Shown: positions 1 to 44,323 of the stretch, in pieces | Layout of the letters: every line of letters begins with the position of its first letter | How positions within the stretch are numbered: position 1 is the first letter of the stretch | Source of the DNA: a bacterium | Lineage (GTDB): Bacteria; Patescibacteriota; Minisyncoccia; Phycocordibacterales; JAKEFN01 | Length of the DNA stretch: 44,323 nt | NCBI GenBank assembly: GCA_022616085.1 | Contig: JAKEFN010000096.1 | Coordinates: 1 to 44,323, forward strand | Reading direction: 5' to 3' | Position numbers and translations under genes: made by a program | Notes under the pieces: generated by a model | Database searches by the model: none | Seen by the model: the letters and a program-made list of their open reading frames with translations, nothing else | Told to the model about the DNA's origin: nothing

Positions 1-99
1 AAAGCGAAGAATATTGTTGATATTTTGAGTCTTTCCGAGCCGCCGTTTGCAGCCCGCAACATGAATTCGCAGTAGTCAAGAGTTTTTGAACATGCTCTA
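1..99. repeat. Left copy of a ~99-bp inverted repeat; the partner is the last ~100 bp of the window
   Basis: Bases 1-99 read as the reverse complement of 44224-44321, apart from one apparent 1-nt indel (gagtctttcc vs gagctttcc). The repeat runs off the window edge, so its full length is unknown. Confidence 0.85.
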
Positions 100-121
100 A
101 ACAATCACTTATAAAACATAT

Positions 122-146
122 AAAAAAACGCCCGGGAGTCGGGCGT
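122..146 (-). terminator. Rho-independent terminator downstream of the PrpD-like gene
   Basis: On the minus strand, stem acgcccg / cgggcgt is followed by a T-run, directly after the stop at 147. Confidence 0.7.
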
Positions 147-1571
147 TTATGAACCAACAAAAATATCCATGAATTGCGGCACCGGAAGGGCGTCAAATCT
201 CTCCAGATCGTCAAAAAGTTCCAAAATTTTCTCCCTATGTCTGGAGGTGAAAAGCTTGTATTCGGATTCGGCTAGGTTTCGCGTAAACTTTTCCCGAATA
301 AGCGGGAGCGCTTCCTCGCGCCTCCGAGGATGGCCGAGCGGGAACTCTATCGCGATCTTTTTTGTCTGTTTCGGCTTCTTTTCAACAGTCGAATTTTTGA
401 AAAAGACCTGCACGGAGCTTCCGACCGAGCGAAGCGCCGGATCGTAATAATTGCGCGTAAACGCGTCATTCACCCGCACTTCCATTTTTGTGCGAAGTTC
501 GTCAATCCGCGAATCTTTTGCGGCATCATTCTCGTAATCTTCCGAAACAATGCCCCCCTTCAAGAGCGCGACCGCCACCGCATATTGAAGGCAGTGATCG
601 CGATCCGCGGGATTCTTGAGCGGGCCGGACTTATTAATAATCCGCCATGCCGGCTCTTGTGTTTCAATAACTATCCTCCTTATTTCCGGTATGCGATCAA
701 TAACTTCCGGACGAATCTTTATTGCCGCTTCCACCGCGGTTTGCGCGTGAAATTCCACAGGCGAGAGTTTGAACAGGATGTTTTCCATCACATACGATCC
801 ATATTGGAACCACTCCGGAAATTCAAACTCCTTCCCTCCCCAAAACACATCGTAAAATCCGTATGTAGGGGCGGTAAGTATTTTGGGATATCCGGGTTCG
901 CCGTGTAGAGATATAACCGCGAGCTCCACCGCTCGCTTCGCCGCATCTCCCGCGGCCCAGCATTTCCGCTGTCCTGTCTGCGGCGCATGCCGATATGCGC
1001 GAAGCGTTCCTCCGTCGCAAAAAACCTGCGAAATCACCGCGGCTATTCCCTCTTTGGAAAGTCCAAGGAGATGCGCCGAAACTGCGGCTGACGCGAGCTT
1101 CACAAGAATAACATGGTCAATGCCGCGCTTATTAAAGCTGTTTAGGAGCGCCATGCCGCCTTGAATATCATACGCTTTGATGAGCATGGTCAAAACATCC
1201 CGCATGGTTAACTTTACCCCGCACCGAGAAAGATAGCTAGCGACCGAAAGAATCGCGCCAAGGTTGTCGGACGGATGCCCCCATTCGGCTGCAAGCCATG
1301 TATCATTGTAATCAAGCCATCGGATTATTACCCCGAAAATGAATGCGCTAGAGGCGGTATCGATCTCAAACAGAGCTTCATCTATCGTGAGTGCGCGCGA
1401 TATAATAAAAGATCGGCAGTTATCACCCGCTTTCATCGCGCACCCCATGGCATCCATGAGCGCAAGGCGTGCAGTGTCGTATGCCGCTTCGTTCTCTATC
1501 GGTGTTTCAGCTACATACGTCGCGATGTCTTGAATAACCTGATCATATTCTTCAAACTGAATTGGTGTCAT
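147..1571 (-). CDS. prpD: MmgE/PrpD family protein (2-methylcitrate dehydratase-like)
   Basis: A 474-aa ORF whose length and sequence pattern are typical of the MmgE/PrpD family (e.g. ALMDAMGCA, WLDYNDTW, GHPSD). It overlaps the upstream citrate-synthase-like gene by 20 nt. Confidence 0.85.
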   Translation of the reverse strand: MTPIQFEEYDQVIQDIATYVAETPIENEAAYDTARLALMDAMGCAMKAGDNCRSFIISRALTIDEALFEIDTASSAFIFGVIIRWLDYNDTWLAAEWGHPSDNLGAILSVASYLSRCGVKLTMRDVLTMLIKAYDIQGGMALLNSFNKRGIDHVILVKLASAAVSAHLLGLSKEGIAAVISQVFCDGGTLRAYRHAPQTGQRKCWAAGDAAKRAVELAVISLHGEPGYPKILTAPTYGFYDVFWGGKEFEFPEWFQYGSYVMENILFKLSPVEFHAQTAVEAAIKIRPEVIDRIPEIRRIVIETQEPAWRIINKSGPLKNPADRDHCLQYAVAVALLKGGIVSEDYENDAAKDSRIDELRTKMEVRVNDAFTRNYYDPALRSVGSSVQVFFKNSTVEKKPKQTKKIAIEFPLGHPRRREEALPLIREKFTRNLAESEYKLFTSRHREKILELFDDLERFDALPVPQFMDIFVGS

Positions 1572-2679
1572 GCAATACCTCGTCCGGTTGCGACCCGATG
1601 TAGCGCGCCATGGGACGAATCAGTGTATCGAGCTCGCGCTGTTCAATGATATGCGCGATAGCCCCTGGCAAACGCCCGATTTCAAAGAGCGCGGTGAAAA
1701 AATGCTGGTCAATGCCGAAAAGGTGATACACAATCGCGGTATAAAAATCCACGTTCGGATAAAGATGTTTTTCTGCAAACATCGTCATTTCGATTACTTC
1801 GGCAATCTTAAGCAACTCCGTGCACGAACGTTCTCTGCACAAACGCCACGCATCTTTTTTTATGATACCACTCCGCGGATCGCCATGCTTATACATGCGA
1901 TGGCCGAATCCGGGGATTTTCTTTTTCTGGACAAGCATATTTTGGATGCCAATGAACGCATCTGCCAAATTCCCAAATGATAAAATAAGATCAAGCGAAT
2001 CCTCGCTCGCTTTGCCGTGAAGCGGCCCGTAGAGCGTGCAAATACCCGCGCAGATTGCCGAATATATGTCGACGCGCGTGCTTGCGCATACCCGTGTCGC
2101 AAATGTGGATGCATTGAGGTCGTGATCGCCATACCCGATAAGAGAACGGCCCATGGCGGCCGCATCCGTGCCCTCCCCGACCATACGGAGCGCATGTGCG
2201 GCAATACTCTCGGGCTTGTCGCCTTTTGGTTCTTTCCGCAATAGCTCTCCCAAAACCGCATTCCTGAAAAATCCAAGCATCGCGGGAAGAGCGCCCAAGA
2301 GCGTCGCGCCGATTTTACGCGCGCTTCGAGCTGACGGCGATTGCTCCGGAAACGCAATACCTTGCGCGGTTACGCCCACCTTAAGAACATCCATCGGGTG
2401 GGTCGTGCGCGGAAGCGATCCGATCGCCTGTTTTACGATTGTGTGGAGTTTCCTGCCACCCGCGACCCGCCGCATGAATTCCCGCTCTTCGGTATCATCC
2501 GGCAATTTTCCATACATGAGCAGATATGCAACCTGATCGTATGAGCAGTCCCTTACAAGCTTATCCAACGGGAAACCACGGTATATTAGGCCTTTTTCAT
2601 GTCCAACGCACGAAACCGCAGTCTCGCACACAACGACCCCCTCAAGCCCGGGAACGATAGGTAATTCGGTCTTTTTCAT
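1552..2679 (-). CDS. Citrate synthase family protein (citrate or 2-methylcitrate synthase)
   Basis: A 375-aa ORF with the citrate synthase signature GFGHRMYKHGDPRS. A GGAGG RBS lies 8 nt upstream of the ATG. Confidence 0.9.
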   Translation of the reverse strand: MKKTELPIVPGLEGVVVCETAVSCVGHEKGLIYRGFPLDKLVRDCSYDQVAYLLMYGKLPDDTEEREFMRRVAGGRKLHTIVKQAIGSLPRTTHPMDVLKVGVTAQGIAFPEQSPSARSARKIGATLLGALPAMLGFFRNAVLGELLRKEPKGDKPESIAAHALRMVGEGTDAAAMGRSLIGYGDHDLNASTFATRVCASTRVDIYSAICAGICTLYGPLHGKASEDSLDLILSFGNLADAFIGIQNMLVQKKKIPGFGHRMYKHGDPRSGIIKKDAWRLCRERSCTELLKIAEVIEMTMFAEKHLYPNVDFYTAIVYHLFGIDQHFFTALFEIGRLPGAIAHIIEQRELDTLIRPMARYIGSQPDEVLHDTNSV

Positions 2680-2826
2680 CTCTTATAACCTCCAAAAACT
2701 TTTCAAAAAGCTCTTTTGTGCGGCAAAAGCCGCCACCTGCTCTCATATCACCATAGAAACACAAAAAAAGAAAGACCTTGCCTTTTCTTTCCTCCTTCCC
2801 TCAATAGCGCGATTAAAAAAGAGCCA

Positions 2827-3879
2827 CTACCGCAAATATTTCCTTTTATTTTCTTTATGCTCCTCAAAATTGACCGCGTAATGCATATTCCCTTCCATAT
2901 CAGAGAGGTAAAAAAGATATTCGGATGGTTCGGGGTCAAATGCGGCGAGAATGGAATCAAGCCCGGGGTTCGCAATCGGCCCGACGGGAAGCCCTTTATA
3001 CTTATAGGTATTATAGGGGTTCGCAACGGCAAGATCGTCATAGGTGAGATCAAAAGTGCTCTTGCCGTTGATATAAAGAAACACCGCGTCAACCTGAAGC
3101 GGCATCCCCAATTCAAGCCTGTGCCAAAGTATGCCCGCTATCACGCGCTTGCTTTCGAATGTCCGCGCCTCCTTCTCAAGGATCGAAGCGAGTATGATAA
3201 TATCTGAAAGATTTTTGCCGCTCGCCTCGATAGTCTTTTTGAGTGGGTCGATGCGATCATAAAAGTTCCGATTCATCCGCGAAATTATATCGTAGACCGA
3301 TGCGGTCGGAAGAAAAAAATAAGTGTCCGGGAACAAATAACCTTCCTTGTCATGCGCGAGCGCAAAAAATTCATTTCGATTGAATGAAGGAAGCTTGCGG
3401 CTCAAAATATCTGCGATGTCCCATTTCGTCGCCCCTTCGGGAACGGTAACGCGGATTGCGGGAATGCCGCTCTCACCCGACAAAATACGATCTGAAACGG
3501 AAAAAAGCCATGTCGGCGTTCCAAAAAAATAATCGGTGGCAACGACGCCCGCCTCTCCGCGGAGCGACATAACGAGAAATCGAAGCGCGAATGGAGAGCG
3601 AATAATGCCCTCCTCTGCAAGAATATCCGCGGCATCGACAAGAGTCGCCCCTTCGGGAATCCGGACTATCGCGCCGGATGGAAAATCACGCGGCGGAGAA
3701 AAAGCGATATAAAAAAGCCCTGCGGCAAGGGCAAAAATGCCGAACGCCATTGTTGCTCTTTTCTGAAATATTCTATCAAGCAAAATTTTCTGAACATTCG
3801 CATCCGTATTTTTTAAAAAAACCGACAACGATTCGGCGAAGTGGATGTATTTTTCTTTTTTAGGAGGCATTCTTTCCAT
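2827..3879 (-). CDS. mltG: Endolytic murein transglycosylase MltG (YceG-like)
   Basis: A 350-aa ORF with an N-terminal TM helix and the YceG-type C-terminal pattern (LASILEKEA, NPYNTYKYKGLPVGPIANPG). Confidence 0.9.
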   Translation of the reverse strand: MERMPPKKEKYIHFAESLSVFLKNTDANVQKILLDRIFQKRATMAFGIFALAAGLFYIAFSPPRDFPSGAIVRIPEGATLVDAADILAEEGIIRSPFALRFLVMSLRGEAGVVATDYFFGTPTWLFSVSDRILSGESGIPAIRVTVPEGATKWDIADILSRKLPSFNRNEFFALAHDKEGYLFPDTYFFLPTASVYDIISRMNRNFYDRIDPLKKTIEASGKNLSDIIILASILEKEARTFESKRVIAGILWHRLELGMPLQVDAVFLYINGKSTFDLTYDDLAVANPYNTYKYKGLPVGPIANPGLDSILAAFDPEPSEYLFYLSDMEGNMHYAVNFEEHKENKRKYLR

Positions 3880-3882
3880 ATT

Positions 3883-5166
3883 TTAGCGCGGAAGGTTAAA
3901 CGGCGGCTCCGATTTCTTGGTTTCGATGCGGGCGAACGAAGGAGTCGTTACTGCGCTTGAAGGGAAGTGAAAAATAGTCGCAAGCTCCTCGGTATTGAGG
4001 ATTATAGGCGTTCGTGAATACGGCGCATGAAAATAGCTCCGCCGCCGGTATGCATCAATCATTTTACGCTTCTTAATGTTCGCGCGTATACCATTGAAAT
4101 CCTGCCACGGGTAATCGAAATCCGTCTCGCGGGTGAATTTGAACGCATTGAGGTCCATGGAACCGAATTGCTTGAATATATTCATAACACCAATAATGTT
4201 TTGGGATCGAAATGCGTGCGTCTTCGAGATATACATGACGCGGATACCGACATCAAAGCCGAGCTTCGAGATGCTCCGTTCGATGGCGTTAATCGTCTCC
4301 ATCTCCCCTTTCGTAAGGCGCCTATTCTCCACATCGGGCGGTATGGCGAGTTTTTGGACAAGCGCCTGGCCTTCCTCCCGCCAGTCAGTCGGTTTGCTGA
4401 AAAAAATTCCCTTGCGGGACGGCTTCGTCGCACGAAACATGATTTGAATCCAAAACTGCTCGTCTTTGCGTATAGAACCCAAAAACTCAATCACCGAAGC
4501 AAGCGGATCTATATATTGCTCCCTCTCCCTTATCTCGCCGCGATCCATGCCGTAATCGATATAGGTCCTAATGGGATAACAGTCCGGTTTGGTGAATTTA
4601 TACTCTGACCCCCACAGACCCCACTCTTCCCCTCCGGGATAGCCGTATGAGACATATTTCGTATAATCCGGAACTTCATGGATTTCGATAGTCGGAAACT
4701 GCGCATAAATATGAGACTCCACCCAGTTTTTGAATTCAGTCCGCGTCCAGATAAAATAATGCACCGTTCCTTCGATGGAAACCATCTCAAAAGAAAACCA
4801 TGTGCGCACCCTCCCTTGAACGCTCCGTTTGACCCAGGTGGATTCGCCGCTTGTGTTATGAAGCCCCGAAAGGACGATCTCCATGGCGAGCGGAGATTTT
4901 TCAACTTCCCGCGGCACCTTGAGTTCAAGCAGCGTATACGGCGTTGTGTGGATGAAGCGCGATCTGATATATCGCACCCAGGTATCCCAAAGCATCGCGC
5001 CGAGAATTATGGGGAGCCAGTACGGCGCGGTATAGGCGAACACGCGAAATATCTGGTTAACCGCATCTCCGTAGTATGCGCCGAGAAACGCATACAAACC
5101 GAAGCCGACAAGTATAAGCAAAATAATAAGCCCCAATACTGTCAAAATATCTTCAAGGATAGGCAT
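3883..5166 (-). CDS. Hypothetical membrane protein (two N-terminal TM helices, large soluble C-terminal part)
   Basis: The long ORF is 3883..5265. The start at M34 (MPILEDIL) is preferred because TGGTATAAT sits 7 nt upstream of that ATG. I do not recognise a family with confidence. Confidence 0.75.
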   Translation of the reverse strand: MPILEDILTVLGLIILLILVGFGLYAFLGAYYGDAVNQIFRVFAYTAPYWLPIILGAMLWDTWVRYIRSRFIHTTPYTLLELKVPREVEKSPLAMEIVLSGLHNTSGESTWVKRSVQGRVRTWFSFEMVSIEGTVHYFIWTRTEFKNWVESHIYAQFPTIEIHEVPDYTKYVSYGYPGGEEWGLWGSEYKFTKPDCYPIRTYIDYGMDRGEIREREQYIDPLASVIEFLGSIRKDEQFWIQIMFRATKPSRKGIFFSKPTDWREEGQALVQKLAIPPDVENRRLTKGEMETINAIERSISKLGFDVGIRVMYISKTHAFRSQNIIGVMNIFKQFGSMDLNAFKFTRETDFDYPWQDFNGIRANIKKRKMIDAYRRRSYFHAPYSRTPIILNTEELATIFHFPSSAVTTPSFARIETKKSEPPFNLPR

Positions 5167-5173
5167 GATTGTA

Positions 5174-5182
5174 ATTATACCA
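5174..5182 (-). promoter_or_regulatory. Extended -10 box (TGGTATAAT) 7 nt upstream of the ATG at 5166; leaderless-type promoter
   Basis: The minus strand reads tggtataat-tacaatc-ATG. Confidence 0.35.
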
Positions 5183-5239
5183 CCAATATTGTTGATCAAA
5201 AGGCTGTATAACTCTGTATAACTATACTGTGCTTCGCAT

Positions 5240-5356
5240 AAACAAACGCAAAACGCAAAGCGCAAAACTCAAAAAAATAACACAAACCACAAAAGCATCC
5301 GCGTTTTTGGTTTTAAGATGAAGATTTGCGTTTTGAGTTTTGACTTTTGAGTTTGC
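5240..5356. repeat. A-rich imperfect hairpin element of the CAAAACTCAAAA family
   Basis: Intergenic. caaaacgcaaa pairs with tttgcgttttg. The right arm (about 5331-5356) is the reverse complement of a 24-nt string found inside topA (41456-41484). Confidence 0.6.
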
Positions 5357-5357
5357 T

Positions 5358-6395
5358 CTACCGCGCCGCCATATATCGCCCGTCTTTCCCTTTTTTGAAA
5401 TGCCGCCCGTTTTGAAGATTCACGAGAATCGTATTTTCTTTCACATACCGTTCTTTCAAAACGCGGTTGATGAGCTCGTCCTTATCAAGGGGGCCGCTTT
5501 TTTTCAAAATGTCCCGTATGACATCGCGCACGACGCCGCTCGAATATCCCCACTCGGTGAGAACATAAAGCCCGCGCCCGACAAGGACAAAGCGGCTGTC
5601 TTTGATAAGCTCGTTATGGCAGGTCGCCACATGCGCTTTCTTTCCAAAAAGCTCGGTAATCGATTTCGCCACTTCGGTAAAGTGCATGGGGGAGCCGTGC
5701 CGCCTGATGACAAGATACGCATAGTCGCGCATGCCGCGGGCGTTTACATTCGGACTGCTCGCATGCCCCCACTCCCCGAGTTTGTTTCTTCCAATCATCT
5801 TTGAAATAGCGAGCCACCGGCGAAGCGTCTCGTCGTTCTCTTTGTGGCGTTCGTCCACGGAACCGAGGTGTCCGCGAAACATTTTGATGAATTCCTGATC
5901 CGGAATAAGCGTTTCGGCATCCAAAGAAACGGCGAGCCGGCGAAGCGCCGCATAGACGTTTTGCGCAACCGCGTCATCCACGCTCCAACGATGCACGAAT
6001 TCGTCGTCCTCTTTATAACGGGAGAAAGAGTCTCCCAAGACCAGGAGGAAATACAGCTGGTTCTGCGTTTTCTTGCTATCGCTTAAATGAGAGAGAAGAT
6101 CTGCCTCTCCGACCACGGCGCCGAGCGATATAACCGTATCGTGGAGACCCTGAAGGCCGTCGTGCTCGTCTTCAAAGACGTCGGATCGCCGGATGGTATT
6201 GATCGCAAAATTCTCAATCTGGCGCACGCGCTCCCGCGTTATGCCATACTCATCCCCAATGGCCTCAAGCGTCATCTTTTGAGCCTCGTCATCAAGGCCA
6301 AAGCGCCGCACCACAATAGTCTGTGTGCGTTCCGGCAGGACTGAAAGGAATTTCTTTACAACCCCCTCGGGTTTGTTAAAAGGTTTCGTAGACAT
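5358..6395 (-). CDS. DNA-binding protein with an N-terminal sigma-70 region-4-like HTH and a C-terminal HARE-HTH-like domain
   Basis: MTLEAIGDEYGITRERVRQIE is a classic sigma region 4.2 HTH. The C-terminal part (MHFTEVAKSI...RFVLVGRGLYVLTEW) resembles the HARE-HTH/RpoE-delta N-domain. The ATG at M28 is preferred over the TTG at 6476. Confidence 0.8.
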   Translation of the reverse strand: MSTKPFNKPEGVVKKFLSVLPERTQTIVVRRFGLDDEAQKMTLEAIGDEYGITRERVRQIENFAINTIRRSDVFEDEHDGLQGLHDTVISLGAVVGEADLLSHLSDSKKTQNQLYFLLVLGDSFSRYKEDDEFVHRWSVDDAVAQNVYAALRRLAVSLDAETLIPDQEFIKMFRGHLGSVDERHKENDETLRRWLAISKMIGRNKLGEWGHASSPNVNARGMRDYAYLVIRRHGSPMHFTEVAKSITELFGKKAHVATCHNELIKDSRFVLVGRGLYVLTEWGYSSGVVRDVIRDILKKSGPLDKDELINRVLKERYVKENTILVNLQNGRHFKKGKDGRYMAAR

Positions 6396-6503
6396 ACTGA
6401 TTATGAATAAAAAGCTAATAAAACTATAGTTTATAACCTCATAGGAAAATCTAACACTATCCTTCTTTGCCGTCAAGAGATATCGGATATTCCCCCTACA
6501 GTA

Positions 6504-6665
6504 CTTTGAATTACGGAACTAAAGCCGTTACGAGAGTTTTTGGATTCGTGCGAGCCGAAACCGAACAATTTTTCGTTTAATGCCGTAGGTATTGCGAAAA
6601 ATTTTCGGGTTTGGCGTAGCCGAAGCCCAAAAAGTCGCAGTAGGACTTAGTTTCGTAATTCAAAG
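6504..6665. mobile_element. MITE-like palindromic element, copy 1 (162 bp)
   Basis: Terminal inverted repeats are ctttgaattacgGaactaa / ttagtttcgtaattcaaag, with a central ~50 nt identical to copy 2. It is flanked by the direct repeat tacagta (6497-6503 and 6666-6672). The leuS stop codon lies inside its right terminus. Confidence 0.85.
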
Positions 6666-9086
6666 TACAGTAACAATATTGAGGACTTTCCCGGGTATAT
6701 AGATAGTCTTCTTTACTTTTCCCGCGCCAACCCATTTTTTTATGCGTTCATCACGCAGCGCTTCTTCCAAAATCTCATTTTCTCTACTCGAAACTTGGGT
6801 GATAAGCGTGCCCCGCACCTTGCCATTCACCTGTATGGCGATAGTCTGCGCCTCGACGACGATTTTGTCCGCGTCATATAGAGGCCACGGCTCATGAAGA
6901 ATGGGGTGTTCATGGCCGAGCGACTCCCATATCTCTTCCGCGATGTGCGGCGCGAAGGGAGCAAGAAGCATCAAAAACGAAACGAAATAGTCAGTCGGAA
7001 TAGATCCTCGTTTCTCAAGCTCATTGCTAAAAATCATCATCTGCGAAATCGCCGTATTAAATCGCATCGCCTCAATGTCTTCCGAAACTTTTTTTATCGT
7101 CTGATGAAGAAGCGCTTCCAACTCTTTATCCGCCGTATCTGAAACTCCTTTATCAACTTTTTCGCGAAGCCCCCATACTTTTTCCAGAAAACGCCGCGGA
7201 CCAATAAGGCTATCTTCGCTCCAACCGATCGCCTGTTCAAATGGCCCCATAAACATTTCATACAAACGAAGCGTATCAGCTCCGTAGTGATCCACAATAT
7301 CGTCCGGATTGACAACGTTTCCTTTTGATTTGCTCATCTTGACCCCGCCTTCCGCGAGTATGAGTCCGTGTGATGTCCTCTTTGCGTAAGGTTCGGAGAC
7401 CGGCACTGCGCCAATATCAAACAAAAATTTATTCCAAAAACGCGAATAGAGGAGATGAAGCGTTGTGTGTTCCATTCCGCCGTTGTACCAGTCGACAGGC
7501 ATCCAATAATCAAGCTTTTCTTTATCCGCAAGCGCAGTCTTATTTTCTGTATCACAATACCGCAAAAAATACCATGACGATCCGGCCCAGTTCGGCATCA
7601 CATCCGTCTCGCGGCGAGCCGGACCGCCGCATTTCGGGCACGTTGTATTCACCCATTCGGCAATATTCGCAAGCGGCGACTCCCCGGTGTCGGTCGGCTC
7701 ATATTTTTGCACATCAGGGAGCACAACCGGCAGATCCTCTTCGGAAACCGGCGTCCAGCCACATTCCTTGCAAAAAATCATCGGTATGGGTTCTCCCCAA
7801 TAACGCTGGCGCGAAAAAACCCAATCGCGAAGTTTGTATGTCGTTTTTTGTTTTCCGCCGACAAATTCGATAATTTTCTTTTTCGCTTCTTCATTCGCCA
7901 TGCCATCAAATGCTCCTGATCCGACAAGATGCCCCGCCCCCGTGTAGGCATGATCGAGAACCGGACATGTTTTTTCCGGGTAATGAGGACACACAACCAT
8001 CTTTATCGGCAGATCATATTTTTTTGCAAACTCAAAATCCCGCTCGTCATGCGCGGGAACCGCCATGATGGCGCCGGTGCCGACATCGCCCAACACATAA
8101 TTGACAACCCACACCGGAATTTTTTCGCCGTTTGCAGGATTGACAGCAAAGATTCCCGCATCAACTCCTGTTTTTTCTTTTTCCTCGAAATCTCTCGCTC
8201 TGCGCGATGCAAATTCATTCGCCGCATACTTTTTCACCTCTTCGTTTGCCTGCCAGCCGATATCGAGCCATTTTTTTGCAAGATCGGGTGAAACTGCCAG
8301 AAACGTCGCGCCGAAAATAGTATCCGGCCTTGTGGTGAAGATTTTTACAGAATGTTTCCCGTCTTCCTGTCCTGGAATTCCCGAGAGCTTGAAATCAATT
8401 TCTGCACCATCGCTCTTCCCTATCCAATTTCTCTGCTGTGTTTTTATTTTCTCCAAATAATCCACGCTATCCAAATCTTTGAGCAGTCTGTCGGCGTATT
8501 TCGTGATTTTAAGCATCCATTGCTCTTTCTCGCGCTTCTCGGTCGCGCCGCCGCAACGCTCGCATTTCCCATCCACGACTTCTTCGTTCGCGAGGCCGAT
8601 TTTGCACGAAAAGCACCAGTTGATGGCTATTTTTGCCTTATACGCGAGTCCGTGTTTATACAATTGAAGAAAAATCCACTGGGTCCATATATAGTATGCG
8701 GGATCGCTTGTATTTATTTCGCGCGACCAGTCAAACGAGATGCCAAGCGCTTTGAGTTGGCGCCTGAAATTGTCGGTATTTTTTTTGGTAACCTCGCGGG
8801 GATGGATGCCCGTTTTGATGGCGTAGTTTTCGGTCGGAAGTCCGAATGCGTCCCAGCCTATGGGAAAAAGAACGTTATAGCCCTCGGCTCGGCGTTTCCG
8901 CGCTATCACATCCATTGCGGTATAGCTCCTCACGTGTCCGGCATGAATTCCGTCTCCTGATGGGTAGGGAAACTCAATAAGGCAATAATATTTTTTTTCA
9001 TTGCCGTCTTCCGCGCCGAATGAATTATCGCGCTCCCACCGCTCCTGCCACTTTTTTTCAATTTCTTTATGATCGTATTTCCGCAT
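6660..9086 (-). CDS. leuS: Leucyl-tRNA synthetase
   Basis: Class I aaRS with the HIGH-type motif (HAGH) and KMSKS, in typical LeuS architecture. The start at M14 (MRKYDHKEIEKKWQ) is preferred. The last codons and the TGA come from the MITE terminus. Confidence 0.95.
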   Translation of the reverse strand: MRKYDHKEIEKKWQERWERDNSFGAEDGNEKKYYCLIEFPYPSGDGIHAGHVRSYTAMDVIARKRRAEGYNVLFPIGWDAFGLPTENYAIKTGIHPREVTKKNTDNFRRQLKALGISFDWSREINTSDPAYYIWTQWIFLQLYKHGLAYKAKIAINWCFSCKIGLANEEVVDGKCERCGGATEKREKEQWMLKITKYADRLLKDLDSVDYLEKIKTQQRNWIGKSDGAEIDFKLSGIPGQEDGKHSVKIFTTRPDTIFGATFLAVSPDLAKKWLDIGWQANEEVKKYAANEFASRRARDFEEKEKTGVDAGIFAVNPANGEKIPVWVVNYVLGDVGTGAIMAVPAHDERDFEFAKKYDLPIKMVVCPHYPEKTCPVLDHAYTGAGHLVGSGAFDGMANEEAKKKIIEFVGGKQKTTYKLRDWVFSRQRYWGEPIPMIFCKECGWTPVSEEDLPVVLPDVQKYEPTDTGESPLANIAEWVNTTCPKCGGPARRETDVMPNWAGSSWYFLRYCDTENKTALADKEKLDYWMPVDWYNGGMEHTTLHLLYSRFWNKFLFDIGAVPVSEPYAKRTSHGLILAEGGVKMSKSKGNVVNPDDIVDHYGADTLRLYEMFMGPFEQAIGWSEDSLIGPRRFLEKVWGLREKVDKGVSDTADKELEALLHQTIKKVSEDIEAMRFNTAISQMMIFSNELEKRGSIPTDYFVSFLMLLAPFAPHIAEEIWESLGHEHPILHEPWPLYDADKIVVEAQTIAIQVNGKVRGTLITQVSSRENEILEEALRDERIKKWVGAGKVKKTIYIPGKVLNIVTVL

Positions 9087-9192
9087 AGATAGAAAGTTCT
9101 TGACAGTATACAAAATAGTATGCAAAACGCAAGCTTGCGTGCGCGCCTCTCCTGCGGTAGTTTAAAAAATAGTTTATGCGAAGGATTTAACT

Positions 9193-9597
9193 ATGCGCGC
9201 GCCTTTGTTTGCGGGAGCTTTTTTACTCGCCTCCCTTGCCGTTCACGCGGCCGTACCTGCTGATCCGCCTAATTTTGAAAAACCCGACATCCGCGCGGAA
9301 TGCACGCCGCCGCAGATGACGCTTGAAATTTTCGACAAAAAAAGCCGAGACTTCAACGCCCTTGTCGTATTTTATTTGAACGGGGAACCGTTCTCCGTTA
9401 CGACCGTCGTCAGAAGATGGATCGGCTTATATTCGTCTCGCCATACATATCTGAAAGAAAAAAATATATGGATGCGCTATGACGCCCAAAACGACAACGA
9501 GAAAAAACGGCTTAAACAAAAAATCGCGCTCCTCTACGAAAGCGCGGGCGTTTCTTCCGAAAACATGAGGTCTTGTTTTTTCAATTTGTTTCTTTAA
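9193..9597 (+). CDS. Hypothetical secreted protein
   Basis: A 134-aa ORF with an AAGGA RBS and signal-peptide-like N-terminus MRAPLFAGAFLLASLAVHAA. A terminator follows. Confidence 0.7.
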   Translation: MRAPLFAGAFLLASLAVHAAVPADPPNFEKPDIRAECTPPQMTLEIFDKKSRDFNALVVFYLNGEPFSVTTVVRRWIGLYSSRHTYLKEKNIWMRYDAQNDNEKKRLKQKIALLYESAGVSSENMRSCFFNLFL

Positions 9598-9737
9598 AAA
9601 AACCCGGAAAATACGGGTTTTTTAATTGTCTGCTTATTTGCGAAGCAAAGAGAGTATTTCCGTTTCAATTTCTTCACTCTCCCAAGAAGCGAGCCGACAA
9701 GCCCTGCTCCGATAATCGTCATGTATTTTTCTTTCAT
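9594..9737 (-). CDS. Possible 47-aa small membrane peptide (below the ORF-track cutoff)
   Basis: Hand translation gives MKEKYMTIIGAGLVGSLLGRVKKLKRKYSL... A GGAGA RBS lies 5 nt upstream of the ATG. The 3' end overlaps the convergent terminator. Confidence 0.35.
   Translation of the reverse strand: MKEKYMTIIGAGLVGSLLGRVKKLKRKYSLCFANKQTIKKPVFSGFF
9598..9624 (+). terminator. Rho-independent terminator
   Basis: aacccg-gaaaata-cgggtt followed by tttttt. Confidence 0.75.
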
Positions 9738-9815
9738 ATCCGTCTCCGTGCTATGCCAAAATCAAAGACCTTATTATATTAACAAAAAATTACATTTATT
9801 TATGAAATTGTCAAG

Positions 9816-10898
9816 TTAAATCTTAAATTCAATCACGTCGCCGTCTTTCGCGATGTATTCTTTGCCTTCAGTGCGAACTTTGCCCTCCTCGCGGGCTTTT
9901 GCATACGAGCCGGCACGAAGAAGGTCTTCCCAGAAAATAATTTCGGCGCGGATGAACTTGTCGCGGAAGTCTGTGTGGATCGCGGCGCCGGCTTCGCGGG
10001 CCGTAGAACCCTTTTTGATCGTCCACGCGCGCGATTCGTCCTCGCCTGTCGTAAAAAAAGTGATAAGGTCAAGAAGCGCATAACTCTCGCGGATAAGCGC
10101 GTCAATACCGCCCGTTTCCCCAATCATATCTTTCAACTGTTTTTTTTCTTCTTCAGAAAGCTCGGAGAGTTCCGCTTCGCTTCGCGCGTCTACGCATACA
10201 ATGTGTGCGCCGTTTTTTTCAAGATACTGTTTCAACTCCGCGAAACCTTCGCCTGAAGGCGCATCCTCGCCCGAAATAATATTAAGCACATAAAGCACGG
10301 GCTTCATCGTAATGAGTCCGAGCTCTTTTATCTTTTTACCCTCTTCCTCGTCAAGAATCGCCTCGCGCGCGGGTTTTTCGGCTTCAAGAAGGGTGACAAT
10401 TTTATCGATCGCGCGCGAGAATACCGCCGCGTCTTTGTCGCCGCGCTTCACGTCCCGCTCCAAACTTCCCTTCCGCTTGGTTGAGGTCTCGAGATCGGCA
10501 AGAATCAGTTCAAGATCAATTGTTTCCATGTCCGCGAGCGGATTGACGTTTCCCGCAACATGCAAAACCGCCTTCTTTTCAAAAAACCGGACCACATGCG
10601 CTATGGCATCCGTCTCGCGAATGTGCGAGAGAAACTGATTGCCGAGGCCTTCGCCTTTGTGCGCGCCGGCGACGAGTCCCGCGATGTCGACAAATTGGAT
10701 GGCGGCGGGAACCGTTTTTTTTGAATGCGAAAACACCGAGAGCTTCGCGAGCCGCTCGTCCGGCACGGCAACAACCCCGACAGAGGGGTCAATGGTGCAA
10801 AATGGATAATTTTCCGCCGGCACGCTCTTTTTGGTTAATGCGTTAAAAAGCGTGCTTTTCCCGACATTCGGGAGGCCGACAATGCCGATATTGAGCAT
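9816..10898 (-). CDS. ychF: Redox-regulated ATPase YchF (Obg-family GTP/ATP-binding protein)
   Basis: N-terminal P-loop [18 protein letters not shown], the TGS-like C-terminus and a 360-aa length typical of YchF. Confidence 0.95.
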
Positions 10899-10903
10899 AA
10901 ATT

Positions 10904-11281
10904 TTAGAGATCATCAGGAGAGAGTCCGGTATGTTTTCCAATACGAGACAACATACGAGGACCAATCTCTTCACGATCATGAAATGCAAATGTCTTTGAA
11001 TTACGAAACTAAATTCGTTACGAGAGTTTTTGGCTTCGAGCGAACCGAACCAGAATAATTTTTCGTTTAATGCCGTAGGTATTGCGAAAAATTTTCGGGT
11101 TTGGCGCAGTCGAAGTCCAAAAGCTCGCAGCAGGATTTAGTTTCGTAATTCAAAGAAATGTATAATCCGGCCAACCGGTTCTGCCGAGTATACGGTGAGA
11201 GCCTTTCTGCCGTTTGATATGCCAGCCAAGGCGAAAAAGTGCGCCCAAAACATGTGATGCTTTAACGGCGCGCCATTCCAT
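10904..11281 (-). pseudogene. hicA: hicA toxin gene interrupted by MITE copy 2
   Basis: The N-fragment 11150..11281 encodes MEWRAVKASHVLGALFRLGWHIKRQKGSHRILGRTGWPDYTF, then L-stop from the MITE. The C-fragment 10904..10993 encodes TFAFHDREEIGPRMLSRIGKHTGLSPDDL-stop. Removing the element plus one aaatgt copy restores a 69-aa HicA-like ORF in frame. Confidence 0.85.
10994..11155. mobile_element. MITE-like palindromic element, copy 2 (162 bp)
   Basis: It has the same termini and central core as copy 1. The 6-bp direct repeat aaatgt lies at 10988-10993 and 11156-11161. It is inserted within hicA. Confidence 0.9.
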
Positions 11282-11513
11282 GTTCCGTAAACAAAGAAGA
11301 AATCTGTATCGGCACCTTCTTATTTTCTATTGCATAAGCAAGCGTGCGAAGCGCTACTGCATATACTCTCCGCTCCGCATCTTTTTTGGTCGCGCCGTAT
11401 GACATCACGCCGAGCAGTTTTGGGATTTCCGCAATCCAGCGGCCGTCTTCTTCGCGGTCAAATTCCACAACATACGACCGTATAATAGCGCCTTTTTCTT
11501 TTTTAATCATCAA
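11262..11513 (-). CDS. hicB: HicB-family antitoxin (UPF0150-like)
   Basis: An 83-aa ORF with the pattern YVVEFDREEDGRWIAEIPKLLGVMSYGATKKDAERR typical of the HicB N-domain. Its stop overlaps the hicA start. Confidence 0.75.
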   Translation of the reverse strand: MMIKKEKGAIIRSYVVEFDREEDGRWIAEIPKLLGVMSYGATKKDAERRVYAVALRTLAYAIENKKVPIQISSLFTEHGMARR

Positions 11514-11610
11514 TAAAGAATACTGAATAGAAAATCAAAAATCAAGCATTCATTCTTGACTTCTGTCATAAAAATGCAATTATCTAATCAGGCAAAAATG
11601 GACAGAACAC

Positions 11611-12771
11611 GTGGAACAAAACAAACGAGTAGACAGTATTTTATTCGTCGGCATAGGCGGCGGCAACGATGTCTTTTCAGGAATTCTTGCGTCACTTTCG
11701 CTCAAACGACTCGGATGGAAATGGGGGCGCGCTGATTTTGCGGGCGTGTTGAGCCCGTTCCACCACCATACCGGCTCACTCGCCGAAATGCAGGGGGTGA
11801 TAAAAATTAACCCCGATTCAAAACGATTCCTCATTAGAAACAACTATCAAAAAGAGATAGTATTTGTAGACAACGCGGTTGCACTGCTTTTCAAAAATAT
11901 TCCGGATTACAAAAAGAGCGGCTTATTCGGTCTATCGCTTGCACATGGTTCACGCGGTTTTTCAAAAACATTGAGCGTACTCTCAAGGATGTACGAAAAA
12001 ATTGTTCTTGTAGATCTCGGGGGCGACTGCTTCTATGGCGGAGTGCGGGATCGGCACGTCTTAAGCCCTATGTTTGACGCGATCGCGCTTCGCGGATTTA
12101 TCGACTCCGGCGCAGAAGGATTTTTGTTCGAAGCCGGACCAGGAACAGACGGGGAGCTTGAGCCGGAAGCGCTCCTTGAATCATTCACGCGTGCGGAAGC
12201 CGAACCGCATCCGATCCAAGCTGATACCATTTCTGAATGGGAAAGTCTCTACAAAAAGTGGATACTTCCGGTACGAGAAGGGCGAACCGTCCCGATGACC
12301 ATACAAGCGTTTCATTCGAATGAAAAAGAGTTACTGCTTCCGTATAGAGCTCGCGCTCATATGGGAGATACCCGATTATACAAAAATTTTAACCAGCGGA
12401 TATATACGGATCTTTGCCGGCAATTCTTCATCGTAGATCCGAAAAAAATAAAAAACCCGTTCATGGTTGAATGTGGAAACCCCCTTGAATGGTTCGAAAA
12501 AACTCAAGCCGTAATACAAAAGACTAATTGCGAGGCGAACCTGGAGTATTTCCTCTATAACGGGCAACTCTGCCAATTCCTCACCCCGTCGCCCCTTCTG
12601 GACGCGTGTGACAGACGCACATTTATCTCGCAGGGGCTCGAAGACTTATGCTCCGGCGCGTGCGACAGAGTATGGATGTTCCCTTCGGATTTGGAATCTA
12701 TTGATCGCGAATGGACCCGAAAAGCCAGGGTTGCGGGAGTGGGCAAATTACTCACTATTGAACGAAATTGA
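11611..12771 (+). CDS. Hypothetical protein, DUF1152-like (tentative)
   Basis: A 386-aa ORF with a GTG start. The motifs GIGGGNDV and VDLGGD recall DUF1152 proteins. The assignment is from memory of the family, not a search. Confidence 0.7.
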   Translation: MEQNKRVDSILFVGIGGGNDVFSGILASLSLKRLGWKWGRADFAGVLSPFHHHTGSLAEMQGVIKINPDSKRFLIRNNYQKEIVFVDNAVALLFKNIPDYKKSGLFGLSLAHGSRGFSKTLSVLSRMYEKIVLVDLGGDCFYGGVRDRHVLSPMFDAIALRGFIDSGAEGFLFEAGPGTDGELEPEALLESFTRAEAEPHPIQADTISEWESLYKKWILPVREGRTVPMTIQAFHSNEKELLLPYRARAHMGDTRLYKNFNQRIYTDLCRQFFIVDPKKIKNPFMVECGNPLEWFEKTQAVIQKTNCEANLEYFLYNGQLCQFLTPSPLLDACDRRTFISQGLEDLCSGACDRVWMFPSDLESIDREWTRKARVAGVGKLLTIERN

Positions 12772-12777
12772 ATAGCT

Positions 12778-12811
12778 AAGGTCTCGCCGGAAATATGCGA
12801 GGCCTTTTTAC
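12778..12811. terminator. Bidirectional hairpin between convergent genes
   Basis: aaggtctcgc-cggaaatat-gcgaggcctt with a T-run on the plus side. Confidence 0.55.
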
Positions 12812-13035
12812 TTTTTCATCATGCCTTGAAGCTCTGTCCGATAGTTTTGCATGACTGCTTGAGTGGCCGCCATTTGGTCTTCGCCTTTGTCCATGCGCGC
12901 TTTTATTTCAAGCGCGATTTTTTGGAAGAATTCAGGGTTATCCGAAACCACCTGGATTATTTTCTCCTGCTCGGACTCGGGCATGCCGGCGAGCTGTTTC
13001 TTCATAATTTTTCGTATAAAAAATTCTTTAAACAT
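12808..13035 (-). CDS. Hypothetical small protein (75 aa)
   Basis: The ORF-track entry is 12808..13128. The start at M32 is preferred because TGTTAAAAT sits 7 nt upstream of that ATG. Confidence 0.6.
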   Translation of the reverse strand: MFKEFFIRKIMKKQLAGMPESEQEKIIQVVSDNPEFFQKIALEIKARMDKGEDQMAATQAVMQNYRTELQGMMKK

Positions 13036-13151
13036 AAAAACAATTTTAACATAGCCCGTGAAATCCACAACTTTCTCCCTCGTCTTCGGACATCGGATGT
13101 CCGAAGATTTCCCAAAAATAATGGCCACATCCCTGTGGCCAAATTGCGTCC

Positions 13152-13424
13152 TTACTTTTTTCCGCTGACCGTAGTCGCACGAGTCTTTCGGCTCTTACTA
13201 CCACGACGGCGCCTCGGCTTCCCGCAGCGGACCCTGGTCTGGGTCGAGGCGACCTCTTCCTCCACCTCGGGAGTGGAAGCCGTCGGCGTCACGGACTCGA
13301 TGTCCGTGACGAACGAGGCCGGGGCCGCGTCGGTCGTGGAAACGACCTCCGCCACCTCCGCCTTAGTTCCCGCCGCCGAGACAGATTTGGGCCCAAGGCC
13401 CAATACTCTTTTTAACCAACCCAT
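13152..13424 (-). CDS. Hypothetical low-complexity protein (acidic centre, Arg/Lys-rich tail), GC-rich gene
   Basis: A strong GGAGGT RBS lies 7 nt upstream of the ATG for MGWLKRVLGLGPK... The gene is markedly more GC-rich than its neighbours by eye. Confidence 0.6.
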   Translation of the reverse strand: MGWLKRVLGLGPKSVSAAGTKAEVAEVVSTTDAAPASFVTDIESVTPTASTPEVEEEVASTQTRVRCGKPRRRRGSKSRKTRATTVSGKK

Positions 13425-13479
13425 AATTTTTACCTCCAAGGTTAAATAGGGTTAACTAGAACAAAAACAGTATATCATA

Positions 13480-13507
13480 TTGACATTTTTTGTCAAGATG
13501 CTATAAT
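13480..13507 (+). promoter_or_regulatory. Consensus sigma-70-type promoter (TTGACA-16 nt-TATAAT)
   Basis: ttgaca ttttttgtcaagatgc tataat lies about 28 nt upstream of the AGGAG RBS of the 13536 gene. Confidence 0.6.
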
Positions 13508-13535
13508 TTCAATACATTCTTATTAGGAGAATAAA

Positions 13536-13940
13536 ATGAAGAAGCTTATCGGCTTTTTCCGAGGATTGTTCGGGAAGGAACCGGAGGCAACGCAACCACG
13601 GCGCCAGCCGCTCGTCCTCGCCACCTCAAACCCGAACCTTGAGTTCAAGGTACGGGGGTTGAGCAAAGGGGTAATCGTTAAAAGGAAGTTCAATACACTG
13701 ATGAACTTCCGGGGCAAGTTCGTCGGCGCACATATGTGCGTTGACATCTCCCTTCGCGGACTTCCGGCATTATCGCCGGGACTCCGCAAACCCTTGTGGC
13801 TCGACGCGCTTCAGGGCGCGGGAGTCGCAAGCCTCCACATCGTGGGGGGCTCCAAGGAGGAGCGGCGGAAATACAGGATGTTTAGCCGAGGCGGAGAAAA
13901 TACCCTCCGCGTCATGTCAATCGTCGTTGACGAGGACTGA
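13536..13940 (+). CDS. Hypothetical protein (134 aa), GC-rich gene
   Basis: AGGAG RBS with ATG. The N-terminus MKKLIGFFRGLFGKEP resembles that of the divergent 13152 gene. Confidence 0.65.
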   Translation: MKKLIGFFRGLFGKEPEATQPRRQPLVLATSNPNLEFKVRGLSKGVIVKRKFNTLMNFRGKFVGAHMCVDISLRGLPALSPGLRKPLWLDALQGAGVASLHIVGGSKEERRKYRMFSRGGENTLRVMSIVVDED

Positions 13941-13974
13941 CGCGGAACTACGGGGGAGCAAGGATGCTTCCCCT

Positions 13975-14976
13975 TTACCTTTTCAAGGCGAGCATGAGCG
14001 TGTGTGTGATAAATTCGGGCATGGTAATCCCCACGGCGGGAAGCGCGGCGGGAAGAAGCGATGATTCAGTCGTGCCCGGAAGCGTATTGACTTCAAGGGC
14101 GTAGACGCCGTGCGGCGCGACAATGAAGTCCGAGCGCGAGTAATGGCGGAGATTCATGCATGAATGAATTTTTATCGCCATGTCGCGGAGCGCCTTTTTT
14201 TCTTCCTTTGAAAATCGTCCCGGGCAGACAATATCGTGGAAATTATCGTCATATTTGGCTTCATAATCCCAAATCTCTCCGCCCTTTTTATTCACCACTT
14301 CAATCGGCGGAAGCGCGTAGCGAGGCTTCCCGCGAAAATCATCTATGACCGCAACAGTCGCTTCCCTCCCCCGCACGAATTCTTCGACAAAAACGTCTTC
14401 CGTTTGCGCCGCCATCTCTTCGCGAATCATGGAATCAAGATCATTAAAATGGCGCGCGATGCGAATGCCGAGCGATGATCCGCCGCAGAGCGGTTTAATA
14501 ACCCACGGAGGCGAAAAAGAACGAACCACGCGGTAAGGAAGTTCCGCGATATAATCATCCTCCCACCCCGAGGGGCGGTGCTTCTTCCAATGCTCGAGAA
14601 GCATGAAGCGGGGCGTCTTGATGCCCGCGTTTCTAAAATACGTTTTTGCGATAGCTTTGTTCATCCCCGCGGCGGACGCAAATGCCCGCGATCCGGTATA
14701 GGGAATAAAAAGCGAATCAAGGAGCGTCTGGACTTTGCCGTCTTCGCCATAAAAACCGTGAAGAGCATTCCAGACGACATCAACAACGCTCCCCACTTTT
14801 TCGGGCGATGCGCGAAATCCGTCGAGATGCCATACACCCTCCTTATCAAGAAGCACGTCAACCGGATCGAAAATATTACGCGGAATATGCCGGAGAATTG
14901 CGCCGCCGCTTTTGAGCGAAACATCATATTCGCCGCTCGTCCCGCCGCGGAGAATGCCTACTCTAATTTTTCCCAT
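13975..14976 (-). CDS. ddl: D-alanine--D-alanine ligase
   Basis: The N-terminus MGKIRVGILRGGTSGEYDVSLKSG, an ATP-grasp body and a 333-aa length. Confidence 0.93.
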   Translation of the reverse strand: MGKIRVGILRGGTSGEYDVSLKSGGAILRHIPRNIFDPVDVLLDKEGVWHLDGFRASPEKVGSVVDVVWNALHGFYGEDGKVQTLLDSLFIPYTGSRAFASAAGMNKAIAKTYFRNAGIKTPRFMLLEHWKKHRPSGWEDDYIAELPYRVVRSFSPPWVIKPLCGGSSLGIRIARHFNDLDSMIREEMAAQTEDVFVEEFVRGREATVAVIDDFRGKPRYALPPIEVVNKKGGEIWDYEAKYDDNFHDIVCPGRFSKEEKKALRDMAIKIHSCMNLRHYSRSDFIVAPHGVYALEVNTLPGTTESSLLPAALPAVGITMPEFITHTLMLALKR

Positions 14977-15022
14977 AAATAGTAGATATCATTGAGCTAT
15001 AACGCGCCGAAGAATGCGTTGG

Positions 15023-15415
15023 TTAATAGGTCCCGGTCGGAAACCCCATCTCTTGAATATCTCGCGGCGAACCGAAGCTGTATCCTTCGAAGTGCGCCCG
15101 CGTAAAGGTAAGCGTCATGAGGACGATTATAACCACGACAAAAATAATAATCGTGGAGAGGATATTGATCATATACCTTCTATTGTCATCCACAAACGCG
15201 CCCGCGTCATTGAGCGGCGCGCGAACTTTCGGCCATAGACCGATAAGGAGAACAGCGAGAGGGATCCCGAACAGATATGCAAATCCAGCTTGGACATGTA
15301 TCGGCGAGTCGGCAAAAATAAGAAACCAAAGTCCGATGAGCGCGGAGAAACCCGCGACTGCCGGTTTCCACGGCAATTTCGCGCCGTTTTCGTTTTCATC
15401 TTCGTAAAGTGGCAT
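15023..15415 (-). CDS. Hypothetical membrane protein
   Basis: A 130-aa ORF with three predicted hydrophobic helices. TATCAT lies 7 nt upstream of the ATG. Confidence 0.65.
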   Translation of the reverse strand: MPLYEDENENGAKLPWKPAVAGFSALIGLWFLIFADSPIHVQAGFAYLFGIPLAVLLIGLWPKVRAPLNDAGAFVDDNRRYMINILSTIIIFVVVIIVLMTLTFTRAHFEGYSFGSPRDIQEMGFPTGTY

Positions 15416-15447
15416 ATGGTATATGATAATTCATATTCTTCAGAGTA

Positions 15448-16656
15448 TCAAATCCTGTCTCTCTTTCTCCTGTGCCGCGAGAGCGAAAACCGGTGCGATT
15501 CGGCGTTCGCGAGAAATATTTCTTTTTCATGCGCGCGGATTGAAGCCTGATCTCCCAAAATCCCCTTTGCGCGGTGGCGTTCATCTTTAATTACGCTCAC
15601 CACGGGGATAAAAACGCCCGTGTTGTTGAGTGCTTTTTCCGCCGCGTTCAATTGCGCCTTCCCGCCGTCTACGACGATAAGGCGCGGGTATTTCCATTCA
15701 TGATGCGCCAAACGCCGATCAATAATCTCCGCAAGAGCGCGAGTATCATTTACTCCTTCAAAAGATTTGATATTAAACGTCCGGTATTCTTTTTTGTCCG
15801 GCACACCGTCCGTCACAACCGCCATGACGCCCACCGCATTTTTGCCGGATGTGTGCGCCACATCATACGCTTCAATGCGGAACGCCGCATGAGTCGCCGG
15901 CTCATTTTTGAGAAGCGCAACGTCGTGAATATGCTTGAGCGCGAAAATCGTGCGTTTCACTTCTTCCGCTTTTTCGAATTCTTGATTCTTTGCATCCGTT
16001 TTCATCTCCCTTTCAAGTTTTGAGATGAGCGTCTTTTTCTTTCCTTCAAAAAACATTTTTATATTTCGAATATTTTTTGCGTATTCTTTTGCCGTAATAG
16101 CGCCGCTGCACACGCCCGGACAGAGCCCGATCTGCGCGTTGAAGCACGGCTTCCCCGACTCCGGCGCGCATGAATCCCGAAATGGGATTATCTTTCGCAC
16201 GAGCTTAAGGGCAATTTTAAGATTTCCGCCCTGCGTAAATGGGCCGAATGAATACTGTATGAATTTTTTATCAAATTTTCCTTCAAGAAGTTCTCTCTGA
16301 CGCACAAGAAGGACGCGCGGAAATTCTTCTTTGGTGATAACGGCATAATTCCAGCTTTTGTCGTCTTTCTGGTCTGTGTTATAGGGCGGCTGATATTTCT
16401 TTATAAGCGCGGCTTCAAGAATAAGCGCTTCGAGGACAGAATCGGTTTTCTCAAAATCAACCGAGCGCGCAAGTTCAAGCATTTTGGCTATCTTCGGTCC
16501 CCGCGTTACGGCAATATCCTCGCGAAAATAGCTCCGCACGCGGTTTTTGAGCGATGCCGCCTTGCCGATATAGAGCTTCTTGCGCTTGTTTCCGAGAAAC
16601 ATATACACCCCAGGCGCATCAGGCAATTTCTTGAAATTTTTAAGAGAGATTGACAT
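15448..16656 (-). CDS. uvrC: Excinuclease ABC subunit C, short form
   Basis: GIY-YIG N-terminus (GVYMFLG...LYIGKA), a UvrBC-interaction-like centre and an endonuclease domain (VVDGGKAQL). At 402 aa, the C-terminal (HhH)2 region appears absent. Confidence 0.88.
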   Translation of the reverse strand: MSISLKNFKKLPDAPGVYMFLGNKRKKLYIGKAASLKNRVRSYFREDIAVTRGPKIAKMLELARSVDFEKTDSVLEALILEAALIKKYQPPYNTDQKDDKSWNYAVITKEEFPRVLLVRQRELLEGKFDKKFIQYSFGPFTQGGNLKIALKLVRKIIPFRDSCAPESGKPCFNAQIGLCPGVCSGAITAKEYAKNIRNIKMFFEGKKKTLISKLEREMKTDAKNQEFEKAEEVKRTIFALKHIHDVALLKNEPATHAAFRIEAYDVAHTSGKNAVGVMAVVTDGVPDKKEYRTFNIKSFEGVNDTRALAEIIDRRLAHHEWKYPRLIVVDGGKAQLNAAEKALNNTGVFIPVVSVIKDERHRAKGILGDQASIRAHEKEIFLANAESHRFSLSRHRRKRDRI

Positions 16657-16715
16657 AATTTATTAAATACAATACAGTACGGTCACATTTTATCCCAAAA
16701 AAAGGAGGGAACAAA

Positions 16716-16877
16716 ATGTCTACGGTGAGTTTGGCAGCCATTGCCGGTGTACTTGCTGGGAGCGGTGGAAGCCTACTAGGGCTTGGTGCCGTTTATAAAA
16801 TCCTTGGAGTTGGCATTTTGGGTGCGGGATTTTTAGCCGCAGGGGTTTATCTCGCGTCAACTCTAACCGCCTGTTAG
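16716..16877 (+). CDS. Small Gly/Ala-rich membrane protein (53 aa, below the ORF-track cutoff)
   Basis: Hand translation gives MSTVSLAAIAGVLAGSGGSLLGLGAVYKILGVGILGAGFLAAGVYLASTLTAC. A strong AAGGAGGG RBS lies upstream and a terminator follows. Confidence 0.65.
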   Translation: MSTVSLAAIAGVLAGSGGSLLGLGAVYKILGVGILGAGFLAAGVYLASTLTAC

Positions 16878-16902
16878 TGATTCTTTTATTTTGGTTTTTG
16901 AT

Positions 16903-16931
16903 AACCTGCCACCCGGCAGGCTTTTCTTTTC
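16903..16931 (+). terminator. Rho-independent terminator
   Basis: cctgcc-accc-ggcagg followed by cttttctttt. Confidence 0.7.
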
Positions 16932-16988
16932 TCATTATAAAACATTGTTATCCTACAAAAAATGACTTACAGTTTCAATAGATATAGT

Positions 16989-17070
16989 GCCGACGTGGCG
17001 GAATTGGTATACGCGCATGGCTTAGGACCATGTGCCGCAAGGCTTGTGAGTTCGAGTCTCACCGTCGGCA
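16989..17070 (+). tRNA. tRNA-Leu (anticodon TAG)
   Basis: Hand-folded cloverleaf. The acceptor is GCCGACG/CGTCGGC, and the anticodon stem CATGG/CCATG carries the loop CTTAGGA. It has a long variable arm, T arm GTGAG-TTCGAGT-CTCAC and discriminator A. No CCA is encoded. Confidence 0.9.
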
Positions 17071-17358
17071 TATTTGAACAAAGTGAAAAATGCCGCGGGG
17101 AGACTCGAACGGGAAGGGGGACGGGGAAACACCTGTTTCCACGTGGAGGAAGTTCACGAAACCGTGGGTTTCGTGAGAGCGAGGGACGAGCGACGTTTGA
17201 TTCTCACCGTCGGCATTTTGAATGCAATGAAAAATGCCGCGGAGAGGCTCGAACACGAAAGGGGTCGGGAAAACTGTAGTTTTCCCGTGGAGGAAGTTCA
17301 CGAAACCGAGGGTTTCGTGGGAGCGAGGGACGAGCGACGTTTGATTCTCACCGTCGGC
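17071..17358 (+). repeat. Two tandem 144-bp units, each ending in a degenerate copy of the tRNA-Leu 3' end
   Basis: The units start near 17071 and 17215. Each ends in tttgattctcaccgtcggcat, compared with ttcgagtctcaccgtcggcat in the tRNA. Both units contain two conserved hairpins. Confidence 0.85.
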
Positions 17359-17386
17359 ATATTGAATAGAAACAATACTCTCCCCG

Positions 17387-17423
17387 AAAAAAACGACATA
17401 CTCATGTCGTTTTTGTTTTTTTT
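17387..17423. terminator. Bidirectional rho-independent terminator
   Basis: acgacat-actc-atgtcgt is flanked by an A-run upstream and a T-run downstream. It serves the tRNA/repeat transcript (+) and the 17425 gene (-). Confidence 0.75.
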
Positions 17424-17424
17424 A

Positions 17425-17625
17425 TTACTTTCGCGCAAGCATAATCGCTGCCGCGATTACAATACCGGCAACCGCAATGCCTTCGCCAAGCGTCATGCTG
17501 GAGAAAAAATAAAGGATCCAGAGAAGCCCGACTAAAGGCAAAGCAAGGATTCCAACACCAACCAAACATAAAATAAGTACAATAAATGTTATGCCGACGA
17601 TTGCTTCCAATAGACCAGATCCCAT
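17425..17625 (-). CDS. Small membrane protein (66 aa)
   Basis: AGGAGG lies 8 nt upstream of the ATG for MGSGLLEAIVGITFIVLILCLVGVG... It sits directly downstream of creA. The longer track ORFs in this region lack an RBS. Confidence 0.65.
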   Translation of the reverse strand: MGSGLLEAIVGITFIVLILCLVGVGILALPLVGLLWILYFFSSMTLGEGIAVAGIVIAAAIMLARK

Positions 17626-17641
17626 AATCCATACCTCCTGC

Positions 17642-18136
17642 TTACTTGCCGTCTGCAAAGAGCGGGACTGTTGAGATTGAATTCTTCGGCGAACCTTCAA
17701 TAATCTTGTCCGAATAGACAAGATAGATGAGCGCATGCACATTAGGATCGTACATCCGCACGACGTGAAGCTCCTTGAATAAAGGAGACGTTTTCTGGGA
17801 AAAAACTTCTTTTTGCCGAGAAACATCAAGACATCCGCCGGGCGGAGTTGCAGAATCAACCTGACCCTGGCAAATATTGCCAATCGGCGCCGTTTGCCTG
17901 CACGCGATAGAAGCATTGGACGGATCCTCTGCAAGTCCGACAGCGCCTGTCAAACCGCCCGCTTGCGCGTGGCTCATATGGCAGGTGATCCCGCCAATAT
18001 CAGGATCGTAAAAACCCTGAACAATGATCTTATCATTCGGTCCGGTGAACCGAAACGTCGTATCAACAGACCCGATATCCCACGCAAAAACGTACGCAGA
18101 AAAAAGGAGACTAAACATGCAAAGAATTTTTCCCAT
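17642..18136 (-). CDS. creA: CreA family protein
   Basis: Signal peptide plus a pattern typical of CreA (PF05981-like): FTGPNDKIIVQGFYDPDIGGITCHMSHAQAGG...ASIACRQ...LVYSDKIIEGSPKNSIS. Confidence 0.85.
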   Translation of the reverse strand: MGKILCMFSLLFSAYVFAWDIGSVDTTFRFTGPNDKIIVQGFYDPDIGGITCHMSHAQAGGLTGAVGLAEDPSNASIACRQTAPIGNICQGQVDSATPPGGCLDVSRQKEVFSQKTSPLFKELHVVRMYDPNVHALIYLVYSDKIIEGSPKNSISTVPLFADGK

Positions 18137-18483
18137 TTGGAACTACTCCTATTGGGATATTTCCCTGCCGCCAATATATAAAATATAATAATATTGTCAA
18201 TCTTTACTTTTTTTAATAAATGCAATGGACGCTGCCTTCCGCACCCGAAACTTTGGCCGTATCGTGGCACCTAAAAGAAACGGAAGCGGAAAAAGAGGAG
18301 GAGATCAATCGACAGTTATGCTTTTTTCGTATTGAAAAAGAAAAAAAAGCTCGTCGAGAATTATAATCGTCTGGTTCGACTCTATGAAAAGAAAAGCAGT
18401 GTCCAAAAATTATTTCAAAATTGAGTTATGTTTTTATAAACCGCTAAAAAATGAGGGGTTTTACTGACCGCGAAAAGTGCAAA

Positions 18484-19467
18484 CTATGCATTATGCTTCA
18501 TATCCTGCGGTTCTTGAAACGCCTCGATAATGGGTTCGATATTCCCATCCATAATCTTTTCTATGTTGCTCCATGATTTTTTGATCCGGTGGTCGGTGAT
18601 GCGGTCTTGGAGAAAATTATACGTGCGAATTTTTTCCGATCGGTCCATGGTGCCAACCTGCTCCCTCCGTTCATCCGCGTGCTTTCCTCCTTCCTCCTCT
18701 TCTTTAAGCGCGATAAGTTTCGATTCAAGAATCGCAAGGGCCTTTTCGCGGTTTCTCTGCTGGGTGCGCTCGCTCGTGCATCGGATAACCAACCCCGTAG
18801 GCTTGTGGGTGATGCGAACCGCCGTTTCCACCTTGTTCACATTCTGTCCTCCCGCGCCACCGGAACGGCTGAACTCAACCTCAATATCCGCCGGATTGAT
18901 CGAAACACCTGAGGATTTTCTGACTGGCAAAACCGCCACAGACGCGGTCGACGTGTGAATGCGCCCCGATTTCTCGGTCGCCGGCACGCGCTGGATGCGA
19001 TGCACACCGATCTCGCTTTTGAAAACGCCGTATACATCTTTTCCCCCAATCTCAAACACAGCCTCCTTATACCCGCCGAGACCGCTTTCCGATTCAGAAA
19101 TGCGCGAAAAACGATACCCTTTTTGCGTTGCGTATTTTTCATACATCTCCGCAAGCTCTTTGGCAAAAAGCGAGGCCTCTTCCCCGCCCGCGCCCGCGCG
19201 CACCTCCATGATCACCACATTATGCGTTTGGGCATCCTCTCCGGATGCGTTCCCGATGATCTGGGTGATGCGCTCTTCAACCGCCCTTTTTTGAATCTCA
19301 AGATCCCTAATTTCGTCTTTACCGAGCTTCTCCATCTCCGAATCATTCTTAATCATAATCTCCAAGCCCGCAATTTTTTCGGTTATTTTTTGCCACTCAA
19401 AAGCAAGATAACTCGTCTTCGGGTTATCCTTGAAGTCCTGTATGCTTCGCTCGCTGAAGGGCGTCAT
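18484..19467 (-). CDS. prfA: Peptide chain release factor 1
   Basis: GGQ motif ([16 protein letters not shown]) and the RF1-type PAT tripeptide ([14 protein letters not shown]). Confidence 0.93.
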
Positions 19468-19772
19468 GTGCGTACTTTTGATTTCGCGCCCGAGAGGGCC
19501 TTCTCCTTTTCTCCCCTTTTATTTTTTTTCTCCGCCGCCGATTCGGTTTTTTTCTTTTTTGGGGCTTTTTCCGCCGCTTTTGCGATGCGCCTGAACCGCT
19601 CAACCCGTCCGCCCGCATCTATCATTTTTTCGTTGCCGGTAAAAAACGGATGGCAACTACTGCAAATCTCCACGGCAAGCGACTCTTTGGTCGAACCGAT
19701 GGCAAATGAATTCCCGCACGAACATGTAACCGCCGCATTCGGATAATATTTGGGATGCAAATCCTTCTTCAT
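19464..19772 (-). CDS. rpmE: 50S ribosomal protein L31 with a Lys-rich C-terminal extension
   Basis: The start at M34 of the track ORF gives [10 protein letters not shown]...CSCGNSF...[10 protein letters not shown], an L31 core, followed by ~35 extra basic residues. There is an ATGA overlap with prfA. Confidence 0.88.
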
Positions 19773-19842
19773 AATAGCATCCACTATAGCATGGCGCCCT
19801 GTGAAAAGCAAACGGACGGATGGGCACGGACGGAACAACCCT

Positions 19843-21177
19843 CTACTGCGGAGAGCTTTCCAAAATATCAATCAACCTTTGATATTCTTCCGCAAAACCC
19901 ATAACTTCATCACCGTAAAACGCATACGCGGGTTTCTGCCAGTTGCCCCCCGCAAGATAGCGGAGCGCCGCGCGGCGTTCGGCGGAAGAACCTCCGTCCG
20001 CGCCTCCGTTATCTTTAAGGAGAAGGGTGGACGCAACGAACGCATCGCGCGGATTCCACGGATTCGGAGGATTTGATCCCGTAATGCCAGAGATGGCGTT
20101 CTTGTAGCCCATCCAGGTGGTCGGCATGAATTGAGCCGGTCCCATAGCGCCGCCGCATCCGTATCCGGGAGCCTTTGATACCGGCATATCATCGGGATTG
20201 AATCCAAGCTCGCCGGTTATTGCAAGATACGCAGTTTTTTGTTTCTCTGCCGAGGAGGGATATCCGATCGACTTATAGCACTCATACATGTCTATGCGCC
20301 AATTCCCGTTGCCCTGAAAAGCTCCCAAGTTCGACTCTTCGCGGATGATGCCTAGAAGAAATGCCGGGCGAATGCCCGTATGCGAACGCGCGAACTCGGC
20401 ATGCGCAAGCGCTTCTTCAAAAGAAATCGCCTTCGATCCCCGAAGATTGAAAAGTGCGCTCCGAATAGCCGCGGCGTCTTTTTCTTTTTCATTTATTACT
20501 TTCTGGTATGACGCTTCCTGGCCTTTCGTAATGCGGAGAAGCTGTTTTTTCTCCATATCGGCGTCATCAAGCCGTTTCTTCTCCATCAGCTGGATGTTTT
20601 TCAATTCGTTTTCTTCATTTTTTTTGCGTTCCAGAAGCTCTTTTTCAGTAGATGTCCTCTCCCGCGCAAGCGCGATCGCGGTGAAAGAAAAATTGAGCGC
20701 CTTTTTTATGGATAGGAATGTGTCAAGATCCGTAAAAAAATCGGAGATATTCAAATTGGAGAGCACCACTTCCGCAAGCGAATACGAATCGAGTTCGTAT
20801 GTTTTCCGCATCAGATGCTCAAGCGACTCTTTCTCGCGTTCAATCTTCGCCGAAAGGTCCGATATTGTGAAAACTTTCCCGTCAATCTCTTTTAAAAGTT
20901 CCGAGACGACGATGTCCCGCGCGCGAATTCCCAATTTCGCCTTGTTTATTTTAGAATCAAGAATGGCAACGTCCCGTTCAAGAGTCGCTTTTTCGCGCTG
21001 TTTTTCCGAGAGACTGGCGCGCTCGGCCTCGATCTCTTTTTCGATTTCCGCAAGCTCCGCCTCAAGCGCCGCCCGCTCCGCAGGGGCAAGCTCGGCTCGA
21101 GCAGAAATAGGAATAAGCGATGCGGCGAATATAAGCAAAAATAACGCCGCAAAAATTTTTGGAAGCGCATGCGCCAT
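19843..21177 (-). CDS. Secreted coiled-coil protein with a C-terminal lytic transglycosylase (SLT-like) domain
   Basis: The start at M46 gives signal peptide [21 protein letters not shown] long heptad-rich region follows. The C-terminus carries [11 protein letters not shown] and [10 protein letters not shown]. Confidence 0.85.
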
Positions 21178-21199
21178 CGTATAAGTATAGCACGGAATT

Positions 21200-21832
21200 T
21201 TATTCTGCGAGAGCTTCTTCTTCCTCTTTCTTGCCTTTCTTTGCGACTTCAATTGCCGCGGCGTCGAACTCGGGCTCTTCTTTTTCTTCTTTGCGTTCCG
21301 CAACGAGAACAACTATATCTTCCAAGAGCGCAAGCGGCGTAACGCCTTCAGGAAGCGCGAGATCCTTCACCGCAATATGGCTCTCAAGGGAGGCCAATCC
21401 GGAGACGTCGACTTTGATTTCGTGGGGGATATTTCTCGGGAGAACGCGAATTTCAAGCTCATGAAGCACTTTGACAAGAGTGCCTCCAAAATCCTTTACT
21501 GCCGGAGAAACCCCTTCGTATGCAAGGGGCACGGCGACCTCCACTTCTTTGTCTTTGTCGATGGCGTAAAAGTCGACATGGAGAGGCAGTCCTGTTACCG
21601 GATCGCGGGCGATATCATGAATAAGCACTTCGATATTTCCGTCCCCCGCATCAAGAGAAATGACCTCCGTCTCGCCCGCTTTTTTGAGGACTTTTTCGAA
21701 ATCACGGGCTGGAACGCTCACCATGCCAGCCGCTTTTTTCCCGCCGTAAAAAACCGCCGGAATTTTGCCCTGTTTTCTTATATATGCCGCTTTTGATGTT
21801 TTGTCGCGCTTTTCCGCCTTGAGTGTAAGCAT
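21200..21832 (-). CDS. rplY: 50S ribosomal protein L25/general stress protein Ctc
   Basis: MLTLKAEKRDKTSKAAYIRKQGKIPAVFYG is an L25 N-domain, followed by a Ctc-type C-domain and an acidic tail. Confidence 0.92.
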   Translation of the reverse strand: MLTLKAEKRDKTSKAAYIRKQGKIPAVFYGGKKAAGMVSVPARDFEKVLKKAGETEVISLDAGDGNIEVLIHDIARDPVTGLPLHVDFYAIDKDKEVEVAVPLAYEGVSPAVKDFGGTLVKVLHELEIRVLPRNIPHEIKVDVSGLASLESHIAVKDLALPEGVTPLALLEDIVVLVAERKEEKEEPEFDAAAIEVAKKGKKEEEEALAE

Positions 21833-21838
21833 TGCGGT

Positions 21839-21844
21839 ATTATA
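21839..21844 (-). promoter_or_regulatory. -10 box TATAAT 6 nt upstream of the rplY ATG (leaderless-type)
   Basis: The minus strand reads tataat-accgca-ATG. Confidence 0.35.
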
Positions 21845-21917
21845 AGGGAATTCTAAAATATAACAAGTATTGACAAAATTATATTAAAATGATTCATCAA
21901 TCTCATTTCTCTCTCAC

Positions 21918-21952
21918 GAGCGGCCACAAGCCGCTCACTTTTTTTAATTTTT
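21918..21952 (+). terminator. Orphan plus-strand terminator-like hairpin
   Basis: gagcggc-cacaa-gccgctc is followed by actttttttaattttt. No plus-strand gene lies upstream. Confidence 0.4.
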
Positions 21953-21999
21953 ACGACATGACGCGGATGCCGACACCGCTCGCATGCGCGCTTCTCATG

Positions 22000-22392
22000 T
22001 TATTTCTTTGAAAGCAGGGCAAAAAGGGCAAGACCTGCGCCGAGAATTCCAATGTCGCGGTAGGTTTCAAGATTGAGTCCCACCAAAAGAAGAATAAGCC
22101 CCATCTGGAACGCGACAAAAAGACCCGCCCACCGCGAAGCCGCTTTGGGGAAAAACCATCCGATCATAACGAGCGCAATGATGAATTCCCCGGCCGCCTG
22201 CATGCGGAGATAGGTGTCGATGCCGATCGCCCCAATCGCATGTTGGAAAAAATCCGGGAGCGATTGTATCGCCCAATACCATCCAGCGGTATGCCGGAAA
22301 ATATCGGTGCTTGTATAAAAATAAACTCCCGCGATGCCGAGCCGAAGAATCCATTCGGGTGGAATGCGAGAAAAAAAATTGTCTCTGTGCAT
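22000..22392 (-). CDS. Membrane protein, DoxX-like (tentative)
   Basis: A 130-aa ORF with four hydrophobic helices. TATAAT lies 6 nt upstream of the ATG. Confidence 0.7.
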   Translation of the reverse strand: MHRDNFFSRIPPEWILRLGIAGVYFYTSTDIFRHTAGWYWAIQSLPDFFQHAIGAIGIDTYLRMQAAGEFIIALVMIGWFFPKAASRWAGLFVAFQMGLILLLVGLNLETYRDIGILGAGLALFALLSKK

Positions 22393-22398
22393 ACCGAC

Positions 22399-22404
22399 AT
22401 TATA
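22399..22404 (-). promoter_or_regulatory. -10 box TATAAT 6 nt upstream of the ATG at 22392 (leaderless-type)
   Basis: The minus strand reads tataat-gtcggt-ATG. Confidence 0.35.
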
Positions 22405-22424
22405 GCGTTTTGTCTGTTTAAGCG

Positions 22425-22448
22425 CAAAAAACCGCCCGAGGAGGCGGC
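22425..22448 (-). terminator. Rho-independent terminator after the 22452 gene
   Basis: The minus strand reads ccgcc-tcctcg-ggcgg followed by tttttt. Confidence 0.6.
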
Positions 22449-22451
22449 GAA

Positions 22452-22862
22452 TTAAAAATCGAATTTCAGGAATGCGATCGGGATGAGCGCATATATAAAT
22501 CCCATGACAAGACGGGCATCCACGGCATCAAATTTCCCAAGCCCGATTCCGGCGTCAGGGAGAAGAAATTGCGCCACATCCGTGCCGATATATCCGGCAA
22601 GAAAAGCAAATACGGACATCGCAACTATTGTTAGATATTTTGTAATATTCGCCGTATATGTGCCGACGCACGAATAAAGAAACCATGCCGTGACGCACGC
22701 AAATGTCCAGACGATAAACGCGAGAACGGCGGGAACAGCAAACGATGCATAGTGCCACTCCGAATCGTGGACAACGATTTTGAGAGCAAAGAAAATAATG
22801 GTTGCCGCATATGACCAGAAAAGACCGAGAGCGTAAGCGGTTATTGCCATAAGGAAGCCCAT
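22452..22862 (-). CDS. Hypothetical membrane protein (136 aa)
   Basis: The start at M29 has a GGAGG RBS 7 nt upstream. The longer version would overlap the divergent 22936 gene. Confidence 0.7.
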   Translation of the reverse strand: MGFLMAITAYALGLFWSYAATIIFFALKIVVHDSEWHYASFAVPAVLAFIVWTFACVTAWFLYSCVGTYTANITKYLTIVAMSVFAFLAGYIGTDVAQFLLPDAGIGLGKFDAVDARLVMGFIYALIPIAFLKFDF

Positions 22863-22935
22863 GGGCGATTCCTCCATAAAGAACGGGTCATAAACAGTAT
22901 ACAAAGTATCGGGCGTATGGCAATATAAATGCACG

Positions 22936-24237
22936 ATGCGTTTCATCGCAGATTTTCACATACATTCGCACTATTCGCGAGCAACCTCAAGGCGCATGAA
23001 CATCGCGGAGCTCGCCGCATGGTCGCAAATCAAGGGCGCGACCGTCGTCGGCACCGGCGATTTTACTCATCCGCTATGGTTTGAGGAAGTGCGGGAAAAA
23101 TTGGAACCAGCGGAACCGGGGCTTTTCAAACTCAAAGGCGCAATCGAGAAAAAAATCGAACAAAATGTGCCCGCGAAATGCCGCGCCCCGATGCGCTATT
23201 TCCTTAGCGTCGAGATCAGCACGATCTACAAAAAAAACGATCGGGTGCGGAAAGTGCACAGCCTCGTTTTTGCGCCGGTATTCGCCGCCGCGTCAAAAAT
23301 AAACGCCGCGCTTGGAAAAATCGGAAACATCAACTCCGATGGCAGACCGATTCTGGGTCTTGATACGAAAGAGCTTCTGAAAATCGTTCTTGATGCGTCG
23401 CCCGACTGCATGCTTGTCCCCGCGCATATATGGACTCCGCATTTCTCCGTCTATGGATCGCAGTCCGGCTTTGACTCGCTTGAAGAGTGCTTTGACGAGC
23501 TTGCGCCACGCATCTATGCGATTGAGACAGGGCTCTCCTCCGATCCCGCCATGAACTGGCGAATTCCGGAGCTTGATACCCGCGCCATTATCTCGAACTC
23601 GGACGCGCATAGTCCGGAAAAACTCGGCCGCGAAGCGAATCTCTTCAACACCGAGCTTTCATATTTCGCGATAATGGACGCGCTTAAAAAAAACGACCCG
23701 AGAGCGTTTCTCGGCACGATTGAATTTTATCCGGAGGAGGGCAAATACCATTTGGACGGCCACCGCAACTGCAAAACGCGCCTCCACCCCAAAGAAACGA
23801 TCAAACGGAAAGGCCTCTGCCCCGTATGCGGACGGCGCGCGACGATCGGCGTCATGCACCGCGTTGAAACGCTTGCGAAAAGGCCCGAAGGATTCGATCC
23901 GAAAAAAAGGCCGCCCTTTAAAAGCATCGTGCCGCTTCCTGAAATTTTGGCCGAAGTCTTGGGTGTTTCCGGATCGGGAAGCAAAAAAGTGCGCGAACTC
24001 CACATGAAGATGATCCATGATCTCGGCAACGAATTTACGATTCTCCTAGACGCCCCGCTTGAAGATATTGCGCGAAGCGCGGGCGAGATAACAGCCGAAG
24101 CGGTCAAGCGTATGCGCAAAGGCGCGATCACAATTCTCGGCGGCTACGACGGAGAATACGGGACGGTTCGCATTTTTTCCGACAAAGACCGCACCAAATT
24201 CGCATCTCCGCCAAAATCCCAAAAACCCCTTTTCTAA
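22936..24237 (+). CDS. PHP-domain protein resembling endonuclease Q (EndoQ)
   Basis: The N-terminus FIADFHIHSHYSRATSRRM...VVGTGDFTHPLW and the zinc-finger-like CPVCGRRATIGVMHRVETL match what I recall of EndoQ-family proteins. It is 433 aa. Confidence 0.75.
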   Translation: MRFIADFHIHSHYSRATSRRMNIAELAAWSQIKGATVVGTGDFTHPLWFEEVREKLEPAEPGLFKLKGAIEKKIEQNVPAKCRAPMRYFLSVEISTIYKKNDRVRKVHSLVFAPVFAAASKINAALGKIGNINSDGRPILGLDTKELLKIVLDASPDCMLVPAHIWTPHFSVYGSQSGFDSLEECFDELAPRIYAIETGLSSDPAMNWRIPELDTRAIISNSDAHSPEKLGREANLFNTELSYFAIMDALKKNDPRAFLGTIEFYPEEGKYHLDGHRNCKTRLHPKETIKRKGLCPVCGRRATIGVMHRVETLAKRPEGFDPKKRPPFKSIVPLPEILAEVLGVSGSGSKKVRELHMKMIHDLGNEFTILLDAPLEDIARSAGEITAEAVKRMRKGAITILGGYDGEYGTVRIFSDKDRTKFASPPKSQKPLF

Positions 24238-24244
24238 GCCAGGG

Positions 24245-24279
24245 CTTTAACTCTAGACTTACGAAGTCTAGAGTTAAAG
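24245..24279. repeat. REP-like perfect hairpin (16-bp stem)
   Basis: ctttaactctagactt-acg-aagtctagagttaaag. Confidence 0.85.
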
Positions 24280-24291
24280 GCATTAACTACC

Positions 24292-24987
24292 TTACTCTAA
24301 CATCATGACTTTATAATCAGGGCTGTCATCGATACTGAAATTTTTAAGCTCTTCTTTAACGGATTTCCGGTATTTTTCTTCTCCGCCAAAAAAATCAAGA
24401 AAATATCCTCTTTGGGTTACTGCCGGGAAATTTTTCTTTCCAAGGTAGTCCAGATGACTGCTCCAGCGATAATTTTCAAGGAAAGAAAGCGCGTCATTGG
24501 TGTTTTTAATTTTTCGGCCCCGCCAATCATGGCCTGATAAATCAAGCGGATTGAAATGAATATAATAAGGGATAAAAAGAAAATGACGGTCGTTTTCTAT
24601 ATAAAACCTCTTAAATCTCCCCTGGAATAAAGCTCCCACCCTTTGATATTTCTCGTTGAAATATTTTGCATATCCTATATTGAGCTTTGTCATAAATTTT
24701 GTAATACCCCCATCGATAACCGGAGAGAGAAGAAGATGATAGTGGTTTGGCATCAAAGCGAAACAATGAATGTTCACCAAAAGTTCACGCGGTTCTTTTT
24801 TTTGATCATAATATTTCAAACCCCTTTCAAGGTTCTGCGCAAAATAAAAATTATTTGAAGAGGCCTTCGATCGATCGTTGAACTCAAACAAATCGTGAAC
24901 GAAACGAAAATAGTCTTTCTTGTCATTAAAAATTAACCGCTTGTCAACACCGCGGTTGAGAACATGATAAAATTCCATATTTTGCAT
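24292..24987 (-). CDS. IS200-like / REP-associated tyrosine (Y1) transposase
   Basis: YHVLNRG...CFALMPNHYHLLL (HUH motif)...GALFQGRFKRF...YIHFNPL fits the Y1_Tnp (PF01797) pattern. It is 231 aa. Confidence 0.88.
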   Translation of the reverse strand: MQNMEFYHVLNRGVDKRLIFNDKKDYFRFVHDLFEFNDRSKASSNNFYFAQNLERGLKYYDQKKEPRELLVNIHCFALMPNHYHLLLSPVIDGGITKFMTKLNIGYAKYFNEKYQRVGALFQGRFKRFYIENDRHFLFIPYYIHFNPLDLSGHDWRGRKIKNTNDALSFLENYRWSSHLDYLGKKNFPAVTQRGYFLDFFGGEEKYRKSVKEELKNFSIDDSPDYKVMMLE

Positions 24988-25001
24988 TCGTATAATTATA
25001 C

Positions 25002-25026
25002 ACTCTAGACTTCGTAAGTCTAGAGT
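25002..25026. repeat. REP-like hairpin, inverted copy
   Basis: actctagactt-cgt-aagtctagagt. Confidence 0.85.
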
Positions 25027-25143
25027 AAGTCGTTTTATCGGAGGGCGTTTGCATGGTTTTGTATTGAAAATTAAGGCTTTTATGCCTTTATTATACCATG
25101 CGTGGCATTAATATTTTTGTGAAAAACGGGGGTGTTTTAGGTA

Positions 25144-25356
25144 TCATTCGGCAACAGGCCCATTTTTTGAAGAATGACGAAACCACAAAATGCCACGGGA
25201 GTCCAGAGTAGGAAGGGTTTGGAAACATGCTCTAGCACCAGAGGGCATTCCTTTGCAGAAAAATGACTCGTCGCTTTCTGAAATATCAAATATTATAAAG
25301 AAAACCCCACCGAGTGGTAGGGTAATAATACGCATGGCATCTAGGTTCACTGCCAT
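25144..25356 (-). CDS. Hypothetical protein (70 aa) in an AT-rich stretch
   Basis: ORF with a GGATGGAG RBS-like sequence 4 nt upstream. No recognisable family. Confidence 0.4.
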   Translation of the reverse strand: MAVNLDAMRIITLPLGGVFFIIFDISESDESFFCKGMPSGARACFQTLPTLDSRGILWFRHSSKNGPVAE

Positions 25357-25369
25357 TTGACTCCATCCT

Positions 25370-25582
25370 CTATAGTCTTATCCAGAATCCGAGGAATAGC
25401 CATCCTACAACTGCAATCCAAAAGGGCACCAAGGGCACCTTAAACATTTTGTCTGGATCGTATACAAAAAACAAAAAAATATATATAAAACTGTAGCAAA
25501 TTGTCAATATTACAAAAAGGGTGCTCCACCACGTCCAGAAAGTTAGTCCGCTCATTTCGTCCACTGCGAAACCTCCAATCAT
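25370..25582 (-). CDS. Hypothetical small membrane protein (70 aa)
   Basis: Two to three hydrophobic helices. It lies 37 nt downstream of the PCD gene. Confidence 0.5.
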   Translation of the reverse strand: MIGGFAVDEMSGLTFWTWWSTLFVILTICYSFIYIFLFFVYDPDKMFKVPLVPFWIAVVGWLFLGFWIRL

Positions 25583-25619
25583 TTAGTCTAAATTGAAACC
25601 GATTCCATTAAAGATAGCG

Positions 25620-25949
25620 TTATCCTTTTGATCTGTCAATTTTTGCCGCTAGAATAAAATCGTTTTCGGAGAGACCGCCTATTGCGTGCGTTGAGAGAGA
25701 CAAACGCACTTTGTTCCAACCAAAAAGCAATATGTCGGGGTGGTGATTTTCGGATTCTGCGATTTCACCGACTTTGTTTACAAACGCGAGCGCGAGAGCA
25801 AAATCGGCAAACTTCCATTCGCGTTCAATCTTTGCGTTGTCAATTACGCGCCATTCGGGCGTTTCTTTTTTAAGTTCCTCTATTTCGCCGCGCGCAAGAG
25901 GCGGCACGCCCCCTTCGCACGGGACGCATTTTTTATTCGAAAGCGTCAT
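25620..25949 (-). CDS. phhB: Pterin-4-alpha-carbinolamine dehydratase (PCD/DCoH family)
   Basis: Conserved HHPD core (ESENHHPDILLFGWNKVRLSLSTHAIGGLSENDF). It is 109 aa. Confidence 0.9.
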   Translation of the reverse strand: MTLSNKKCVPCEGGVPPLARGEIEELKKETPEWRVIDNAKIEREWKFADFALALAFVNKVGEIAESENHHPDILLFGWNKVRLSLSTHAIGGLSENDFILAAKIDRSKG

Positions 25950-26095
25950 TTATTTTCTTCAAGCGTCGCTTCTACGGGCAAACGCTCGCTATATTCGTAT
26001 AAACTTGCAAAGAAAACTCCGGCAATGCCGATCATAATGATGCCGACAAAATTCAAAATAAACTTAAAGAGATTGTCGTTGAATAAAGGCCTCAT
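25946..26095 (-). CDS. Possible 49-aa membrane peptide translationally coupled to the PCD gene
   Basis: Hand translation gives MRPLFNDNLFKFILNFVGIIMIGIAGVFFASLYEYSERLPVEATLEENK. There is an ATGA overlap with the PCD start. Confidence 0.4.
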   Translation of the reverse strand: MRPLFNDNLFKFILNFVGIIMIGIAGVFFASLYEYSERLPVEATLEENK

Positions 26096-26115
26096 GATTA
26101 TTTCATAGTATAACA

Positions 26116-26141
26116 CAAAAAAACGGCGATTGAATCGCCGT
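26116..26141 (-). terminator. Rho-independent terminator downstream of ileS
   Basis: The minus strand reads acggcgatt-c-aatcgccgt followed by ttttttt. Confidence 0.65.
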
Positions 26142-26206
26142 AAGACAAAAAACTAGACCTCGGGGTCGGGGGTCACCCAGCCGATACCGAAAAGCAGGCC
26201 ATATTC

Positions 26207-29200
26207 TCATTTTTTTGCAACCAAATGAAGCAGTATGCTCTTCCCCCCGACTTCCGCTTTTTCGCCTTTCTCCAAATCGACAAAGCGCATATCCGAAAGC
26301 CCTGCGGCTTTTTTGAGATACTCCAAAGAATCCGCCAAATCCTCTTCGACAGTGCGGCTTATTTCGAGAACGGCGCGGTCGGACGGCGCAAGCGCCGCAA
26401 TCTTCCGAAGCCCTTGTATGCTCCGGAGTATTTCTCTCAAATCTCCTTCTTTTTTGAGCGCCGGCGTAATTTCGGTGTCAAGCGTTACCTCCGCCGCATC
26501 GCCGAAACGGGCATCCTTCACATTCACCTCGTCGAGCACGACCTCGATAGTATTCGGAAGACTCCATGCGTTCGGGATCGTTACCTTTCCGAGCGGCTGT
26601 CTCACGCGAATGCCCGCGCGGCTCCGCTTCTCGAGGATGACATTCACGGCATCGCGCGCACGGCCCATCTCCGCGATAATTTTTTCTTCATGTCCGGAAA
26701 AATCCTCGCTCCACCATTCTGCGAGGTGAACGCTCTCGGGATCGCTCTCGCCGCGAACCTCCCTGTATACGCGCTCGGCGATAAACGGCATGAAGGGGGC
26801 GATTATTTTTGAAAAATTCAAAAGAACGAAGCGGGTCGTTCGAAGAGCGCGGAGAGTGTCTTCGCGGTCGTCTCCTTTAAAGCGTTCGCGCGAACGGCGA
26901 AGATACCATGTGGAGAGGTCATCGATAAAAAGACCGATGGGGCGCACCGCCGCCTCGATATCATACGCGTCCATCTGTTCGGCTACACCGATCGAAAGTT
27001 CGCGGAGCCGCGCGAGAATCCACTGGTCGAGAACGTGCCCGCTCTCGCGCTCCGAATCCCCCACATCGAACGATCCCTTGTAAAGCATGTAAAAAGAAAG
27101 CACGTTATCAAGCCGAAGTATGTTTTTTTTATAAATCTCGTCGACTCCCTTTTCGGAAAAATGAAGGTCTTCTGATTTCATAATCGGAGAGGAGAAGAGA
27201 TAGAGCCGAAGGGCGTCAACGCCGTATGTGTCGATGAGAATGTTCGGATCGGGAAAATTCCCTTTTGATTTGGACATTTTTGCGCCGTCTTCGGCGAGAA
27301 CAGTGCCGGTCGTTACGATATTTTTGAATGGAATCTCATCAAACAAAATAACGGAAATAACGTGCGTATAATAAAACCATGTTCTCGTCTGGGCGATATA
27401 TTCAGCGACAAAATCCGCCGGAAAATTCCGCTTTTCAAATTCTTTCTTGTTCTCGAACGGATAGTGGAACTGCGCGAACGGCATGGAGCCTGATTCGAAC
27501 CAGCAGTCAACCACTTCGGAGATGCGCCGCATTACTCCGCCGCATCCTGCCGAATCGCAGGGCCAGACAAACGCATCAATATAGGGCCGATGGAGATCAA
27601 GCTCATAATTCCTATTATGAGGGAACGGCGCGTATTCGATCGCGCGGACGTCGGCGTTCCCAAAAATCGAGTATTTGCCTCCCCAAAGATCCGCCGCCGC
27701 GGAGTCGTCGAGTCCCCGCGCCGCCGCGAGAAGAAGCCCCATGGGCGCGTCATGCATGACAAAAAGAATGTTCTTTCCTTCATGGGAATCCTCAAAAGAA
27801 ACGAGAGCGTCGCCTATTCGTTTTTTTATGTCATGGTAGTCTTCGCCGCCGATTTTCTCGGTGAAGCGATCTTTTACCGATTTGAAATGCCGATGGTATT
27901 CGTCCACGGATTTCCCTTCGAATGTTCCGCCGGATACTTCGCGAATCCGATCATCTATATGAAGCGCGCTCTCCGGAAGGCCAAGCTCCTCGCGCATAAT
28001 CTCCGCAGTTTCCCGCGCCCGAAGAATCGGAGAGGAAACGATAAGATCAATTGCCGCCTCTTTCTTCAATTTCGATGCGGCGGATTTTGATTGATCCCGT
28101 CCCAAAGGCGTCAGATGATGAGCATCTTCTTGGAGGGTGCCGAGAGTGTTTTTTACATTATTTTCGGACTCGCCGTGCCGCATGGCGAAATATCTGTTCC
28201 GAGGCTTCACTCGCTTCTTTAGATCGTCAAGCGAACCCATGACTTCAATCGCGCCGCACGCAGAGCATTTCCAAAAAGGAAGCGGAGACGCCCAGAAACG
28301 ATTGCGGGAGATGTTCCAATCCGGCGCGCTTTCGACTATTTTTTTATATCGGCCCTCTTTCAAATGCTCCGGAATCCAGTTGATTTTTTCATTTGTTTTG
28401 AGGACGCGGTTCTTTATCGGATCGATTTTGATGAACCATGCCGGCAAGGCGTAATAGAGAAGCGGCGTTTCGCACCGAAAACAATGCGGGTATGAATGCT
28501 TGATTGTTTCTTTTGCAAAAAGCGCCCCGCGAACGGCGAGAGACCTAAGCATCTCTATATCGGCGGCTTTGTGATTGTCTTTCGGCTTCACCGGTATCCC
28601 TTGGAACAGTGGCTCTCCGGATACATCGGCAAAATTGTCTTTGAATTTTCCCTCGGGAGTCACGTGCCAAACGATCGGCAGATTTTCTTTCTTCGCGAGA
28701 CTCATATCATCCTCCCCGAACGCGGGAGCGATGTGGACGATTCCCGTTCCTTCATCCGTTGTTACGAAATCGGCGCCATACACCTTCCAGCCGTTCTCGC
28801 GGTTTTTCAAATTCTTTTCTTTCTCATAATAGCCAAAAAGCGGTTTATATTTTTTACCGATGAGGTCTCGACCGGAAAATTCATCCGTTATTGCTAATCT
28901 TATTTGTTTAAAAATAAACGCTCCGTCCCCCTCTCTGTATTTTTCATCATCCAGAATATTTTTTGCCACAATAACAAATTTTTCTTCCGATGAAACAAGA
29001 CCATGCGTATTCGATCCGGCAAAAACTTTCGCTTTCACATAAACAATCTCCGGATTCACCGCAAGCGCGGTATTCCCCGGCAATGTCCACGGAGTGGTCG
29101 TCCACGCAAGGAGATATGTCCCGGGCAGATCGGCAAGCTCAAACTTCACATACGCCGAAATGTCGCTTATATCCTTATAGCTTCCGTCCATCGCAATTTC

Positions 29201-29785
29201 CGCATTTGCAATAGGCGTCTCGCACCGCGGGCAATACGGAAGAACGCGCGTTCCTTCATAGATGAAACCTTTGCCCCAAATTTCTTTAAGCGCCCACCAG
29301 ACAGACTCGATAAACGTATTGTCCATCGTCTTGTATGATCCGTCAAAATCAACCCACCGCCCGATCCGCTCCACCGTTTTTTTCCATTCCGCGGCATAAG
29401 CAAGGACGGACCCGCGCGCGCGTTCATTGAATATATCCACCCCGAGTTTTTCTATCTCGCGCTTGCCCGAAATTTTCAAATCCTTTTCCACGATGTTCTC
29501 AATCGGAAGCCCGTGGCAATCCCATCCCCACACGCGCCGGACAGAACGCCCTTTCATGGTCTTGTAGCGCGGTATGGCGTCTTTAATGACGCTCGCAAGA
29601 ATATGTCCGTAATGCGGAAGACCGGTCGCAAATGGAGGGCCGTCGTAGAAAACAAAAGGCTTCCCGTCCTTCGTCTTTTCAAGCGTTTTTTCAAAAATCC
29701 CATTTCCGCGCCAAAAAGAGAGCGTTTCCTCCTCGCGAAGCGCCACAGCGGATTTTTTGGTTTTTTTTGCTTCATTTTCAGCCAT
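26207..29785 (-). CDS. ileS: Isoleucyl-tRNA synthetase with an internal histidine-phosphatase-like domain
   Basis: HIGH-type PHYGH, KMSKS, a CP1 editing region (TTTPWTLPGN) and a 1192-aa length. Residues ~529-722 (RYFAMRHGESENN...) look like a phosphoglycerate-mutase-family module. Confidence 0.93.
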   Translation of the reverse strand: MAENEAKKTKKSAVALREEETLSFWRGNGIFEKTLEKTKDGKPFVFYDGPPFATGLPHYGHILASVIKDAIPRYKTMKGRSVRRVWGWDCHGLPIENIVEKDLKISGKREIEKLGVDIFNERARGSVLAYAAEWKKTVERIGRWVDFDGSYKTMDNTFIESVWWALKEIWGKGFIYEGTRVLPYCPRCETPIANAEIAMDGSYKDISDISAYVKFELADLPGTYLLAWTTTPWTLPGNTALAVNPEIVYVKAKVFAGSNTHGLVSSEEKFVIVAKNILDDEKYREGDGAFIFKQIRLAITDEFSGRDLIGKKYKPLFGYYEKEKNLKNRENGWKVYGADFVTTDEGTGIVHIAPAFGEDDMSLAKKENLPIVWHVTPEGKFKDNFADVSGEPLFQGIPVKPKDNHKAADIEMLRSLAVRGALFAKETIKHSYPHCFRCETPLLYYALPAWFIKIDPIKNRVLKTNEKINWIPEHLKEGRYKKIVESAPDWNISRNRFWASPLPFWKCSACGAIEVMGSLDDLKKRVKPRNRYFAMRHGESENNVKNTLGTLQEDAHHLTPLGRDQSKSAASKLKKEAAIDLIVSSPILRARETAEIMREELGLPESALHIDDRIREVSGGTFEGKSVDEYHRHFKSVKDRFTEKIGGEDYHDIKKRIGDALVSFEDSHEGKNILFVMHDAPMGLLLAAARGLDDSAAADLWGGKYSIFGNADVRAIEYAPFPHNRNYELDLHRPYIDAFVWPCDSAGCGGVMRRISEVVDCWFESGSMPFAQFHYPFENKKEFEKRNFPADFVAEYIAQTRTWFYYTHVISVILFDEIPFKNIVTTGTVLAEDGAKMSKSKGNFPDPNILIDTYGVDALRLYLFSSPIMKSEDLHFSEKGVDEIYKKNILRLDNVLSFYMLYKGSFDVGDSERESGHVLDQWILARLRELSIGVAEQMDAYDIEAAVRPIGLFIDDLSTWYLRRSRERFKGDDREDTLRALRTTRFVLLNFSKIIAPFMPFIAERVYREVRGESDPESVHLAEWWSEDFSGHEEKIIAEMGRARDAVNVILEKRSRAGIRVRQPLGKVTIPNAWSLPNTIEVVLDEVNVKDARFGDAAEVTLDTEITPALKKEGDLREILRSIQGLRKIAALAPSDRAVLEISRTVEEDLADSLEYLKKAAGLSDMRFVDLEKGEKAEVGGKSILLHLVAKK

Positions 29786-29824
29786 AAAATATATTGATTA
29801 TCGTAACATTTTTCCCTGTATACG

Positions 29825-29852
29825 CAAAAAGAAGCCCCGTCTCCAACAGGGC
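29825..29852 (-). terminator. Rho-independent terminator after the EEP gene
   Basis: The minus strand reads gccctg-ttggaga-cggggc followed by ttcttttt. Confidence 0.55.
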
Positions 29853-29899
29853 AAAATCAACAATATGTATACTATCATTTTTATTATAGCATCTACAAT

Positions 29900-30619
29900 T
29901 TATTTGTCGAGTTCAATATCAACCCAAATTGGGGAATGGTCGGATCCATACGTTTTTCGAGAAATTGACCGTTCCTTAATCACTCTTGAATCCGGCGCGA
30001 TGATGAAGTCAAGCTGCATCAAAAAACCCGGATAGGTAATCTTCCCGCACGAAACATCTTGGAAACCGTAGCGGCGCACGAGTTCGAGAAGCGACCTTTT
30101 CTCATGCATTCCATATTCATCAGCTCTCGACGATCCCGAGTGTATTCGCTCAAAAAGCATAAGCACCGGCTTGAGCCACTTCCTCCCGAATGCATTGAAG
30201 TCGCCGCAGAGAATGGTTCGCCCATCAACATGCCGGCGCATGATCGAATCAAGCTGTTTCAGCCGCGCGGCGGGAGAGAGCGTATTCTCCATATGAGCGT
30301 TGATTATTTTAATTCGTTCACGCCCGCGGCGCGCCTCAATATAGTGGAAACCCTGTGCTTCAATATCGCCCGCTTTTTCGACAAAAAATTCGTTCCGCGC
30401 CAAAATGGCCATGCGGCATTTCTTTTTTCTCTTATGCGTCAGGCCAAAAGTATCTTCATGCGTAAAAATAGACCATGATCCGTCATCTTCGATCATCTGA
30501 AGAAGCGGCTCGGTCACTTCTTGGAGACATATGAAATCAAAACCATCGCGCTTAATGAACGAGTATACATCGCGATACCGTTCGTTCCGCGCCCAGACAT
30601 TCCACGTGAGAACTCTCAA
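29900..30619 (-). CDS. Endonuclease/exonuclease/phosphatase (EEP) family protein
   Basis: MRVLTWNVW...ICLQEV...GDFN...GSDHSPIWVDI. Confidence 0.88.
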   Translation of the reverse strand: MRVLTWNVWARNERYRDVYSFIKRDGFDFICLQEVTEPLLQMIEDDGSWSIFTHEDTFGLTHKRKKKCRMAILARNEFFVEKAGDIEAQGFHYIEARRGRERIKIINAHMENTLSPAARLKQLDSIMRRHVDGRTILCGDFNAFGRKWLKPVLMLFERIHSGSSRADEYGMHEKRSLLELVRRYGFQDVSCGKITYPGFLMQLDFIIAPDSRVIKERSISRKTYGSDHSPIWVDIELDK

Positions 30620-30692
30620 GAGGAAACCTCCTCAAGTAATTTTTTTCTAAAAGCCTCCGTTCAGTATAATTAAAAAAACAAAAAAATCAATC

Positions 30693-30959
30693 TCAAATTG
30701 TTTCAGTTGTTGTCGCGAACGTCGTCGTTGCGGTGTTCTCTTCATCGTTCTCCGCCTCTTTGGCCTTGTCAAAGATGCCCTCATAAAACCCCCAGAGTAT
30801 CGGTTTCGCAGAATCCTCCCAAAATTCAACGGTAAAATCGCCTACCGACGTGATTGCGGACTTTATTTTCGGATGATCTTCCGCAAAACTCTGGACATCA
30901 ATATTCCAATAGATTAGTGCGGAAATCACTACAATCGCAATGACAATAATTTTGGTCAT
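30693..30959 (-). CDS. Hypothetical small membrane-anchored protein
   Basis: The start at M5 (MTKIIVIAIVVISALIY) avoids overlap with the upstream gene. It has an acidic/Thr-rich tail. Confidence 0.6.
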   Translation of the reverse strand: MTKIIVIAIVVISALIYWNIDVQSFAEDHPKIKSAITSVGDFTVEFWEDSAKPILWGFYEGIFDKAKEAENDEENTATTTFATTTETI

Positions 30960-30960
30960 A

Positions 30961-32283
30961 CTATTCCACAATCTGCAAATACGATAATGGATTTAGATAC
31001 CCGTTTTGCTTCGTGAGCACGGGGAGTTTTAACTCAGTTCCGCATACGCGGCTCTTGTATGCCGGCGCCGAGAGCCCCGCAACGCCGACCGCATCCGATG
31101 CGAATACGGTGAAATGAAGATGCGGACCCGTGGAATAACCCGTATTTCCAGTATATCCTATCGTCTCTCCGGCTGAAACAGTCTGCCCTTTCGAAGCCTT
31201 GATAAGCGAGAGATGCGCATAGAGAGTCGAAAGTCCGTTTGGATGTTCAATGAGCACCCATTTACCGTAGGATACGCCCCAGCATGCGACATCGGTGTCG
31301 CCCGTATCAACAATCATTCCCGATGCGGCGGCGAACGCCTCCGTGCCGGGAGGCGCGGAGAGATCAATGCCGTTATGCCCTTTTCCGTTATACACTTGGG
31401 GATTTTGCGTGGCGAAGGGGGTGTTACCGAAATACTGCGTGATGGTAACATCGCGGAGAGGCCAACGAAGCATCCCTTCTTGCGCCCCGGGCACAAGGCT
31501 CGGGTCGAGCACGGTCTTCAATTCCGCTTCAAACTCGCGAAGCTCCGCCTCAAGCGCCTCTTTCTTTTTCAGGCGGTCTGCAAGCTGTTCCTTGTATTCG
31601 GCCTCTTTGTTCTTGGTCTGCTTCAGAAGCTTTTCTTTTTCTTTCTTGTTGATCTCCGCAATTTGTTTTTTGTCGGAAAGCGAGCCCTTGAGCGTAACGA
31701 GTGAGCCAAGCTCCTGTTCCATATCTCCCTTATTCTCCACAAGTCCGTCTTTAAGCGACCGGAGTTCGGCAAGGCTTGCGCTCATGCTTGTCTGAAGCCG
31801 CCCTAAATTTTCGATGCTGTCCCAAAAATCGGCGATATTGTCGTATGACAAAACTATTTCGGCGAGGGACTGCGATTCTATTTCGTACATCTGCCGAAGA
31901 ATATTTCCGGTCGCGGACAAATTAAACGTGATGCCTTCTTCTTTCCTCCCGATCTCAAGAGAGAGACGCTCGACATTGAGGTTGGTGGTGCCGATTTTGT
32001 TTTCGGTGACGCGGATATCGCCTTCGATTTTCTTTCGGGACGAATCGATGGTCTTAATCGCGCCGGAAAGCGTATTAATCTCGGTCCCCGCTTTTTGTAT
32101 TTCTTTCTTATAGCCGCTGATCTCTTCCTCGATTTTCGAGAGTTCCTTGTTGCGCGCCTCGATATTTGACTTTATTTCGTCAACTCGCGCCGCGTGCGCA
32201 TAATCATAAAGAGAGGCGCACGCAAAAAATACAAAAATAAATGCGCCGACAGAAAAAAAAGTTTTCTTCATTTGAAAATTCAT
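30961..32283 (-). CDS. Secreted coiled-coil M23 family metallopeptidase (EnvC-like architecture)
   Basis: Signal peptide, a long coiled-coil, and a C-terminal region with HNGIDLSAPPGT and GPHLHFTVF. There is an ATGA overlap with the gltX stop. Confidence 0.9.
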   Translation of the reverse strand: MNFQMKKTFFSVGAFIFVFFACASLYDYAHAARVDEIKSNIEARNKELSKIEEEISGYKKEIQKAGTEINTLSGAIKTIDSSRKKIEGDIRVTENKIGTTNLNVERLSLEIGRKEEGITFNLSATGNILRQMYEIESQSLAEIVLSYDNIADFWDSIENLGRLQTSMSASLAELRSLKDGLVENKGDMEQELGSLVTLKGSLSDKKQIAEINKKEKEKLLKQTKNKEAEYKEQLADRLKKKEALEAELREFEAELKTVLDPSLVPGAQEGMLRWPLRDVTITQYFGNTPFATQNPQVYNGKGHNGIDLSAPPGTEAFAAASGMIVDTGDTDVACWGVSYGKWVLIEHPNGLSTLYAHLSLIKASKGQTVSAGETIGYTGNTGYSTGPHLHFTVFASDAVGVAGLSAPAYKSRVCGTELKLPVLTKQNGYLNPLSYLQIVE

Positions 32284-33638
32284 AGTTTTTTTTCAGCGAC
32301 CGCAAGGCGCCGGAGCGTCTCGTCCTTGCCGAAGAATGCCGCGAGCGTAAAGGGGTCGGGGGATTTTGGAAGTCCCGAAAGCGCGACGCGCATGGGCCAG
32401 AGGACGCTTCCTTTGCCCTTTTCTTCTGCAAACGGAAAAATTTTTTGTTTTATATATTCTTCCCCGAATTCCTCCGGCGGAATCTTGTCGAGCATGCCCG
32501 AAAGGGCTCGGAGAATCTCTCTTACCGAATCGGGATTGCCTTCTCCTTTCCAGAAAAGAGTCTCTTTCTCATAGAGAGGCTGTGAGAAAAAATACAAAAG
32601 CTCGCCGCGTTCCGCGAGTTCTCGAATATCGCCAAATGTGCTTATCCGTTCAAGAAGAAGGGGGCGAAGCTTATTTAACGTCTTCAGACTGTACCCTTCG
32701 GCATTTTTTATATCTTCAGGCATGAATCGCTCCGCATGCTCCGAAAAAACCACTTCCGACATTCGTTCAAGATATTCGCGGTTGATCCAGCGCAGTTTAT
32801 CCATGTTAAAAACAGCTCCTCCCTTTTGAACATCGGGGAGAGAAAATTGAGCGATGAGATCGCTCATGGAAAGAATCTCGCTCTCATCCTTCGGATGCCA
32901 CCCGAGAAGCGCGAGAAAATTCACGATCGCGGGCGCAACAAATCCCTTATCGCGGAATTCAAGAAGCGAGACCGCGCCATGGCGTTTGGAAAGCTTCGAA
33001 CGGTCGGGGGCGAGAATAAGCGGGATGTGCGCGTAGCGAGGCCGCGGCGCGCCGATCGCCTCCTGAATGAGAATTTGCCTTGGAGTATTCGAAATGCCGT
33101 CTTCGCCGCGAATAATATGCGTGACACCCATCTCAAAGTCGTCGACCACGACCGCAAGATGATAGAGCGGCGATTCAATATCCTTCGCTATCACAAAATC
33201 GCCAAGCTCGGAAACGTCAAATTCAATTTTCCCTCGGATAATATCTTCAAAAGAAATCTTTGTTTTCGGATTTTTGAATCTGATAACTTCACTCCGCTTG
33301 CCGTCTCTCCCGTCTTCTTTTGAAATGTATGCTGTGCCTTTTTCAATCATTTTTTCAATATGCCTTTGATAGAGCGCTGTCCGCTCCGACTGGCGGTAAT
33401 AAAATTCATCGTATTTTATCCCGAGCCATGAAAGCCCCTCAAAAATACTGTTTTCGTATTCTTTCTTCGAACGCTCGCGGTCGGTATCTTCAATGCGGAG
33501 AATCATGATCCCGCCGTTCTGCTTTGCAAATAAATAGTTGAAAAGCCCGGTGCGCGCCCCTCCGATGTGCAAAAATCCCGTCGGGGACGGTGCAAAGCGC
33601 GTTATGACTTTTTGTTGCTTTTGTGCGATGTTTTCCAT
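32280..33638 (-). CDS. gltX: Glutamyl-tRNA synthetase
   Basis: TRFAPSPTGFLHIGGART (HIGH) and KLSKRHG (KMSKS). The track start at 33644 is TTG; the ATG two codons in is preferred. Confidence 0.93.
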   Translation of the reverse strand: MENIAQKQQKVITRFAPSPTGFLHIGGARTGLFNYLFAKQNGGIMILRIEDTDRERSKKEYENSIFEGLSWLGIKYDEFYYRQSERTALYQRHIEKMIEKGTAYISKEDGRDGKRSEVIRFKNPKTKISFEDIIRGKIEFDVSELGDFVIAKDIESPLYHLAVVVDDFEMGVTHIIRGEDGISNTPRQILIQEAIGAPRPRYAHIPLILAPDRSKLSKRHGAVSLLEFRDKGFVAPAIVNFLALLGWHPKDESEILSMSDLIAQFSLPDVQKGGAVFNMDKLRWINREYLERMSEVVFSEHAERFMPEDIKNAEGYSLKTLNKLRPLLLERISTFGDIRELAERGELLYFFSQPLYEKETLFWKGEGNPDSVREILRALSGMLDKIPPEEFGEEYIKQKIFPFAEEKGKGSVLWPMRVALSGLPKSPDPFTLAAFFGKDETLRRLAVAEKKL

Positions 33639-33924
33639 ATCCAATAAGCGCGACCGGCGGCGCGTATAAAATTATACCACAGGTTTCAGAAGTCCCGGAC
33701 GATTAAAAAGTTTATAATAGAGCCCTATGTACGCCGCCTCTGCACCTCCCATACATAATAATAATTATTGGGGGAATGCACCCCACACGGATTAAGCCGG
33801 TCAAAAGATAAATCCCCCTCCGATTCTTCCTCTCCAAGATGTCTCCACACGACCGGCATAAGTTCCCTATAAAACCACCCCCATTCTATGACGGTTTTGC
33901 CGACATCTTTTTATTTTATCTTCC

Positions 33925-34296
33925 TTAATCCTCGTGCTTCACCGCGATAGCAAGAATCTCCTTGGCGATTTTTTCGGCGGCATTGGCACTCTGAGCATCA
34001 ACTAAAATAAGACCCTTGCCGTCAAACGCCTGAAAACGACCAGTCTCCGAGGACGAAATAATAACGGCTTTCCCCGAAAAAAATCCCTCATTTTCGTGGA
34101 AAACCTTTAGCGTATCTTCTTCCAGTACATCATCAATTACGATTGCTCCGAAATCATTATTGTGCGCGTTCAATGTTCCTTTGCGAAGAGAACCAAAATG
34201 CGCAACCGATATCGACTCTGAACTGACGCGCTCCCGTATTTTTTCCACAAATTGAGCGTCCGGCGATACGATAAGTATTTTTTTTGTATCTGTCAT
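33925..34296 (-). CDS. Hypothetical receiver-domain-like protein with a C-terminal 18 aa copied from MurG
   Basis: KKILIVSPD...AIVIDDVLEED resembles a CheY-like fold (tentative). The last 18 aa, AAEKIAKEILAIAVKHED, equal the MurG C-terminus. Confidence 0.65.
   Translation of the reverse strand: MTDTKKILIVSPDAQFVEKIRERVSSESISVAHFGSLRKGTLNAHNNDFGAIVIDDVLEEDTLKVFHENEGFFSGKAVIISSSETGRFQAFDGKGLILVDAQSANAAEKIAKEILAIAVKHED
33927..33983. repeat. 57-bp direct repeat, copy 1 (duplicate of the murG 3' end)
   Basis: aatcctcgtgcttcaccgcgatagcaagaatctccttggcgattttttcggcggcat is identical to 35404-35460. Confidence 0.9.
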
Positions 34297-34305
34297 ATTC
34301 TTATT

Positions 34306-35385
34306 CTAATCGTTAAGCTCGGTCTCATCAAAATCCTCCTTTTTCTCTATGGTCATAAAACCCTGATTATCCTCCTCAAACCATGGACGGATGCTGAAAT
34401 CAATTTTACCCTCATCTTTCAAACGCTTAAGCTTGTGAACCTCGCGGCCGAGGAGAATTTTCATCGCTTCATATTGATTTTCGGCTTCCGGAACGATCTT
34501 CTTGAAATAATGATAATATTCTTCTCCATTAGGTATCCTCTCGCATGAAACCGCAAGGCGCGCGAGACCGCCTTTTGAGAGCGCGAGTACCGCATTCCGT
34601 AACGCAATATGTTGAAGAAAGTAATACCGAAAGGAAACATTTGAGGTAATAAGGTCAAACTGCCCCCTAAAATCGGCGGGAAGACGCTCTGATGCCATAT
34701 AATGGAATACATCAGGATTGAACATGCCGAGTTCCTGCTCCATCGTAACGCCGTGTGTCTCCAGATGCGGGTCAATGTCTTTCATATCTTGCAGGGCCTT
34801 TCCCATGCCGCAACCAAGGTCTAAAACTTTCAAAAACTCCTTTCCCGTAGCATTCCTTATATCTCTCAGAATTTCCTTAAAATCCCCTTCACGCCCGAAA
34901 TAATGCCCAACAAGGTCCCTATTGCCGTATCCCGCCCATCCGTGTCTTTCGTATGTCGACCCGTTATCATAGAGCTGGATGCAGCGCATTTCATTGCACA
35001 ACTCCGGATTGAAAAAAATATCCAATTTTTCTTGTGCGGATAATTTTACTCCATTTTTGTCTTTAACGTCTCCATATATAAGTCGTCCATCATCGGTAAA
35101 AACATCGCCGCAAAATAGTCTTAAGTCTTGGTGATTAACCGCGAATGTCAATCTCTTGAGTATAACCCCTCTCAAAAGTTTTTCTTGTTCCGTATCAAGC
35201 GGCGTAAGCGGCTCAAAGCTAAAAAACTCCCGGTCAACGATTTTCTCAATTTCTTCTCGTGGCATCTCCTGAAAATCGCCTGACAGAAGCCCGTCAATAA
35301 AATGCGGATACATAAACATCCGTTCTTTCAGTTCTTCAACAGTGCCATCAAAATTCTCGTTTTTTGCCTCTTGGATCTCTATCAT
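34306..35385 (-). CDS. Class I SAM-dependent methyltransferase with an unknown N-terminal domain
   Basis: Motif I VLDLGCGMGKAL. It is 359 aa and more AT-rich than its neighbours by eye. Confidence 0.8.
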   Translation of the reverse strand: MIEIQEAKNENFDGTVEELKERMFMYPHFIDGLLSGDFQEMPREEIEKIVDREFFSFEPLTPLDTEQEKLLRGVILKRLTFAVNHQDLRLFCGDVFTDDGRLIYGDVKDKNGVKLSAQEKLDIFFNPELCNEMRCIQLYDNGSTYERHGWAGYGNRDLVGHYFGREGDFKEILRDIRNATGKEFLKVLDLGCGMGKALQDMKDIDPHLETHGVTMEQELGMFNPDVFHYMASERLPADFRGQFDLITSNVSFRYYFLQHIALRNAVLALSKGGLARLAVSCERIPNGEEYYHYFKKIVPEAENQYEAMKILLGREVHKLKRLKDEGKIDFSIRPWFEEDNQGFMTIEKKEDFDETELND

Positions 35386-35401
35386 CTTAATTTTTGATTT
35401 C

Positions 35402-36529
35402 TCAATCCTCGTGCTTCACCGCGATAGCAAGAATCTCCTTGGCGATTTTTTCGGCGGCATCGGTGTGCCCGAAGGCGCGCGCGGCTACACTCATTTTTTG
35501 AAACTCTATGGGATTCTTGAATAAGCGGTCTATTTCGGAGATCAAAACATGCGGGGTCAAATTCTCTTCCTCTATCACAATCGCACCCCCCTCCCGCGCA
35601 TAATTATACGCGTTGGTTACCTGATCGCGGCTGATCTCTCTGTGTATCGGTATGATAATGGCCGGTATTCCCCAAACGGCAATCTCAAAAAGCGTCGAAC
35701 CACCGCGCGTGATAATAATATTCGCAATGCCCGCCGCCATGCGAAGAGCCAAGTCGTCTAGATATCCAAACGGCTTATAGCGATGCGCGAATTCGCTTCG
35801 TTCAAGCGCAACCGCCGCCGTGCCTTTAACCTCTTCTATATTTTTTTCGCCGGTCTGATGCACGACTTGATAACGCTTCAAGAGTTCGGGAAGCGTGTCA
35901 AGAATGGCGTCGTTGACGCGCTCCGCTCCTTGCGAACCGCCGAGCACCAGCAAAACGGGGATATCCGCTTCGAGCTTAAGATACTCATGCGCTCCTTCTT
36001 TTATGGGATGCATAACTTCAGATCTTATGGGATTGCCCGTATAGGCGACTTTTTCACTCGGAAAGCGTTTTGCCGCCTCGGGATATGAAACGGCAATCCG
36101 CTTGGCGAATTCGGCCGCCCATAGATTGACGCGCCCGGGAACGGAATCGGATTCGTGAATGAGCACCGGGATTTTGAGAAGCCGCGCGGCGACAAGCGTC
36201 GGGAAGCTCGCGTAGCCTCCCTTCCCCACAACAATATCGGGATACACGTTGTAGAGCTTTACGATCGCTACAAAAATACCGAAAATTGTTTTGAATATAT
36301 CCGGAACATTTTTAAAGGAAAAATATATACGCGCTTTCCCCGCAGGAACCCATTCATATGTTATGTCATGCTTATACAAAAGACCCTCGTCATAGAGCGA
36401 ATCGGAAAAAAAATAAAGATGCACGCCGATGAGGCTTTTTTTGTCGGATTCTTTGTAAAGAGCCTCGGCGATCGCAATAATCGGATAAAAATGACCGCCG
36501 GAGCCGCCGGTTGTAAAAACAATCTTCAT
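35402..36529 (-). CDS. murG: UDP-N-acetylglucosamine--N-acetylmuramyl-(pentapeptide) pyrophosphoryl-undecaprenol GlcNAc transferase
   Basis: MKIVFTTGGSGGHFYPIIAIAEAL and the GT28 architecture. It is 375 aa. Confidence 0.95.
   Translation of the reverse strand: MKIVFTTGGSGGHFYPIIAIAEALYKESDKKSLIGVHLYFFSDSLYDEGLLYKHDITYEWVPAGKARIYFSFKNVPDIFKTIFGIFVAIVKLYNVYPDIVVGKGGYASFPTLVAARLLKIPVLIHESDSVPGRVNLWAAEFAKRIAVSYPEAAKRFPSEKVAYTGNPIRSEVMHPIKEGAHEYLKLEADIPVLLVLGGSQGAERVNDAILDTLPELLKRYQVVHQTGEKNIEEVKGTAAVALERSEFAHRYKPFGYLDDLALRMAAGIANIIITRGGSTLFEIAVWGIPAIIIPIHREISRDQVTNAYNYAREGGAIVIEEENLTPHVLISEIDRLFKNPIEFQKMSVAARAFGHTDAAEKIAKEILAIAVKHED
35404..35460. repeat. 57-bp direct repeat, copy 2 (native murG 3' end)
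   Basis: Identical to 33927-33983. Confidence 0.9.
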
Positions 36530-36545
36530 TTTTCTTTATTTTTTA

Positions 36546-37649
36546 TCACGCCGCCCTCATGTATCGCGACACGCCAAGAATCACCCCCACTTCGGCAAGC
36601 GCCATCATCATCGCGGTCCCGCCATGGCTTATAAAAAGAAGCGGCACGCCGGTAAGAGGAAAAACGCCGAGCATCGAAGCCATGTTTATAAACGACTGCA
36701 ACACTATCAGTATAACAATTCCGGACACGAAAAGTCGAGAAAACCGATCCGGCGCATGGCGCGCAATATAAAAACCGCGATATGCAAAAAGCACGAATAC
36801 GGCAATGATAAACGAAGTTCCGATAAATCCGAATTCTTCCGCCGCAACCGCAAAAATGGAATCGCCGATCGGTTCCGGAAGAAAATTGAATTTTTGGATG
36901 CTCTGCCCGAACCCACGGCCGGTGAACGCGCCCGAACCGACCGCGATGAGCGACTGCTGGATTTGGTAAGAAGATCCAAGAGGGTCGTCTTCGGGGTTGA
37001 TAAAAGTCATCATACGATCCATGAGATAGGGCTTCATAAAAAGAAGAACGAGGAGACCTGCGCAAAGCGCGCCGATGAGGACGAGGAAATGCCGCCATTT
37101 GCATCCATTTACCAGATATACGCCAAGAAACATAGATGCCATGACGATAAATGTGCCTGTATCGGGTTGCATGATAAGAAGAACGCCGACAATCCCGATC
37201 ATTGCCGCAATCGGCACAAGCCCGTGGCGCACCGTCTCCCCTTTTGCTTTTACCCACGAAAACCATGCGGCCGCATATGCCGCGGCTCCGAATTTCAAAA
37301 ATTCGGCCGGTTGAAAGCTGAATGTCCCGATATGAATCCATCGCGTCGCCCCTCCATGCTCAAAACCAAGCGATGGTATGAATACTCCCGCGGTAAGGAT
37401 AATTCCCCCAAGAAAAAGATAAAAAGCGTATTTTCGCCACATCGTGTAATGTATGCGGGAAAACAAAAAAAGAAAAAAACCGCCGAGCACAATCCCGAGA
37501 AAAAACTGGTTGAAGACCAAGCCTCCGACTGCAATGCTCCCGCGCGCCAGAAGACCCAAAGATGCGGAACTAAAGATAAAAAAGCCGCCGGATACGAGCA
37601 AAACGACAAGCGTGAGAAAAAATTTGTCTACCGTCCTTTGGCCTTCCAT
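36546..37649 (-). CDS. ftsW: FtsW/RodA/SpoVE (SEDS) family protein
   Basis: A 367-aa polytopic membrane protein with SEDS motifs (QPAEFLK, PEPIGDSIFA, GVPLLFISHGGTAM). It lies between mraY and murG. Confidence 0.9.
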   Translation of the reverse strand: MEGQRTVDKFFLTLVVLLVSGGFFIFSSASLGLLARGSIAVGGLVFNQFFLGIVLGGFFLFLFSRIHYTMWRKYAFYLFLGGIILTAGVFIPSLGFEHGGATRWIHIGTFSFQPAEFLKFGAAAYAAAWFSWVKAKGETVRHGLVPIAAMIGIVGVLLIMQPDTGTFIVMASMFLGVYLVNGCKWRHFLVLIGALCAGLLVLLFMKPYLMDRMMTFINPEDDPLGSSYQIQQSLIAVGSGAFTGRGFGQSIQKFNFLPEPIGDSIFAVAAEEFGFIGTSFIIAVFVLFAYRGFYIARHAPDRFSRLFVSGIVILIVLQSFINMASMLGVFPLTGVPLLFISHGGTAMMMALAEVGVILGVSRYMRAA

Positions 37650-37650
37650 G

Positions 37651-38712
37651 TTAGGAAATAAGAGCGATTATCATCCCGAGAGCCGCCATCACAGCCGCAA
37701 TAACCCAATACCGCATGGTTACCTTATACGCGGGCCAGCCCTTTGCCTCGAAGTGATGATGGATGGGAGCCACGATAAAAACCTTTTTTCCGAATATTTT
37801 TTTCGATCCGACCTGAATGACCGTCGAGAGCACGGTCGCAAAAAGAGGAAAAGCGATAATGGGAAGTAAAAGAACCGAATTCGTAAGAAACGCAACAATC
37901 GCGAGCGTAAGCGTAAGAGACATGGTTCCCGTCTCCGAAAGATAAAACCGCGCCGGCGGGATGTTAAACCACAAAAAAGCAAGAAGGCCGCCGGTCACGA
38001 CCGAACAGAACGCCGCAAGGTCAATCTGGTTCTGAAAAAAAGCGACCCCCGCGTATGCGGCAAAAATAGCGGCAAAAACGCCTCCGGAAAGCCCGTCGAT
38101 CCCGTCAATAATCCCTCCCGCATACAGGGCAAGCATAACCGCAATAAAAAACGGGATGAAAAAAAATCCCATCACCCATTCCCCTACGAACGGAACATGG
38201 ATGCCCTCCACGCCGAGCTTTTCGTAAAACCACCAAGCGCCGACCGCCCCCGCAAAAAAAACGACAATAAGCCGTTTCCCAAGGGAAAGTCCGCCCGGAA
38301 GATACCCCTTTTTTTCCGAGACATCAAAATAATCGTCAACAAGACCGACACCGGCGCCGAGGAGGAGCGTAAAAAGCGCGAGCCATGTCTGGTTTCTGCT
38401 CAAAAAATTCATTTTTTCCGCAACATCTCCGAGGAACATCTCTGAAATCAGGTAAAAAAGAAGAATTGTGAGAGATGCGGCGCCCCACACGATTATCCCT
38501 CCCATGCGCGGAGTGCCCACTTCGCGAGCGCGGCTTTCGAGTTCATTATATATGAGTTTTTTTTCTCCGGTAAACGAGACTGATTTCCCCGCGCGTTTCC
38601 GCCAAAGCTTATATTTATAGAGATAGTGCGAAACTGCCGGCGTAATCGCAATACCGATAAAAAAAGCGGTCAAAGCCGGCAGAAGCACTTTGAGCACAGA
38701 GAGTTCAACCAT
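37651..38712 (-). CDS. mraY: Phospho-N-acetylmuramoyl-pentapeptide transferase
   Basis: A polytopic protein with DDYFD, GIDGLSGG and APIHHHFE motifs. Confidence 0.95.
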   Translation of the reverse strand: MVELSVLKVLLPALTAFFIGIAITPAVSHYLYKYKLWRKRAGKSVSFTGEKKLIYNELESRAREVGTPRMGGIIVWGAASLTILLFYLISEMFLGDVAEKMNFLSRNQTWLALFTLLLGAGVGLVDDYFDVSEKKGYLPGGLSLGKRLIVVFFAGAVGAWWFYEKLGVEGIHVPFVGEWVMGFFFIPFFIAVMLALYAGGIIDGIDGLSGGVFAAIFAAYAGVAFFQNQIDLAAFCSVVTGGLLAFLWFNIPPARFYLSETGTMSLTLTLAIVAFLTNSVLLLPIIAFPLFATVLSTVIQVGSKKIFGKKVFIVAPIHHHFEAKGWPAYKVTMRYWVIAAVMAALGMIIALIS

Positions 38713-38786
38713 TAGCGCTCATTATACAATATTTTCATTTATACCCAAATTTTTGACAAATTAACACAAGTGTCACCAACGCTTGA

Positions 38787-40070
38787 TTAATGTACATATT
38801 TTGTTTTCGCTTCTATTCTCTCTTTTCCCATATCATGCTGGAGCGCCGCAGGGATGTTGATTGACCCATCCTCGTTCTGGTTGCACTCGAGGATGGACGC
38901 AAGAATGCGCGGGGTTGCGATTGCGGTATTATTGAGAGAATGAACGAAACGAATCTTGCCGTCTTTATCCTTATAGCGGATATTGAGGCGCCGCGTCTGA
39001 AAATCATGAAAATACGACGCGGAATGCGTTTCGCGATATTTCTTCTCTGAAGGAACCCATGCCTCAAGATCATATTTCTTCACCTGTCCGAGTCCGAGGT
39101 CCCCGCCGCAGTTTGCAACCACCCGATACGGAAGCCCGAGCTTCTGAACGATCCGCTCGGCGTTGGCGGTGAGGTCTTCATGGAACGATACGCTCGTTTC
39201 GTGGCTCGCTTCACAGAGAATAAGTTGTTCGAGCTTAAAAAATTCATGGACGCGTATAATGCCTTTGGTGTCTTTGCCATGGCTTCCCGCCTCGCGTCGA
39301 AAACAGGGCGAAAAGGCGATAAATTTTTTGGGAAGCTCGGGAGCGGCAAACACTTCGTCCATAAACATTCCCATGGTCGCGACTTCGCCTGTGCCAGCAA
39401 GGAAATCCCCATCTTGCGTTTTATACAAATCCTCCTCGCCTTGCGGAAGATACCCCGTGCCGAGAAAAACTTCTTTCTTAACAAGAGATGGCACAATGAG
39501 AGGAATAAAGCCGTCCTTCACGAATTCACGAAGCGTCATATTCCAGATGGCGAAAGAGAGAAGCGCCGCATCATTCTTCAAAAAGTATCCGCGGAAACCG
39601 GAGACTTTCGCTCCGCGTTCAAAGTCGGCAAGATCAAGATCCTGCATAAGCTCGATATGGCTCTTGGGCGTGAACGAAAAATCGGGAATGTCGCCCCACG
39701 CGCGCACTTCCTTATTGTCCTCATCGTTCTCCCCTTCAGGCACGGACATATCGGGAATATTCGGAACTGAAAGAAGAAGCTTCTGCCAATGAACCATGAC
39801 GCCGCGAAGCTCTTCTTCTTTCTTTTGAAGATCGCGTTTAAGGGATTGCATTTCGGCGATGAGAGAAGTCCGAAGCTCTGGTCCCGCCACTCCTGCGATT
39901 TTTTCGCTCGTTTTGTTCTGCCGCTCCCGCATGCTTTCCACCATGGAAAGAAGCTCCCGCCGTCGAAGATCGATTGCAATAAGCTCGTCTACGTCAAAAG
40001 AAAGCCGTTTCTTCCGTGCCGCTTCTTTGATTAAATCGGGGTTTTCCTGTATAAACTTTATATCTAACAT
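38787..40070 (-). CDS. serS: Seryl-tRNA synthetase
   Basis: MLDIKFIQENPDLIKEAARKK leads into an N-terminal coiled-coil. Class II motifs are present (FRREAGS, TAIATPR). The ATG at M9 of the track ORF is preferred. Confidence 0.93.
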   Translation of the reverse strand: MLDIKFIQENPDLIKEAARKKRLSFDVDELIAIDLRRRELLSMVESMRERQNKTSEKIAGVAGPELRTSLIAEMQSLKRDLQKKEEELRGVMVHWQKLLLSVPNIPDMSVPEGENDEDNKEVRAWGDIPDFSFTPKSHIELMQDLDLADFERGAKVSGFRGYFLKNDAALLSFAIWNMTLREFVKDGFIPLIVPSLVKKEVFLGTGYLPQGEEDLYKTQDGDFLAGTGEVATMGMFMDEVFAAPELPKKFIAFSPCFRREAGSHGKDTKGIIRVHEFFKLEQLILCEASHETSVSFHEDLTANAERIVQKLGLPYRVVANCGGDLGLGQVKKYDLEAWVPSEKKYRETHSASYFHDFQTRRLNIRYKDKDGKIRFVHSLNNTAIATPRILASILECNQNEDGSINIPAALQHDMGKERIEAKTKYVH

Positions 40071-40127
40071 AGTGAATACTGCTATATGTAACAATAATAT
40101 ATTATAAAATACATTTCCATGCCACTC

Positions 40128-40214
40128 CGCCCAAACTCAAAGTTCAAAGTTCAAAACTCAAAACTAAAACGCACACGCAGTTTTGACATTTGAGATTTGA
40201 ACTTTGAGTTTGGG
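40128..40214. repeat. 87-bp near-perfect hairpin of the CAAAACTCAAAA family
   Basis: The arms gcccaaactcaaagttcaaa...tttgaactttgagtttgggc lie between serS and dprA. Confidence 0.8.
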
Positions 40215-40233
40215 CATCCCGTGCTACAAAGCA

Positions 40234-41103
40234 ATGAATAACAAAATAATTTCAGAAAAAATCAGCACACTTTACCCAAAAGACTTTCCGAGATGCCTCA
40301 ACGAAATCCCCGATCCGCCGAAAAAGCTCTTCATGCGCGGCTCTCTCCCCTCGCCGGACACTCATATATTATGCGTTGTGGGTTCGCGGCAATGCTCGGA
40401 CTACGGCAAACGCGCGGCGGAGCGCCTTATCTCAAGTCTTCGCGGCAGAGACGTTGCCATTCTTTCGGGGCTCGCATACGGCATTGATGCGGTTGCGCAC
40501 AGGACCGCACTTGAAGCAGGTCTCAAAACAATCGCCGTGCCAGGGTCGGGCCTCAATCCGAGCGTAATATATCCCTCCGCGCATCGCGTCATCGCCGAAA
40601 AGATAGTGGAAGCCGGCGGCGCGCTTCTCTCCGAATACGAGCCCGATTTCAAAGCAACGCCGTGGAGCTTCCCGCAAAGGAATAGAATCATGGCGGGGCT
40701 TTCGCGAAGCGTCCTTATTGTTGAAGCTAGTGAAAAATCAGGCTCGCTCATCACCGCGCGACTCGCGATGGACTACAACCGCGATGTCTATGCGGTGCCC
40801 GGGCATATTTTTTCAAAAACGGCCGCCGGAACGAATAAGCTCATCAAAGACGGCGCAACGCCGGTCATCTCGGCAGAAGAATTTCTGATTGACCTTGGAT
40901 TTGCGCCCGACGAAAAAACAGACAAAAACCTTGATCTCTCGCCGGAAGAATTACGTATCTACGAACTGCTTGCCGAACCGCTCTCTCGCGACGATCTTGC
41001 GGATCGTGCAAAAATTCCCATTGCCGAGCTCAATATCCTTCTTTCCTCGCTTGAGTTAAAAGGTTCGGTCGCTGAATATTCCGGCAAGATTGCGCGCGTA
41101 TAA
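40234..41103 (+). CDS. dprA: DNA processing protein DprA (Smf)
   Basis: GSRQCSDYGKRAA...LSGLAYGIDAVAHR...RNRIMAGLS...KSGSLITA. The ATG at M11 of the track ORF is preferred because the TTG start lies inside the hairpin. Confidence 0.9.
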   Translation: MNNKIISEKISTLYPKDFPRCLNEIPDPPKKLFMRGSLPSPDTHILCVVGSRQCSDYGKRAAERLISSLRGRDVAILSGLAYGIDAVAHRTALEAGLKTIAVPGSGLNPSVIYPSAHRVIAEKIVEAGGALLSEYEPDFKATPWSFPQRNRIMAGLSRSVLIVEASEKSGSLITARLAMDYNRDVYAVPGHIFSKTAAGTNKLIKDGATPVISAEEFLIDLGFAPDEKTDKNLDLSPEELRIYELLAEPLSRDDLADRAKIPIAELNILLSSLELKGSVAEYSGKIARV

Positions 41104-41154
41104 ATTTTCTCCACTATTGCAAAAAATATTATTATATAGTATTTAGTTACAACT

Positions 41155-43353
41155 ATGAAGTTGGTTATTGTCGAGTCGCCGTCAAAATCAAAAACGATTT
41201 CGAAATATCTGGGTCCCGGATATACGGTCAAAGCGAGCGTCGGACACGTGCGCGACCTTCCGAAATCAAACAAAAAAGCCATTGATATAGATGGCGGTTT
41301 TGTGCCGCACTATGAAATATCAAAAGGCAAAGAAAAAGTGATTGCCGAACTCGCCTCACTCGCAAAGAAGTCCGATGAAATAATCCTCGCAACCGACCCC
41401 GACCGCGAGGGCGAAGCGATCGCGTGGCACATAGCCGACGCCATAGGCGTCGGAAGTCAAAACTCAAAAGTCAAAACTCAAAAGCTGAAAAGGATTGTTT
41501 TCCATGAAATCACAAAAGATGCGGTGCAAGAAGCGCTTGCGCATCCGCGAGCCATCGATGAAGACCTCCGACGAGCGCAGGAGGCGCGCAGGGTGCTTGA
41601 CCGGCTTGTCGGATACGATCTCTCGGAGCTTATCTGGAAAAAAGTGCGCTACGGGCTCTCTGCCGGAAGGGTTCAGTCTCCCGCGCTTCGGATACTTGTT
41701 GAGCGCGAGCGTGAAATAAAAGCGTTCAAGCCGGAAATCTATTTTGTCATTACTGCAAACGCCAAAAATGAAAAAGGCGAGAATTTTCTCCTCACGTGCG
41801 GAGAACAGCCGAAATCGCGCGGGGAAGCCGATCGGATAGAAAAAATTGCGCGGGAGAATGAATGGCGCATCAAAGACGTGAAAGAATCCGAAGCGAAACG
41901 CGCCCCATACGCGCCGTTTTCGACTTCAACGCTCCAGCAGGCGGCAAGCTCGCGGCTCGGGCTTTCCCCTTCAAACACGATGCGCATCGCCCAAAAACTC
42001 TACGAAGCGGGGCTTATTACCTACATGCGCACAGACAGCGCGAACATCGGAAAAGACGCTCTCTCGAAAATTCATGCGCTCGTCAAAAAAGAATACGGAG
42101 AAAATTTCCTTGAGCCGAGAATATACAAGACAATGGCAAAAAACGCGCAGGAAGCGCACGAAGCGATCCGTCCCGCGGATATTTCACGCATGGAAGCGGG
42201 CGCGGCGGCAGACCAAAAAAAACTCTACCGCCTTATTTGGCGGAGAACGGTCGCGTCGCAGATGGCTGATGCAAAAATGAAAAAAATGAAAATAACGGCG
42301 AACGTATCCGGAGACAGCATTCCCGATTTTTCCGCAACCGGCTCGCGCATCGTCTTTGACGGATGGTTTGCGGCTGATCCCGAATCGCGCGGGAAAGAAA
42401 ATGAGCTTCCAAAAGTTGCTATAAATGAAAAAATCATGCTCATAGACATACAGTCTGAAGAAAAAGCGACCGAACCCCCTCCGCGCTATTCGGAAGCGGG
42501 GCTTGTCAAAGAACTCGAGAAACGCGGCATCGGTCGGCCCTCCACCTACGCTTCGATCATAAAAACAATCCAAGACCGCGGCTACGTGGAGAAAGAAGGC
42601 CGTGCGCTCCGGCCCACCGACACAGGTGAAGTGGTGAGCGGATTTCTTGAGAAGCATTTCGGGCATATCATAAGCGACACATTCACCGCAGAGATGGAGA
42701 ACGAGCTTGATGAGATTTCCCGCGGGGAACGGAAGTATGCCAAAACGCTCAAAGAATTTTACACCCCGTTCCGTAAGCTCGTGGAATCAAAGGAGAATAT
42801 AGAAAAACTCACAAGTCTCGGCGATGCTCCGACAGAATTCAAGTGCCCCGTCTGCGGCGGCGCAATGGAGATGAAGCTTGGCAAAAGCGGCGTTTTTATG
42901 AGCTGTAAGAAATATCCCGAATGTGTCGGAGCACGGACAAGAGAAGGAGAAGCAATGAAAGGCCCGGAAGAAACCGGCGAAGACTGCCCCGAATGCGGAG
43001 GAAAACTGGTGATGCGTGCCGGAAAATATGGATCTTTCGTCTCCTGCGGCAACTATCCCAAATGCAAATTTATTAAAAAAGACGAAAAAGAAGAAGAAAA
43101 AAGAAAAACGGGAGTCGCGTGTCCTCTCTGCAATAAGGGAGAAATGATGGAGCGGCGCGGGCGATTCGGCATCTTTTACGGATGCTCAAATTATCCCGCG
43201 TGCAAGAATGCCATAAAAGCAAAACCGACCGGCAGACTGTGTCCCGATTGCGGAACGCTAATGATGGAAGGAACAAAAACCATTCCCGAGCGCTGTTCCG
43301 ACAAAACCTGCCCGAATCATAATCCGCATAAAAAACATAATTCATCGGCTTGA
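41155..43353 (+). CDS. topA: DNA topoisomerase I
   Basis: A TOPRIM N-terminus (MKLVIVESPSKSKTISKYLG, DPDREGEAIAWH), the catalytic region (ITYMRTDS) and four C-terminal C4 zinc-ribbon repeats. Confidence 0.95.
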   Translation: MKLVIVESPSKSKTISKYLGPGYTVKASVGHVRDLPKSNKKAIDIDGGFVPHYEISKGKEKVIAELASLAKKSDEIILATDPDREGEAIAWHIADAIGVGSQNSKVKTQKLKRIVFHEITKDAVQEALAHPRAIDEDLRRAQEARRVLDRLVGYDLSELIWKKVRYGLSAGRVQSPALRILVEREREIKAFKPEIYFVITANAKNEKGENFLLTCGEQPKSRGEADRIEKIARENEWRIKDVKESEAKRAPYAPFSTSTLQQAASSRLGLSPSNTMRIAQKLYEAGLITYMRTDSANIGKDALSKIHALVKKEYGENFLEPRIYKTMAKNAQEAHEAIRPADISRMEAGAAADQKKLYRLIWRRTVASQMADAKMKKMKITANVSGDSIPDFSATGSRIVFDGWFAADPESRGKENELPKVAINEKIMLIDIQSEEKATEPPPRYSEAGLVKELEKRGIGRPSTYASIIKTIQDRGYVEKEGRALRPTDTGEVVSGFLEKHFGHIISDTFTAEMENELDEISRGERKYAKTLKEFYTPFRKLVESKENIEKLTSLGDAPTEFKCPVCGGAMEMKLGKSGVFMSCKKYPECVGARTREGEAMKGPEETGEDCPECGGKLVMRAGKYGSFVSCGNYPKCKFIKKDEKEEEKRKTGVACPLCNKGEMMERRGRFGIFYGCSNYPACKNAIKAKPTGRLCPDCGTLMMEGTKTIPERCSDKTCPNHNPHKKHNSSA
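41456..41484 (+). repeat. Tandem 14-nt gtcaaaactcaaaa x2 inside topA
   Basis: It encodes SQNSKVKTQK in the TOPRIM loop. A 24-nt stretch is identical to the reverse complement of ~5331-5354. Confidence 0.75.
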
Positions 43354-43444
43354 TTAATTGACAGTCGTCCAAAATCATATATTCTGTTCAAAGATCTGGC
43401 CTTTATGGTCGGAAATTTGGAAAACGCTTCGGAGGAGGAATCCA

Positions 43445-44179
43445 ATGAAACCTTTAGAAAAGTATTTCCCGTTATACCTTGCTTCTGCGGCGGCCGTTTT
43501 TCCTTTCATCTTCCTTCTTTACGAAGAAGTGAAGATAAACAACGTGATTCTCTGCGCTTCGGGATGGGCGCTTATGGCGTTTATTTTTGCACGAGTGGTG
43601 GCAGTCGGCCACACGGCATTTAGCCGTTATTTTTCAGAATTCGTGGTGAGCTTCTCTGTCTTGTTTTTCGGCGGACTCCTTATAGGGTTCGAAGGTGCGC
43701 GGGTATTGCCGGGGTATGCATGGTTCGCGACATTCGCGGCTGTATATTACATCTTAACCTCGCGCGGGCCTCGCGTGCCGGAAAATACCGTTTTCCTTAC
43801 CGGCGCGCGCGCATATCGAACCGGCGAGCGGTATCCTCTCAAATTTTTCACCATGAACGAATCCCCGCTTGTATTACGATCCGGACCAAAAGAGACAATA
43901 AAAACCGACGATTTATCATACAGTTCGGACGGCGAAGAATGGAGACAAGCCGAATCAATCGTTACGTGGAGAATAGAGTCCCTCAACTCGAAAGCGGATT
44001 ACGAATCAATAAAAAAGGCCTACCGTTCCGCGATTGGAGATGCGGTTTTGACGATGAAATCAAGAGAAGATATGAATGAAGCCGCTGAAGTTTTTCAAAA
44101 ATTAGAAAATAATTTCAGCCCGAAGATACACATAAAAGAACTGCGATTTAGGATACAAAAAAAGCAGGCAGTGTCCTGA
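43445..44179 (+). CDS. Hypothetical membrane protein (244 aa)
   Basis: A GGAGGAGG RBS lies 6 nt upstream of the ATG at M30 of the track ORF. About four TM helices are followed by a soluble C-terminal part. Confidence 0.7.
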   Translation: MKPLEKYFPLYLASAAAVFPFIFLLYEEVKINNVILCASGWALMAFIFARVVAVGHTAFSRYFSEFVVSFSVLFFGGLLIGFEGARVLPGYAWFATFAAVYYILTSRGPRVPENTVFLTGARAYRTGERYPLKFFTMNESPLVLRSGPKETIKTDDLSYSSDGEEWRQAESIVTWRIESLNSKADYESIKKAYRSAIGDAVLTMKSREDMNEAAEVFQKLENNFSPKIHIKELRFRIQKKQAVS

Positions 44180-44188
44180 CGAGCCGAT

Positions 44189-44215
44189 CCCCGCATACGC
44201 ACGGGGATTTTTTGA
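44189..44215 (+). terminator. Rho-independent terminator
   Basis: ccccg-catacgca-cgggg followed by attttttt. Confidence 0.7.
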
Positions 44216-44223
44216 ACATGCTC

Positions 44224-44323
44224 TAGAGCATGTTCAAAAACTCTTGACTACTGCGAATTCATGTTGCGGGCTGCAAACGGCGGCTCGGAAAGCTCAAAAT
44301 ATCAACAATATTCTTCGCTTTCC
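44224..44323. repeat. Right copy of the ~99-bp inverted repeat (partner of 1-99)
   Basis: The reverse complement of 44224-44321 matches 1-99. Its inner end forms a 32-bp perfect palindrome with the preceding 16 nt. Confidence 0.85.

What the first reader, a model, noticed from the sequence alone, without database searches (positions are those of the whole stretch)
6497..6672. New MITE-like family: 162-bp imperfect palindrome with a conserved apical core; copy 1 rewrites the leuS C-terminus
**Family features.** Copies at 6504-6665 and 10994-11155 share the termini ctttgaattacg.aactaa / ttagtttcgtaattcaaag. They also share an identical ~50-nt centre (aatttttcgtttaatgccgtaggtattgcgaaaaattttcgggtttggcg). 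Their inner arms have diverged while remaining largely self-complementary. Copy 1 is flanked by the direct repeat tacagta and copy 2 by aaatgt, so the target-site duplication is 6-7 bp. No cognate transposase is in the window.

**Effect on leuS.** In copy 1 the element terminus supplies the last codon and the TGA of leuS (...NIVTVL-stop). Removing the element predicts an ancestral end ...NIVTVGGISDIS-stop abutting the next gene.

**Position.** Both copies sit at the 3' end of a minus-strand gene, so they may also act as transcriptional or RNA-stability hairpins.
Basis: seen in the sequence. Interest (0 to 1): 0.7.

Follow-up and report, generated by a model that had tools for sequence, protein, structure and literature searches.

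The report
IS982-type MITE in a Patescibacteria genome
The two 162-bp palindromic repeats are real miniature transposons (MITEs) that carry the ends of an IS982-family insertion sequence common in Patescibacteria; one trimmed the tail of leuS and the other split a hicA toxin gene, which is ordinary mobile-element biology.

Summary
There are two 162-bp copies, at 6504-6665 and 10994-11155. They are 90% identical, have 19-21-nt terminal inverted repeats, and are flanked by direct repeats of 7 bp and 6 bp.

The MITE reading is supported and can now be assigned to a family. The first 16 nt, CTTTGAATTACGAAAC, are identical to the ends of about 30 complete 1-kb insertion sequences found in Patescibacteria MAGs and metagenomes. 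These encode IS982-family DDE transposases and make 6-bp target duplications, with TAATTA preferred. The same termini bound many unrelated 122-315-bp MITEs with 6-8-bp duplications.

Removing copy 2 plus one AAATGT rebuilds a 69-aa HicA toxin. It aligns without gaps, at 72-83% identity and the same length, to hundreds of Patescibacteria HicA proteins. Copy 2 therefore interrupts hicA and does not sit at a gene's natural end. Copy 1 replaces only the non-conserved leuS tail.

No transposase with these ends lies in the window. I found no covariation, no Rfam match and no terminator T-run, so a hairpin function is unsupported. The identical 50-nt centre is only weakly significant (p about 0.03, two copies).

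Verdict: a new member of a known kind, of low to moderate interest.

The parts
6504..6665 (.). MITE copy 1 (162 bp).
   Evidence: Repeat family D1 and alignment A1. It is 100% identical at the same site in L064, L066 and L067.
6504..6522 (+). Left terminal inverted repeat of copy 1, CTTTGAATTACGGAACTAA.
   Evidence: (I8). It differs at one position from the 16-nt IS982-clade terminus.
6647..6665 (-). Right terminal inverted repeat of copy 1. It contains the leuS TGA at 6660-6662.
6497..6503 (.). Target-site duplication of copy 1, left copy (TACAGTA).
   Evidence: The 7-bp length lies within the 6-8-bp range seen in related elements.
6666..6672 (.). Target-site duplication of copy 1, right copy (TACAGTA). 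It encodes leuS codons T-V.
6567..6616 (.). 50-nt centre of copy 1, identical to that of copy 2.
   Evidence: P = 0.032.
6660..9086 (-). leuS (808 aa). Its last codon (Leu) and stop codon are supplied by the MITE terminus.
   Evidence: Pfam domains, P0001 and tail translation.
10994..11155 (.). MITE copy 2 (162 bp), inserted inside hicA.
10994..11014 (+). Left terminal inverted repeat of copy 2.
   Evidence: (I9). It matches the IS982-clade terminus at 16 of 16 positions.
11135..11155 (-). Right terminal inverted repeat of copy 2. It supplies Leu-TGA, which truncates hicA.
10988..10993 (.). Target-site duplication of copy 2, left copy (AAATGT).
   Evidence: The 6-bp length is proven by the gapless HicA alignment.
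11156..11161 (.). Target-site duplication of copy 2, right copy (AAATGT). It corresponds to hicA codons T41-F42 on the minus strand.
11057..11106 (.). 50-nt centre of copy 2, identical to that of copy 1.
11150..11281 (-). hicA 5' fragment: residues 1-42, then Leu and a stop codon from the MITE.
   Evidence: It matches Pfam HicA_toxin profile positions 4-27 only, at 25.3 bits, below the cut-off.
10904..10987 (-). hicA 3' remnant: residues 43-69 plus the stop codon.
11262..11513 (-). hicB-like antitoxin gene upstream of hicA, apparently intact.
   Evidence: The Pfam UPF0150 match is weak (18 bits), so the assignment rests on position and size.

Best explanation
[quoted passage not shown] The element carries the terminal inverted repeats of an IS982-family insertion sequence that is widespread in Patescibacteria (CPR).

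**Proposed mechanism**
- An IS982-type DDE transposase, encoded elsewhere in the genome or once present there, binds the 16-nt termini CTTTGAATTACGAAAC.
- It excises or copies the 162-bp element and inserts it at a staggered cut 6-8 bp wide. Repair of the cut produces the flanking duplication.

**What is shown**
- The terminal sequence is identical to that of autonomous IS982 elements.
- The target duplications have the length those elements make.
- A hicA gene is interrupted precisely and is restored by removing the element plus one duplication.

**What is inferred**
- Mobilisation in trans.
- The present or past existence of a transposase in this genome.
- Origin as an inverted dimer of the IS right end. 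Both MITE ends continue ...CTAAAT, like the right end of the full-length ISs, and the whole element is a palindrome.

**Consequences in this genome**
- The last 7 residues of LeuS, which are not conserved, were replaced by one Leu.
- HicA was truncated at residue 42 and is probably inactive.
- In one sister strain, 1.74 kb next to copy 2 is missing. The missing stretch holds the rest of the MITE, the hicA 5' part, hicB and a DUF1152 gene.
For: **Anatomy**
- Two 162-bp copies at 90% identity, with 19-21-nt TIRs and flanking direct repeats of 7 bp and 6 bp.

**Insertion proven at copy 2**
- Excising 10994-11155 plus one AAATGT gives a 69-aa ORF that matches Pfam HicA_toxin positions 4-58 of 58 in one stretch (41.7 bits). 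The truncated form scores 25.3 bits.
- The rebuilt protein matches 732 HicA proteins. The top hits are 69 aa long, 72-83% identical and cover 100% of the query.
- The alignment is gapless across the junction, where F42, A43 and H45 are invariant.

**Parent family**
- The terminus pattern occurs in 63 genome loci, about 45 of them in Patescibacteria MAGs of at least 8 classes. It also occurs in at least 120 metagenome loci.
- Thirty complete elements of 972-1107 bp share the 16-nt TIR and encode 266-279-aa transposases.
- Four of six tested transposases score above the NCBIfam IS982 equivalog cut-off of 130 bits (139, 151, 136 and 138 bits). One scores 129.7 and one 113. The one transposase also run against Pfam matches DDE_Tnp_1_3 at 102.6 bits.
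- Their target duplications are mostly 6-bp TAATTA. MITEs of 122-315 bp with the same ends have 6-8-bp duplications. The tally of exact duplications is 6 bp in 17 cases, 7 bp in 10 and 8 bp in 4.

**Not an artefact**
- Copy 1 is present in three independent assemblies.
Against: - No IS982 transposase is in the 44-kb window (tblastn). The rest of the genome could not be searched, so a cognate enzyme in this organism is not shown.
- Only two copies of this subfamily were found anywhere. Its 21-nt core has no exact match in the metagenome collection, and its interior matches none of the fetched loci.
- No polymorphic empty site was seen among sister strains.
- The two insertion sites, TACAGTA and AAATGT, match the preferred TAATTA target at only 3 of 6 positions.
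- The 7-bp duplication at copy 1 rests on sequence alone and has no independent confirmation.
Confidence: 0.9

Rival explanations
1. The element is a MITE, but its identical 50-nt centre is a selected functional cargo. Candidates are a protein-binding site, an outward promoter or a small RNA. The insertions next to ychF and the sigma-like gene would then be regulatory. This adds to the MITE reading and does not replace it.
For: - All 16 differences between the copies lie outside positions 64-113, with P = 0.032.
- The centre forms the apical stem-loop in all four folds.
- Members of the IS982 family are known to supply outward or fusion promoters (PMC9330008).
Against: - There are only two copies, so the statistic is weak and was chosen after the fact.
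- The core has no match in any other locus or in the metagenome collection.
- There is no Rfam match above noise.
- Promoter-like matches in the region are not above shuffled expectation: 8 found against 6.9 expected.
- A recent common origin or gene conversion explains the identity equally well.
Confidence: 0.1
2. The repeats are host structural RNA or DNA hairpins that act as transcription terminators or mRNA-stabilising stem-loops at gene ends. On this view they are not mobile DNA.
For: - The predicted hairpins are very stable, with z-scores of -7.7 to -12.1.
- Both copies lie downstream of coding sequence on the minus strand.
Against: - Copy 2 splits a conserved hicA ORF, and its removal with one 6-bp repeat restores the ORF exactly.
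- The termini are identical to IS982 ends.
- No T-run follows the stem.
- The mRNA-sense strand folds more weakly (-59 and -67 kcal/mol) than the opposite strand (-76 and -81.5 kcal/mol).
- There are no compensatory changes.
Confidence: 0.03
3. The repeats are REP-like palindromes mobilised by the HUH (Y1, IS200/RAYT-like) transposase encoded in the window at 24292-24987.
For: - A Y1_Tnp gene flanked by two perfect 25-nt hairpins is in the window.
- The 162-bp element is itself a palindrome.
Against: - From established knowledge of the families, HUH Y1 transposases make no target duplication and recognise subterminal hairpins, not terminal inverted repeats.
- The RAYT-flanking hairpin ACTCTAGACTT...AAGTCTAGAGT is unrelated in sequence to the MITE and occurs only twice.
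- The MITE ends match DDE-type IS982 elements.
Confidence: 0.02

Closest known systems
MITECca01, the IS982-derived MITE of the Cardinium endosymbiont cOegib (parent ISCca4) (PMC9769881)
   Same: - It is a short non-coding element bounded by inverted repeats that match those of an IS982-family IS.
- It is thought to be mobilised in trans.
- It was found in a reduced, host-dependent bacterial genome.
   Different: - It is about 240 bp, not 162 bp, and its sequence is unrelated.
- Its host is in Bacteroidota.
- Its parent IS is present, with intact copies, in the same genome. Here no parent is seen in the 44-kb window and the rest of the genome was not available.
- The window element is an almost complete palindrome.
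IS982 family insertion sequences (ISfinder family; NCBIfam NF033520)
   Same: - The MITE shares its 16-nt terminus with 972-1107-bp elements that encode IS982-type DDE transposases and make 6-bp duplications.
- From my own knowledge of ISfinder, the family is about 1 kb, has one ORF and makes 3-9-bp direct repeats.
   Different: - The window element has no transposase.
- The Patescibacteria clade sits near the model's cut-off (113-151 bits against 130), so it is a divergent branch.
- Its terminus CTTTGAATTACGAAAC was not found in the searchable literature.
Classical bacterial MITEs such as Correia elements (Neisseria) and RUP (Streptococcus pneumoniae); recalled from general knowledge, not tested here
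   Same: - They are 100-200-bp elements with TIRs and target duplications.
- They have hairpin potential.
- They insert at gene ends and inside genes, with effects on neighbouring genes.
   Different: - Their parent families differ (IS630-like for RUP).
- Their duplications differ (TA for Correia).
- Their hosts differ.
- Experimental evidence of RNA-level effects exists for Correia elements, but none exists here.
Rickettsia palindromic elements (RPE); recalled from general knowledge
   Same: They are palindromic repeats that insert into protein-coding genes.
   Different: - RPEs are read through in frame and add a peptide segment.
- This element brings a stop codon within 2 codons in one frame (the one used at both window copies) and within 7 codons in a second frame, so it truncates the host ORF (sequence).

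Membership tests
Bacterial MITE | Small (under about 500 bp) and without a transposase or other credible ORF. | tested here: met
   The element is 162 bp, and its longest stop-free stretch is 47 codons. A six-frame translation used as a protein query found nothing at E <= 1.
Bacterial MITE | Terminal inverted repeats. | tested here: met
   The TIRs are 19-21 nt with 0-1 mismatch (I8/I9, 56).
Bacterial MITE | Target-site duplication of fixed or narrow length. | tested here: met
   AAATGT (6 bp) is proven by the HicA reconstruction. TACAGTA (7 bp) flanks copy 1. Related elements have 6-8-bp duplications.
Bacterial MITE | Multiple dispersed copies in one genome. | tested here: inconclusive
   Two copies lie in 44 kb. 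The rest of the genome was not available. The core has no hit in the metagenome collection.
Bacterial MITE | Termini shared with an autonomous IS. | tested here: met
   The terminus matches, at 16 of 16 positions, the ends of 30 complete IS982-type elements from other Patescibacteria or metagenome contigs. A parent in the same genome is not shown.
Bacterial MITE | An empty site, or presence/absence polymorphism. | tested here: met
   An empty site is shown by homology: intact 69-aa HicA orthologues align without gaps across the junction. No polymorphic empty site was found in L064-L067.
IS982 family (for the parent elements that share the termini) | DDE transposase that matches the IS982 profile. 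| tested here: met
   Scores against NCBIfam NF033520 are 129.7, 139.4, 151.1, 135.7, 112.8 and 138.2 bits, against a cut-off of 130. The L005 transposase, the only one run against Pfam, scores 102.6 bits on PF13612.
IS982 family (for the parent elements that share the termini) | About 1 kb long, a single ORF, TIRs, and short direct repeats (3-9 bp by my recollection of ISfinder). | tested here: met
   The elements are 972-1107 bp with one ORF of 266-279 aa and a 16-19-nt TIR. The TSD is mostly 6 bp.
IS982 family (for the window element itself) | Encodes the transposase. | tested here: not met
   tblastn with the L005 transposase finds nothing in the window. The window element is a derivative of the family, not an IS.
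REP / RAYT-mobilised palindromes | No target duplication, association with a Y1 HUH transposase, and a short (about 20-40 nt) hairpin unit. | tested here: not met
   Target duplications are present. The element is 162 bp with TIRs. The hairpins flanking the window's Y1_Tnp gene are unrelated in sequence.
Intrinsic terminator | GC-rich stem followed by a U/T-run. | tested here: not met
   No terminator-like site was called in or at either copy. The flanks after the stem are TACTGTAGGG and ACATTTGCAT.
Any Rfam RNA family | Covariance-model score at or above the gathering threshold. | tested here: not met
   The only hit in the window is the tRNA. The best permissive hits on copy 2 are 18.5-21.3 bits, against thresholds of 60-83.

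The most novel reading that the evidence does not exclude
The invariant 16-nt terminus marks a Patescibacteria-wide IS982 lineage spread by horizontal transfer. At least 58 unrelated internal sequences share that terminus. Its MITEs would then actively remodel these streamlined genomes, for example by inactivating toxins, editing gene tails and causing adjacent deletions. On this reading, the identical 50-nt centre of the window subfamily is a selected functional module (promoter, binding site or small RNA) carried by the MITE, not neutral filler.
Probability: 0.12. Interest if true: 0.5.

Novelty: new member of a known kind. Interest (0 to 1): 0.3.

Why it matters
- MITEs and IS elements are rarely annotated in Patescibacteria (CPR), whose genomes are small and usually described as streamlined.
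- This finding shows that one IS982 clade and its many MITE derivatives are spread across at least eight CPR classes.
- These elements break MAG assemblies. Many hits lie about 120-140 nt from the ends of k141 contigs.
- They also change genes: here a hicA toxin is knocked out and an essential tRNA synthetase receives a new stop codon.
- The practical value is for annotation. The 16-nt terminus is a simple search key for masking these repeats, repairing contig breaks and recognising split genes.
- The finding does not change any concept of how MITEs work.

Tried and rejected
1. Exact-protein look-ups of the window's YchF and of the long LeuS ORF found nothing. The LeuS start was wrong; the cluster route then recovered sister strains.
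2. The core 21-mer TTTAATGCCGTAGGTATTGCG has no hit in metagenome contigs, so this subfamily could not be enlarged.
3. A six-frame translation of both copies, joined with X spacers and used as a protein query to catch ORF calls that overlap other copies, found nothing at E <= 1.
4. The terminus pattern has 17 hits in viral contigs. Most belong to one conserved marine-phage coding sequence (N = G), and none shows the AT-rich flank of an IS end. None is an IS end, so there is no evidence that phages carry the element.
5. phmmer of the rebuilt HicA against PDB chains found no useful hit. Pfam and the large protein search settled the point instead.
6. The covariation test on two copies found at most one two-sided change, so nothing can be said for an RNA structure.
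7. The sister strains were searched for an empty site, but all carry the insertion or a remnant of it.
8. An attC-like or integron reading was considered and dropped. The ends do not fit the RYYYAAC / GTTRRRY cores (read directly from the sequence), and a target duplication is present.
9. Literature searches for the terminus sequence, for IS982 together with CPR names, and for MITEs in CPR found no prior description.
Full report
**1. Observation**

The window holds exactly two copies of a 162-nt sequence, at 6504-6665 and 10994-11155.
- They align without gaps and differ at 16 positions, which is 90% identity.
- Both begin CTTTGAATTACG(G/A)AACTAA and end TTAGTTTCGTAATTCAAAG.
- A search for the 16-nt terminus with up to three mismatches finds only these four ends plus one weak hit. 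Five hits compare with an expected 1.0, and 0 of 100 shuffles reach five.
- Positions 64-113 are identical in the two copies. A simulation gives P = 0.032 for a difference-free run of that length. The 'conserved core' is therefore real but weakly supported.
- Each copy folds into a single long hairpin on either strand, with z-scores of -7.7 to -12.1.
- Copy 1 is flanked by TACAGTA on both sides and copy 2 by AAATGT on both sides.

**2. Proof of insertion**

- The minus-strand ORF 11150-11281 encodes the first 42 residues of a HicA toxin and then runs into the element, which supplies Leu and TGA.
- Deleting 10994-11155 plus one AAATGT gives a 69-aa ORF.
- That ORF matches the whole Pfam HicA_toxin profile (positions 4-58 of 58) in one stretch at 41.7 bits. 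The truncated form matches only positions 4-27 at 25.3 bits, below the cut-off.
- Against 5.8 billion proteins, the rebuilt sequence finds 732 HicA proteins. The best are 69 aa long, 72-83% identical and cover 100% of the query, and many are labelled Patescibacteria, Kaiserbacteria or Paceibacterota.
- The alignment is gapless across the junction, and F42, A43 and H45 on either side of it are invariant.

This is an empty site shown by homology, and it fixes the duplication at 6 bp.

**3. leuS**

- The present LeuS ends ...KVLNIVTVL*, with the stop codon at 6660-6662 inside the element.
- Excision of the element plus one TACAGTA gives ...NIVTVGGISDIS*, with the stop at 6473-6475.
- Homologues at 62-70% identity end at ...(N/S)(I/F)V(V/I/L), or NLI in one, followed by 0 to 4 or 5 more residues.
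- The insertion therefore changed only a non-conserved tail.

**4. What mobilises it**

A scan of one genome per species for CTTTGAATTACGNAACTAA gave 63 loci.
- About 45 are in Patescibacteria MAGs of many classes: Saccharibacteria, Magasanik-, Moran-, Staskawicz-, Portnoy-, Nomura-, Falkow- and Doudnabacteria.
- Many hits lie 120-140 nt from the ends of k141 contigs, as expected for assembly-breaking repeats.
- The window's interior is not found in any of them; only the terminus is shared.

One locus, L005, holds a 1005-bp element with the same ends and a 6-bp duplication (TAACTA). It encodes a 267-aa protein that matches Pfam DDE_Tnp_1_3 at 102.6 bits and the NCBIfam IS982 equivalog at 129.7 bits, against a cut-off of 130.

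- tblastn found more than 30 with full-length homologues of that transposase, at 47-66% identity.
- Thirty complete elements of 972-1107 bp were extracted. All share the 16-nt terminus CTTTGAATTACGAAAC (with 1-2 mismatches in a few ends).
- In most of them the end upstream of the transposase gene continues ...TCC/TCT and carries a -10-like GGTATAAT, and the other end continues ...TAAC.
- Four of five further transposases exceed the IS982 cut-off, at 139, 151, 136 and 138 bits; one scores 113.

Target sites and diversity:
- Full-length elements are mostly flanked by 6-bp TAATTA.
- The base frequencies at -6 to -1 read T-A-A-T-T-A at 59-74% per position.
- Short elements of 122-315 bp with the same ends have 6-, 7- or 8-bp duplications.
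- In all, 117 unique ends fall into 58 clusters of unrelated internal sequence.
- A few MITEs (L186, L105, L098) share the first 39-44 nt with the window element, at 84-87% identity.

The window element is thus one subfamily of a large set of IS982-derived MITEs. The window holds no IS982 transposase.

**5. Mechanism and consequences**

- The best-supported mechanism is mobilisation in trans by an IS982-type DDE transposase that recognises the 16-nt ends and makes a 6-8-bp staggered target cut.
- *Shown:* shared ends, duplication length and a precise gene interruption.
- *Inferred:* mobilisation in trans, the source of the enzyme, and origin as an inverted dimer of the IS right end. The last point rests on both ends reading ...CTAAAT and on the element being a palindrome.
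- *Effect on HicA:* the toxin loses residues 43-69. By general knowledge of the HicA fold, this removes the last strand and helix, so the toxin is probably inactive. hicB upstream looks intact.
- *Sister strain:* in L065 only the last 38 nt of copy 2 remain beside the hicA 3' remnant. They are followed by 39 nt of other sequence and then by window 12770-12868. Window 11032-12769 is therefore missing there. This is either a deletion adjacent to the MITE or a misassembly.
- *Age of copy 1:* copy 1 is identical and in place in L064, L066 and L067, whose flanks are 99.0-99.5% identical to the window. That insertion therefore predates these strains.

**6.

- No terminator-like site is called at either copy, and promoter-like hits are at background level.
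- Rfam gives nothing above noise.
- The strand transcribed with leuS and hicA folds at -59 and -67 kcal/mol, against -76 and -81.5 kcal/mol for the opposite strand. The hairpin is therefore not tuned to those mRNAs.
- Of the 16 differences, at most one pair (46/117) changes on both sides. Most differences make a pair in copy 2 and a mismatch in copy 1. This is decay of a palindrome, not covariation.

**7. Comparison with known elements, and novelty**

- IS982-derived MITEs are described, for example MITECca01 from ISCca4 in Cardinium (PMC9769881).
- IS982 members can supply outward or fusion promoters (PMC9330008).
- I found no paper describing MITEs or IS982 elements in CPR/Patescibacteria, and none containing this terminus sequence. 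That library is incomplete.
- The element meets every testable MITE criterion except genome-wide copy number, which could not be tested.
- It is a new member of a known kind.

**8. Verdict**

- The finding is real and correctly interpreted in its main point. One positional error was corrected and the parent family was identified.
- Interest is low to moderate. It is useful for annotating CPR genomes but is not surprising.

Noticed in passing
window 24250-25026: A 231-aa IS200-like Y1 (HUH) transposase gene lies at 24292-24987 on the minus strand (Pfam Y1_Tnp, 30 bits; motif NHYHLLL). It is flanked by two perfect 25-nt hairpins, ACTCTAGACTT-ACG/CGT-AAGTCTAGAGT, at 24250-24274 and 25002-25026. 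The layout resembles a RAYT/REPtron unit, and only these two hairpins occur in the window.
   Followed up: partly
window 16988-17363: tRNA-Leu (16988-17071) is followed by two 144-nt tandem repeats (17073-17216 and 17217-17360, 87% identical). Each ends in a copy of the last 25 nt of the tRNA (17050-17074, 17195-17219, 17339-17363). This may reflect serial att-site duplications from integration events.
   Followed up: no
window 1-99 and 44224-44321: The two ends of the contig are reverse complements of each other over 99 nt, with a single 1-nt indel. At the right end the repeat starts inside a 15-nt palindrome (TTTTTGAACATGCTC TA GAGCATGTTCAAAAA). This could be an inverted repeat that bounds the contig, or an assembly artefact.
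   Followed up: partly
L065 1-180 (GCA_022616485.1, JAKEEO010000049.1) versus window 11032-12769: A sister strain keeps only the last 38 nt of MITE copy 2 next to the hicA 3' remnant. It lacks 1.74 kb that holds the rest of the MITE, the hicA 5' part, hicB and a DUF1152 gene, and has 39 nt of unrelated sequence in their place. This is a deletion adjacent to the MITE, or a misassembly.
   Followed up: partly
window 5243-5363, 40129-40215, 41451-41496: A second repeat type is present: imperfect palindromes rich in CAAAAC / TCAAAA motifs occur at three places. One is a 37-nt inverted repeat with 89% complementarity at 40129-40215 (D4, I2, I4, I11-I14).
   Followed up: no
window 33910-33986 and 35387-35463: A 77-nt direct repeat, 91% identical, has its copies 1.5 kb apart. 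It may mark the shared ends of neighbouring paralogous genes (D3).
   Followed up: no
L008, L010, L015, L019, L027, L031, L034, L037, L047, L048, L052, L057, L059 (Saccharibacteria MAG CAZOIN01): One Saccharibacteria MAG has at least 13 contigs carrying 132- or 156-bp MITEs with the same termini. Their interior contains GTCATTCCCGCGTAGGCGGGAATCCAG. No full-length IS with the searched pattern was found in that MAG, and many copies sit at contig ends.
   Followed up: partly
L188-L204 (IMG/VR): Most of the viral hits to the terminus pattern (14 of 17) fall in one conserved coding sequence of marine phage contigs (...LDNIALNYGTNDTIEEFGV...). This is a coincidental match and not an IS end.
   Followed up: yes

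Follow-up and report, generated by a model that had tools for sequence, protein, structure and literature searches.

A hicA toxin gene in a Patescibacteria chromosome interrupted by a putative MITE with IS982-type termini

Results

Two fragments of hicA flank a 162-bp element

The DNA analyzed here, which we refer to as the window, is a stretch of 44,323 nucleotides from the chromosome of an uncultured, Parcubacteria/Paceibacteria-like member of the Patescibacteria, and carries on its minus strand a small gene predicted to encode a HicB antitoxin, followed by two pieces of a hicA toxin gene and then by ychF. A 162-bp element lies between the two hicA pieces, and the features of the locus are as follows.

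9816–10898, minus strand: ychF, starting 6 nt past the hicA stop
10904–10993, minus strand: 3′ fragment of hicA, codons 41–69 plus a TAA stop, without a usable in-frame start codon
10988–10993: target-site duplication AAATGT on the ychF-proximal side (ACATTT, Thr-Phe, on the coding strand)
10994–11155: the element, a putative MITE of 162 bp inside hicA (copy 2), with perfect 21-bp terminal inverted repeats (CTTTGAATTACGAAACTAAAT) and nearly palindromic throughout
11156–11161: target-site duplication AAATGT on the hicB-proximal side, directly outside the element end
11156–11281, minus strand: 5′ fragment of hicA, codons 1–42 (ORF as found from 11281 to 11150, 43 amino acids)
11262–11510, minus strand: hicB, encoding a predicted intact short-form antitoxin of 82 amino acids with the HicB N-terminal domain only, and overlapping the hicA start by 20 nt

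Read along the plus strand, the site has the form ...GCAAATGT/CTTTGAATTACGAAACTAAAT...ATTTAGTTTCGTAATTCAAAG/AAATGTATAA (slashes mark the junctions) or, with wider flanks, ...GAAATGCAAATGT/CTTTGAATTACGAAACTAAAT...ATTTAGTTTCGTAATTCAAAG/AAATGTATAATCC.... On the coding strand, hicA begins with an ATG at 11281, so that it shares 20 nt with the upstream ORF (stop codon at 11262–11264), and its 5′ fragment encodes MEWRAVKASHVLGALFRLGWHIKRQKGSHRILGRTGWPDYTF (MEWRAV...WPDYTF), after which the end of the element contributes a leucine codon and a stop (CTT TGA). Beyond the element, the same frame resumes as TFAFHDREEIGPRMLSRIGKHTGLSPDDL and runs to a stop codon. Removing positions 10994–11161 in silico, i.e., the element together with one copy of AAATGT, yields the presumptive empty-site sequence ...GGCCGGATTATACATTTGCATTTCATGATCG... 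and joins the two fragments into an ORF of 69 amino acids.

A first-pass annotation of this DNA had described these same points: a hicA gene split by a 162-bp MITE with a 6-bp duplication, an ORF that overlaps the hicB stop and then meets CTT TGA at the element terminus, the hexamer AAATGT at both junctions, and two in-frame fragments from which deletion of the element and one hexamer restores 69 codons. Our re-count matched this description base for base, the duplication being exact, and we share the view that the locus gives direct evidence of transposition, as inverted repeats, exact duplication and restorable ORF are all present.

The element carries TGA, TAA and TAG codons in the hicA frame; read-through by means of an alternative genetic code was considered and rejected, since TAA and TAG are in frame as well as TGA. 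A different placement of the element boundary (ACTTTG...CAAAGT, with a shorter duplication) was likewise rejected, as it does not hold for the copy in hicA. Allowing up to three mismatches, we counted four instances of the 21-mer terminus in the window, against 0.00 expected from 100 shuffles, and the similarity between the two copies of the element ends at the element ends; this arrangement is thus not due to chance.

The interrupted gene encodes a predicted HicA toxin

By profile match and predicted fold, the interrupted gene is hicA. When the restored 69-aa protein was searched against the Pfam model HicA_toxin (PF07927), the check that the first-pass annotation had put forward, it matched at 41.7 bits (cutoff 27) over the full length of the profile (positions 4–58 of 58). 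The 43-aa product of the 5′ fragment alone scored 25.3 bits, below the same cutoff, and covered profile positions 4–27. A search of 5.8 billion proteins returned 733 homologues of the restored protein, the best 120 of which are 72–83% identical to it at 97–100% coverage and almost all exactly 69 amino acids long; those with named hosts come from Kaiserbacteria, Parcubacteria and Paceibacterota, all of them Patescibacteria. No intact hicA product more than 83% identical was present in this collection.

Aligned with 23 homologues, the restored protein shows no gap across the junction (...WPDYTF/AFHDREEIGPRML...), and all 22 columns that are invariant in the 24 aligned sequences are kept on both sides of it, the 3′ fragment retaining every family-invariant residue of its part. 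The codons around the junction of the restored gene (GAT TAT ACA TTT GCA TTT CAT GAT) have direct counterparts in uninterrupted homologous genes, reading GAT ACT ACT TTT GCA TTT CAC GAT in L001 and L002 and GAC TAT ACG TTT GCC TTT CAT GAC in L004.

No NCBIfam model matched the HicA or HicB of the window, and sequence and profile searches of the PDB gave only marginal matches for both proteins, so fold comparison was used instead. The AlphaFold model of the restored HicA (pLDDT 90.6) has the helix-strand-strand-strand-helix order of a double-stranded-RNA-binding-like fold (H8–17, E21–26, E29–33, E40–43, H52–62). In a Foldseek comparison with the PDB, HicA structures take all of the first six places (1whz, 4p78_C, 6g26_E/F, 5yrz_B and 4c26), with TM scores of 0.60–0.77 (query-normalized) and a probability of 1.00. 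Residues S28 and H29 of the Gly-Ser-His motif are invariant in the 24 aligned sequences and present in the restored protein; we take the histidine of this motif to be catalytic, on the basis of literature on other HicA proteins.

Judged by the same model, helix 1, strands 1 and 2 and the Ser-His motif survive in the truncated product. The C-terminal half of the fold is gone: strand 3 lacks its end, and both helix 2 and the FAFHDREEIGPRML segment, the most conserved one, are missing. Because these parts are missing, the toxin is almost certainly inactive.

An intact gene for a predicted short-form HicB precedes the interrupted gene

The 82-aa ORF upstream of hicA is, on the strength of its predicted fold, family-level matches and operon position, a short-form HicB. 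Its own match to Pfam UPF0150 is below threshold (18 bits, cutoff 27.3, E = 0.0027); 2,498 homologue representatives were found at E ≤0.001, and among 61 homologues that we examined, 51 match UPF0150 and 17 match HicB_lk_antitox (E ≤0.01). The NCBI name HicB family antitoxin is attached to a member of the same 90%-identity cluster, from GCA_022615705.1, the gene of which differs by 2 nt. Homologous loci (L001, L002, L003 and L004) also have a similar small ORF before hicA, with the same 20-nt overlap.

The AlphaFold model of HicB (pLDDT 82) comprises three strands and a helix, with residues 63–82 modeled at low confidence and forming no domain. This strand-strand-strand-helix arrangement corresponds to a partial RNase H-like N-terminal fold, and the top Foldseek matches are to HicB of B. 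pseudomallei (6g1c, 6g1n, 6g26), TTHA0281, HicB3 and HicB (6hpb) of E. coli and HicB3 of Y. pestis (probability 0.99–1.00, E 0.03–0.14). A C-terminal DNA-binding domain, whether ribbon-helix-helix or helix-turn-helix, is absent. The earlier reading of hicB as intact is upheld, in that the gene is uninterrupted and full length relative to its homologues; it would now stand as an orphan antitoxin gene.

The downstream gene ychF is probably co-transcribed with hicBA and would thus lie downstream of the hairpin that the element can form. More speculatively, this hairpin, placed between hicB and ychF on the same strand, may affect ychF expression. A scan for promoters and terminators around the locus gave nothing above shuffled background.

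A second copy of the element forms the end of leuS

All six frames of the element are closed or shorter than 47 codons, and a protein search with the peptide of its longest open frame found no homologue. The element folds as a single long hairpin (RNA, -67 kcal/mol, z = -12), and a search of Rfam gave no match to it. Even at low stringency, the 162-bp subfamily is represented in the window by two copies, which lie 4,490 bp apart; the second maps to the last codons of leuS.

6497–6503: target-site duplication TACAGTA (7 bp), left of copy 1
6504–6665: putative MITE copy 1, 162 bp, in the same orientation as copy 2 and 90% identical to it, in the last codons of leuS
6660–9125, minus strand: leuS ORF, with its stop (6660–6662) formed by the TGA of the element terminus
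6666–6672: target-site duplication TACAGTA (7 bp), right of copy 1

The likeness between the two loci starts and stops exactly at the element ends, and the termini of copy 1 have one and two mismatches to the perfect 21-bp repeat of copy 2. LeuS now ends ...VLNIVTVL, its ORF being closed by CTT TGA from the element terminus just as the hicA 5′ fragment is, and the displaced original tail, GGISDIS followed by a stop, is found beyond the element at 6473–6496. As solved LeuRS chains end one or two residues past the aligned LNIV/LNLV motif, only a non-conserved tail of LeuS has been replaced.

The two copies differ at 16 positions. Of ten hairpin pairs changed by these differences, eight are broken and none shows a compensatory change, so that there is no sign of selection on RNA structure, and the palindrome reflects the origin of the element.

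The termini recur across Patescibacteria and bound an IS982-type transposase gene

To place the element among others, we scanned the terminus CTTTGAATTACGRAACTAA against 185,579 species-representative genomes. This returned 58 loci, of which about 50 belong to MAGs bearing Patescibacteria names, the lineages being Saccharibacteria and Magasanik-, Moran-, Staskawicz-, Portnoy-, Nomura-, Falkow- and Doudnabacteria. Up to 13 contigs per MAG carry the terminus (in one Saccharibacteria MAG), and about half of the matches lie no more than ~150 nt from a contig end, which is the signature of a multi-copy repeat. The element of the window has only its outer 19–25 nt in common with the elements of other genomes.

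Outside the window, both termini were found on 17 complete elements of 122–219 bp and on one element of 1005 bp; exact, AT-rich duplications of 6–8 bp flank 13 of these 18, including the full-length IS. The latter, at positions 6598–7602 of a contig from a Magasanikbacteria MAG (L010), has a 6-bp duplication, TAACTA; at one end it agrees with the MITE in 24 of the outermost 25 nt, and at the other over the outer ~19 nt. It encodes a protein of 267 amino acids that matches Pfam DDE_Tnp_1_3 at 102.6 bits (cutoff 27) and the NCBIfam model transpos_IS982 at 129.7 bits, 0.3 below the cutoff of 130; the runner-up, the IS5 family, reaches 43 bits. In L026, the same terminus adjoins another transposase, which is 43% identical to this one. 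ISfinder gives a duplication range of 3–9 bp for IS982, and the 6–8 bp seen here falls inside it. There is no IS982 transposase in the 44-kb window.

Judged by its sequence, the element of the window is thus a MITE with the ends of an IS982-type clade found across Patescibacteria. The first-pass annotation had called it a MITE, and the designation is borne out by the inverted repeats, the lack of coding capacity, the second copy with duplicated flanks and the termini common to an autonomous IS982-family element. Its mobilization in trans by a specific parent element is a step that we infer, from a parent that is known from another genome and has only the termini in common with it.

Viral contigs were also scanned. 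The MITE core gave no match in them, and the terminus gave 14 matches, none with a partner terminus within 120–1,000 bp. Three of these have a 3-mismatch partner ~6.2 kb away at identical spacing; we rejected the viral matches as elements, and they probably represent a conserved phage gene.

The insertion is present in closely related assemblies

Three further contigs bear on the state of the locus in related strains. A contig of a separate MAG, GCA_022615705.1 (L066), aligns with the window over 1,361 bp at 99.8% identity, from hicB through the MITE and the hicA 3′ fragment into the 5′ end of ychF; neither the MITE nor hicA contains any of its three mismatches. A Logan contig from SRR16971108 (L006) matches the window without a difference and breaks off within the element, confirming one junction. 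The third contig, from GCA_022616485.1 (L067), is 97.5% identical over 4,189 bp and also confirms one junction: ychF and the hicA 3′ fragment are present, as is the duplication, together with the terminal 38 nt of the MITE. In it, window positions 11032–12769 are replaced by ~40 nt of unrelated sequence, joined to window positions 12770–12868; the missing stretch takes in hicB and the gene for a DUF1152 protein as well as the hicA 5′ fragment and the remainder of the MITE. Likewise, the protein clusters of HicB and DUF1152 have no member from GCA_022616485.1, and the cluster of a neighboring gene has one.

Since the insertion is common to assemblies that are 99.8% and 97.5% identical to the window, it is not brand new. 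Provided that the contig of GCA_022616485.1, a single contig, is free of chimerism, the element entered hicA before these strains diverged, and one of them lost the antitoxin afterwards. The locus may accordingly be undergoing stepwise decay, in which the MITE first kills the toxin and the 97.5% identical sister strain then loses hicB and the DUF1152 gene along with the hicA 5′ fragment and what remains of the MITE beyond the 38 nt.

An empty site was not found in the collection of 5.8 billion proteins, in metagenome contigs or in related assemblies. An exact 22-mer over the restored junction had one match among metagenome contigs (L065), which we rejected as chance, as nothing is alike beyond the 22-mer. 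Look-ups with YchF, HicB, DUF1152 and neighboring proteins led only to the same or near-identical strains, with either the insertion (L006, L066, L082) or the deletion variant (L067). The next closest YchF among the 5.8 billion proteins is only 67% identical, so there is no orthologous locus for an empty-site comparison.

Discussion

Very probably, the locus records the insertion of a MITE at codon 42/43 of the toxin gene hicA, which with hicB forms a type II pair in a Patescibacteria chromosome, the element having been moved in trans by an IS982-type transposase and the toxin knocked out. In such a series of events, a DDE transposase of the IS982 family, supplied in trans, would recognize the CTTTGAATTACGAAAC termini of the element, bind both ends, excise or copy it, and insert it at a staggered cut of 6–8 bp; repair of the gaps left by staggered cleavage would then produce the 6-bp AAATGT duplication. 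These cleavage and repair steps are drawn from the established chemistry of DDE transposases. With CTT TGA of the element terminus placed in the hicA frame, translation ends after residue 42 and one leucine, and hicB would stay behind as an orphan antitoxin gene. The second copy landed in the dispensable last codons of leuS.

We considered whether the interruption might be an assembly artefact, with a repeat threaded wrongly into hicA and an intact gene in the true genome. The element does belong to a kind of repeat that breaks assemblies, in that the Logan contig ends inside it and many related elements are found at contig ends, and the window itself has odd inverted ends. Nevertheless, a contig of a separate MAG spans both junctions with identical sequence, the contig of GCA_022616485.1 independently shows the hicA 3′ fragment and the duplication next to the MITE end, an exact 6-bp duplication is a mark of transposition rather than of assembly, and the protein collection holds no intact hicA product above 83% identity; an artefact is therefore exceedingly improbable. 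It is also conceivable that the element is a generic palindromic repeat of the REP or BIME type, dependent on a Y1 tyrosine transposase, instead of a DDE-type MITE, for it is almost fully palindromic and the window encodes a Y1_Tnp (IS200-like) protein flanked by palindromes (24250–25026). These palindromes (ACTCTAGACTT...) are, however, unrelated to the MITE termini, and the same termini bound an IS982-type DDE element. Moreover, duplications of 6–8 bp are the rule among the elements described here, and we know of no target-site duplications made by REP or IS200/IS605 elements. We regard this origin as very unlikely.

A further alternative treats the insertion as an intervening sequence that is taken out of the RNA or DNA, in the manner of an intron or of programmed excision, so that a functional HicA is made and the insertion is regulatory. 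Insertion plus duplication amount to 168 bp, which is divisible by three, the hairpin formed by the element is very stable, and the hicA fragments are free of further disabling mutations and keep all invariant residues. The last of these observations is expected in any case, as stretches of ~90–130 nt would remain undecayed at a strain divergence of ~2.5%. Against removal, TGA, TAA and TAG are in frame within the element, no Rfam family, intron or other, matches it, copy 1 lies at the end of a gene, where splicing serves no purpose, and eight of the ten changed hairpin pairs are broken between the copies without compensation. Inverted repeats, duplications and termini like those on an IS982-type element explain the element fully, and we give removal only a very small chance of being correct. 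Transposition of a MITE into hicA, with loss of the toxin, is the reading that we retain.

Similar elements and similar toxin–antitoxin pairs have been described. The Cardinium endosymbiont cOegib contains a ~240-bp MITE derived from ISCca4, a member of the IS982 family (PMC9769881). Compared by description, the likeness between that MITE and the one reported here lies in a short, transposase-free form, IS982-like inverted repeats, the ability to interrupt genes and, as is probable for the window MITE, many copies in a reduced genome; the two differ in length (162 bp here) and in that the host phylum here is Patescibacteria. In addition, the interior of the window MITE is unrelated to the only full-length IS that we found, its parent element being in another genome. 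As for the toxin–antitoxin pair, the locus resembles the HicAB systems of B. pseudomallei (6g26), Y. pestis (HicA3B3, 4p78) and E. coli (6hpb) in the predicted HicA fold, the Ser-His motif, the predicted N-terminal fold of HicB, the order of hicB before hicA and the overlap of the two genes. In contrast to canonical HicB proteins, which have 135–145 amino acids and a C-terminal DNA-binding domain, the HicB of the window has 82 amino acids and lacks this domain, thereby resembling the stand-alone Thermus protein TTHA0281 (2dsy, 80 amino acids) and 2yzt; furthermore, the toxin gene is here interrupted.

Disruption of genes by bacterial MITEs is familiar from the Correia elements of Neisseria and the RUP elements of Streptococcus pneumoniae. 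To our knowledge, loss of the toxin first is the only order of toxin–antitoxin decay that is not self-poisoning. The present case shows no mechanistic difference from either of these patterns, and only the host lineage and the element family are specific to it. It is a new case of known things (a MITE, IS982-type mobilization and a disrupted HicAB toxin) and an ordinary kind of event, and the insertion opens no new mechanism or long-standing question. What is mildly new is how widely the terminus family extends across Patescibacteria, in which our literature search found no paper describing MITEs or IS982.

On a more tentative note, and with somewhat less than even confidence, we suggest that the element is one member of an undescribed, phylum-wide superfamily of Patescibacteria MITEs, with the hicBA locus perhaps representing stepwise toxin–antitoxin decay. 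Members of this superfamily may have in common an IS982-type terminus of 16–19 nt (CTTTGAATTACGAAAC) and differ in lineage-specific interiors, and they may be abundant enough in some MAGs to break assemblies.

Descriptions of Patescibacteria usually portray streamlined genomes with little mobile DNA. With its inverted repeats, exact duplication and restorable ORF, the locus shows transposition in this phylum directly and provides a clean worked example, and it fits the expected order of decay, in which the toxin is lost first. By its conserved terminus one can recognize a family of repeats that break up MAG assemblies of Patescibacteria and are able to truncate genes; the stop codon now in use in both hicA and leuS comes from the element, which is useful for the annotation of Patescibacteria genomes.

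Distribution of the MITE terminus

The terminus of the 162-bp element that splits hicA (CTTTGAATTACGAAAC) is common to MITEs from many Patescibacteria classes (loci L007-L064), while the interiors of these elements, 122-219 bp in length, are unrelated and MAG-specific. Elements bearing this terminus are frequently located at contig ends. Six of the matches lie outside Patescibacteria labels, in MAGs called Bacteroidales, Marinilabiliaceae, Gammaproteobacteria or Bdellovibrionales, and at one of these six (L053) the element, of 165 bp, is complete. These six matches may reflect chance, mis-binned contigs or transfers.

The 19-mer terminus is also present in 14 IMG/VR contigs (L068-L081), 13 of which carry the G variant. 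We rejected these viral occurrences as MITEs, as a search of all 14 contigs for a partner terminus at element distance identified none. Three of them (L073, L074 and L079) share a 3-mismatch partner approximately 6.2 kb away, at identical spacing. The viral 19-mer looks like part of a conserved phage sequence rather than a MITE.

The hicBA locus in related contigs

The sister-strain contig L067 offers a counterpart of the interrupted locus, and L001 is the contig encoding the closest HicA homologue:

L067 1-176 (GCA_022616485.1, JAKEEO010000049.1): counterpart of window 11032-12869; sister strain, 97.5% identical
L001 705-4181: 1158-aa protein with intein/HINT and Peptidase_S74 domains, immediately upstream of the first hicBA pair

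Of the MITE, L067 retains just the final 38 nt, and hicA is represented by its 3' fragment alone, with the duplication still in place; the initial 99 nt of the contig match the window at 100% identity. The remainder of the MITE, the 5' fragment of hicA, and the hicB and DUF1152 genes have given way to an unrelated stretch of about 40 nt. The orphan antitoxin may have been lost at a later stage, or the contig may be chimeric. L001 carries a second, different hicBA pair at 7135-7603, encoding a 73-aa HicA and an 86-aa HicB_lk_antitox protein.

Other features of the window

Window 1-99 and 44224-44321 are mutual reverse complements across 98-99 nt, with a single 1-nt indel at position 30, and a local palindrome (TTTTTGAACATGCTCTA joined to GAGCATGTTCAAAAA) lies at the inner edge of the right end (44206-44245). 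The inverted ends are probably either an assembly fold-back or a repeat whose inverted copies flank the contig. Three internal features were also identified:

16988-17363: tRNA-Leu (anticodon TAG) and tandem units
26207-29785, minus strand: class I aminoacyl-tRNA synthetase, 1192 aa, judged isoleucyl-type by its domains
24292-24987, minus strand: 231-aa ORF with a Pfam Y1_Tnp (IS200-like) domain (30 bits, cutoff 23)

Two 144-nt tandem units (17073-17216 and 17217-17360; 87% identity) follow the tRNA-Leu, and the 3' end of the tRNA (GTTTGATTCTCACCGTCGGCAT) is repeated at the end of each unit; the first tRNA alone was called by ARAGORN and Rfam in this interval. The matching Logan contig L006, an independent assembly, is broken at 17171, within these units. 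Serial integration at the tRNA could have left the units as remnants, or they could be repeats of tRNA origin.

The synthetase contains a histidine phosphatase domain (His_Phos_1, residues 534-699, 110.9 bits) within its catalytic domain, an unusual domain insertion.

Finally, a perfect 25-nt palindrome, ACTCTAGACTT(ACG/CGT)AAGTCTAGAGT, lies on either side of the Y1_Tnp ORF, and the region (24250-25026) is a tyrosine transposase unit of the REP-associated or IS200-like kind. The window therefore contains a second mobile element, unrelated to the MITE.

Follow-up and report, generated by a model that had tools for sequence, protein, structure and literature searches.

A probable tRNA-linked repeat-type element behind a Patescibacteria tRNA-Leu gene, with a conserved hairpin core and arms that copy the tRNA 3' end

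E. coli carries tRNA-linked repeats (TLRs), recognized since 1978, in tRNA or rRNA operons just behind the stable-RNA gene. Each locus carries one to five copies, whose 3' end is identical to the upstream tRNA or rRNA over 18-19 bp; RrA, RrB and RrF are transcribed and processed, and the repeats have no known function (PMC8144298). Analyzing the K-12 tyrT and argVYZQ repeats, we found that their 5' arm is complementary to the tRNA-like 3' arm (GGGGAAGGAT/ATCCTTCCCC and GGGAGGAT/ATCCTCCC, respectively) and closes a multi-hairpin core, the core being common to the loci and the arms following the local tRNA. The 5S-linked TLR of rrnB displays no clear 5' arm, and the closing-stem rule is thus limited to the tRNA-linked TLRs examined. 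Note that in the annotation RttR (RtT RNA) stops precisely at the tRNA-like CCA in the first tyrT repeat, and that the Rfam RtT model (RF00391; 45 bits required) gives tyrT 133-137 bits and an arg-operon TLR 31 bits.

The locus described here lies on a 44,323-nt stretch of Patescibacteria DNA, which we call the window. ARAGORN called a single tRNA in it, tRNA-Leu(tag) at 16988-17071, corresponding to a class II tRNA-Leu(UAG) gene without encoded CCA at 16989-17070 on the plus strand (Rfam tRNA model, 59.1 bits). The final 21 nt of the gene (17050-17070, GTTCGAGTCTCACCGTCGGCA) are the template for every arm described below. An earlier note on this DNA had reported, directly behind the tRNA, tandem units of ~144 bp that are ~85-90% identical and end in a mimic of the tRNA 3' end and of the bases following it, and this description holds in all its parts. 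TRF delimits an array at 17050-17368 (period 144, 2.2 copies, 86% matches, score 475), and a repeat search gives 87% identity between unit 1 (17073-17216) and unit 2 (17217-17360). The 15-mer TCTCACCGTCGGCAT occurs exactly at three sites, 17057, 17202 and 17346, and none of 100 shuffles gave five or more matches at up to three mismatches; overall, the copy of the tRNA 3' end in each unit matches at 19 of 21 nt, 15 of them in this exact run. Identity with the tRNA begins at G53-T54-T55 of the T-loop and runs beyond the 3' end: the 25-nt block GTTCGAGTCTCACCGTCGGCATATT is found again at 17195 (88%) and 17339 (92%), so that the repeat reaches ~8 nt past the end of the tRNA. All 19 differences between the two units fall within their first 105 nt, the final 39 nt being identical.

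The array is not an assembly artefact, since independent Logan contigs of run X1 cover it: a 6095-nt contig spans the tRNA into unit 1, an 89-nt contig spans the junction between the units (17187-17275) with 0 differences, and a 12517-nt contig spans unit 2 and the downstream genes. No terminator was found between the tRNA and the units, the first element starting 20 nt past the tRNA on the same strand. The terminator placed behind the second unit by the earlier note is recovered as a terminator-like hairpin with an 11-bp stem, preceded by an A-run and followed by a T-run (called at 17389-17414, delimited as 17389-17424 on the plus strand), which may end both the tRNA/unit transcript and that of the convergent minus-strand genes.

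Each unit resolves into a spacer and a 125-nt element, all on the plus strand. Spacer 1 (17071-17090) is the A/T-rich trailer of the tRNA (TATTTGAACAAAGTGAAAAA) and belongs to the repeat unit, the TRF array starting at 17050; it is followed by element copy 1 (17091-17215), by spacer 2 (17216-17234, TTTTGAATGCAATGAAAAA), which aligns as a copy of spacer 1, by element copy 2 (17235-17359), and by a partial third spacer copy beginning with TATTGAATA (17360-17368) that ends the 2.2-copy array. Copy 1 opens with a 5' arm that is an inverted copy of the tRNA 3' end (17091-17110) and, after J1/2, continues with a hairpin, P2 (17122-17143), a purine-rich linker (17144-17152, TGGAGGAAG), a second hairpin, P3 (17153-17177), a 3' module (17178-17194) and a 3' arm that is a direct copy of the tRNA 3' end (17195-17215). 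Copy 2 is built likewise, with a reverse-complement 5' arm (17235-17254), P2 (17266-17287), linker (17288-17296), P3 (17297-17321), 3' module (17322-17338) and 3' arm (17339-17359). In both, the motif GGAGGAAG forms the purine-rich junction of P2 and P3; relatives carry a third hairpin. The inverted 5' arms of the two copies had been overlooked in the earlier, sequence-only description.

The 5' arm of each unit pairs with its own 3' arm, giving a ~19-bp closing stem around the two hairpins, the outer part of which imitates the stacked acceptor and T stems (the 'top half' of a tRNA) with one bulged base. The arm duplex of copy 1 reaches -24.6 kcal/mol against -11.0 +/- 2.8 for shuffled arms (0/500 shuffles as good) and that of copy 2 reaches -23.3 (1/500 shuffles); the complete copies fold at -55.7 (z -3.9) and -49.1 kcal/mol (z -2.1), respectively. 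Over the family, elements have 16-20 Watson-Crick pairs each between their arms, with duplex energies equaled or bettered by 0-14 of 500 shuffles. The T-loop bases are mutated in the 3' arms (GTTTGATTC), and the strand signal of the closing stem is weak (4 G-U versus 2 A-C). Inside the stem, P2 differs between the units by a compensatory A-U to G-C change, whereas P3 keeps its stem and differs by its loop only, as the earlier note had read them.

We then looked for relatives of the element. Exact-pattern scans provided four loci (L003, L004, L005 and L006), and the search based on the spurious open reading frame discussed below provided a fifth (L016). The hairpin core is found in four other lineages (a Saccharibacteria MAG with two loci, an unclassified MAG and a JGI contig), with 88% identity over 73 alignment columns in genomes of 35-54% GC, giving six core copies from at least five lineages. 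Among these six members, 5 of the 20 P2/P3 pairs are doubly changed and 98.3% of the cells are paired, a result equaled by only 1 of 500 shuffles (slid controls give 0-1 double changes). Wherever only one partner of a pair has changed and the pairing persists, the outcome is a G-U on the plus strand. The selection on RNA structure proposed from the two units alone is thus upheld across the family. An Rfam scan for a known non-coding RNA, also suggested at the time, returned tRNAs only, both at the locus (16500-17900, E<=10) and at the gathering threshold on three relatives.

Arms vary between lineages and loci, and where a tRNA lies upstream, they copy that tRNA. This match is shown at two loci, the window locus and L004, where a tRNA-Arg(UCG) lies 43 nt upstream and is matched by the 3' arm at 20 of 21 nt. 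In two of the four assessable loci, L005 and L016, there is no tRNA directly upstream, so the linkage to a tRNA is not obligatory; the closing stem of L016 is degenerate. Loose ends in metagenome runs X1-X4 show at least three further types of 5' arm, which are reverse complements of T-loop/T-stem/acceptor ends, and in the source metagenome the core k-mers have a depth of 120-205 against 14.5 in the flanks (~8-14x). L003 and L006 end at the same base, and Logan contigs end inside units. A scan of metagenome contigs yielded a single locus, a duplicate of L003; IMG/VR viral contigs matched neither the P2 nor the P3 pattern, and an nhmmer profile of the family found no additional copy in the 44-kb window. 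Overall, the module is part of a multi-copy Patescibacteria family with a conserved core and with arms fitted to different tRNAs.

The likeness to the E. coli TLRs extends to several features. The elements of the window and of L004 (but not those of L005 and L016) sit just downstream of a tRNA gene and on its strand; each copy ends like the upstream tRNA, over 15 exact nt and 19 of 21 here; the tandem arrays are of comparable size, 2.2 copies here, one to five in E. coli and 3.14 copies of 178 bp at tyrT; and a spurious or tiny reading frame is annotated inside, tpr in E. coli and P0001 here. In contrast, the core is a different one (P2, linker, P3), no CCA is encoded, the host belongs to the Patescibacteria, the closing stem is longer (~19 bp, with a paired T-loop) and some copies are not beside a tRNA. 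Judged by sequence, the two share no detectable homology: the RtT model finds nothing at E<=10 in 16500-17900, and the E. coli TLR loci yield no hit to the family's nhmmer profile.

We therefore propose that the element is probably of the TLR type, i.e. a ~125-nt non-coding module with tRNA-tailed arms placed in the same orientation behind tRNA-Leu(UAG). Among the three explanations offered in the earlier note, a structured non-coding RNA linked to the tRNA and released by tRNA-type processing appears to fit best, because it matches the documented E. coli precedent. The module would be co-transcribed with the tRNA from the tRNA promoter, and the tRNA-like helix would lead the enzymes of tRNA end maturation to release a stable RNA of ~125-145 nt, with RNase P cutting at the 5' side, RNase Z or exonucleases at the discriminator, and CCA possibly added after the 3' cut. 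tRNA minihelices are substrates of RNase P, RNase Z and the CCA-adding enzyme, and MALAT1/mascRNA carries similar 3' signals in mammals. An acceptor/T-stem-like helix ending a longer RNA could recruit end-processing enzymes in the same manner; unlike these signals, the helix here has neither T-loop nor cloverleaf, its T-loop bases being paired with an antisense stretch, it bears a bulge and mismatches, and its processing is predicted. The two copies would arise from unequal recombination between copies of the tRNA 3' end, which may also homogenize the 3' 39 nt of the units. The released RNA may be a selfish hitch-hiker on strong tRNA promoters or a protein-binding small RNA (GGA-rich linkers). 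As observations weighing against the TLR reading, we counted the ~8-nt overrun past the tRNA end and a 3' arm conserved better than its pairing, both of which point to duplication at the DNA level and not to selection for a processing signal, the mutated T-loops of the 3' arms, the shifted pairing optimum described below and the weak strand signal of the closing stem, together with the orphan copies L005 and L016, the loss of the core in a sister strain and the lack of the units in all RNA runs searched.

In these runs, matches were to the tRNA only, and none holds L003 either. Run X8, a 'metatranscriptomic WGA' library that is possibly DNA, contains a P2 module followed by a different 3' part. 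The ORF that runs through the units (17074-17535) was rejected as a protein gene: the differences between units are 4 synonymous versus 15 non-synonymous in its frame, and L003-L005 have an in-frame TAG, the frame not being conserved. With the translated units, a word-indexed search matched the window's own ORF alone, and an exhaustive HMMER search added one copy, L016, a 34-aa ORF over another element copy; a cluster look-up gave no further ones. P0001 and P0242 are spurious ORF calls arising from the elements.

The locus differs between strains. A block at 17108-17654 covers unit 1 for the most part, together with unit 2, the terminator and, on the minus strand, a membrane ORF of 66 aa (17425-17625). 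In the sister strain L007 (GCA_022615705.1) about 59-62 nt stand in its place, and run X4 contains the joint 17107->17655. What remains in the sister strain is exactly tRNA, spacer and 5' arm; the core is gone, which shows that the element is dispensable, and the loss is an imprecise replacement and not an excision at the repeats. Runs X2 and X3 contain a joint that 'goes back 144', which suggests a different arrangement of units, perhaps with an extra unit, in other strains. The earlier note had named, as one way to refute its finding, absence or slippage-like copy-number variation of the units combined with no visible transcript; presence and copy number do vary, but this does not by itself refute the finding, since the structure is conserved at other loci. 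In the neighborhood, CreA looks horizontally acquired, and its synteny revealed no close relatives besides the sister strain. Relatives of the release factor (~60% identity) keep the order L25-SLT-L31-RF and continue with S2/EF-Ts and a tRNA-Thr, leaving no homologous tRNA-Leu locus to compare; no copy of the end of this tRNA-Thr is present downstream of it.

The reiterated att-site scars that the earlier note offered as a second explanation can be generalized to a miniature site-specific integrative element, or its scars, in which the direct copies would be attL/attR-type blocks from a tyrosine-recombinase-type event, the inverted arm and ~85-nt core a folded single-stranded att site mimicking its target, and the tandem units repeated integrations. 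CTX-phi attP consists of two inverted sites 90 nt apart, and integron attC sites have extrahelical bases. The element resembles both (attP1/attP2 and attC) in its inverted arms ~85-90 nt apart, its imperfect target duplex, its extrahelical bases and its tandem arrays; moreover, the identity with the tRNA from the T-loop G-T-T to ~8 nt past the end, a near exact 3' arm with imperfect pairing, a single-base bulge that looks conserved between the window and L004 and lies 4-5 bp from the end of the helix, the variable presence and copy number between strains and the location of the family at different tRNAs all argue for integration. However, the target here is a tRNA 3' end and theirs is dif or attI, the core conserves its sequence whereas attC conserves structure only, and no recombinase or phage genes turned up nearby. 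Pfam scans of the large ORFs of the 44-kb window and of L003-L005 detected housekeeping functions only, with no integrase, Xer-like recombinase, phage gene or reverse transcriptase, and the Pfam annotation precomputed for L001 and L007 gives the same picture (no integrase or island cargo); among the large ORFs tested, the proposed search for integrases came back empty. The family is also missing from the IMG/VR viral contigs, recombination would have to act on a very small circle of 144 bp, L007 did not lose the block by repeat-to-repeat excision and the one-strand G-U intermediates favor RNA. Random att scars are unlikely given that the 73-nt core is conserved at different tRNAs, and we consider an integrative element unlikely as well. 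The third explanation, a tRNA-derived SINE, stands as far as a dispersed multi-copy family goes and fails on its tRNA-derived body: only the last ~21 nt are tRNA-like, which makes the label wrong as stated, and neither ARAGORN nor the Rfam tRNA model calls the units as tRNA. A palindromic DNA repeat of the MITE/REPIN type, moved in trans by a transposase acting on folded single strands and co-transcribed with the tRNA only incidentally, would account for inverted terminal arms, a length of 125-160 nt, the location between genes and the many copies across the community. The genome does host such elements, as the window contains a gene for a RAYT-like Y1 transposase (24292-24987), a candidate mover with perfect hairpins of 25 nt on its flanks, and, apart from it, a MITE whose terminal inverted repeats measure 26 nt. 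Yet the arms differ by copy and follow the local tRNA, whereas ends recognized by a transposase are conserved, no target-site pattern is common to the loci and no further copy was found in the window by nhmmer. The RAYT-like gene lies 7 kb away and its hairpins share no sequence with the element, which led us to reject the link between them; transposition in trans appears very unlikely. Finally, slippage or unequal crossing-over could have duplicated the tRNA trailer in tandem, neutrally and with neither function nor family. This is compatible with the copy-number variation between strains and with the identical 3' 39 nt, but it is contradicted by a core that is 88% identical among six copies (at least five lineages of 35-54% GC, different tRNAs) and bears compensatory changes, and the metagenomic core depth, 8-14x that of the flanks, also counts against it; we regard it as highly improbable.

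The pairing of the whole transcript raises an alternative of another kind, in which the array would regulate the maturation of the tRNA. In sequence, the 5' arm is an antisense of the upstream tRNA's 3' half. It would either be locked up by the 3' arm of its element, so that the tRNA stays free, or pair into the tRNA and misfold the precursor, and the array would in this way tune the amount of mature tRNA-Leu(UAG). The optimum computed for the whole transcript indeed has a shifted register, the unit 1 5' arm being taken up by the tRNA 3' half and the unit 2 5' arm by the 3' arm of unit 1, at -179.7 versus about -156 kcal/mol for the self-closed form, i.e. ~24 kcal/mol better, and the same is seen in L004. 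The 5' arms also fit the T-loop of the tRNA (GTTCGAG) better than that of the unit 3' arms (GTTTGAT), and tRNA, spacer and 5' arm are precisely what the sister strain has retained. Against this, the argument is a purely thermodynamic one, while co-transcriptional folding and tertiary contacts favor the tRNA, and the orphan copies have no tRNA to regulate. We thus give little credence to a register-shift regulator and retain the TLR-type element as the best reading.

A second TLR-like family, non-homologous to that of E. coli, thus appears in the ultra-small Patescibacteria and is built to the same plan, with a conserved core of several hairpins, a 3' arm that copies the tRNA and a 5' arm that is the complement of this copy. 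Since a non-homologous family follows this rule, the architecture is no enterobacterial oddity, and it is either selected or the product of a general mechanism. From the TLR reading one would predict processing of the RNase P/RNase Z type at the mimic helix, retargeting of the arms and competition with tRNA folding. In practice, these elements break short-read assemblies at tRNA loci and generate spurious ORF calls. A still broader view, in which TLR-type elements are general, phylum-spanning parasites or regulators of stable RNAs whose core gains antisense and sense copies of a tRNA 3' end, seems doubtful to us. If true, it would call for a hitherto undescribed mechanism of templated retargeting, for instance by copy-choice, fold-back synthesis, or RNA- or ssDNA-guided integration with the 5' arm as guide, and the choice between the self-closed and the tRNA-invading register would control the maturation of the host tRNA.

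The tRNA-Leu(UAG) gene (16989-17070, plus strand), the only tRNA gene in the window and one without an encoded CCA, opens a tandem array that Tandem Repeats Finder describes as 2.2 copies of a 144-bp period with 86% matches (17050-17368), starting from the tRNA T-loop; in a repeat search, 17073-17216 and 17217-17360 are 87% identical. The 15-mer TCTCACCGTCGGCAT has exactly three exact occurrences, at the tRNA end and at both unit ends, and the direct repeat reaches ~8 nt into the trailer (TATTTGAA, TTTTGAA and TATTGAA). A terminator-like hairpin with a T-run lies downstream of unit 2 (17389-17414), and none was found between the tRNA and the units. The arrangement described in the earlier note, ~144-bp tandem units after the tRNA, each closed by a copy of its 3′ end, with a terminator after the second, is thus borne out. 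Since independent Logan contigs from sequencing run X1 span the passage from the tRNA into unit 1, the junction of units 1 and 2 and the exit of unit 2, the array is no assembly artefact.

Each unit consists of an A/T-rich spacer (19-20 nt) and a 125-nt element (17091-17215 and 17235-17359, both plus strand). The element opens with its 5′ arm of 20 nt (TGCCGCGGGGAGACTCGAAC), which is the tRNA 3′ end in reverse complement, including the T-loop and one base short; the element therefore carries an inverted copy at its start and a direct copy at its end of the same ~21 nt of tRNA. The inverted arm had been overlooked in the earlier note. Paired, the arms form a closing stem of 16-17 Watson-Crick and 1-2 G-U pairs, interrupted by two mismatches and a single bulged T. 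In its outer 12 positions, this stem copies the stack of acceptor and T stems in tRNA-Leu. The duplex energies are −24.6 and −23.3 kcal/mol, compared with −11 ± 3 after shuffling of the arms; 0 and 1 of 500 shuffles, respectively, did as well. Between the arms, hairpin P2 (9 bp, loop of 4 nt) comes first; the linker TGGAGGAAG, rich in purines, joins it to hairpin P3 (11 bp, loop of 3 nt), which is followed by a 3′ module of 17 nt. Folded alone, each unit gives the same form (−55.7 and −49.1 kcal/mol; z −3.9 and −2.1). The 19 differences between the units all fall in the spacer, the 5′ arm, the joint between this arm and P2 (J1/2), P2 and P3, the last 39 nt being identical. An ORF running through both units (144 = 3 × 48) was rejected as a gene, with 4 synonymous vs 15 non-synonymous changes and TAG in frame in relatives.

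An exact-pattern scan for P3 over species-representative genomes returned three loci, L003 and L005 in one Saccharibacteria MAG and L004 in an unclassified MAG; a metagenome scan gave L006, a duplicate of L003, and L016, where a 34-aa spurious ORF covers a further copy, came from an exhaustive search of protein sequences with the units in translation. The core, 73 nt from the 5′-arm end through P3, is 88% identical across six copies, whose host genomes have GC contents between 35% and 54%; the nearest relatives of the window organism's release factor are from Paceibacterota/Parcubacteria, at only ~60% identity. In the six-copy alignment, 98.3% of the P2/P3 cells are paired, and compensatory double changes are found in 5/20 pairs, which upholds the earlier reading of the paired hairpin changes as a signal of RNA structure; one of 500 column shuffles did as well, and slid controls gave 0-1. 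Pair 47-71, for example, is U-A, U-G or C-G depending on the copy. Because the pair-keeping one-sided changes (n = 4) without exception give G-U or U-G on the plus strand, the alignment supports reading the P2/P3 structure on that strand, which is the strand of the tRNA. For the closing stem, the strand evidence is weak (4 G-U vs 2 A-C).

We then compared the arms with upstream tRNAs. The L004 element lies 43 nt downstream of tRNA-Arg(UCG); its 3′ arm equals 20/21 nt of the end of this tRNA. As in the window, the 5′ arm complements the 3′ arm and a single base is bulged out, which in L004 lies 3-4 bp in from the end of the helix. The arms of L003, which is truncated by a contig end, and of L005, with no tRNA within 340 nt, resemble tRNA ends. 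At L016, the closest tRNA is 1.1 kb off and the closing stem is degenerate, but P2, P3 and a further hairpin, P4, are intact. In the source metagenome, k-mer depth is 120-205 in the core vs 14.5 in the flanks, and contig ends entering the core carry at least three further 5′ arm types (TGCGGGACTAGGACTCGAAC, TGCCGTAAATGGCTCGAAC and TGTGCCGAGGGGCGGATTCGAAC), all of them T-loop/T-stem/acceptor ends in reverse complement. The last of these arms is on a 3-kb contig of depth 15.2, the same as that of the window's genome; no second locus of the element was found in the 44-kb window. Overall, the element is real, structured and multi-copy.

Related arrangements occur around these loci. The L005 family member is followed directly by a second element of ~150 nt (519-670), with a perfect AT-rich hairpin between the two; this second element has the same tRNA-like arms (...CTTCCGCCTCCGCA), but its core is unrelated and folds weakly. 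AT-rich hairpins of a similar kind stand before the elements of L004 and L005. In L016, a 47-nt sequence GGCCTTTTCATTTTCAATGCAGACAGGTTCGAMCGTCTTTCACCATT containing a T-arm-like GGTTCGA motif follows two different terminator hairpins (4912-4958 and 5515-5560). Contigs from the marine-sediment library X8 are identical or nearly so to the 5′-arm end and P2 (window 17248-17294) and then continue into a different sequence GAGCAGGCAAAGCCGTTGAAAACAGCGAGC, which suggests mosaic relatives with swapped 3′ modules.

The sister-strain locus L007 (MAG GCA_022615705.1) keeps uvrC, the small ORF, tRNA-Leu, the spacer and the first 18 nt of the 5′ arm, followed by about 60 unrelated nt and then directly by creA. 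It lacks window 17108-17654 and with it the core, the second unit, the terminator and a membrane ORF of 66 aa (17425-17625, minus strand) that adjoins creA; this stretch was replaced imprecisely rather than excised at the repeats. Run X4 has a contig with the L007-type joint, and runs X2 and X3 have a joint that goes back 144 bp, with a spacer variant, which points to another unit arrangement, perhaps with an extra unit. Given the sister-strain loss and the X2-X4 joints, the array is dispensable and dynamic. The neighbouring CreA (17642-18136, minus strand) has nearest homologues at ≤58% identity that are proteobacterial where named (Nitrosomonas, Magnetococcales), whereas the adjacent release factor is closest to Paceibacterota; creA was thus probably acquired horizontally.

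The earlier note had also considered att-site scars from repeated integration and a tRNA-derived SINE. The integrase search that it called for was run on the large ORFs of the window and beside L003-L005 and returned neither phage genes nor a gene for an integrase, recombinase or reverse transcriptase, so that att scars with an integrase were not supported; the SINE was not borne out as the identity of the element either. A known RNA family was rejected because the Rfam scan, also proposed there, gave no matching family; the family of the tRNA-linked element is absent from IMG/VR. The only mobile-element-like gene, 7 kb from the array, encodes a 231-aa RAYT-like Y1 transposase (24292-24987, minus strand) resembling Y1/IS200-like and REP-associated tyrosine transposases (30 bits, Pfam PF01797; 31 bits, under the model's cutoff, NCBIfam NF047646) with HYHLLL as its HUH motif. 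On either side of the gene stands a perfect palindromic hairpin of 25 nt (24250-24274 and 25002-25026), the two being in inverted orientation; neither is related to the tRNA-linked element.

The window holds other repeats. Two copies of a MITE-like repeat of ~170 nt (6497-6672 and 10990-11162) are 89% identical, each with 25-26-nt terminal inverted repeats (TACAGTACTTTGAATTACGGAACTAA). Intergenic heptamer arrays (AAACTCA/AAACGCA, complement TTTGAGT; 5243-5363, 40129-40215 and 41451-41496) form long imperfect palindromes, e.g. at 40129-40215, where arms of 37 nt are separated by 13 nt. The two copies of a 77-nt direct repeat (33910-33986 and 35387-35463) are 91% identical and sit close to the 3′ side of two ORFs on the minus strand within a cell-wall gene cluster, one copy overlapping the end of a MurG-like ORF. 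The window ends (1-99 and 44224-44321) are mutual exact inverted repeats (69 + 29 nt, 100%), either an assembly-stopping repeat or an assembly artefact. Among the genes, a 1192-aa class I aminoacyl-tRNA synthetase (26207-29785, minus strand; tRNA-synt_1, Anticodon_1) contains a histidine-phosphatase domain (His_Phos_1) at residues 534-699.

The tRNA-linked repeats (TLRs) of E. coli, first seen in 1978 in tyrT, comprise 22 copies in tRNA or rRNA operons at ten loci, each locus with 1-5 of them; their 3′ 18-19 bp are identical to the 3′ end of the immediately upstream gene, and they have no known function except for the Hfq- and CsrA-binding RrA, RrB and RrF (PMC8144298). In K-12 tyrT, AATCCTTCCCCCACCACCA ends each of the four repeats, the annotated RttR RNA has its 3′ end exactly at the CCA of the first, and the 5′ arm GGGGAAGGAT pairs with ATCCTTCCCC, enclosing several hairpins. 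The argVYZQ repeat arms GGGAGGAT/ATCCTCCC match tRNA-Arg, around a core (AACGTTGC...GCAACGGCCCGAAGGG) common to the tyrT and 5S-linked rrnB repeats; no clear 5′ arm was seen in the latter. The tyrT, argVYZQ, window and L004 elements thus follow one rule, a conserved core with arms matched to the upstream tRNA and a 5′ arm complementary to the 3′ arm. The two families are, however, not detectably homologous: the Rfam RtT model finds nothing in the window at E ≤ 10, vs 133-137 bits on tyrT, and an nhmmer profile of the new family has no match in the E. coli loci.

Beyond the established anatomy, family, covariation, arm-tRNA match and variability, we infer that the units would be co-transcribed with the tRNA, since no terminator separates them, and that the element may be cut out by tRNA end-maturation enzymes, as its closing helix mimics a stacked acceptor and T stem; E. 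coli precedents are the 3′ end of RttR and, for RrB, the proposal of RNase E (PMC8144298). Unequal recombination between the tRNA-end copies may account for the tandem duplication and the homogenised 3′ 39 nt. The GGA-rich single-stranded linkers recall the CsrA-binding RrB, which is only a lead. Note that, when the transcript is folded as a whole, the lowest energy belongs to a shifted register that pairs the 3′ half of the tRNA with the following 5′ arm (−179.7 vs about −156 kcal/mol), as is also the case in L004; this could reflect an interplay with tRNA folding or a mere thermodynamic shadow of the repeats. The Patescibacteria element is a new variant of the TLR kind, non-homologous to the E. 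coli TLRs, and the entry of the direct repeat into the trailer, together with a 3′ arm better conserved than the pairing, points to a DNA-level step by which the arms would come to match each tRNA.

What the first reader, a model, noticed from the sequence alone, without database searches (positions are those of the whole stretch)
27620..28201. Isoleucyl-tRNA synthetase carries an inserted histidine-phosphatase (RHG) domain
IleRS is 1192 aa. After the zinc-knuckle-like segment WKCSACGAIEVMGSLDDLKKRV, and before the conserved DLHRPYID...CWFESGSMPF block, sit about 195 residues. They begin RYFAMRHGESENN and continue ...SSPILRARETAEIM...FVMHDAPM.

The RHGE motif and this spacing are the hallmark of the histidine phosphatase / phosphoglycerate mutase superfamily. 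In IleRS sequences I know, these two flanking blocks are separated by only a short linker. A phosphatase module embedded in the catalytic body of an aaRS would be an unusual fusion. Possible roles are hydrolysis of a nucleotide, an aminoacyl-adenylate or an alarmone, or a regulatory or moonlighting function.
Basis: partly seen in the sequence, partly recalled or inferred. Interest (0 to 1): 0.7.

Follow-up and report, generated by a model that had tools for sequence, protein, structure and literature searches.

The report
Phosphatase domain embedded inside IleRS
An essential translation enzyme (isoleucyl-tRNA synthetase) of an uncultured ultra-small bacterium carries a complete, apparently active phosphatase inside its catalytic body, and related bacteria keep the same phosphatase either inserted in this enzyme or encoded right next to its gene, which points to an undescribed partnership.

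Summary
Window 26207-29785 (-) encodes a 1192-aa type-2 IleRS. Residues 529-722 (window 27620-28201) are a complete branch-1 histidine phosphatase domain (Pfam PF00300, E 8e-32). It replaces a 6-8-residue linker in the middle of the CP3 zinc-knuckle subdomain.

It is not a chimera. The 120 best homologues (48-57% identical, independent assemblies of Parcubacteria-type CPR bacteria) all share the architecture, and the catalytic residues R536, H537, N543, R589, E616 and H678 are almost invariant.

New here:
- Other IleRSs carry the domain at three further sites, or in 2-4 copies, and every aligned copy keeps both catalytic histidines, both arginines and the glutamate.
- A free-standing ~190-aa form of the same family lies directly upstream of an insert-less ileS in 8 of 10 contigs long enough to show neighbouring genes.
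- 66 control ileS loci have no such gene nearby.

The AlphaFold models are confident. The insert most resembles small-molecule phosphomonoesterases (GpgP, iPSP, PhoE, CobC).

Best reading: an active phosphatase that is an obligate IleRS partner. The substrate is unknown. My guess is an adenosine-phosphate moiety, either free or at tRNA A76. I found no publication on it. I rate it a new variant of a known kind, interest 0.7.

The parts
26207..29785 (-). ileS: complete type-2 isoleucyl-tRNA synthetase, 1192 aa, with the inserted domain
   Evidence: ORF. TIGR00392 scores 823 bits, above its cut-off. PDB sequence matches to IleRS2, yeast, C. albicans and T. thermophilus IleRS with E 1e-194 to 1e-202. 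AF2 model has pLDDT 89.9 and pTM 0.85; its best fold matches are IleRS2 8c8v, ScIleRS 8wnd and 1ile, TM 0.82-0.90 normalised to the target.
28202..29785 (-). IleRS aa 1-528: first Rossmann half (HIGH = HYGH, aa 58-61, nt 29603-29614), CP core, CP1 editing domain (WTTTPWT at aa 228, GTGIVHIAP at aa 346), CP2, and the first half of CP3
   Evidence: T229-T231, H351 and D360 are invariant in the alignments.
27620..28201 (-). Inserted branch-1 histidine phosphatase domain, aa 529-722
   Evidence: PF00300 E 7.9e-32. PhoE 1h2e E 9e-14. Insert-only AF2 model has pLDDT 93.4 and pTM 0.91. Foldseek TM 0.70-0.78 to GpgP, iPSP, HFP, PhoE and CobC. The spacing between aa 526 and aa 728 is 199-215 residues in 120 homologues.
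28172..28180 (-). RHG motif R536-H537-G538 (H537 is the predicted phospho-acceptor)
   Evidence: R and H are present in 120/120 homologues and G in 117/120. The motif aligns with the RHG of PhoE.
28019..28021 (-). R589, second phosphate-binding arginine
   Evidence: 120/120 conserved. Aligns with the equivalent Arg of PhoE.
27938..27940 (-). E616, predicted general acid/base
   Evidence: 119/120 Glu and 1 Asp. Aligns with the catalytic Glu of PhoE.
27752..27754 (-). H678, second catalytic histidine
   Evidence: 120/120 conserved. Aligns with the second catalytic His of PhoE.
28256..28267 (-). First Cys pair of the CP3 zinc knuckle (C507, C510; WKCSACG)
   Evidence: All four Cys (C507, C510, C743, C748) are present together in 81/120 homologues. 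T. thermophilus IleRS CP3 carries a zinc-binding motif (PMC7191050).
27542..27559 (-). Second Cys pair of the CP3 zinc knuckle (C743, C748; PCDSAGCGG). The phosphatase sits between the two pairs.
26207..27619 (-). IleRS aa 723-1192: second half of CP3, second Rossmann half (DLHRPYID, CWFESGSMPF, QTRTWF), KMSKS (aa 836-840, nt 27266-27280), anticodon-binding domain, C-terminal DUF5915
29883..29910 (-). Promoter-like site upstream of ileS (TCGACA-16-TATAAT with TG extension, 11/12)
   Evidence: Consensus scan only.
26123..26141 (-). Terminator-like hairpin plus T-run downstream of the ileS stop codon. The gene looks monocistronic.
   Evidence: Consensus scan only.

Best explanation
SHOWN
- The gene encodes a complete type-2 IleRS. 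The synthetic motifs HYGH and KMSKS are present, the editing motifs are intact, and the anticodon-binding and C-terminal domains are in place.
- Its CP3 subdomain is split by a full ~195-residue branch-1 histidine phosphatase domain. CP3 is the small zinc-knuckle module between CP2 and the second Rossmann half. It starts right after the DWNxSRNRYWG linker that lines the tRNA-CCA pocket.
- The insertion lies between the two Cys pairs of the knuckle. The junctions are short and modelled with high confidence.
- The catalytic set R536, H537, N543, R589, E616 and H678 is essentially invariant, although the domain as a whole has diverged to about 39% identity.
- The same phosphatase family occurs in three forms:
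  (a) inserted at this site in many Parcubacteria/Paceibacteria-type lineages;
  (b) inserted at three other IleRS sites (window-equivalent aa 456-464, 773-788 and 904-916) or in 2-4 copies, with both catalytic histidines, both arginines and the glutamate kept in every aligned copy;
  (c) as a free-standing ~190-aa protein whose gene abuts or overlaps the start of an insert-less ileS, in an argS-phosphatase-ileS-recO cluster (proteins of this free-standing family that carry a source name are labelled Staskawiczbacteria or Parcubacteria).

INFERRED
- The domain is an active phosphomonoesterase that works through a phospho-His537 intermediate, with E616 as the acid.
- It is a dedicated partner of IleRS (Rosetta-stone logic), rigidly mounted beside the mouth of the aminoacylation site.

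SPECULATIVE (my committed guess, about 0.25 on its own)
- The substrate is a terminal phosphate on an adenosine moiety that competes for, or must enter, the synthetic site.
- That could be a free nucleotide (AMP, a 3'-phosphonucleotide) or a 2'/3'-phosphorylated A76 end of tRNAIle.
- The domain would then clear the site or restore a chargeable 3' end.
For: - Domain identity.
- Insertion point in CP3: plus the CP3 borders (C. albicans IleRS 473-534, yeast IleRS 459-526), the Zn motif of T. thermophilus CP3 and the CCA-pocket role of the CP2-CP3 linker in PMC7191050 and PMC7955072.
- Cys4 knuckle present in 81/120 homologues.
- Conservation of catalytic residues. The signature RHNREERH is kept in 201/221 site-A copies and in 12 of the 13 aligned copies of multi-copy or variant proteins; the remaining copy has Ala at the Asn position.
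- Lineage-wide architecture: 120/120 best hits and 14 GTDB species loci.
- Other sites and copy numbers. The 1419-aa two-insert form is seen on six contigs of up to 1.06 Mb.
- Gene adjacency of free-standing homologues: P0259, P0224, P0206, P0189, P0355, P0309, P0321 and P0382. That is 8 of 10 contigs long enough to show neighbouring genes. Gaps are 1-17 nt or the genes overlap; one locus has a NUDIX gene in between and one has a small gene.
- Control: none of 66 insert-less ileS loci (+/-6 kb) from other bacteria and other CPR groups has a family member nearby.
- Free-standing and inserted forms are each other's next-best relatives at 42-46% identity.
- Rigid mounting: pLDDT is 91-97 across both junctions and pTM is 0.85 for the full-length model.
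- Specificity for IleRS: LeuRS, GluRS and SerRS in the same window lack the domain. All multidomain proteins among the best 150 representatives are IleRS, except three tandem His_Phos proteins and one unrelated fusion.
Against: - No activity, substrate or structure has been measured.
- I could not read model coordinates, so I do not know whether the phosphatase pocket faces the synthetic site.
- The nearest solved structures are all small-molecule metabolic phosphatases unrelated to translation.
- The insert is acidic (median pI 5.7), which gives no sign of direct RNA binding.
- A need to remove AMP or repair tRNA ends would apply to all synthetases, yet only IleRS carries the domain.
- Two free-standing relatives are not next to an aaRS gene.
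- The argS-ileS-recO cluster may be conserved by descent rather than by selection for the phosphatase-IleRS pairing.
- The presence/absence pattern on a rough NJ tree is patchy.
Confidence: 0.6

Rival explanations
1. Hitch-hiking housekeeping enzyme. The domain is an ordinary metabolic phosphatase or mutase (for example phosphoserine, phosphoglycerate-type or cofactor-pathway phosphatase) whose gene happened to lie upstream of ileS in a conserved translation-gene cluster. It was then captured into permissive surface loops of IleRS. Its chemistry has nothing to do with isoleucylation, and fusion only guarantees co-expression in a minimal genome.
For: - The best fold matches are metabolic small-molecule phosphatases: GpgP, iPSP, the riboflavin-pathway HFP, PhoE and CobC.
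- The best NCBIfam hit is archaeal dPGM.
- Sources name free-standing members 'PhoE' or 'putative phosphoglycerate mutase'.
- The neighbourhood smpB-infC-rpmI-rplT-argS-x-ileS-recO is a generally conserved housekeeping cluster.
- Two relatives lie in non-aaRS contexts: one next to a ROK kinase, one next to glycosyltransferases.
- IleRS tolerates other large inserts, such as a Y1 transposase and a GNAT domain in P0236.
Against: - There are independent insertions at four different IleRS sites and up to four copies per protein, each aligned copy keeping both catalytic histidines, both arginines and the glutamate. Passive capture explains this poorly.
- No other synthetase or neighbouring gene product is found fused to the domain.
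- All equivalog cut-offs for dPGM, CobC, PspA and SixA are missed by a wide margin.
- 66 control loci show no such neighbour.
Confidence: 0.25
2. Protein phosphatase acting in cis. The domain removes an inhibitory phosphate from IleRS itself, for example one added by a HipA/HipT-like toxin kinase or a competitor's effector. It would act as built-in immunity, and the multiple copies would reflect an arms race.
For: - The His_Phos superfamily includes genuine protein phosphatases (SixA, PGAM5, Sts-1), and toxin kinases are known to inactivate GltX and TrpS near the ATP site (my own knowledge, not tested here).
- Insertion sites A, A' and B flank the KMSKS region in sequence.
- The association is specific to one synthetase.
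Against: - No kinase gene was seen in the window or in the 18 neighbourhoods examined.
- There is no hit to any PADLOC defence model.
- The fold neighbours are small-molecule enzymes, not SixA or PGAM5.
- IleRS is not a known kinase target.
Confidence: 0.07
3. Non-catalytic module. The phosphatase fold serves only as a structural, oligomerisation or tRNA-docking element, or as a ligand sensor.
For: Inserted domains in class I synthetases often serve RNA binding (my own knowledge). The domain is rigidly packed in the model.
Against: - Near-invariance of all catalytic residues contrasts with about 39% overall identity. Pseudo-enzymes normally lose such residues.
- The pI is acidic.
Confidence: 0.05
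4. Artefact: an assembly chimera or frameshift joining a phosphatase gene to ileS.
For: None found.
Against: - The ORF is continuous and the IleRS sequence resumes in frame on both sides.
- More than 200 independent homologues share the same junctions.
- GC3 is matched between insert and host gene.
Confidence: 0.01

Closest known systems
Small branch-1 histidine phosphatases: PhoE/YhfR (1h2e), mycobacterial glucosyl-3-phosphoglycerate phosphatase Rv2419c (4pz9, 6s2q), metal-independent phosphoserine phosphatase iPSP (4ij5), riboflavin-pathway HFP (9mmh), CobC alpha-ribazole phosphatase
   Same: Same fold (TM 0.70-0.78). Same size of about 200 aa with a minimal cap. The RHG, R, E and H catalytic residues align. 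Presumably the same phospho-histidine chemistry.
   Different: Those are free-standing metabolic enzymes. This one is inserted inside a synthetase, or encoded as its immediate upstream neighbour. Identity is only 20-28%, and it reaches none of the equivalog cut-offs. Its substrate is unknown.
Canonical type-2 (eukaryote-like, mupirocin-resistant) IleRS, e.g. Priestia megaterium IleRS2 (8c8u/8c8v), T. thermophilus IleRS (1ile), yeast and C. albicans IleRS
   Same: Full domain order, HIGH and KMSKS, editing motifs and the C-terminal DUF5915 are shared, at 28-34% identity. The CP3 zinc knuckle is as in T. thermophilus (PMC7191050).
   Different: Those have a linker of roughly 1-6 residues where this protein has a 195-residue enzyme domain.
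Bifunctional RNase H / acid phosphatase (Rv2228c type, NCBIfam NF005567)
   Same: A CobC/PhoE-like histidine phosphatase covalently joined to a nucleic-acid enzyme. It is the second-best NCBIfam match of the insert (82 bits).
   Different: That is an end-to-end fusion, not an internal insertion, and the partner is RNase H. The score here is far below the 326-bit cut-off.
IleRS with an extra N-acetyltransferase domain (NCBIfam NF040702 'ileS_w_GNAT')
   Same: Another IleRS variant that has acquired a second, unrelated catalytic domain (listed). One CPR IleRS (P0236) carries both His_Phos and GNAT.
   Different: The added domain is different (GNAT) and is apparently appended rather than inserted in CP3. 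The window protein matches that model only through its IleRS parts (309 bits against a cut-off of 1999).
Lineage-specific insertion modules of class Ia synthetases (CP1 editing domain, the leucine-specific domain of LeuRS)
   Same: An autonomous domain is inserted into a loop of the Rossmann-fold body close to the active-site entrance (my own knowledge, for orientation).
   Different: Those modules bind or hydrolyse aminoacyl-tRNA and are synthetase-specific folds. This one is a recruited phosphoryl-transfer enzyme.

Membership tests
Histidine phosphatase superfamily, branch 1 (Pfam PF00300) | Profile match above the curated threshold | tested here: met
   110.9 bits against a cut-off of 21.7, E 7.9e-32, aa 534-699 covering profile positions 3-168 of 194.
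Histidine phosphatase superfamily, branch 1 (Pfam PF00300) | N-terminal RHG motif with the nucleophilic histidine | tested here: met
   R536-H537-G538. R and H are conserved in 120/120 homologues and align with the RHG of PhoE.
Histidine phosphatase superfamily, branch 1 (Pfam PF00300) | Second arginine, second histidine and an acidic proton donor completing the phosphate pocket | tested here: met
   R589 (120/120), H678 (120/120), E616 (119/120) and N543 (117/120). The positions align with those of PhoE.
Histidine phosphatase superfamily, branch 1 (Pfam PF00300) | Alpha/beta/alpha phosphoglycerate-mutase-like fold | tested here: met
   AF2 model of the insert has pLDDT 93.4. Foldseek gives 311 PDB matches at E<=0.001; the 50 best listed are all histidine-phosphatase / phosphoglycerate-mutase-family structures, the best with TM 0.70-0.78.
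Histidine phosphatase superfamily, branch 1 (Pfam PF00300) | Phosphatase or mutase activity through a phospho-histidine intermediate | not testable with these tools
   Requires enzymology.
Cofactor-dependent phosphoglycerate mutase (dPGM; NCBIfam NF038349, TIGR01258 and related) | Equivalog-level profile score | tested here: not met
   dPGM_arch scores 94 bits against a cut-off of 225, and pgm_1 scores 24 bits against 81.7. The motif after the second His is H-D-A-P here, with G/E/D-x-P in homologues, whereas as I recall dPGMs have HGN (not checked here).
CobC alpha-ribazole phosphatase / PspA phosphoserine phosphatase / SixA | Equivalog-level profile score | tested here: not met
   TIGR03162 scores 68 against 163, NF045917 scores 54 against 350, and TIGR00249 scores 37 against 74.5.
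Isoleucyl-tRNA synthetase, type 2 | Equivalog profile score, with best matches to type-2/eukaryote-like rather than type-1 IleRS | tested here: met
   TIGR00392 scores 823 bits against 621. PDB matches to IleRS2, yeast and T. thermophilus IleRS have E 1e-194 to 1e-202, against 1e-80 for type-1 S. aureus IleRS. The fold search agrees.
Isoleucyl-tRNA synthetase, type 2 | Class I signature motifs HIGH and KMSKS, and CP1 editing motifs | tested here: met
   HYGH at aa 58-61, KMSKS at aa 836-840, WTTTPWT at aa 228, GTGIVHIAP at aa 346. All are invariant or nearly so in homologues.
Isoleucyl-tRNA synthetase, type 2 | Isoleucylation and editing activity | not testable with these tools
   Requires biochemistry. 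No second ileS is present in the 44-kb window, but the rest of the genome is unseen.
Mupirocin-resistance IleRS MupA/MupB | Exception-level score | tested here: not met
   699 and 666 bits against a cut-off of 1900.

The most novel reading that the evidence does not exclude
IleRS in these bacteria has a third catalytic activity beside synthesis and editing. A tethered histidine phosphatase would dephosphorylate the adenosine end that has to enter the synthetic site. For example, it could heal 2'/3'-phosphorylated or pyrophosphorylated tRNA(Ile) CCA ends, such as those made by toxins or nucleases, or destroy a phosphorylated adenylate-site ligand. That would make it a substrate-repair or immunity module built into a synthetase. 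The 2-4-copy variants and the NUDIX gene found between the phosphatase gene and ileS in one lineage would reflect stepwise removal of poly-phosphorylated ends.
Probability: 0.15. Interest if true: 0.9.

Novelty: new variant of a known kind. Interest (0 to 1): 0.7.

Why it matters
- **Enzymology.** Aminoacyl-tRNA synthetases are among the best-studied enzymes. As far as I know, their catalytic repertoire is aminoacylation plus hydrolytic editing, and added domains are mostly RNA-binding or regulatory.
- **Strength of the genomic signal.** An apparently active phosphoryl-transfer enzyme is welded into the catalytic body of IleRS. It is kept across a major class of the Candidate Phyla Radiation, re-inserted at several sites, multiplied in some lineages, and replaced by an adjacent gene in others. 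This kind of genomic evidence usually marks a real functional coupling.
- **What it could reveal.** It could expose a step in tRNA(Ile) charging, nucleotide handling or antagonism that is specific to ultra-small symbiotic bacteria.
- **Tractability.** The proteins can be expressed and assayed without culturing the organism.
- **Annotation.** These proteins are currently named only 'class I tRNA ligase family protein' or 'isoleucine--tRNA ligase', and the free-standing partners 'PhoE' or 'putative phosphoglycerate mutase'.

Tried and rejected
- **Chimera or frameshift:** rejected.
- **Homology of the segment to a normal IleRS connective peptide:** rejected. Solved IleRSs have a linker of roughly 1-6 residues there.
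- **Membership in dPGM, CobC, PspA or SixA:** all equivalog cut-offs missed.
- **Defence-system link:** no PADLOC hit. The only PHROG match is a phage His_Phos family of unknown function.
- **Regulatory RNA in the ileS leader:** no Rfam match.
- **Literature:** eight searches found no paper on the fusion. One hit, PMC6429109, mentions synthetase inhibitors and histidine phosphatases only in unrelated contexts.
- **Direct RNA binding by the insert:** not supported by charge; median pI is 5.7.
- **Single origin of the insertion:** a rough NJ tree of IleRS cores was patchy and has no support values, so I draw no conclusion beyond what the distinct insertion sites show.
- **Geometry of the phosphatase pocket relative to the synthetic site:** the tools return no model coordinates.
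Full report
**1. Observation**

The minus-strand ORF 26207-29785 encodes 1192 aa. The finding's coordinates 27620-28201 equal residues 529-722.

Pfam results:
- class I synthetase core split into two stretches (PF00133, E 7e-128);
- His_Phos_1 at residues 534-699 (PF00300, E 7.9e-32, 110.9 bits against a cut-off of 21.7);
- Anticodon_1 and DUF5915 downstream.

NCBIfam calls the protein ileS (TIGR00392, 823 bits against 621). It places the insert nearest to archaeal dPGM, the RNase H/acid-phosphatase fusion, CobC and PspA, but far below every equivalog cut-off. The best solved sequence relative of the insert is the broad-specificity phosphatase PhoE (1h2e, E 9e-14), with RHG, the second Arg, the Glu and the second His all aligned.

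**2. Borders and location**

Against solved type-2 IleRSs the match breaks at query residue ~524-530 and resumes at ~728. The target residues on either side are 497/504 in C. albicans IleRS, 496/498 in yeast and ~480 in T. thermophilus. About 200 residues therefore replace a linker of roughly 1-6 residues.

The published domain borders put this point in the middle of subdomain CP3 (C. albicans IleRS 473-534, PMC7191050; yeast IleRS 459-526, PMC7955072). The same papers state two further points:
- T. thermophilus CP3 carries a zinc-binding motif.
- The CP2-CP3 linker (ARDWNVSRNRYWG) lines the pocket that binds the tRNA CCA end and reveromycin A.

Here the two Cys pairs C507/C510 and C743/C748 flank the insert. 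All four occur together in 81 of 120 homologues. The phosphatase is thus threaded into the loop of the CP3 zinc knuckle, about 35 residues after the CCA-pocket linker.

**3. Reality and conservation**

- The 120 best database hits (48-57% identical, 1124-1282 aa, from NCBI, JGI, ENA and Logan assemblies) all carry PF00300.
- Where named, they come from Parcubacteria-group taxa: Taylor-, Nomura-, Zambryski-, Pace-bacteria and Paceibacterota.
- In GTDB representative genomes the insert is found in Wolfebacteria, Nomurabacteria, Yanofskybacteria, Spechtbacterales and Minisyncoccia, among others (14 loci).
- It is absent from the IleRS2 of Uhr-, Magasanik-, Peri- and Saccharibacteria examples and of all non-CPR bacteria sampled.
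- The spacing between the flanking IleRS blocks (aa 526-728) is 199-215 residues.
- Pairwise identity is 39% for the insert and 59% for the rest of the protein. The two values correlate (r 0.44), as expected for co-inheritance.
- R536, H537, R589, H678, E648 and R656 are invariant in 120 sequences. E616 is Glu in 119, and N543 and G538 are conserved in 117.
- GC3 of the insert equals that of the host gene.
- The IleRS itself keeps HIGH, KMSKS and the editing-site residues.

**4. Structure**

The full-length AlphaFold2 model is confident (pLDDT 89.9, pTM 0.85). Both junctions score 91-97, which suggests a rigidly mounted domain rather than a floppy one. The model superposes on IleRS2, yeast and Thermus IleRS.

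The insert alone models at pLDDT 93.4. Its best fold matches are ~200-aa small-molecule phosphomonoesterases, all with TM 0.70-0.78:
- glucosyl-3-phosphoglycerate phosphatase;
- metal-independent phosphoserine phosphatase;
- a riboflavin-pathway phosphatase;
- PhoE;
- CobC.

**5.

An exhaustive HMMER search with the insert found 583 representative clusters at E<=1e-10. Of the best 150, 104 are IleRSs or IleRS fragments.

Some IleRSs have other architectures:
- P0162 and P0232 have a copy in CP3 plus a second copy in the loop before the anticodon-binding bundle (window-equivalent aa 904-916).
- P0153 and P0155 have one copy after the CWFESGSMPF block (aa 773-788) plus one at 904-916.
- P0208/P0393 has tandem copies in CP3.
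- P0124 has four copies, including one in CP2 (aa 456-464).

Every aligned copy keeps both catalytic histidines, both arginines and the glutamate; one copy (P0124, third) has Ala at the Asn position. The 1419-aa form occurs on six contigs of up to 1.06 Mb. Copies within one protein are only about 35% identical to each other.

**6. Rosetta-stone evidence**

About 190-aa free-standing proteins of the same family exist. They are 42-46% identical to inserted copies, as close as inserted copies are to each other. A profile of them retrieves at least 120 single-domain proteins, named Staskawiczbacteria or Parcubacteria where a name is given.

I looked up 12 of them. Ten lie on contigs long enough to show neighbouring genes, and two (P0160 and P0270) lie on contigs too short to tell.
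- In 8 of the 10, the gene lies directly upstream of an insert-less ileS (886-984 aa). The gap is 1-17 nt or the genes overlap in six of them; a NUDIX gene intervenes in one locus and a small ORF in another.
- In six of these eight argS is seen upstream; in the four with enough downstream sequence recO follows ileS, and smpB-infC-rpmI-rplT precede in five.
- Two are in non-aaRS contexts.
- P0270 sits beside an argS-like fragment on a 1.9-kb contig, with no ileS in view.

As a control, none of 66 ileS loci without the insert (+/-6 kb; other bacteria and other CPR groups) has a family member nearby. On a rough NJ tree, IleRSs that have the adjacent gene nest next to insert-bearing ones (no support values, so only indicative).

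**7. Interpretation**

Two conclusions follow:
- The phosphatase is under selection for catalysis.
- It is specifically tied to IleRS. Other synthetases in the window lack it.

The mechanism of the domain itself follows from the family: attack by His537 on a terminal phosphate held by R536, R589, N543 and H678, followed by hydrolysis with E616 as the acid. What it dephosphorylates is not determined.

- *My preferred guess.* Given the position beside the CCA and adenylate entrance, I favour an adenosine-phosphate moiety, either a free nucleotide or a phosphorylated A76 end.
- *Main rival.* The domain may be a metabolic phosphatase that hitch-hiked from the upstream gene position. The fold neighbours favour this. 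The repeated, multi-site, multi-copy insertions restricted to IleRS count against it.
- *Minor rivals.* A cis-acting protein phosphatase, or a purely structural role, are less likely (no kinase seen nearby, no defence-model hit, and catalytic residues intact).

**8. Novelty**

Public databases already show the two Pfam domains on these proteins, and annotation pipelines name them generically. Eight full-text searches found no description of an IleRS-histidine phosphatase fusion or operon. I class it as a new variant of a known kind: a synthetase with a recruited extra catalytic domain. The biology behind it is plausibly new.

Noticed in passing
related proteins P0155/P0153 (1419/1379 aa), P0162, P0232, P0124, P0208/P0393 (1484 aa): IleRSs with 2-4 histidine-phosphatase domains and three further insertion sites (window-equivalent aa 456-464, 773-788, 904-916). 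Every aligned copy keeps both catalytic histidines, both arginines and the glutamate.
   Followed up: partly
L081-L083, L085, L088-L090, L093-L098: Conserved cluster smpB / infC-rpmI-rplT / argS - free-standing histidine phosphatase - ileS (no insert) - small ORF - recO, often with overlapping or abutting stop and start codons.
   Followed up: yes
L093:5587-6033 (Staskawiczbacteria genome contig JBAZUH010000001.1): A NUDIX hydrolase gene sits between the phosphatase gene and ileS in this lineage. This could hint at a two-step removal of a pyrophosphate-linked group.
   Followed up: no
P0236 (1066 aa) and window 24292-24987 (-): One CPR IleRS carries an IS200-like Y1 transposase domain inside the editing region, plus His_Phos, plus a C-terminal GNAT domain. 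In the window, a 231-aa ORF with a Y1_Tnp match lies two genes downstream of ileS. NCBIfam also lists an 'ileS_w_GNAT' family.
   Followed up: no
window 29834-29852 (-): A GC-rich hairpin followed by a T-run lies between the promoter-like site (29883-29910) and the ileS start codon. It could be the terminator of the upstream EEP-family gene or a leader attenuator. No Rfam family matches.
   Followed up: partly
window 147-2679 (-): Adjacent PrpD/MmgE-family (2-methylcitrate dehydratase-like) and citrate-synthase-family genes. As far as I know this is unusual for a genome that otherwise looks like a reduced CPR bacterium.
   Followed up: no
window 22936-24237 (+): A 433-aa ORF starting MRFIADFHIHSHYSRATS (PHP-like metal-binding motif) has no Pfam match at E<=1e-5.
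   Followed up: no
L010:4567-8415 ('Peregrinibacteria' MAG): An insert-bearing ileS is interrupted by a single stop between 5193 and 5197 under code 11. It could be a pseudogene, a sequencing error or an alternative genetic code.
   Followed up: no
L081:2709-5663, L090:1248-1502: Some phosphatase-adjacent IleRSs belong to a divergent subtype with GPITANNxMGVHHAW in place of GPPFATGxPHYGH at the HIGH region. The pairing therefore spans two IleRS subtypes.
   Followed up: no
insert and P0259 against PHROGs: Both match phrog_12933, a phage protein family of unknown function with the same fold (E 4e-21 and 8e-25).
   Followed up: no

Follow-up and report, generated by a model that had tools for sequence, protein, structure and literature searches.

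A two-gene cassette encoding a predicted methyltransferase and a receiver-like protein between exact 57-bp copies of the murG 3′ end

Insertion sequences of the IS1634/IS1549 type are autonomous, carry a transposase and inverted ends, and make long, variable target duplications of tens to hundreds of bp. Integration at gene ends is seen with e14 and phage 21 at icd and with SXT at prfC. The dusA-associated islands enter a protein-coding gene at its end and bring a replacement for that end (PMC4482086), and CIMEs, together with tandem accretion at att sites including a gene end, have been reviewed (PMC5704250). The microcin H47 island of E. coli, which lacks a recombinase, leaves the chromosome as a circle and returns via its flanking direct repeats, by host functions and in a RecA-independent manner (PMC5426353, PMC3191183). 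Tycheposons of Prochlorococcus target tRNA genes and carry tyrosine recombinases (bioRxiv 10.1101/2020.12.28.424599).

The locus described here lies in a window of 44,323 nucleotides (the whole stretch of DNA that was analysed) and was compared with that of a sibling strain, L001. The difference between the strains is genuine and recent, a small cassette without a recombinase having been gained or lost, and it does not amount to a new kind of system. The features of the window to which the text refers are the following.

24292-24987: Y1_Tnp (IS200-like) gene, the only transposase-like gene found in the window
32280-33644, minus strand: gltX, which lies next downstream whether the cassette is present or absent
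33645-33924, minus strand: native murG-gltX intergenic region of 280 nt, near-identical to that of L001
33925-34296, minus strand: chimeric ORF of 123 aa; residues 1-105 are a divergent receiver (CheY-like) body and residues 106-123 the MurG tail, predicted to form helix alpha5
33927-33983, minus strand: repeat copy B, the displaced murG tail in frame with the body of the 123-aa ORF; attR-like right boundary
33984-35403, minus strand: insert of 1,420 nt missing from L001; the blastn alignment of L001 with the window skips exactly the insert plus one repeat copy
34306-35385, minus strand: methyltransferase gene, 359 aa; the C-terminal ~190 residues have a predicted class I SAM-dependent methyltransferase fold and the N-terminal ~170 residues are a conserved domain
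35402-36529, minus strand: murG, 375 aa, intact, the last gene of the serS-mraY-ftsW-murG run (Pfam Glyco_transf_28, E 1e-29; Glyco_tran_28_C, E 3e-31)
35404-35460, minus strand: repeat copy A, inside murG, comprising its last 18 codons plus 2 nt and the first base of the stop; attL-like, the left boundary in gene direction

The segments 33927-33983 and 35404-35460 were found to be an exact direct repeat (57/57 nt) that does not extend by a single base on either side, and a chance 57-mer match within 44 kb is effectively impossible (~N^2/2 x 4^-57). The perfect 57-bp duplication around 1,420 bp claimed in an earlier note on this DNA was thus borne out, with sharp ends. Similarity beyond the repeat, suggested by a repeat finder (91% over 77 nt) and by the gapped extension of blastn, was rejected since 49% of shuffles scored equally. 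Two ORFs occupy the 1,420 nt between the copies, both on the minus strand like murG; the methyltransferase start follows the murG stop after 16 nt, and 9 nt separate the methyltransferase gene from the 123-aa ORF, in agreement with the packing of 9-16 nt given earlier. The repeat is made up of 2 nt of the preceding codon, 18 murG codons and the first T of the stop, and its earlier description as the last 54 nt plus the whole murG stop had to be corrected, as the first base of the stop alone is included. The stop of murG is now TGA (35402-35404), which arose at the insert junction with GA contributed by the insert, and the stop of the 123-aa ORF is TAA (33925-33927), i.e., the murG stop of L001. 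The claim that this ORF ends with the final 18 residues of MurG (AAEKIAKEILAIAVKHED) and uses its stop therefore held for the residues and for the original TAA, but not for a stop still shared with murG. After copy B come this TAA and the intergenic sequence that lies after murG in L001. The methyltransferase leader, which adjoins the murG tail, includes the sequence GAGAAATC. A protein-level search found no other duplicated gene termini in the window.

The MurG protein was identical in the window, in L001 and in L002, which is the L001 strain assembled a second time. Its 375 aa include the two GT28 domains and the C-terminal helix, and in an alignment with E. coli MurG (1F0K) the tail falls on DATERVANEVSRVA; the duplication does preserve murG integrity, as had been proposed. 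In the murG-gltX intergenic region there is a terminator-like hairpin at 33769-33785 and, before gltX, a motif resembling TGnTATAAT at 33671-33681; Rfam yielded nothing for the region at E up to 10, and its folding was no better than that of shuffles. Because the hairpin sits in this region, the insert is placed between murG and its likely terminator, and its two genes would thus be co-transcribed with mraY-ftsW-murG. An exact-protein look-up returned no database record for either GltX or the 123-aa ORF of the window.

Related genomes had been named as the place to look for an empty site, and an exact one was found in strain L001 (~99.5-99.8% identical), which reads murG-TAA-intergenic-gltX with one repeat copy and the same 280-nt intergenic region. 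At this empty site the single repeat copy is flanked as copy A is on its left and as copy B is on its right. Only 12 substitutions in ~5 kb upstream separate L001 from the window (~0.25% divergence), and the two strains make a natural before/after pair that differs by a 1.4-kb two-gene insertion in an essential cell-wall operon, with the operon undamaged. The pair illustrates how single cassettes can come and go at gene ends in streamlined genomes with no apparent classical machinery for mobile elements. In L002 (1 difference from L001 in ~4.9 kb) the contig ends on the last base of the repeat and gltX lies on a separate contig, which points to an assembly-graph branch exactly at the insert boundary. 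A MurG scan of species-representative genomes gave only 27-30% identical proteins from unrelated phyla, and no outgroup with this locus. As to polarity, a gain here is proposed as more probable than a loss in the sibling.

The composition of the insert is foreign to its surroundings. Its genes have a GC of 0.43-0.44 and a GC3 of 0.39-0.46, against means of 0.493 and 0.550 for the 35 other genes (z -1.7 to -2.8), in line with the AT-richness relative to the flanks remarked on earlier; they are the lowest in the window, the IS200-like gene alone being lower, and this was counted in favour of the integration of a foreign cassette. Together with the empty site, the deviant composition supports the insertion of foreign DNA at the murG 3′ end that the earlier note had proposed, whether Campbell-type or by long duplication.

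The 359-aa protein is supported as a class I SAM-dependent methyltransferase, predicted from its fold and its glycine-rich motif I. This SAM-binding motif, VLDLGCGMGK, is invariant across the methyltransferase family. An AlphaFold model was obtained at pLDDT 88.6, and Foldseek retrieved generic small-molecule methyltransferases at TM ~0.3; over 280 methyltransferases of the PDB were matched at E ≤ 1e-3. Pfam methyltransferase families gave sub-cut-off matches only (best E 5e-4, 20.2 bits against a cut-off of 27); with the model and the Foldseek result, these matches are consistent with the SAM-methyltransferase proposed before. No curated subfamily giving a substrate was reached (Pfam below cut-off; NCBIfam, PADLOC and PHROGs with weak generic matches), and the last three yielded a usable assignment for neither the methyltransferase nor the 123-aa ORF. 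Searches with the N-terminal 170 residues gave no recognised relatives.

The 123-aa ORF had been called receiver-like, and this description stood. It shares 30% identity with a 116-aa ORF that follows the closest methyltransferase homologue, and a profile of five small ORFs reached CheY and other receivers in PDB sequences at E 1.4e-7 and PF00072 proteins at E 3.5e-5 (large database). The predicted fold agrees: the model (pLDDT 78) matched receivers in Foldseek at TM 0.65-0.70, receivers having been in the alignment used for the model. PF00072 searched against the 123-aa ORF alone gave no match at E up to 1. With regard to the receiver catalytic residues, SPD replaces the acidic pair and there is no conserved Lys, and Asp55 aligns at the acceptor position; the ORF is best called a divergent or pseudo-receiver. 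A phmmer match of protein P0036 to this ORF was spurious, being an LVIVD beta-propeller. The in-frame fusion begins exactly at the start of the predicted helix alpha5. The locus illustrates how a displaced gene end can be reused as the final helix of an incoming protein. The suggestion that the shared tail serves as a common interaction peptide found no support; the tail is the canonical last helix of MurG and stands at the receiver alpha5 position. The function of the gene pair would probably be signal-linked methylation, and the cargo, a rare conserved methyltransferase with a degenerate receiver, may represent an uncharacterised signalling or modification module.

Only 14 homologues of the methyltransferase were found among 5.8 billion proteins, and no other assembly of the protein database holds it at an identity of at least 90%. 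A metagenome scan added one further partial locus, and viral contigs, plasmids and phages gave no relatives. The location of the cassette family is variable: the neighbourhood of the methyltransferase differs at each of ~10 loci, and a receiver-like ORF follows it in five distinct arrangements (the window, L003, L006, L013-L016 and L017). The rarity of the family, its different neighbourhoods and its recurrent partner were all counted for cassette integration.

In L003, an unrelated genome, the two genes recur between copies of the trpS 5′ end that make up a 41-nt repeat (39/41 identical, 32 nt exact), and a third trpS 5′ fragment, 78% identical, precedes a hicB gene. The differences between the L003 copies are synonymous or conservative, which fits copies arriving on incoming DNA and not staggered-cut fill-in. 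Both times the identity block ends at a gene boundary, at the first stop base in the window and at the start codon in L003. The 57-nt and 41-nt repeats have no common core, and a single dedicated site-specific recombinase is therefore not supported. The cassette ends also differ between the window and L003, lying 18 versus 1 nt before the methyltransferase start, and inside the receiver ORF versus 16 nt past it. Flanking repeats were found at only two of the ~10 cassette loci. A candidate repeat flanking the methyltransferase in L004 (25 nt, 80%) was rejected, its score of 25 comparing with a shuffle maximum of 24. The trpS case suggests a recurring process, which could be searched for via short duplicated gene termini around AT-rich genes.

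The insert was also searched for mobility functions. No terminal inverted repeats pair its ends and no end hairpins were found; its 1,420 nt are taken up by the intact methyltransferase gene and the intact receiver-like ORF, with no transposase, no tyrosine or serine recombinase and no remnant of a mobility gene. Recombinase families were absent from 33 further ORFs upstream of the locus (147-30971), a scan that stopped short of the three ORFs at 40204-44179. IntI and attI were not found in the scanned part of the window, the neighbours of the locus being murG and gltX. The repeat contains no attC-like hairpin, and its folding as single-stranded DNA gave z -0.09 and +0.49 on the two strands.

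With moderate confidence, we consider that a two-gene foreign cassette was integrated at the murG end by a Campbell-type crossover with a small circle. The circle would have measured 1,477 bp and shared a 57-bp stretch, base for base, with the murG 3′ end, and a single reciprocal crossover between it and the chromosome would leave one 57-bp copy on each side. The left copy would complete murG, with the new TGA completed by the opening bases of the insert; the right copy, lying before the old TAA, the terminator and the gltX promoter, would close the frame of the receiver-like ORF and give it its last helix. Precise excision via the same 57-bp repeats would regenerate the empty site of the sibling. 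As the cassette encodes no recombinase, the crossover would fall to repeat recombination of the host, homologous or RecA-independent, or to a site-specific recombinase encoded elsewhere.

The exact, sharp-ended repeat argues for Campbell-type integration, as do the flanks of L001, which match the prediction of reciprocal recombination within the repeat. The break of the L002 contig at the insert boundary, the bounding of the L003 pair by a trpS repeat, the identity blocks that stop at gene boundaries, and the absence of inverted ends, transposase and hairpin were counted on the same side, and the documented recombinase-less, repeat-driven islands such as H47 (PMC5426353) may lend it support by analogy. 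Counted against it were the failure to find an integrase in the part of the window that was scanned, the lack of a common core between the 57-nt and 41-nt repeats, and the presence of repeats at only two of the loci. Furthermore, 57 bp is short for efficient RecA-dependent integration, and the model presupposes a chimeric donor, or imprecise excision at some earlier time, to put the 57 bp of murG on the circle.

Between a Campbell-type crossover and a staggered-cut duplication of the target site, we lean towards the former. The latter would have nicks 57 nt apart, a linear fragment ligated or transposed in, and gap filling, with the fusion and the TGA as tolerated accidents, and IS1634/IS1549-type elements offer a precedent for target duplications of such length. 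Perfect copies, sharp boundaries and the lack of significant similarity outside them are in keeping with it, and so are the cassette ends that are not conserved between the window and L003, as arbitrary fragments predict. We nevertheless regard it as rather unlikely: terminal inverted repeats, an insert transposase and end hairpins are all missing, random nicks would rarely put the block edge at a gene boundary in both cases, the L003 copies differ synonymously as if they came from different alleles, and the fusion is in frame from the exact start of helix alpha5.

Reversing the polarity leads to an unlikely reading as well. Here the cassette would be the older state, the 57-nt copy would have been made by ectopic conversion or duplication, and the sibling would have lost the cassette by recombination between the repeats. 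Deletion between the 57-nt direct repeats does yield exactly the L001 sequence, RecA-independent deletion at short repeats is documented (PMC5426353), and at ~0.25% divergence a perfect 57-nt repeat is uninformative on age. The deviant GC3, however, argues against a long residence, the methyltransferase is confined to this assembly at the 90% level given above, and the second repeat-bounded case, L003, argues that the duplication comes with the insertion; moreover, an event creating the repeat is still required.

It is very unlikely that the arrangement is an effect of assembly, in which the chromosome would have the empty site and the cassette, present on a separate molecule (e.g., an excised circle) or in another strain, would have been threaded in by the assembler. 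In the assembly graph, a loop via the shared 57-mer looks no different from an integrated copy, and L002 does break at the repeat. Yet an assembler can produce the two junctions, from murG tail to methyltransferase leader and from receiver body to murG tail, only if real molecules contain them, a 1.48-kb circle without a replication gene implies an integrated source, and 57 nt is no standard k-mer overlap; the chimeric ORF and the murG-identical segment would be real even so.

Mobilisation as an integron-type cassette, or in the IS200/IS605 (HUH) manner by the Y1 transposase at 24292-24987, was disfavoured by the tests and is scarcely credible: the insert is cassette-sized, promoterless, co-oriented with its neighbours and free of a recombinase of its own, and a Y1_Tnp gene does occur in the window, but the repeat has no attC-like hairpin (z near 0), IntI and attI were not found in the scanned part of the window, and the IS200/IS605 family makes no target duplication and needs subterminal hairpins, which are absent here.

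Beyond the Campbell-type event itself, a broader idea is offered tentatively, and we hold it to be quite unlikely: the methyltransferase and receiver-like pair may form a cassette dedicated to mobility in bacteria with small genomes (probably Patescibacteria-like). It would move between the termini of housekeeping genes, independently of a recombinase or by a trans-acting mechanism, and would bring along or create a copy of the target end each time. If this were true, the far copy could enter the cargo protein, as with the alpha5 swap here, and there would be an integron-like cassette economy with gene ends as attachment sites.

When set beside the known systems, the insert resembles IS1634/IS1549-type elements in the direct duplication at the insertion point and differs from them in having neither transposase nor inverted ends. 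Like integron cassettes it is ~1 kb in size, promoterless, co-oriented, tightly packed, without its own recombinase and with a presumed circular intermediate; unlike them it has no attC hairpin, no IntI or attI that could be found and no array, and its boundary repeat is the end of a host gene. The H47 island is likewise small, without a recombinase and flanked by direct repeats, but it measures 13 kb, its repeats are long, imperfect and outside genes, and its excision was demonstrated experimentally, whereas excision of the cassette is a prediction. With gene-end islands and prophages the locus shares the extreme end of a housekeeping gene as target, a gene kept intact via the carried copy and a displaced partial copy on the far side. 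Such islands have their own tyrosine integrase, span 10-100 kb and usually bring a replacement end that is not identical; here the copies are identical, the insert has no integrase, and a cargo ORF runs in frame into the displaced copy. Of the marks of an integrase-encoding element, the gene-end direct repeats and an unoccupied attB in a related genome were found, and a recombinase inside was not. Tycheposons differ in their target, as the insert sits at a protein-coding gene end, and in their recombinase, which the insert lacks; they are similar as cargo elements of streamlined genomes that are flanked by partial target copies, with repeated integrations pushing older ones inward. CIMEs are decayed ICEs/IMEs of several kb, usually with remnants, in contrast to the 1.42 kb with two intact cargo genes and no remnants seen here; the ORFs scanned include no cognate integrase, and the host bacterium probably has an ultra-small genome. 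The likeness to CIMEs lies in attL/attR-like repeats that are kept around an insert free of mobility genes, and the likeness to accretion lies in L003, which is stacked as gene-end copy, cassette, gene-end copy, cassette and intact gene.

An exact direct repeat of 57 nt (33927-33983 and 35404-35460) was found in the window and could not be extended by one base on either side, which bears out the repeat that the earlier note had placed at the murG end. The genes around it, in the direction of transcription, were as follows:

38787-40094, minus strand, serS
between serS and murG, minus strand, mraY and ftsW
35402-36529, minus strand, murG
34306-35385, minus strand, 359-aa ORF (methyltransferase)
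33925-34296, minus strand, 123-aa ORF (receiver-like)
280 nt between the 123-aa ORF and gltX, intergenic region
32280-33644, minus strand, gltX
after gltX, minus strand, M23 peptidase gene

The packing was tight, as had been described, with 16 nt between murG and the 359-aa ORF and 9 nt between the 359-aa and 123-aa ORFs. The repeat consisted of the 2 final bases of a codon, 18 full codons and the first T of a stop; its previous description as 54 nt plus the stop was right for the 18 codons (54 nt) and wrong for the stop, which shares only that T. The murG stop was TGA, its GA being contributed by the first bases of the insert, and that of the 123-aa ORF was TAA. A repeat-finder similarity running past the 57 nt (91% over 77 nt) was not above shuffled sequence and was rejected; the repeat is a 57-mer with sharp boundaries. 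When a second duplicated gene end was searched for in the window at protein level, that of murG proved to be the only one.

The insert is foreign by composition. Its two genes had a GC of 0.43-0.44 and a GC3 of 0.39 and 0.46, below the means of the 35 other window genes (GC 0.493, sd 0.033; GC3 0.550, sd 0.055), in agreement with the AT-richness noticed before, and only the IS200-like gene at 24292-24987 was lower. A hairpin resembling a terminator (33769-33785) lay on the far side of the insert from murG, and a TGnTATAAT-like motif for gltX (33671-33681) was located downstream of the insert. Since the insert precedes the hairpin, it would be transcribed together with mraY-ftsW-murG.

The identical MurG protein was on record on two further contigs, L001 (Logan assembly of SRR29686276, 8.9 kb) and L002 (GCA_022616485.1). 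Between window positions 40405 and 30063, L001 was colinear except that 33984-35403 and one repeat copy were missing; its murG ended with TAA, followed by the same intergenic region and then gltX, thus providing the empty site. The two contigs showed one difference in about 4.9 kb and 12 positions in 5 kb set both apart from the window; judged by sequence, they come from the same strain. L002 ended at the final base of the repeat, and gltX of GCA_022616485.1 was found on another contig with a distant accession number; because L002 ends exactly there, we infer an assembly-graph branch at the insert boundary. Two strains about 0.25% apart are therefore filled in one case and empty, at least in the majority, in the other, and the polymorphism is very probably a genuine insertion/deletion of a foreign cassette. 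The earlier observation was correct overall and its interpretation is supported. At its other end, L002 1-100 matched neither the window (about 40380-40405) nor L001, all three agreeing downstream, which reflects, upstream of serS, either another structural difference or a contig end that is chimeric.

The 359-aa protein matched no Pfam family at cut-off, and PADLOC, NCBIfam and PHROGs gave no usable assignment. Its weak Pfam matches, to a number of class I methyltransferase families, lay around the invariant motif VLDLGCGMGK. In the predicted model (pLDDT 88.6, 13-sequence alignment) the C-terminal ~190 residues matched, at low TM-score, hundreds of SAM-dependent methyltransferases, most of which act on small molecules, and the conserved N-terminal ~170 residues gave no match. 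Motif and fold agree with the initial methyltransferase call.

For the 123-aa ORF no direct homologue was obtained by word search or phmmer, the lone phmmer match, a beta-propeller, being spurious. It shared 30% identity over 113 residues with the 116-aa ORF behind the closest methyltransferase homologue (L006). A profile built from five such small ORFs alone matched CheY and other receiver domains (E 1.4e-7, PDB sequences) and PF00072 proteins (E 3.5e-5, full database). The AlphaFold model showed a (beta-alpha)5 fold (pLDDT 78; the input alignment included receivers) resembling the receivers of HP1043, FrzS and PmrA (TM 0.63-0.70), so the receiver-like label holds. The acidic pair and lysine of true receivers were absent; the ORF is a divergent or pseudo-receiver.

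The 18 shared residues form the canonical C-terminal helix of MurG, aligning with DATERVANEVSRVA of E. coli MurG 1F0K; nothing pointed to the common interaction peptide once suggested for them. In the model this tail starts at the start of receiver helix alpha5 (residues 106-120 helical) and replaces the native last helix of homologues, e.g. SNIHEVISALLK and DINKIVERIKTL; the ORF is thus a true chimera with a swapped helix.

A search of 5.8 billion proteins returned only 14 other members of the methyltransferase family (38-53% identity), and none was found on viral contigs, plasmids or phages. The neighbourhood differed at every locus recovered, further loci showing still other contexts:

L006, methyltransferase after ftsH
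L012, methyltransferase between a pyrD-like gene and glmS
L003, methyltransferase before trpS
L017, methyltransferase near a histidine-kinase fragment
L008, methyltransferase adjoining ribosomal protein genes

The receiver-like ORF followed the methyltransferase in the window, L003, L006, L013-L016 and L017. In L017 (1-2712, GCA_041643135.1) a DUF5676 gene and the C-terminal fragment of a histidine kinase lay immediately upstream of the pair, which hints at a link between the module and two-component signalling.

At L003 the pair was bounded by a 41-nt repeat of the first trpS codons (39/41 identical, 32 nt exact), and the trpS 5′ end was present in three copies (L003 5224-7580, GCA_964605615.1):

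just upstream of the pair, before hicB, longer 78%-identical trpS 5′ fragment (24 or more codons, in-frame stop)
immediately ahead of the methyltransferase start, 41-nt trpS copy
7539, real trpS start

Because these copies differed synonymously or conservatively (CGT/CGC, ATC/ATA; K/R, I/V, A/S), their sequences suggest an origin from other functional trpS alleles and not in situ. The inserted genes were again AT-rich (GC 0.29-0.35 vs flanks 0.40-0.42). No flanking repeats were found at the other methyltransferase loci, that of L004 not being significant, so the window and L003 are the only two repeat-bounded instances. Should recurrent repeat-bounded insertion of the gene pair prove to be a dedicated mobility system, the case would gain in interest.

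Neither inverted repeats at the insert ends, nor hairpin folding of the 57-nt repeat, nor a core common to the window and L003 repeats was detected. No integrase family was matched in 33 further window ORFs (147-30971; three ORFs at 40204-44179 fell outside the scan), and the sole mobility gene among those scanned was the IS200-like Y1 transposase, a family that makes no duplications. This 231-aa ORF (24292-24987, minus strand; PF01797, E 6e-7) was the most AT-rich gene in the window (GC 0.36), inside a patch of low GC (24001-26000) that also held several small ORFs without a family.

Other features were observed in the window. A 169-nt element occurred in two copies, 89% identical, at 6504-6672 just after leuS and at 10994-11162 upstream of ychF; inverted repeats of some 19 nt (CTTTGAATTACGAAACTAA ... 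TTAGTTCCGTAATTCAAAG) form its termini, no Rfam match was obtained at gathering score, and it looks like a MITE, a palindrome-associated element or a structured RNA. At 16988-17363, two tandem units of 144 nt, 87% identical, came after tRNA-Leu (16988-17071), and each closed with a copy of the tRNA's last 22-25 nt (17195-17219, 17339-17363); they resemble remnants of stacked att sites or decayed copies of the tRNA. An A-rich periodic motif of CAAAAC/CAAAGC repeats (intergenic at 5243-5287, 40132-40176 and 41452-41496; copies 62-76% identical) may be associated with promoters or represent curved DNA. The 1,192-aa IleRS-like class I tRNA synthetase (26207-29785, minus strand) carried a histidine-phosphatase domain (PF00300, E 8e-32, residues 534-699) that appears inserted between the two halves of its catalytic domain, and a 372-aa protein (5358-6476, minus strand) combined sigma-70 region 4 with a HARE-HTH domain, an unusual architecture for a sigma-like factor.

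The empty allele held one repeat copy and the filled allele two flanking ones, with the flanks exchanged as a reciprocal crossover expects. This arrangement is what would result if a circle of 1,477 bp that bore the 57 bp recombined once, reciprocally, with the chromosome; the same crossover reversed would excise the cassette. Either the host, by homologous or by RecA-independent recombination between repeats (the latter demonstrated for the H47 island, which lacks a recombinase; PMC5426353), or a recombinase encoded elsewhere could have carried out the crossover. Insertion of foreign DNA, proposed earlier as either Campbell-type or long-duplication, agrees with the empty site and the deviant GC, and we lean, with moderate confidence, towards the Campbell-type mechanism. 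A long target duplication by staggered cut is unlikely, since both repeat-bounded cases have an identity block that stops at the gene boundary, the copies at L003 resemble different alleles, and the window ORF is fused in frame where a helix starts. The reverse polarity, in which the sibling strain lost the cassette, is quite improbable, and an assembly loop very much so; integron or HUH mobilisation can practically be dismissed.

Among known systems, dusA islands, which integrate at a protein-coding gene end and replace it (PMC4482086), CIMEs and accretion arrays of IMEs (PMC5704250), and partial-tRNA-flanked tycheposons (bioRxiv 10.1101/2020.12.28.424599) work alike. The cassette encodes no recombinase and so does not belong to the integrase-bearing classes; it is not an integron cassette, having neither attC nor IntI, and not an IS, having neither inverted ends nor a transposase. 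It formally fits the definition of a CIME, but is only 1.42 kb long and lacks remnants of a larger element. It is a mini-cassette that has no recombinase and is bounded by repeats at a gene end; the in-frame reuse of the displaced end is unusual.
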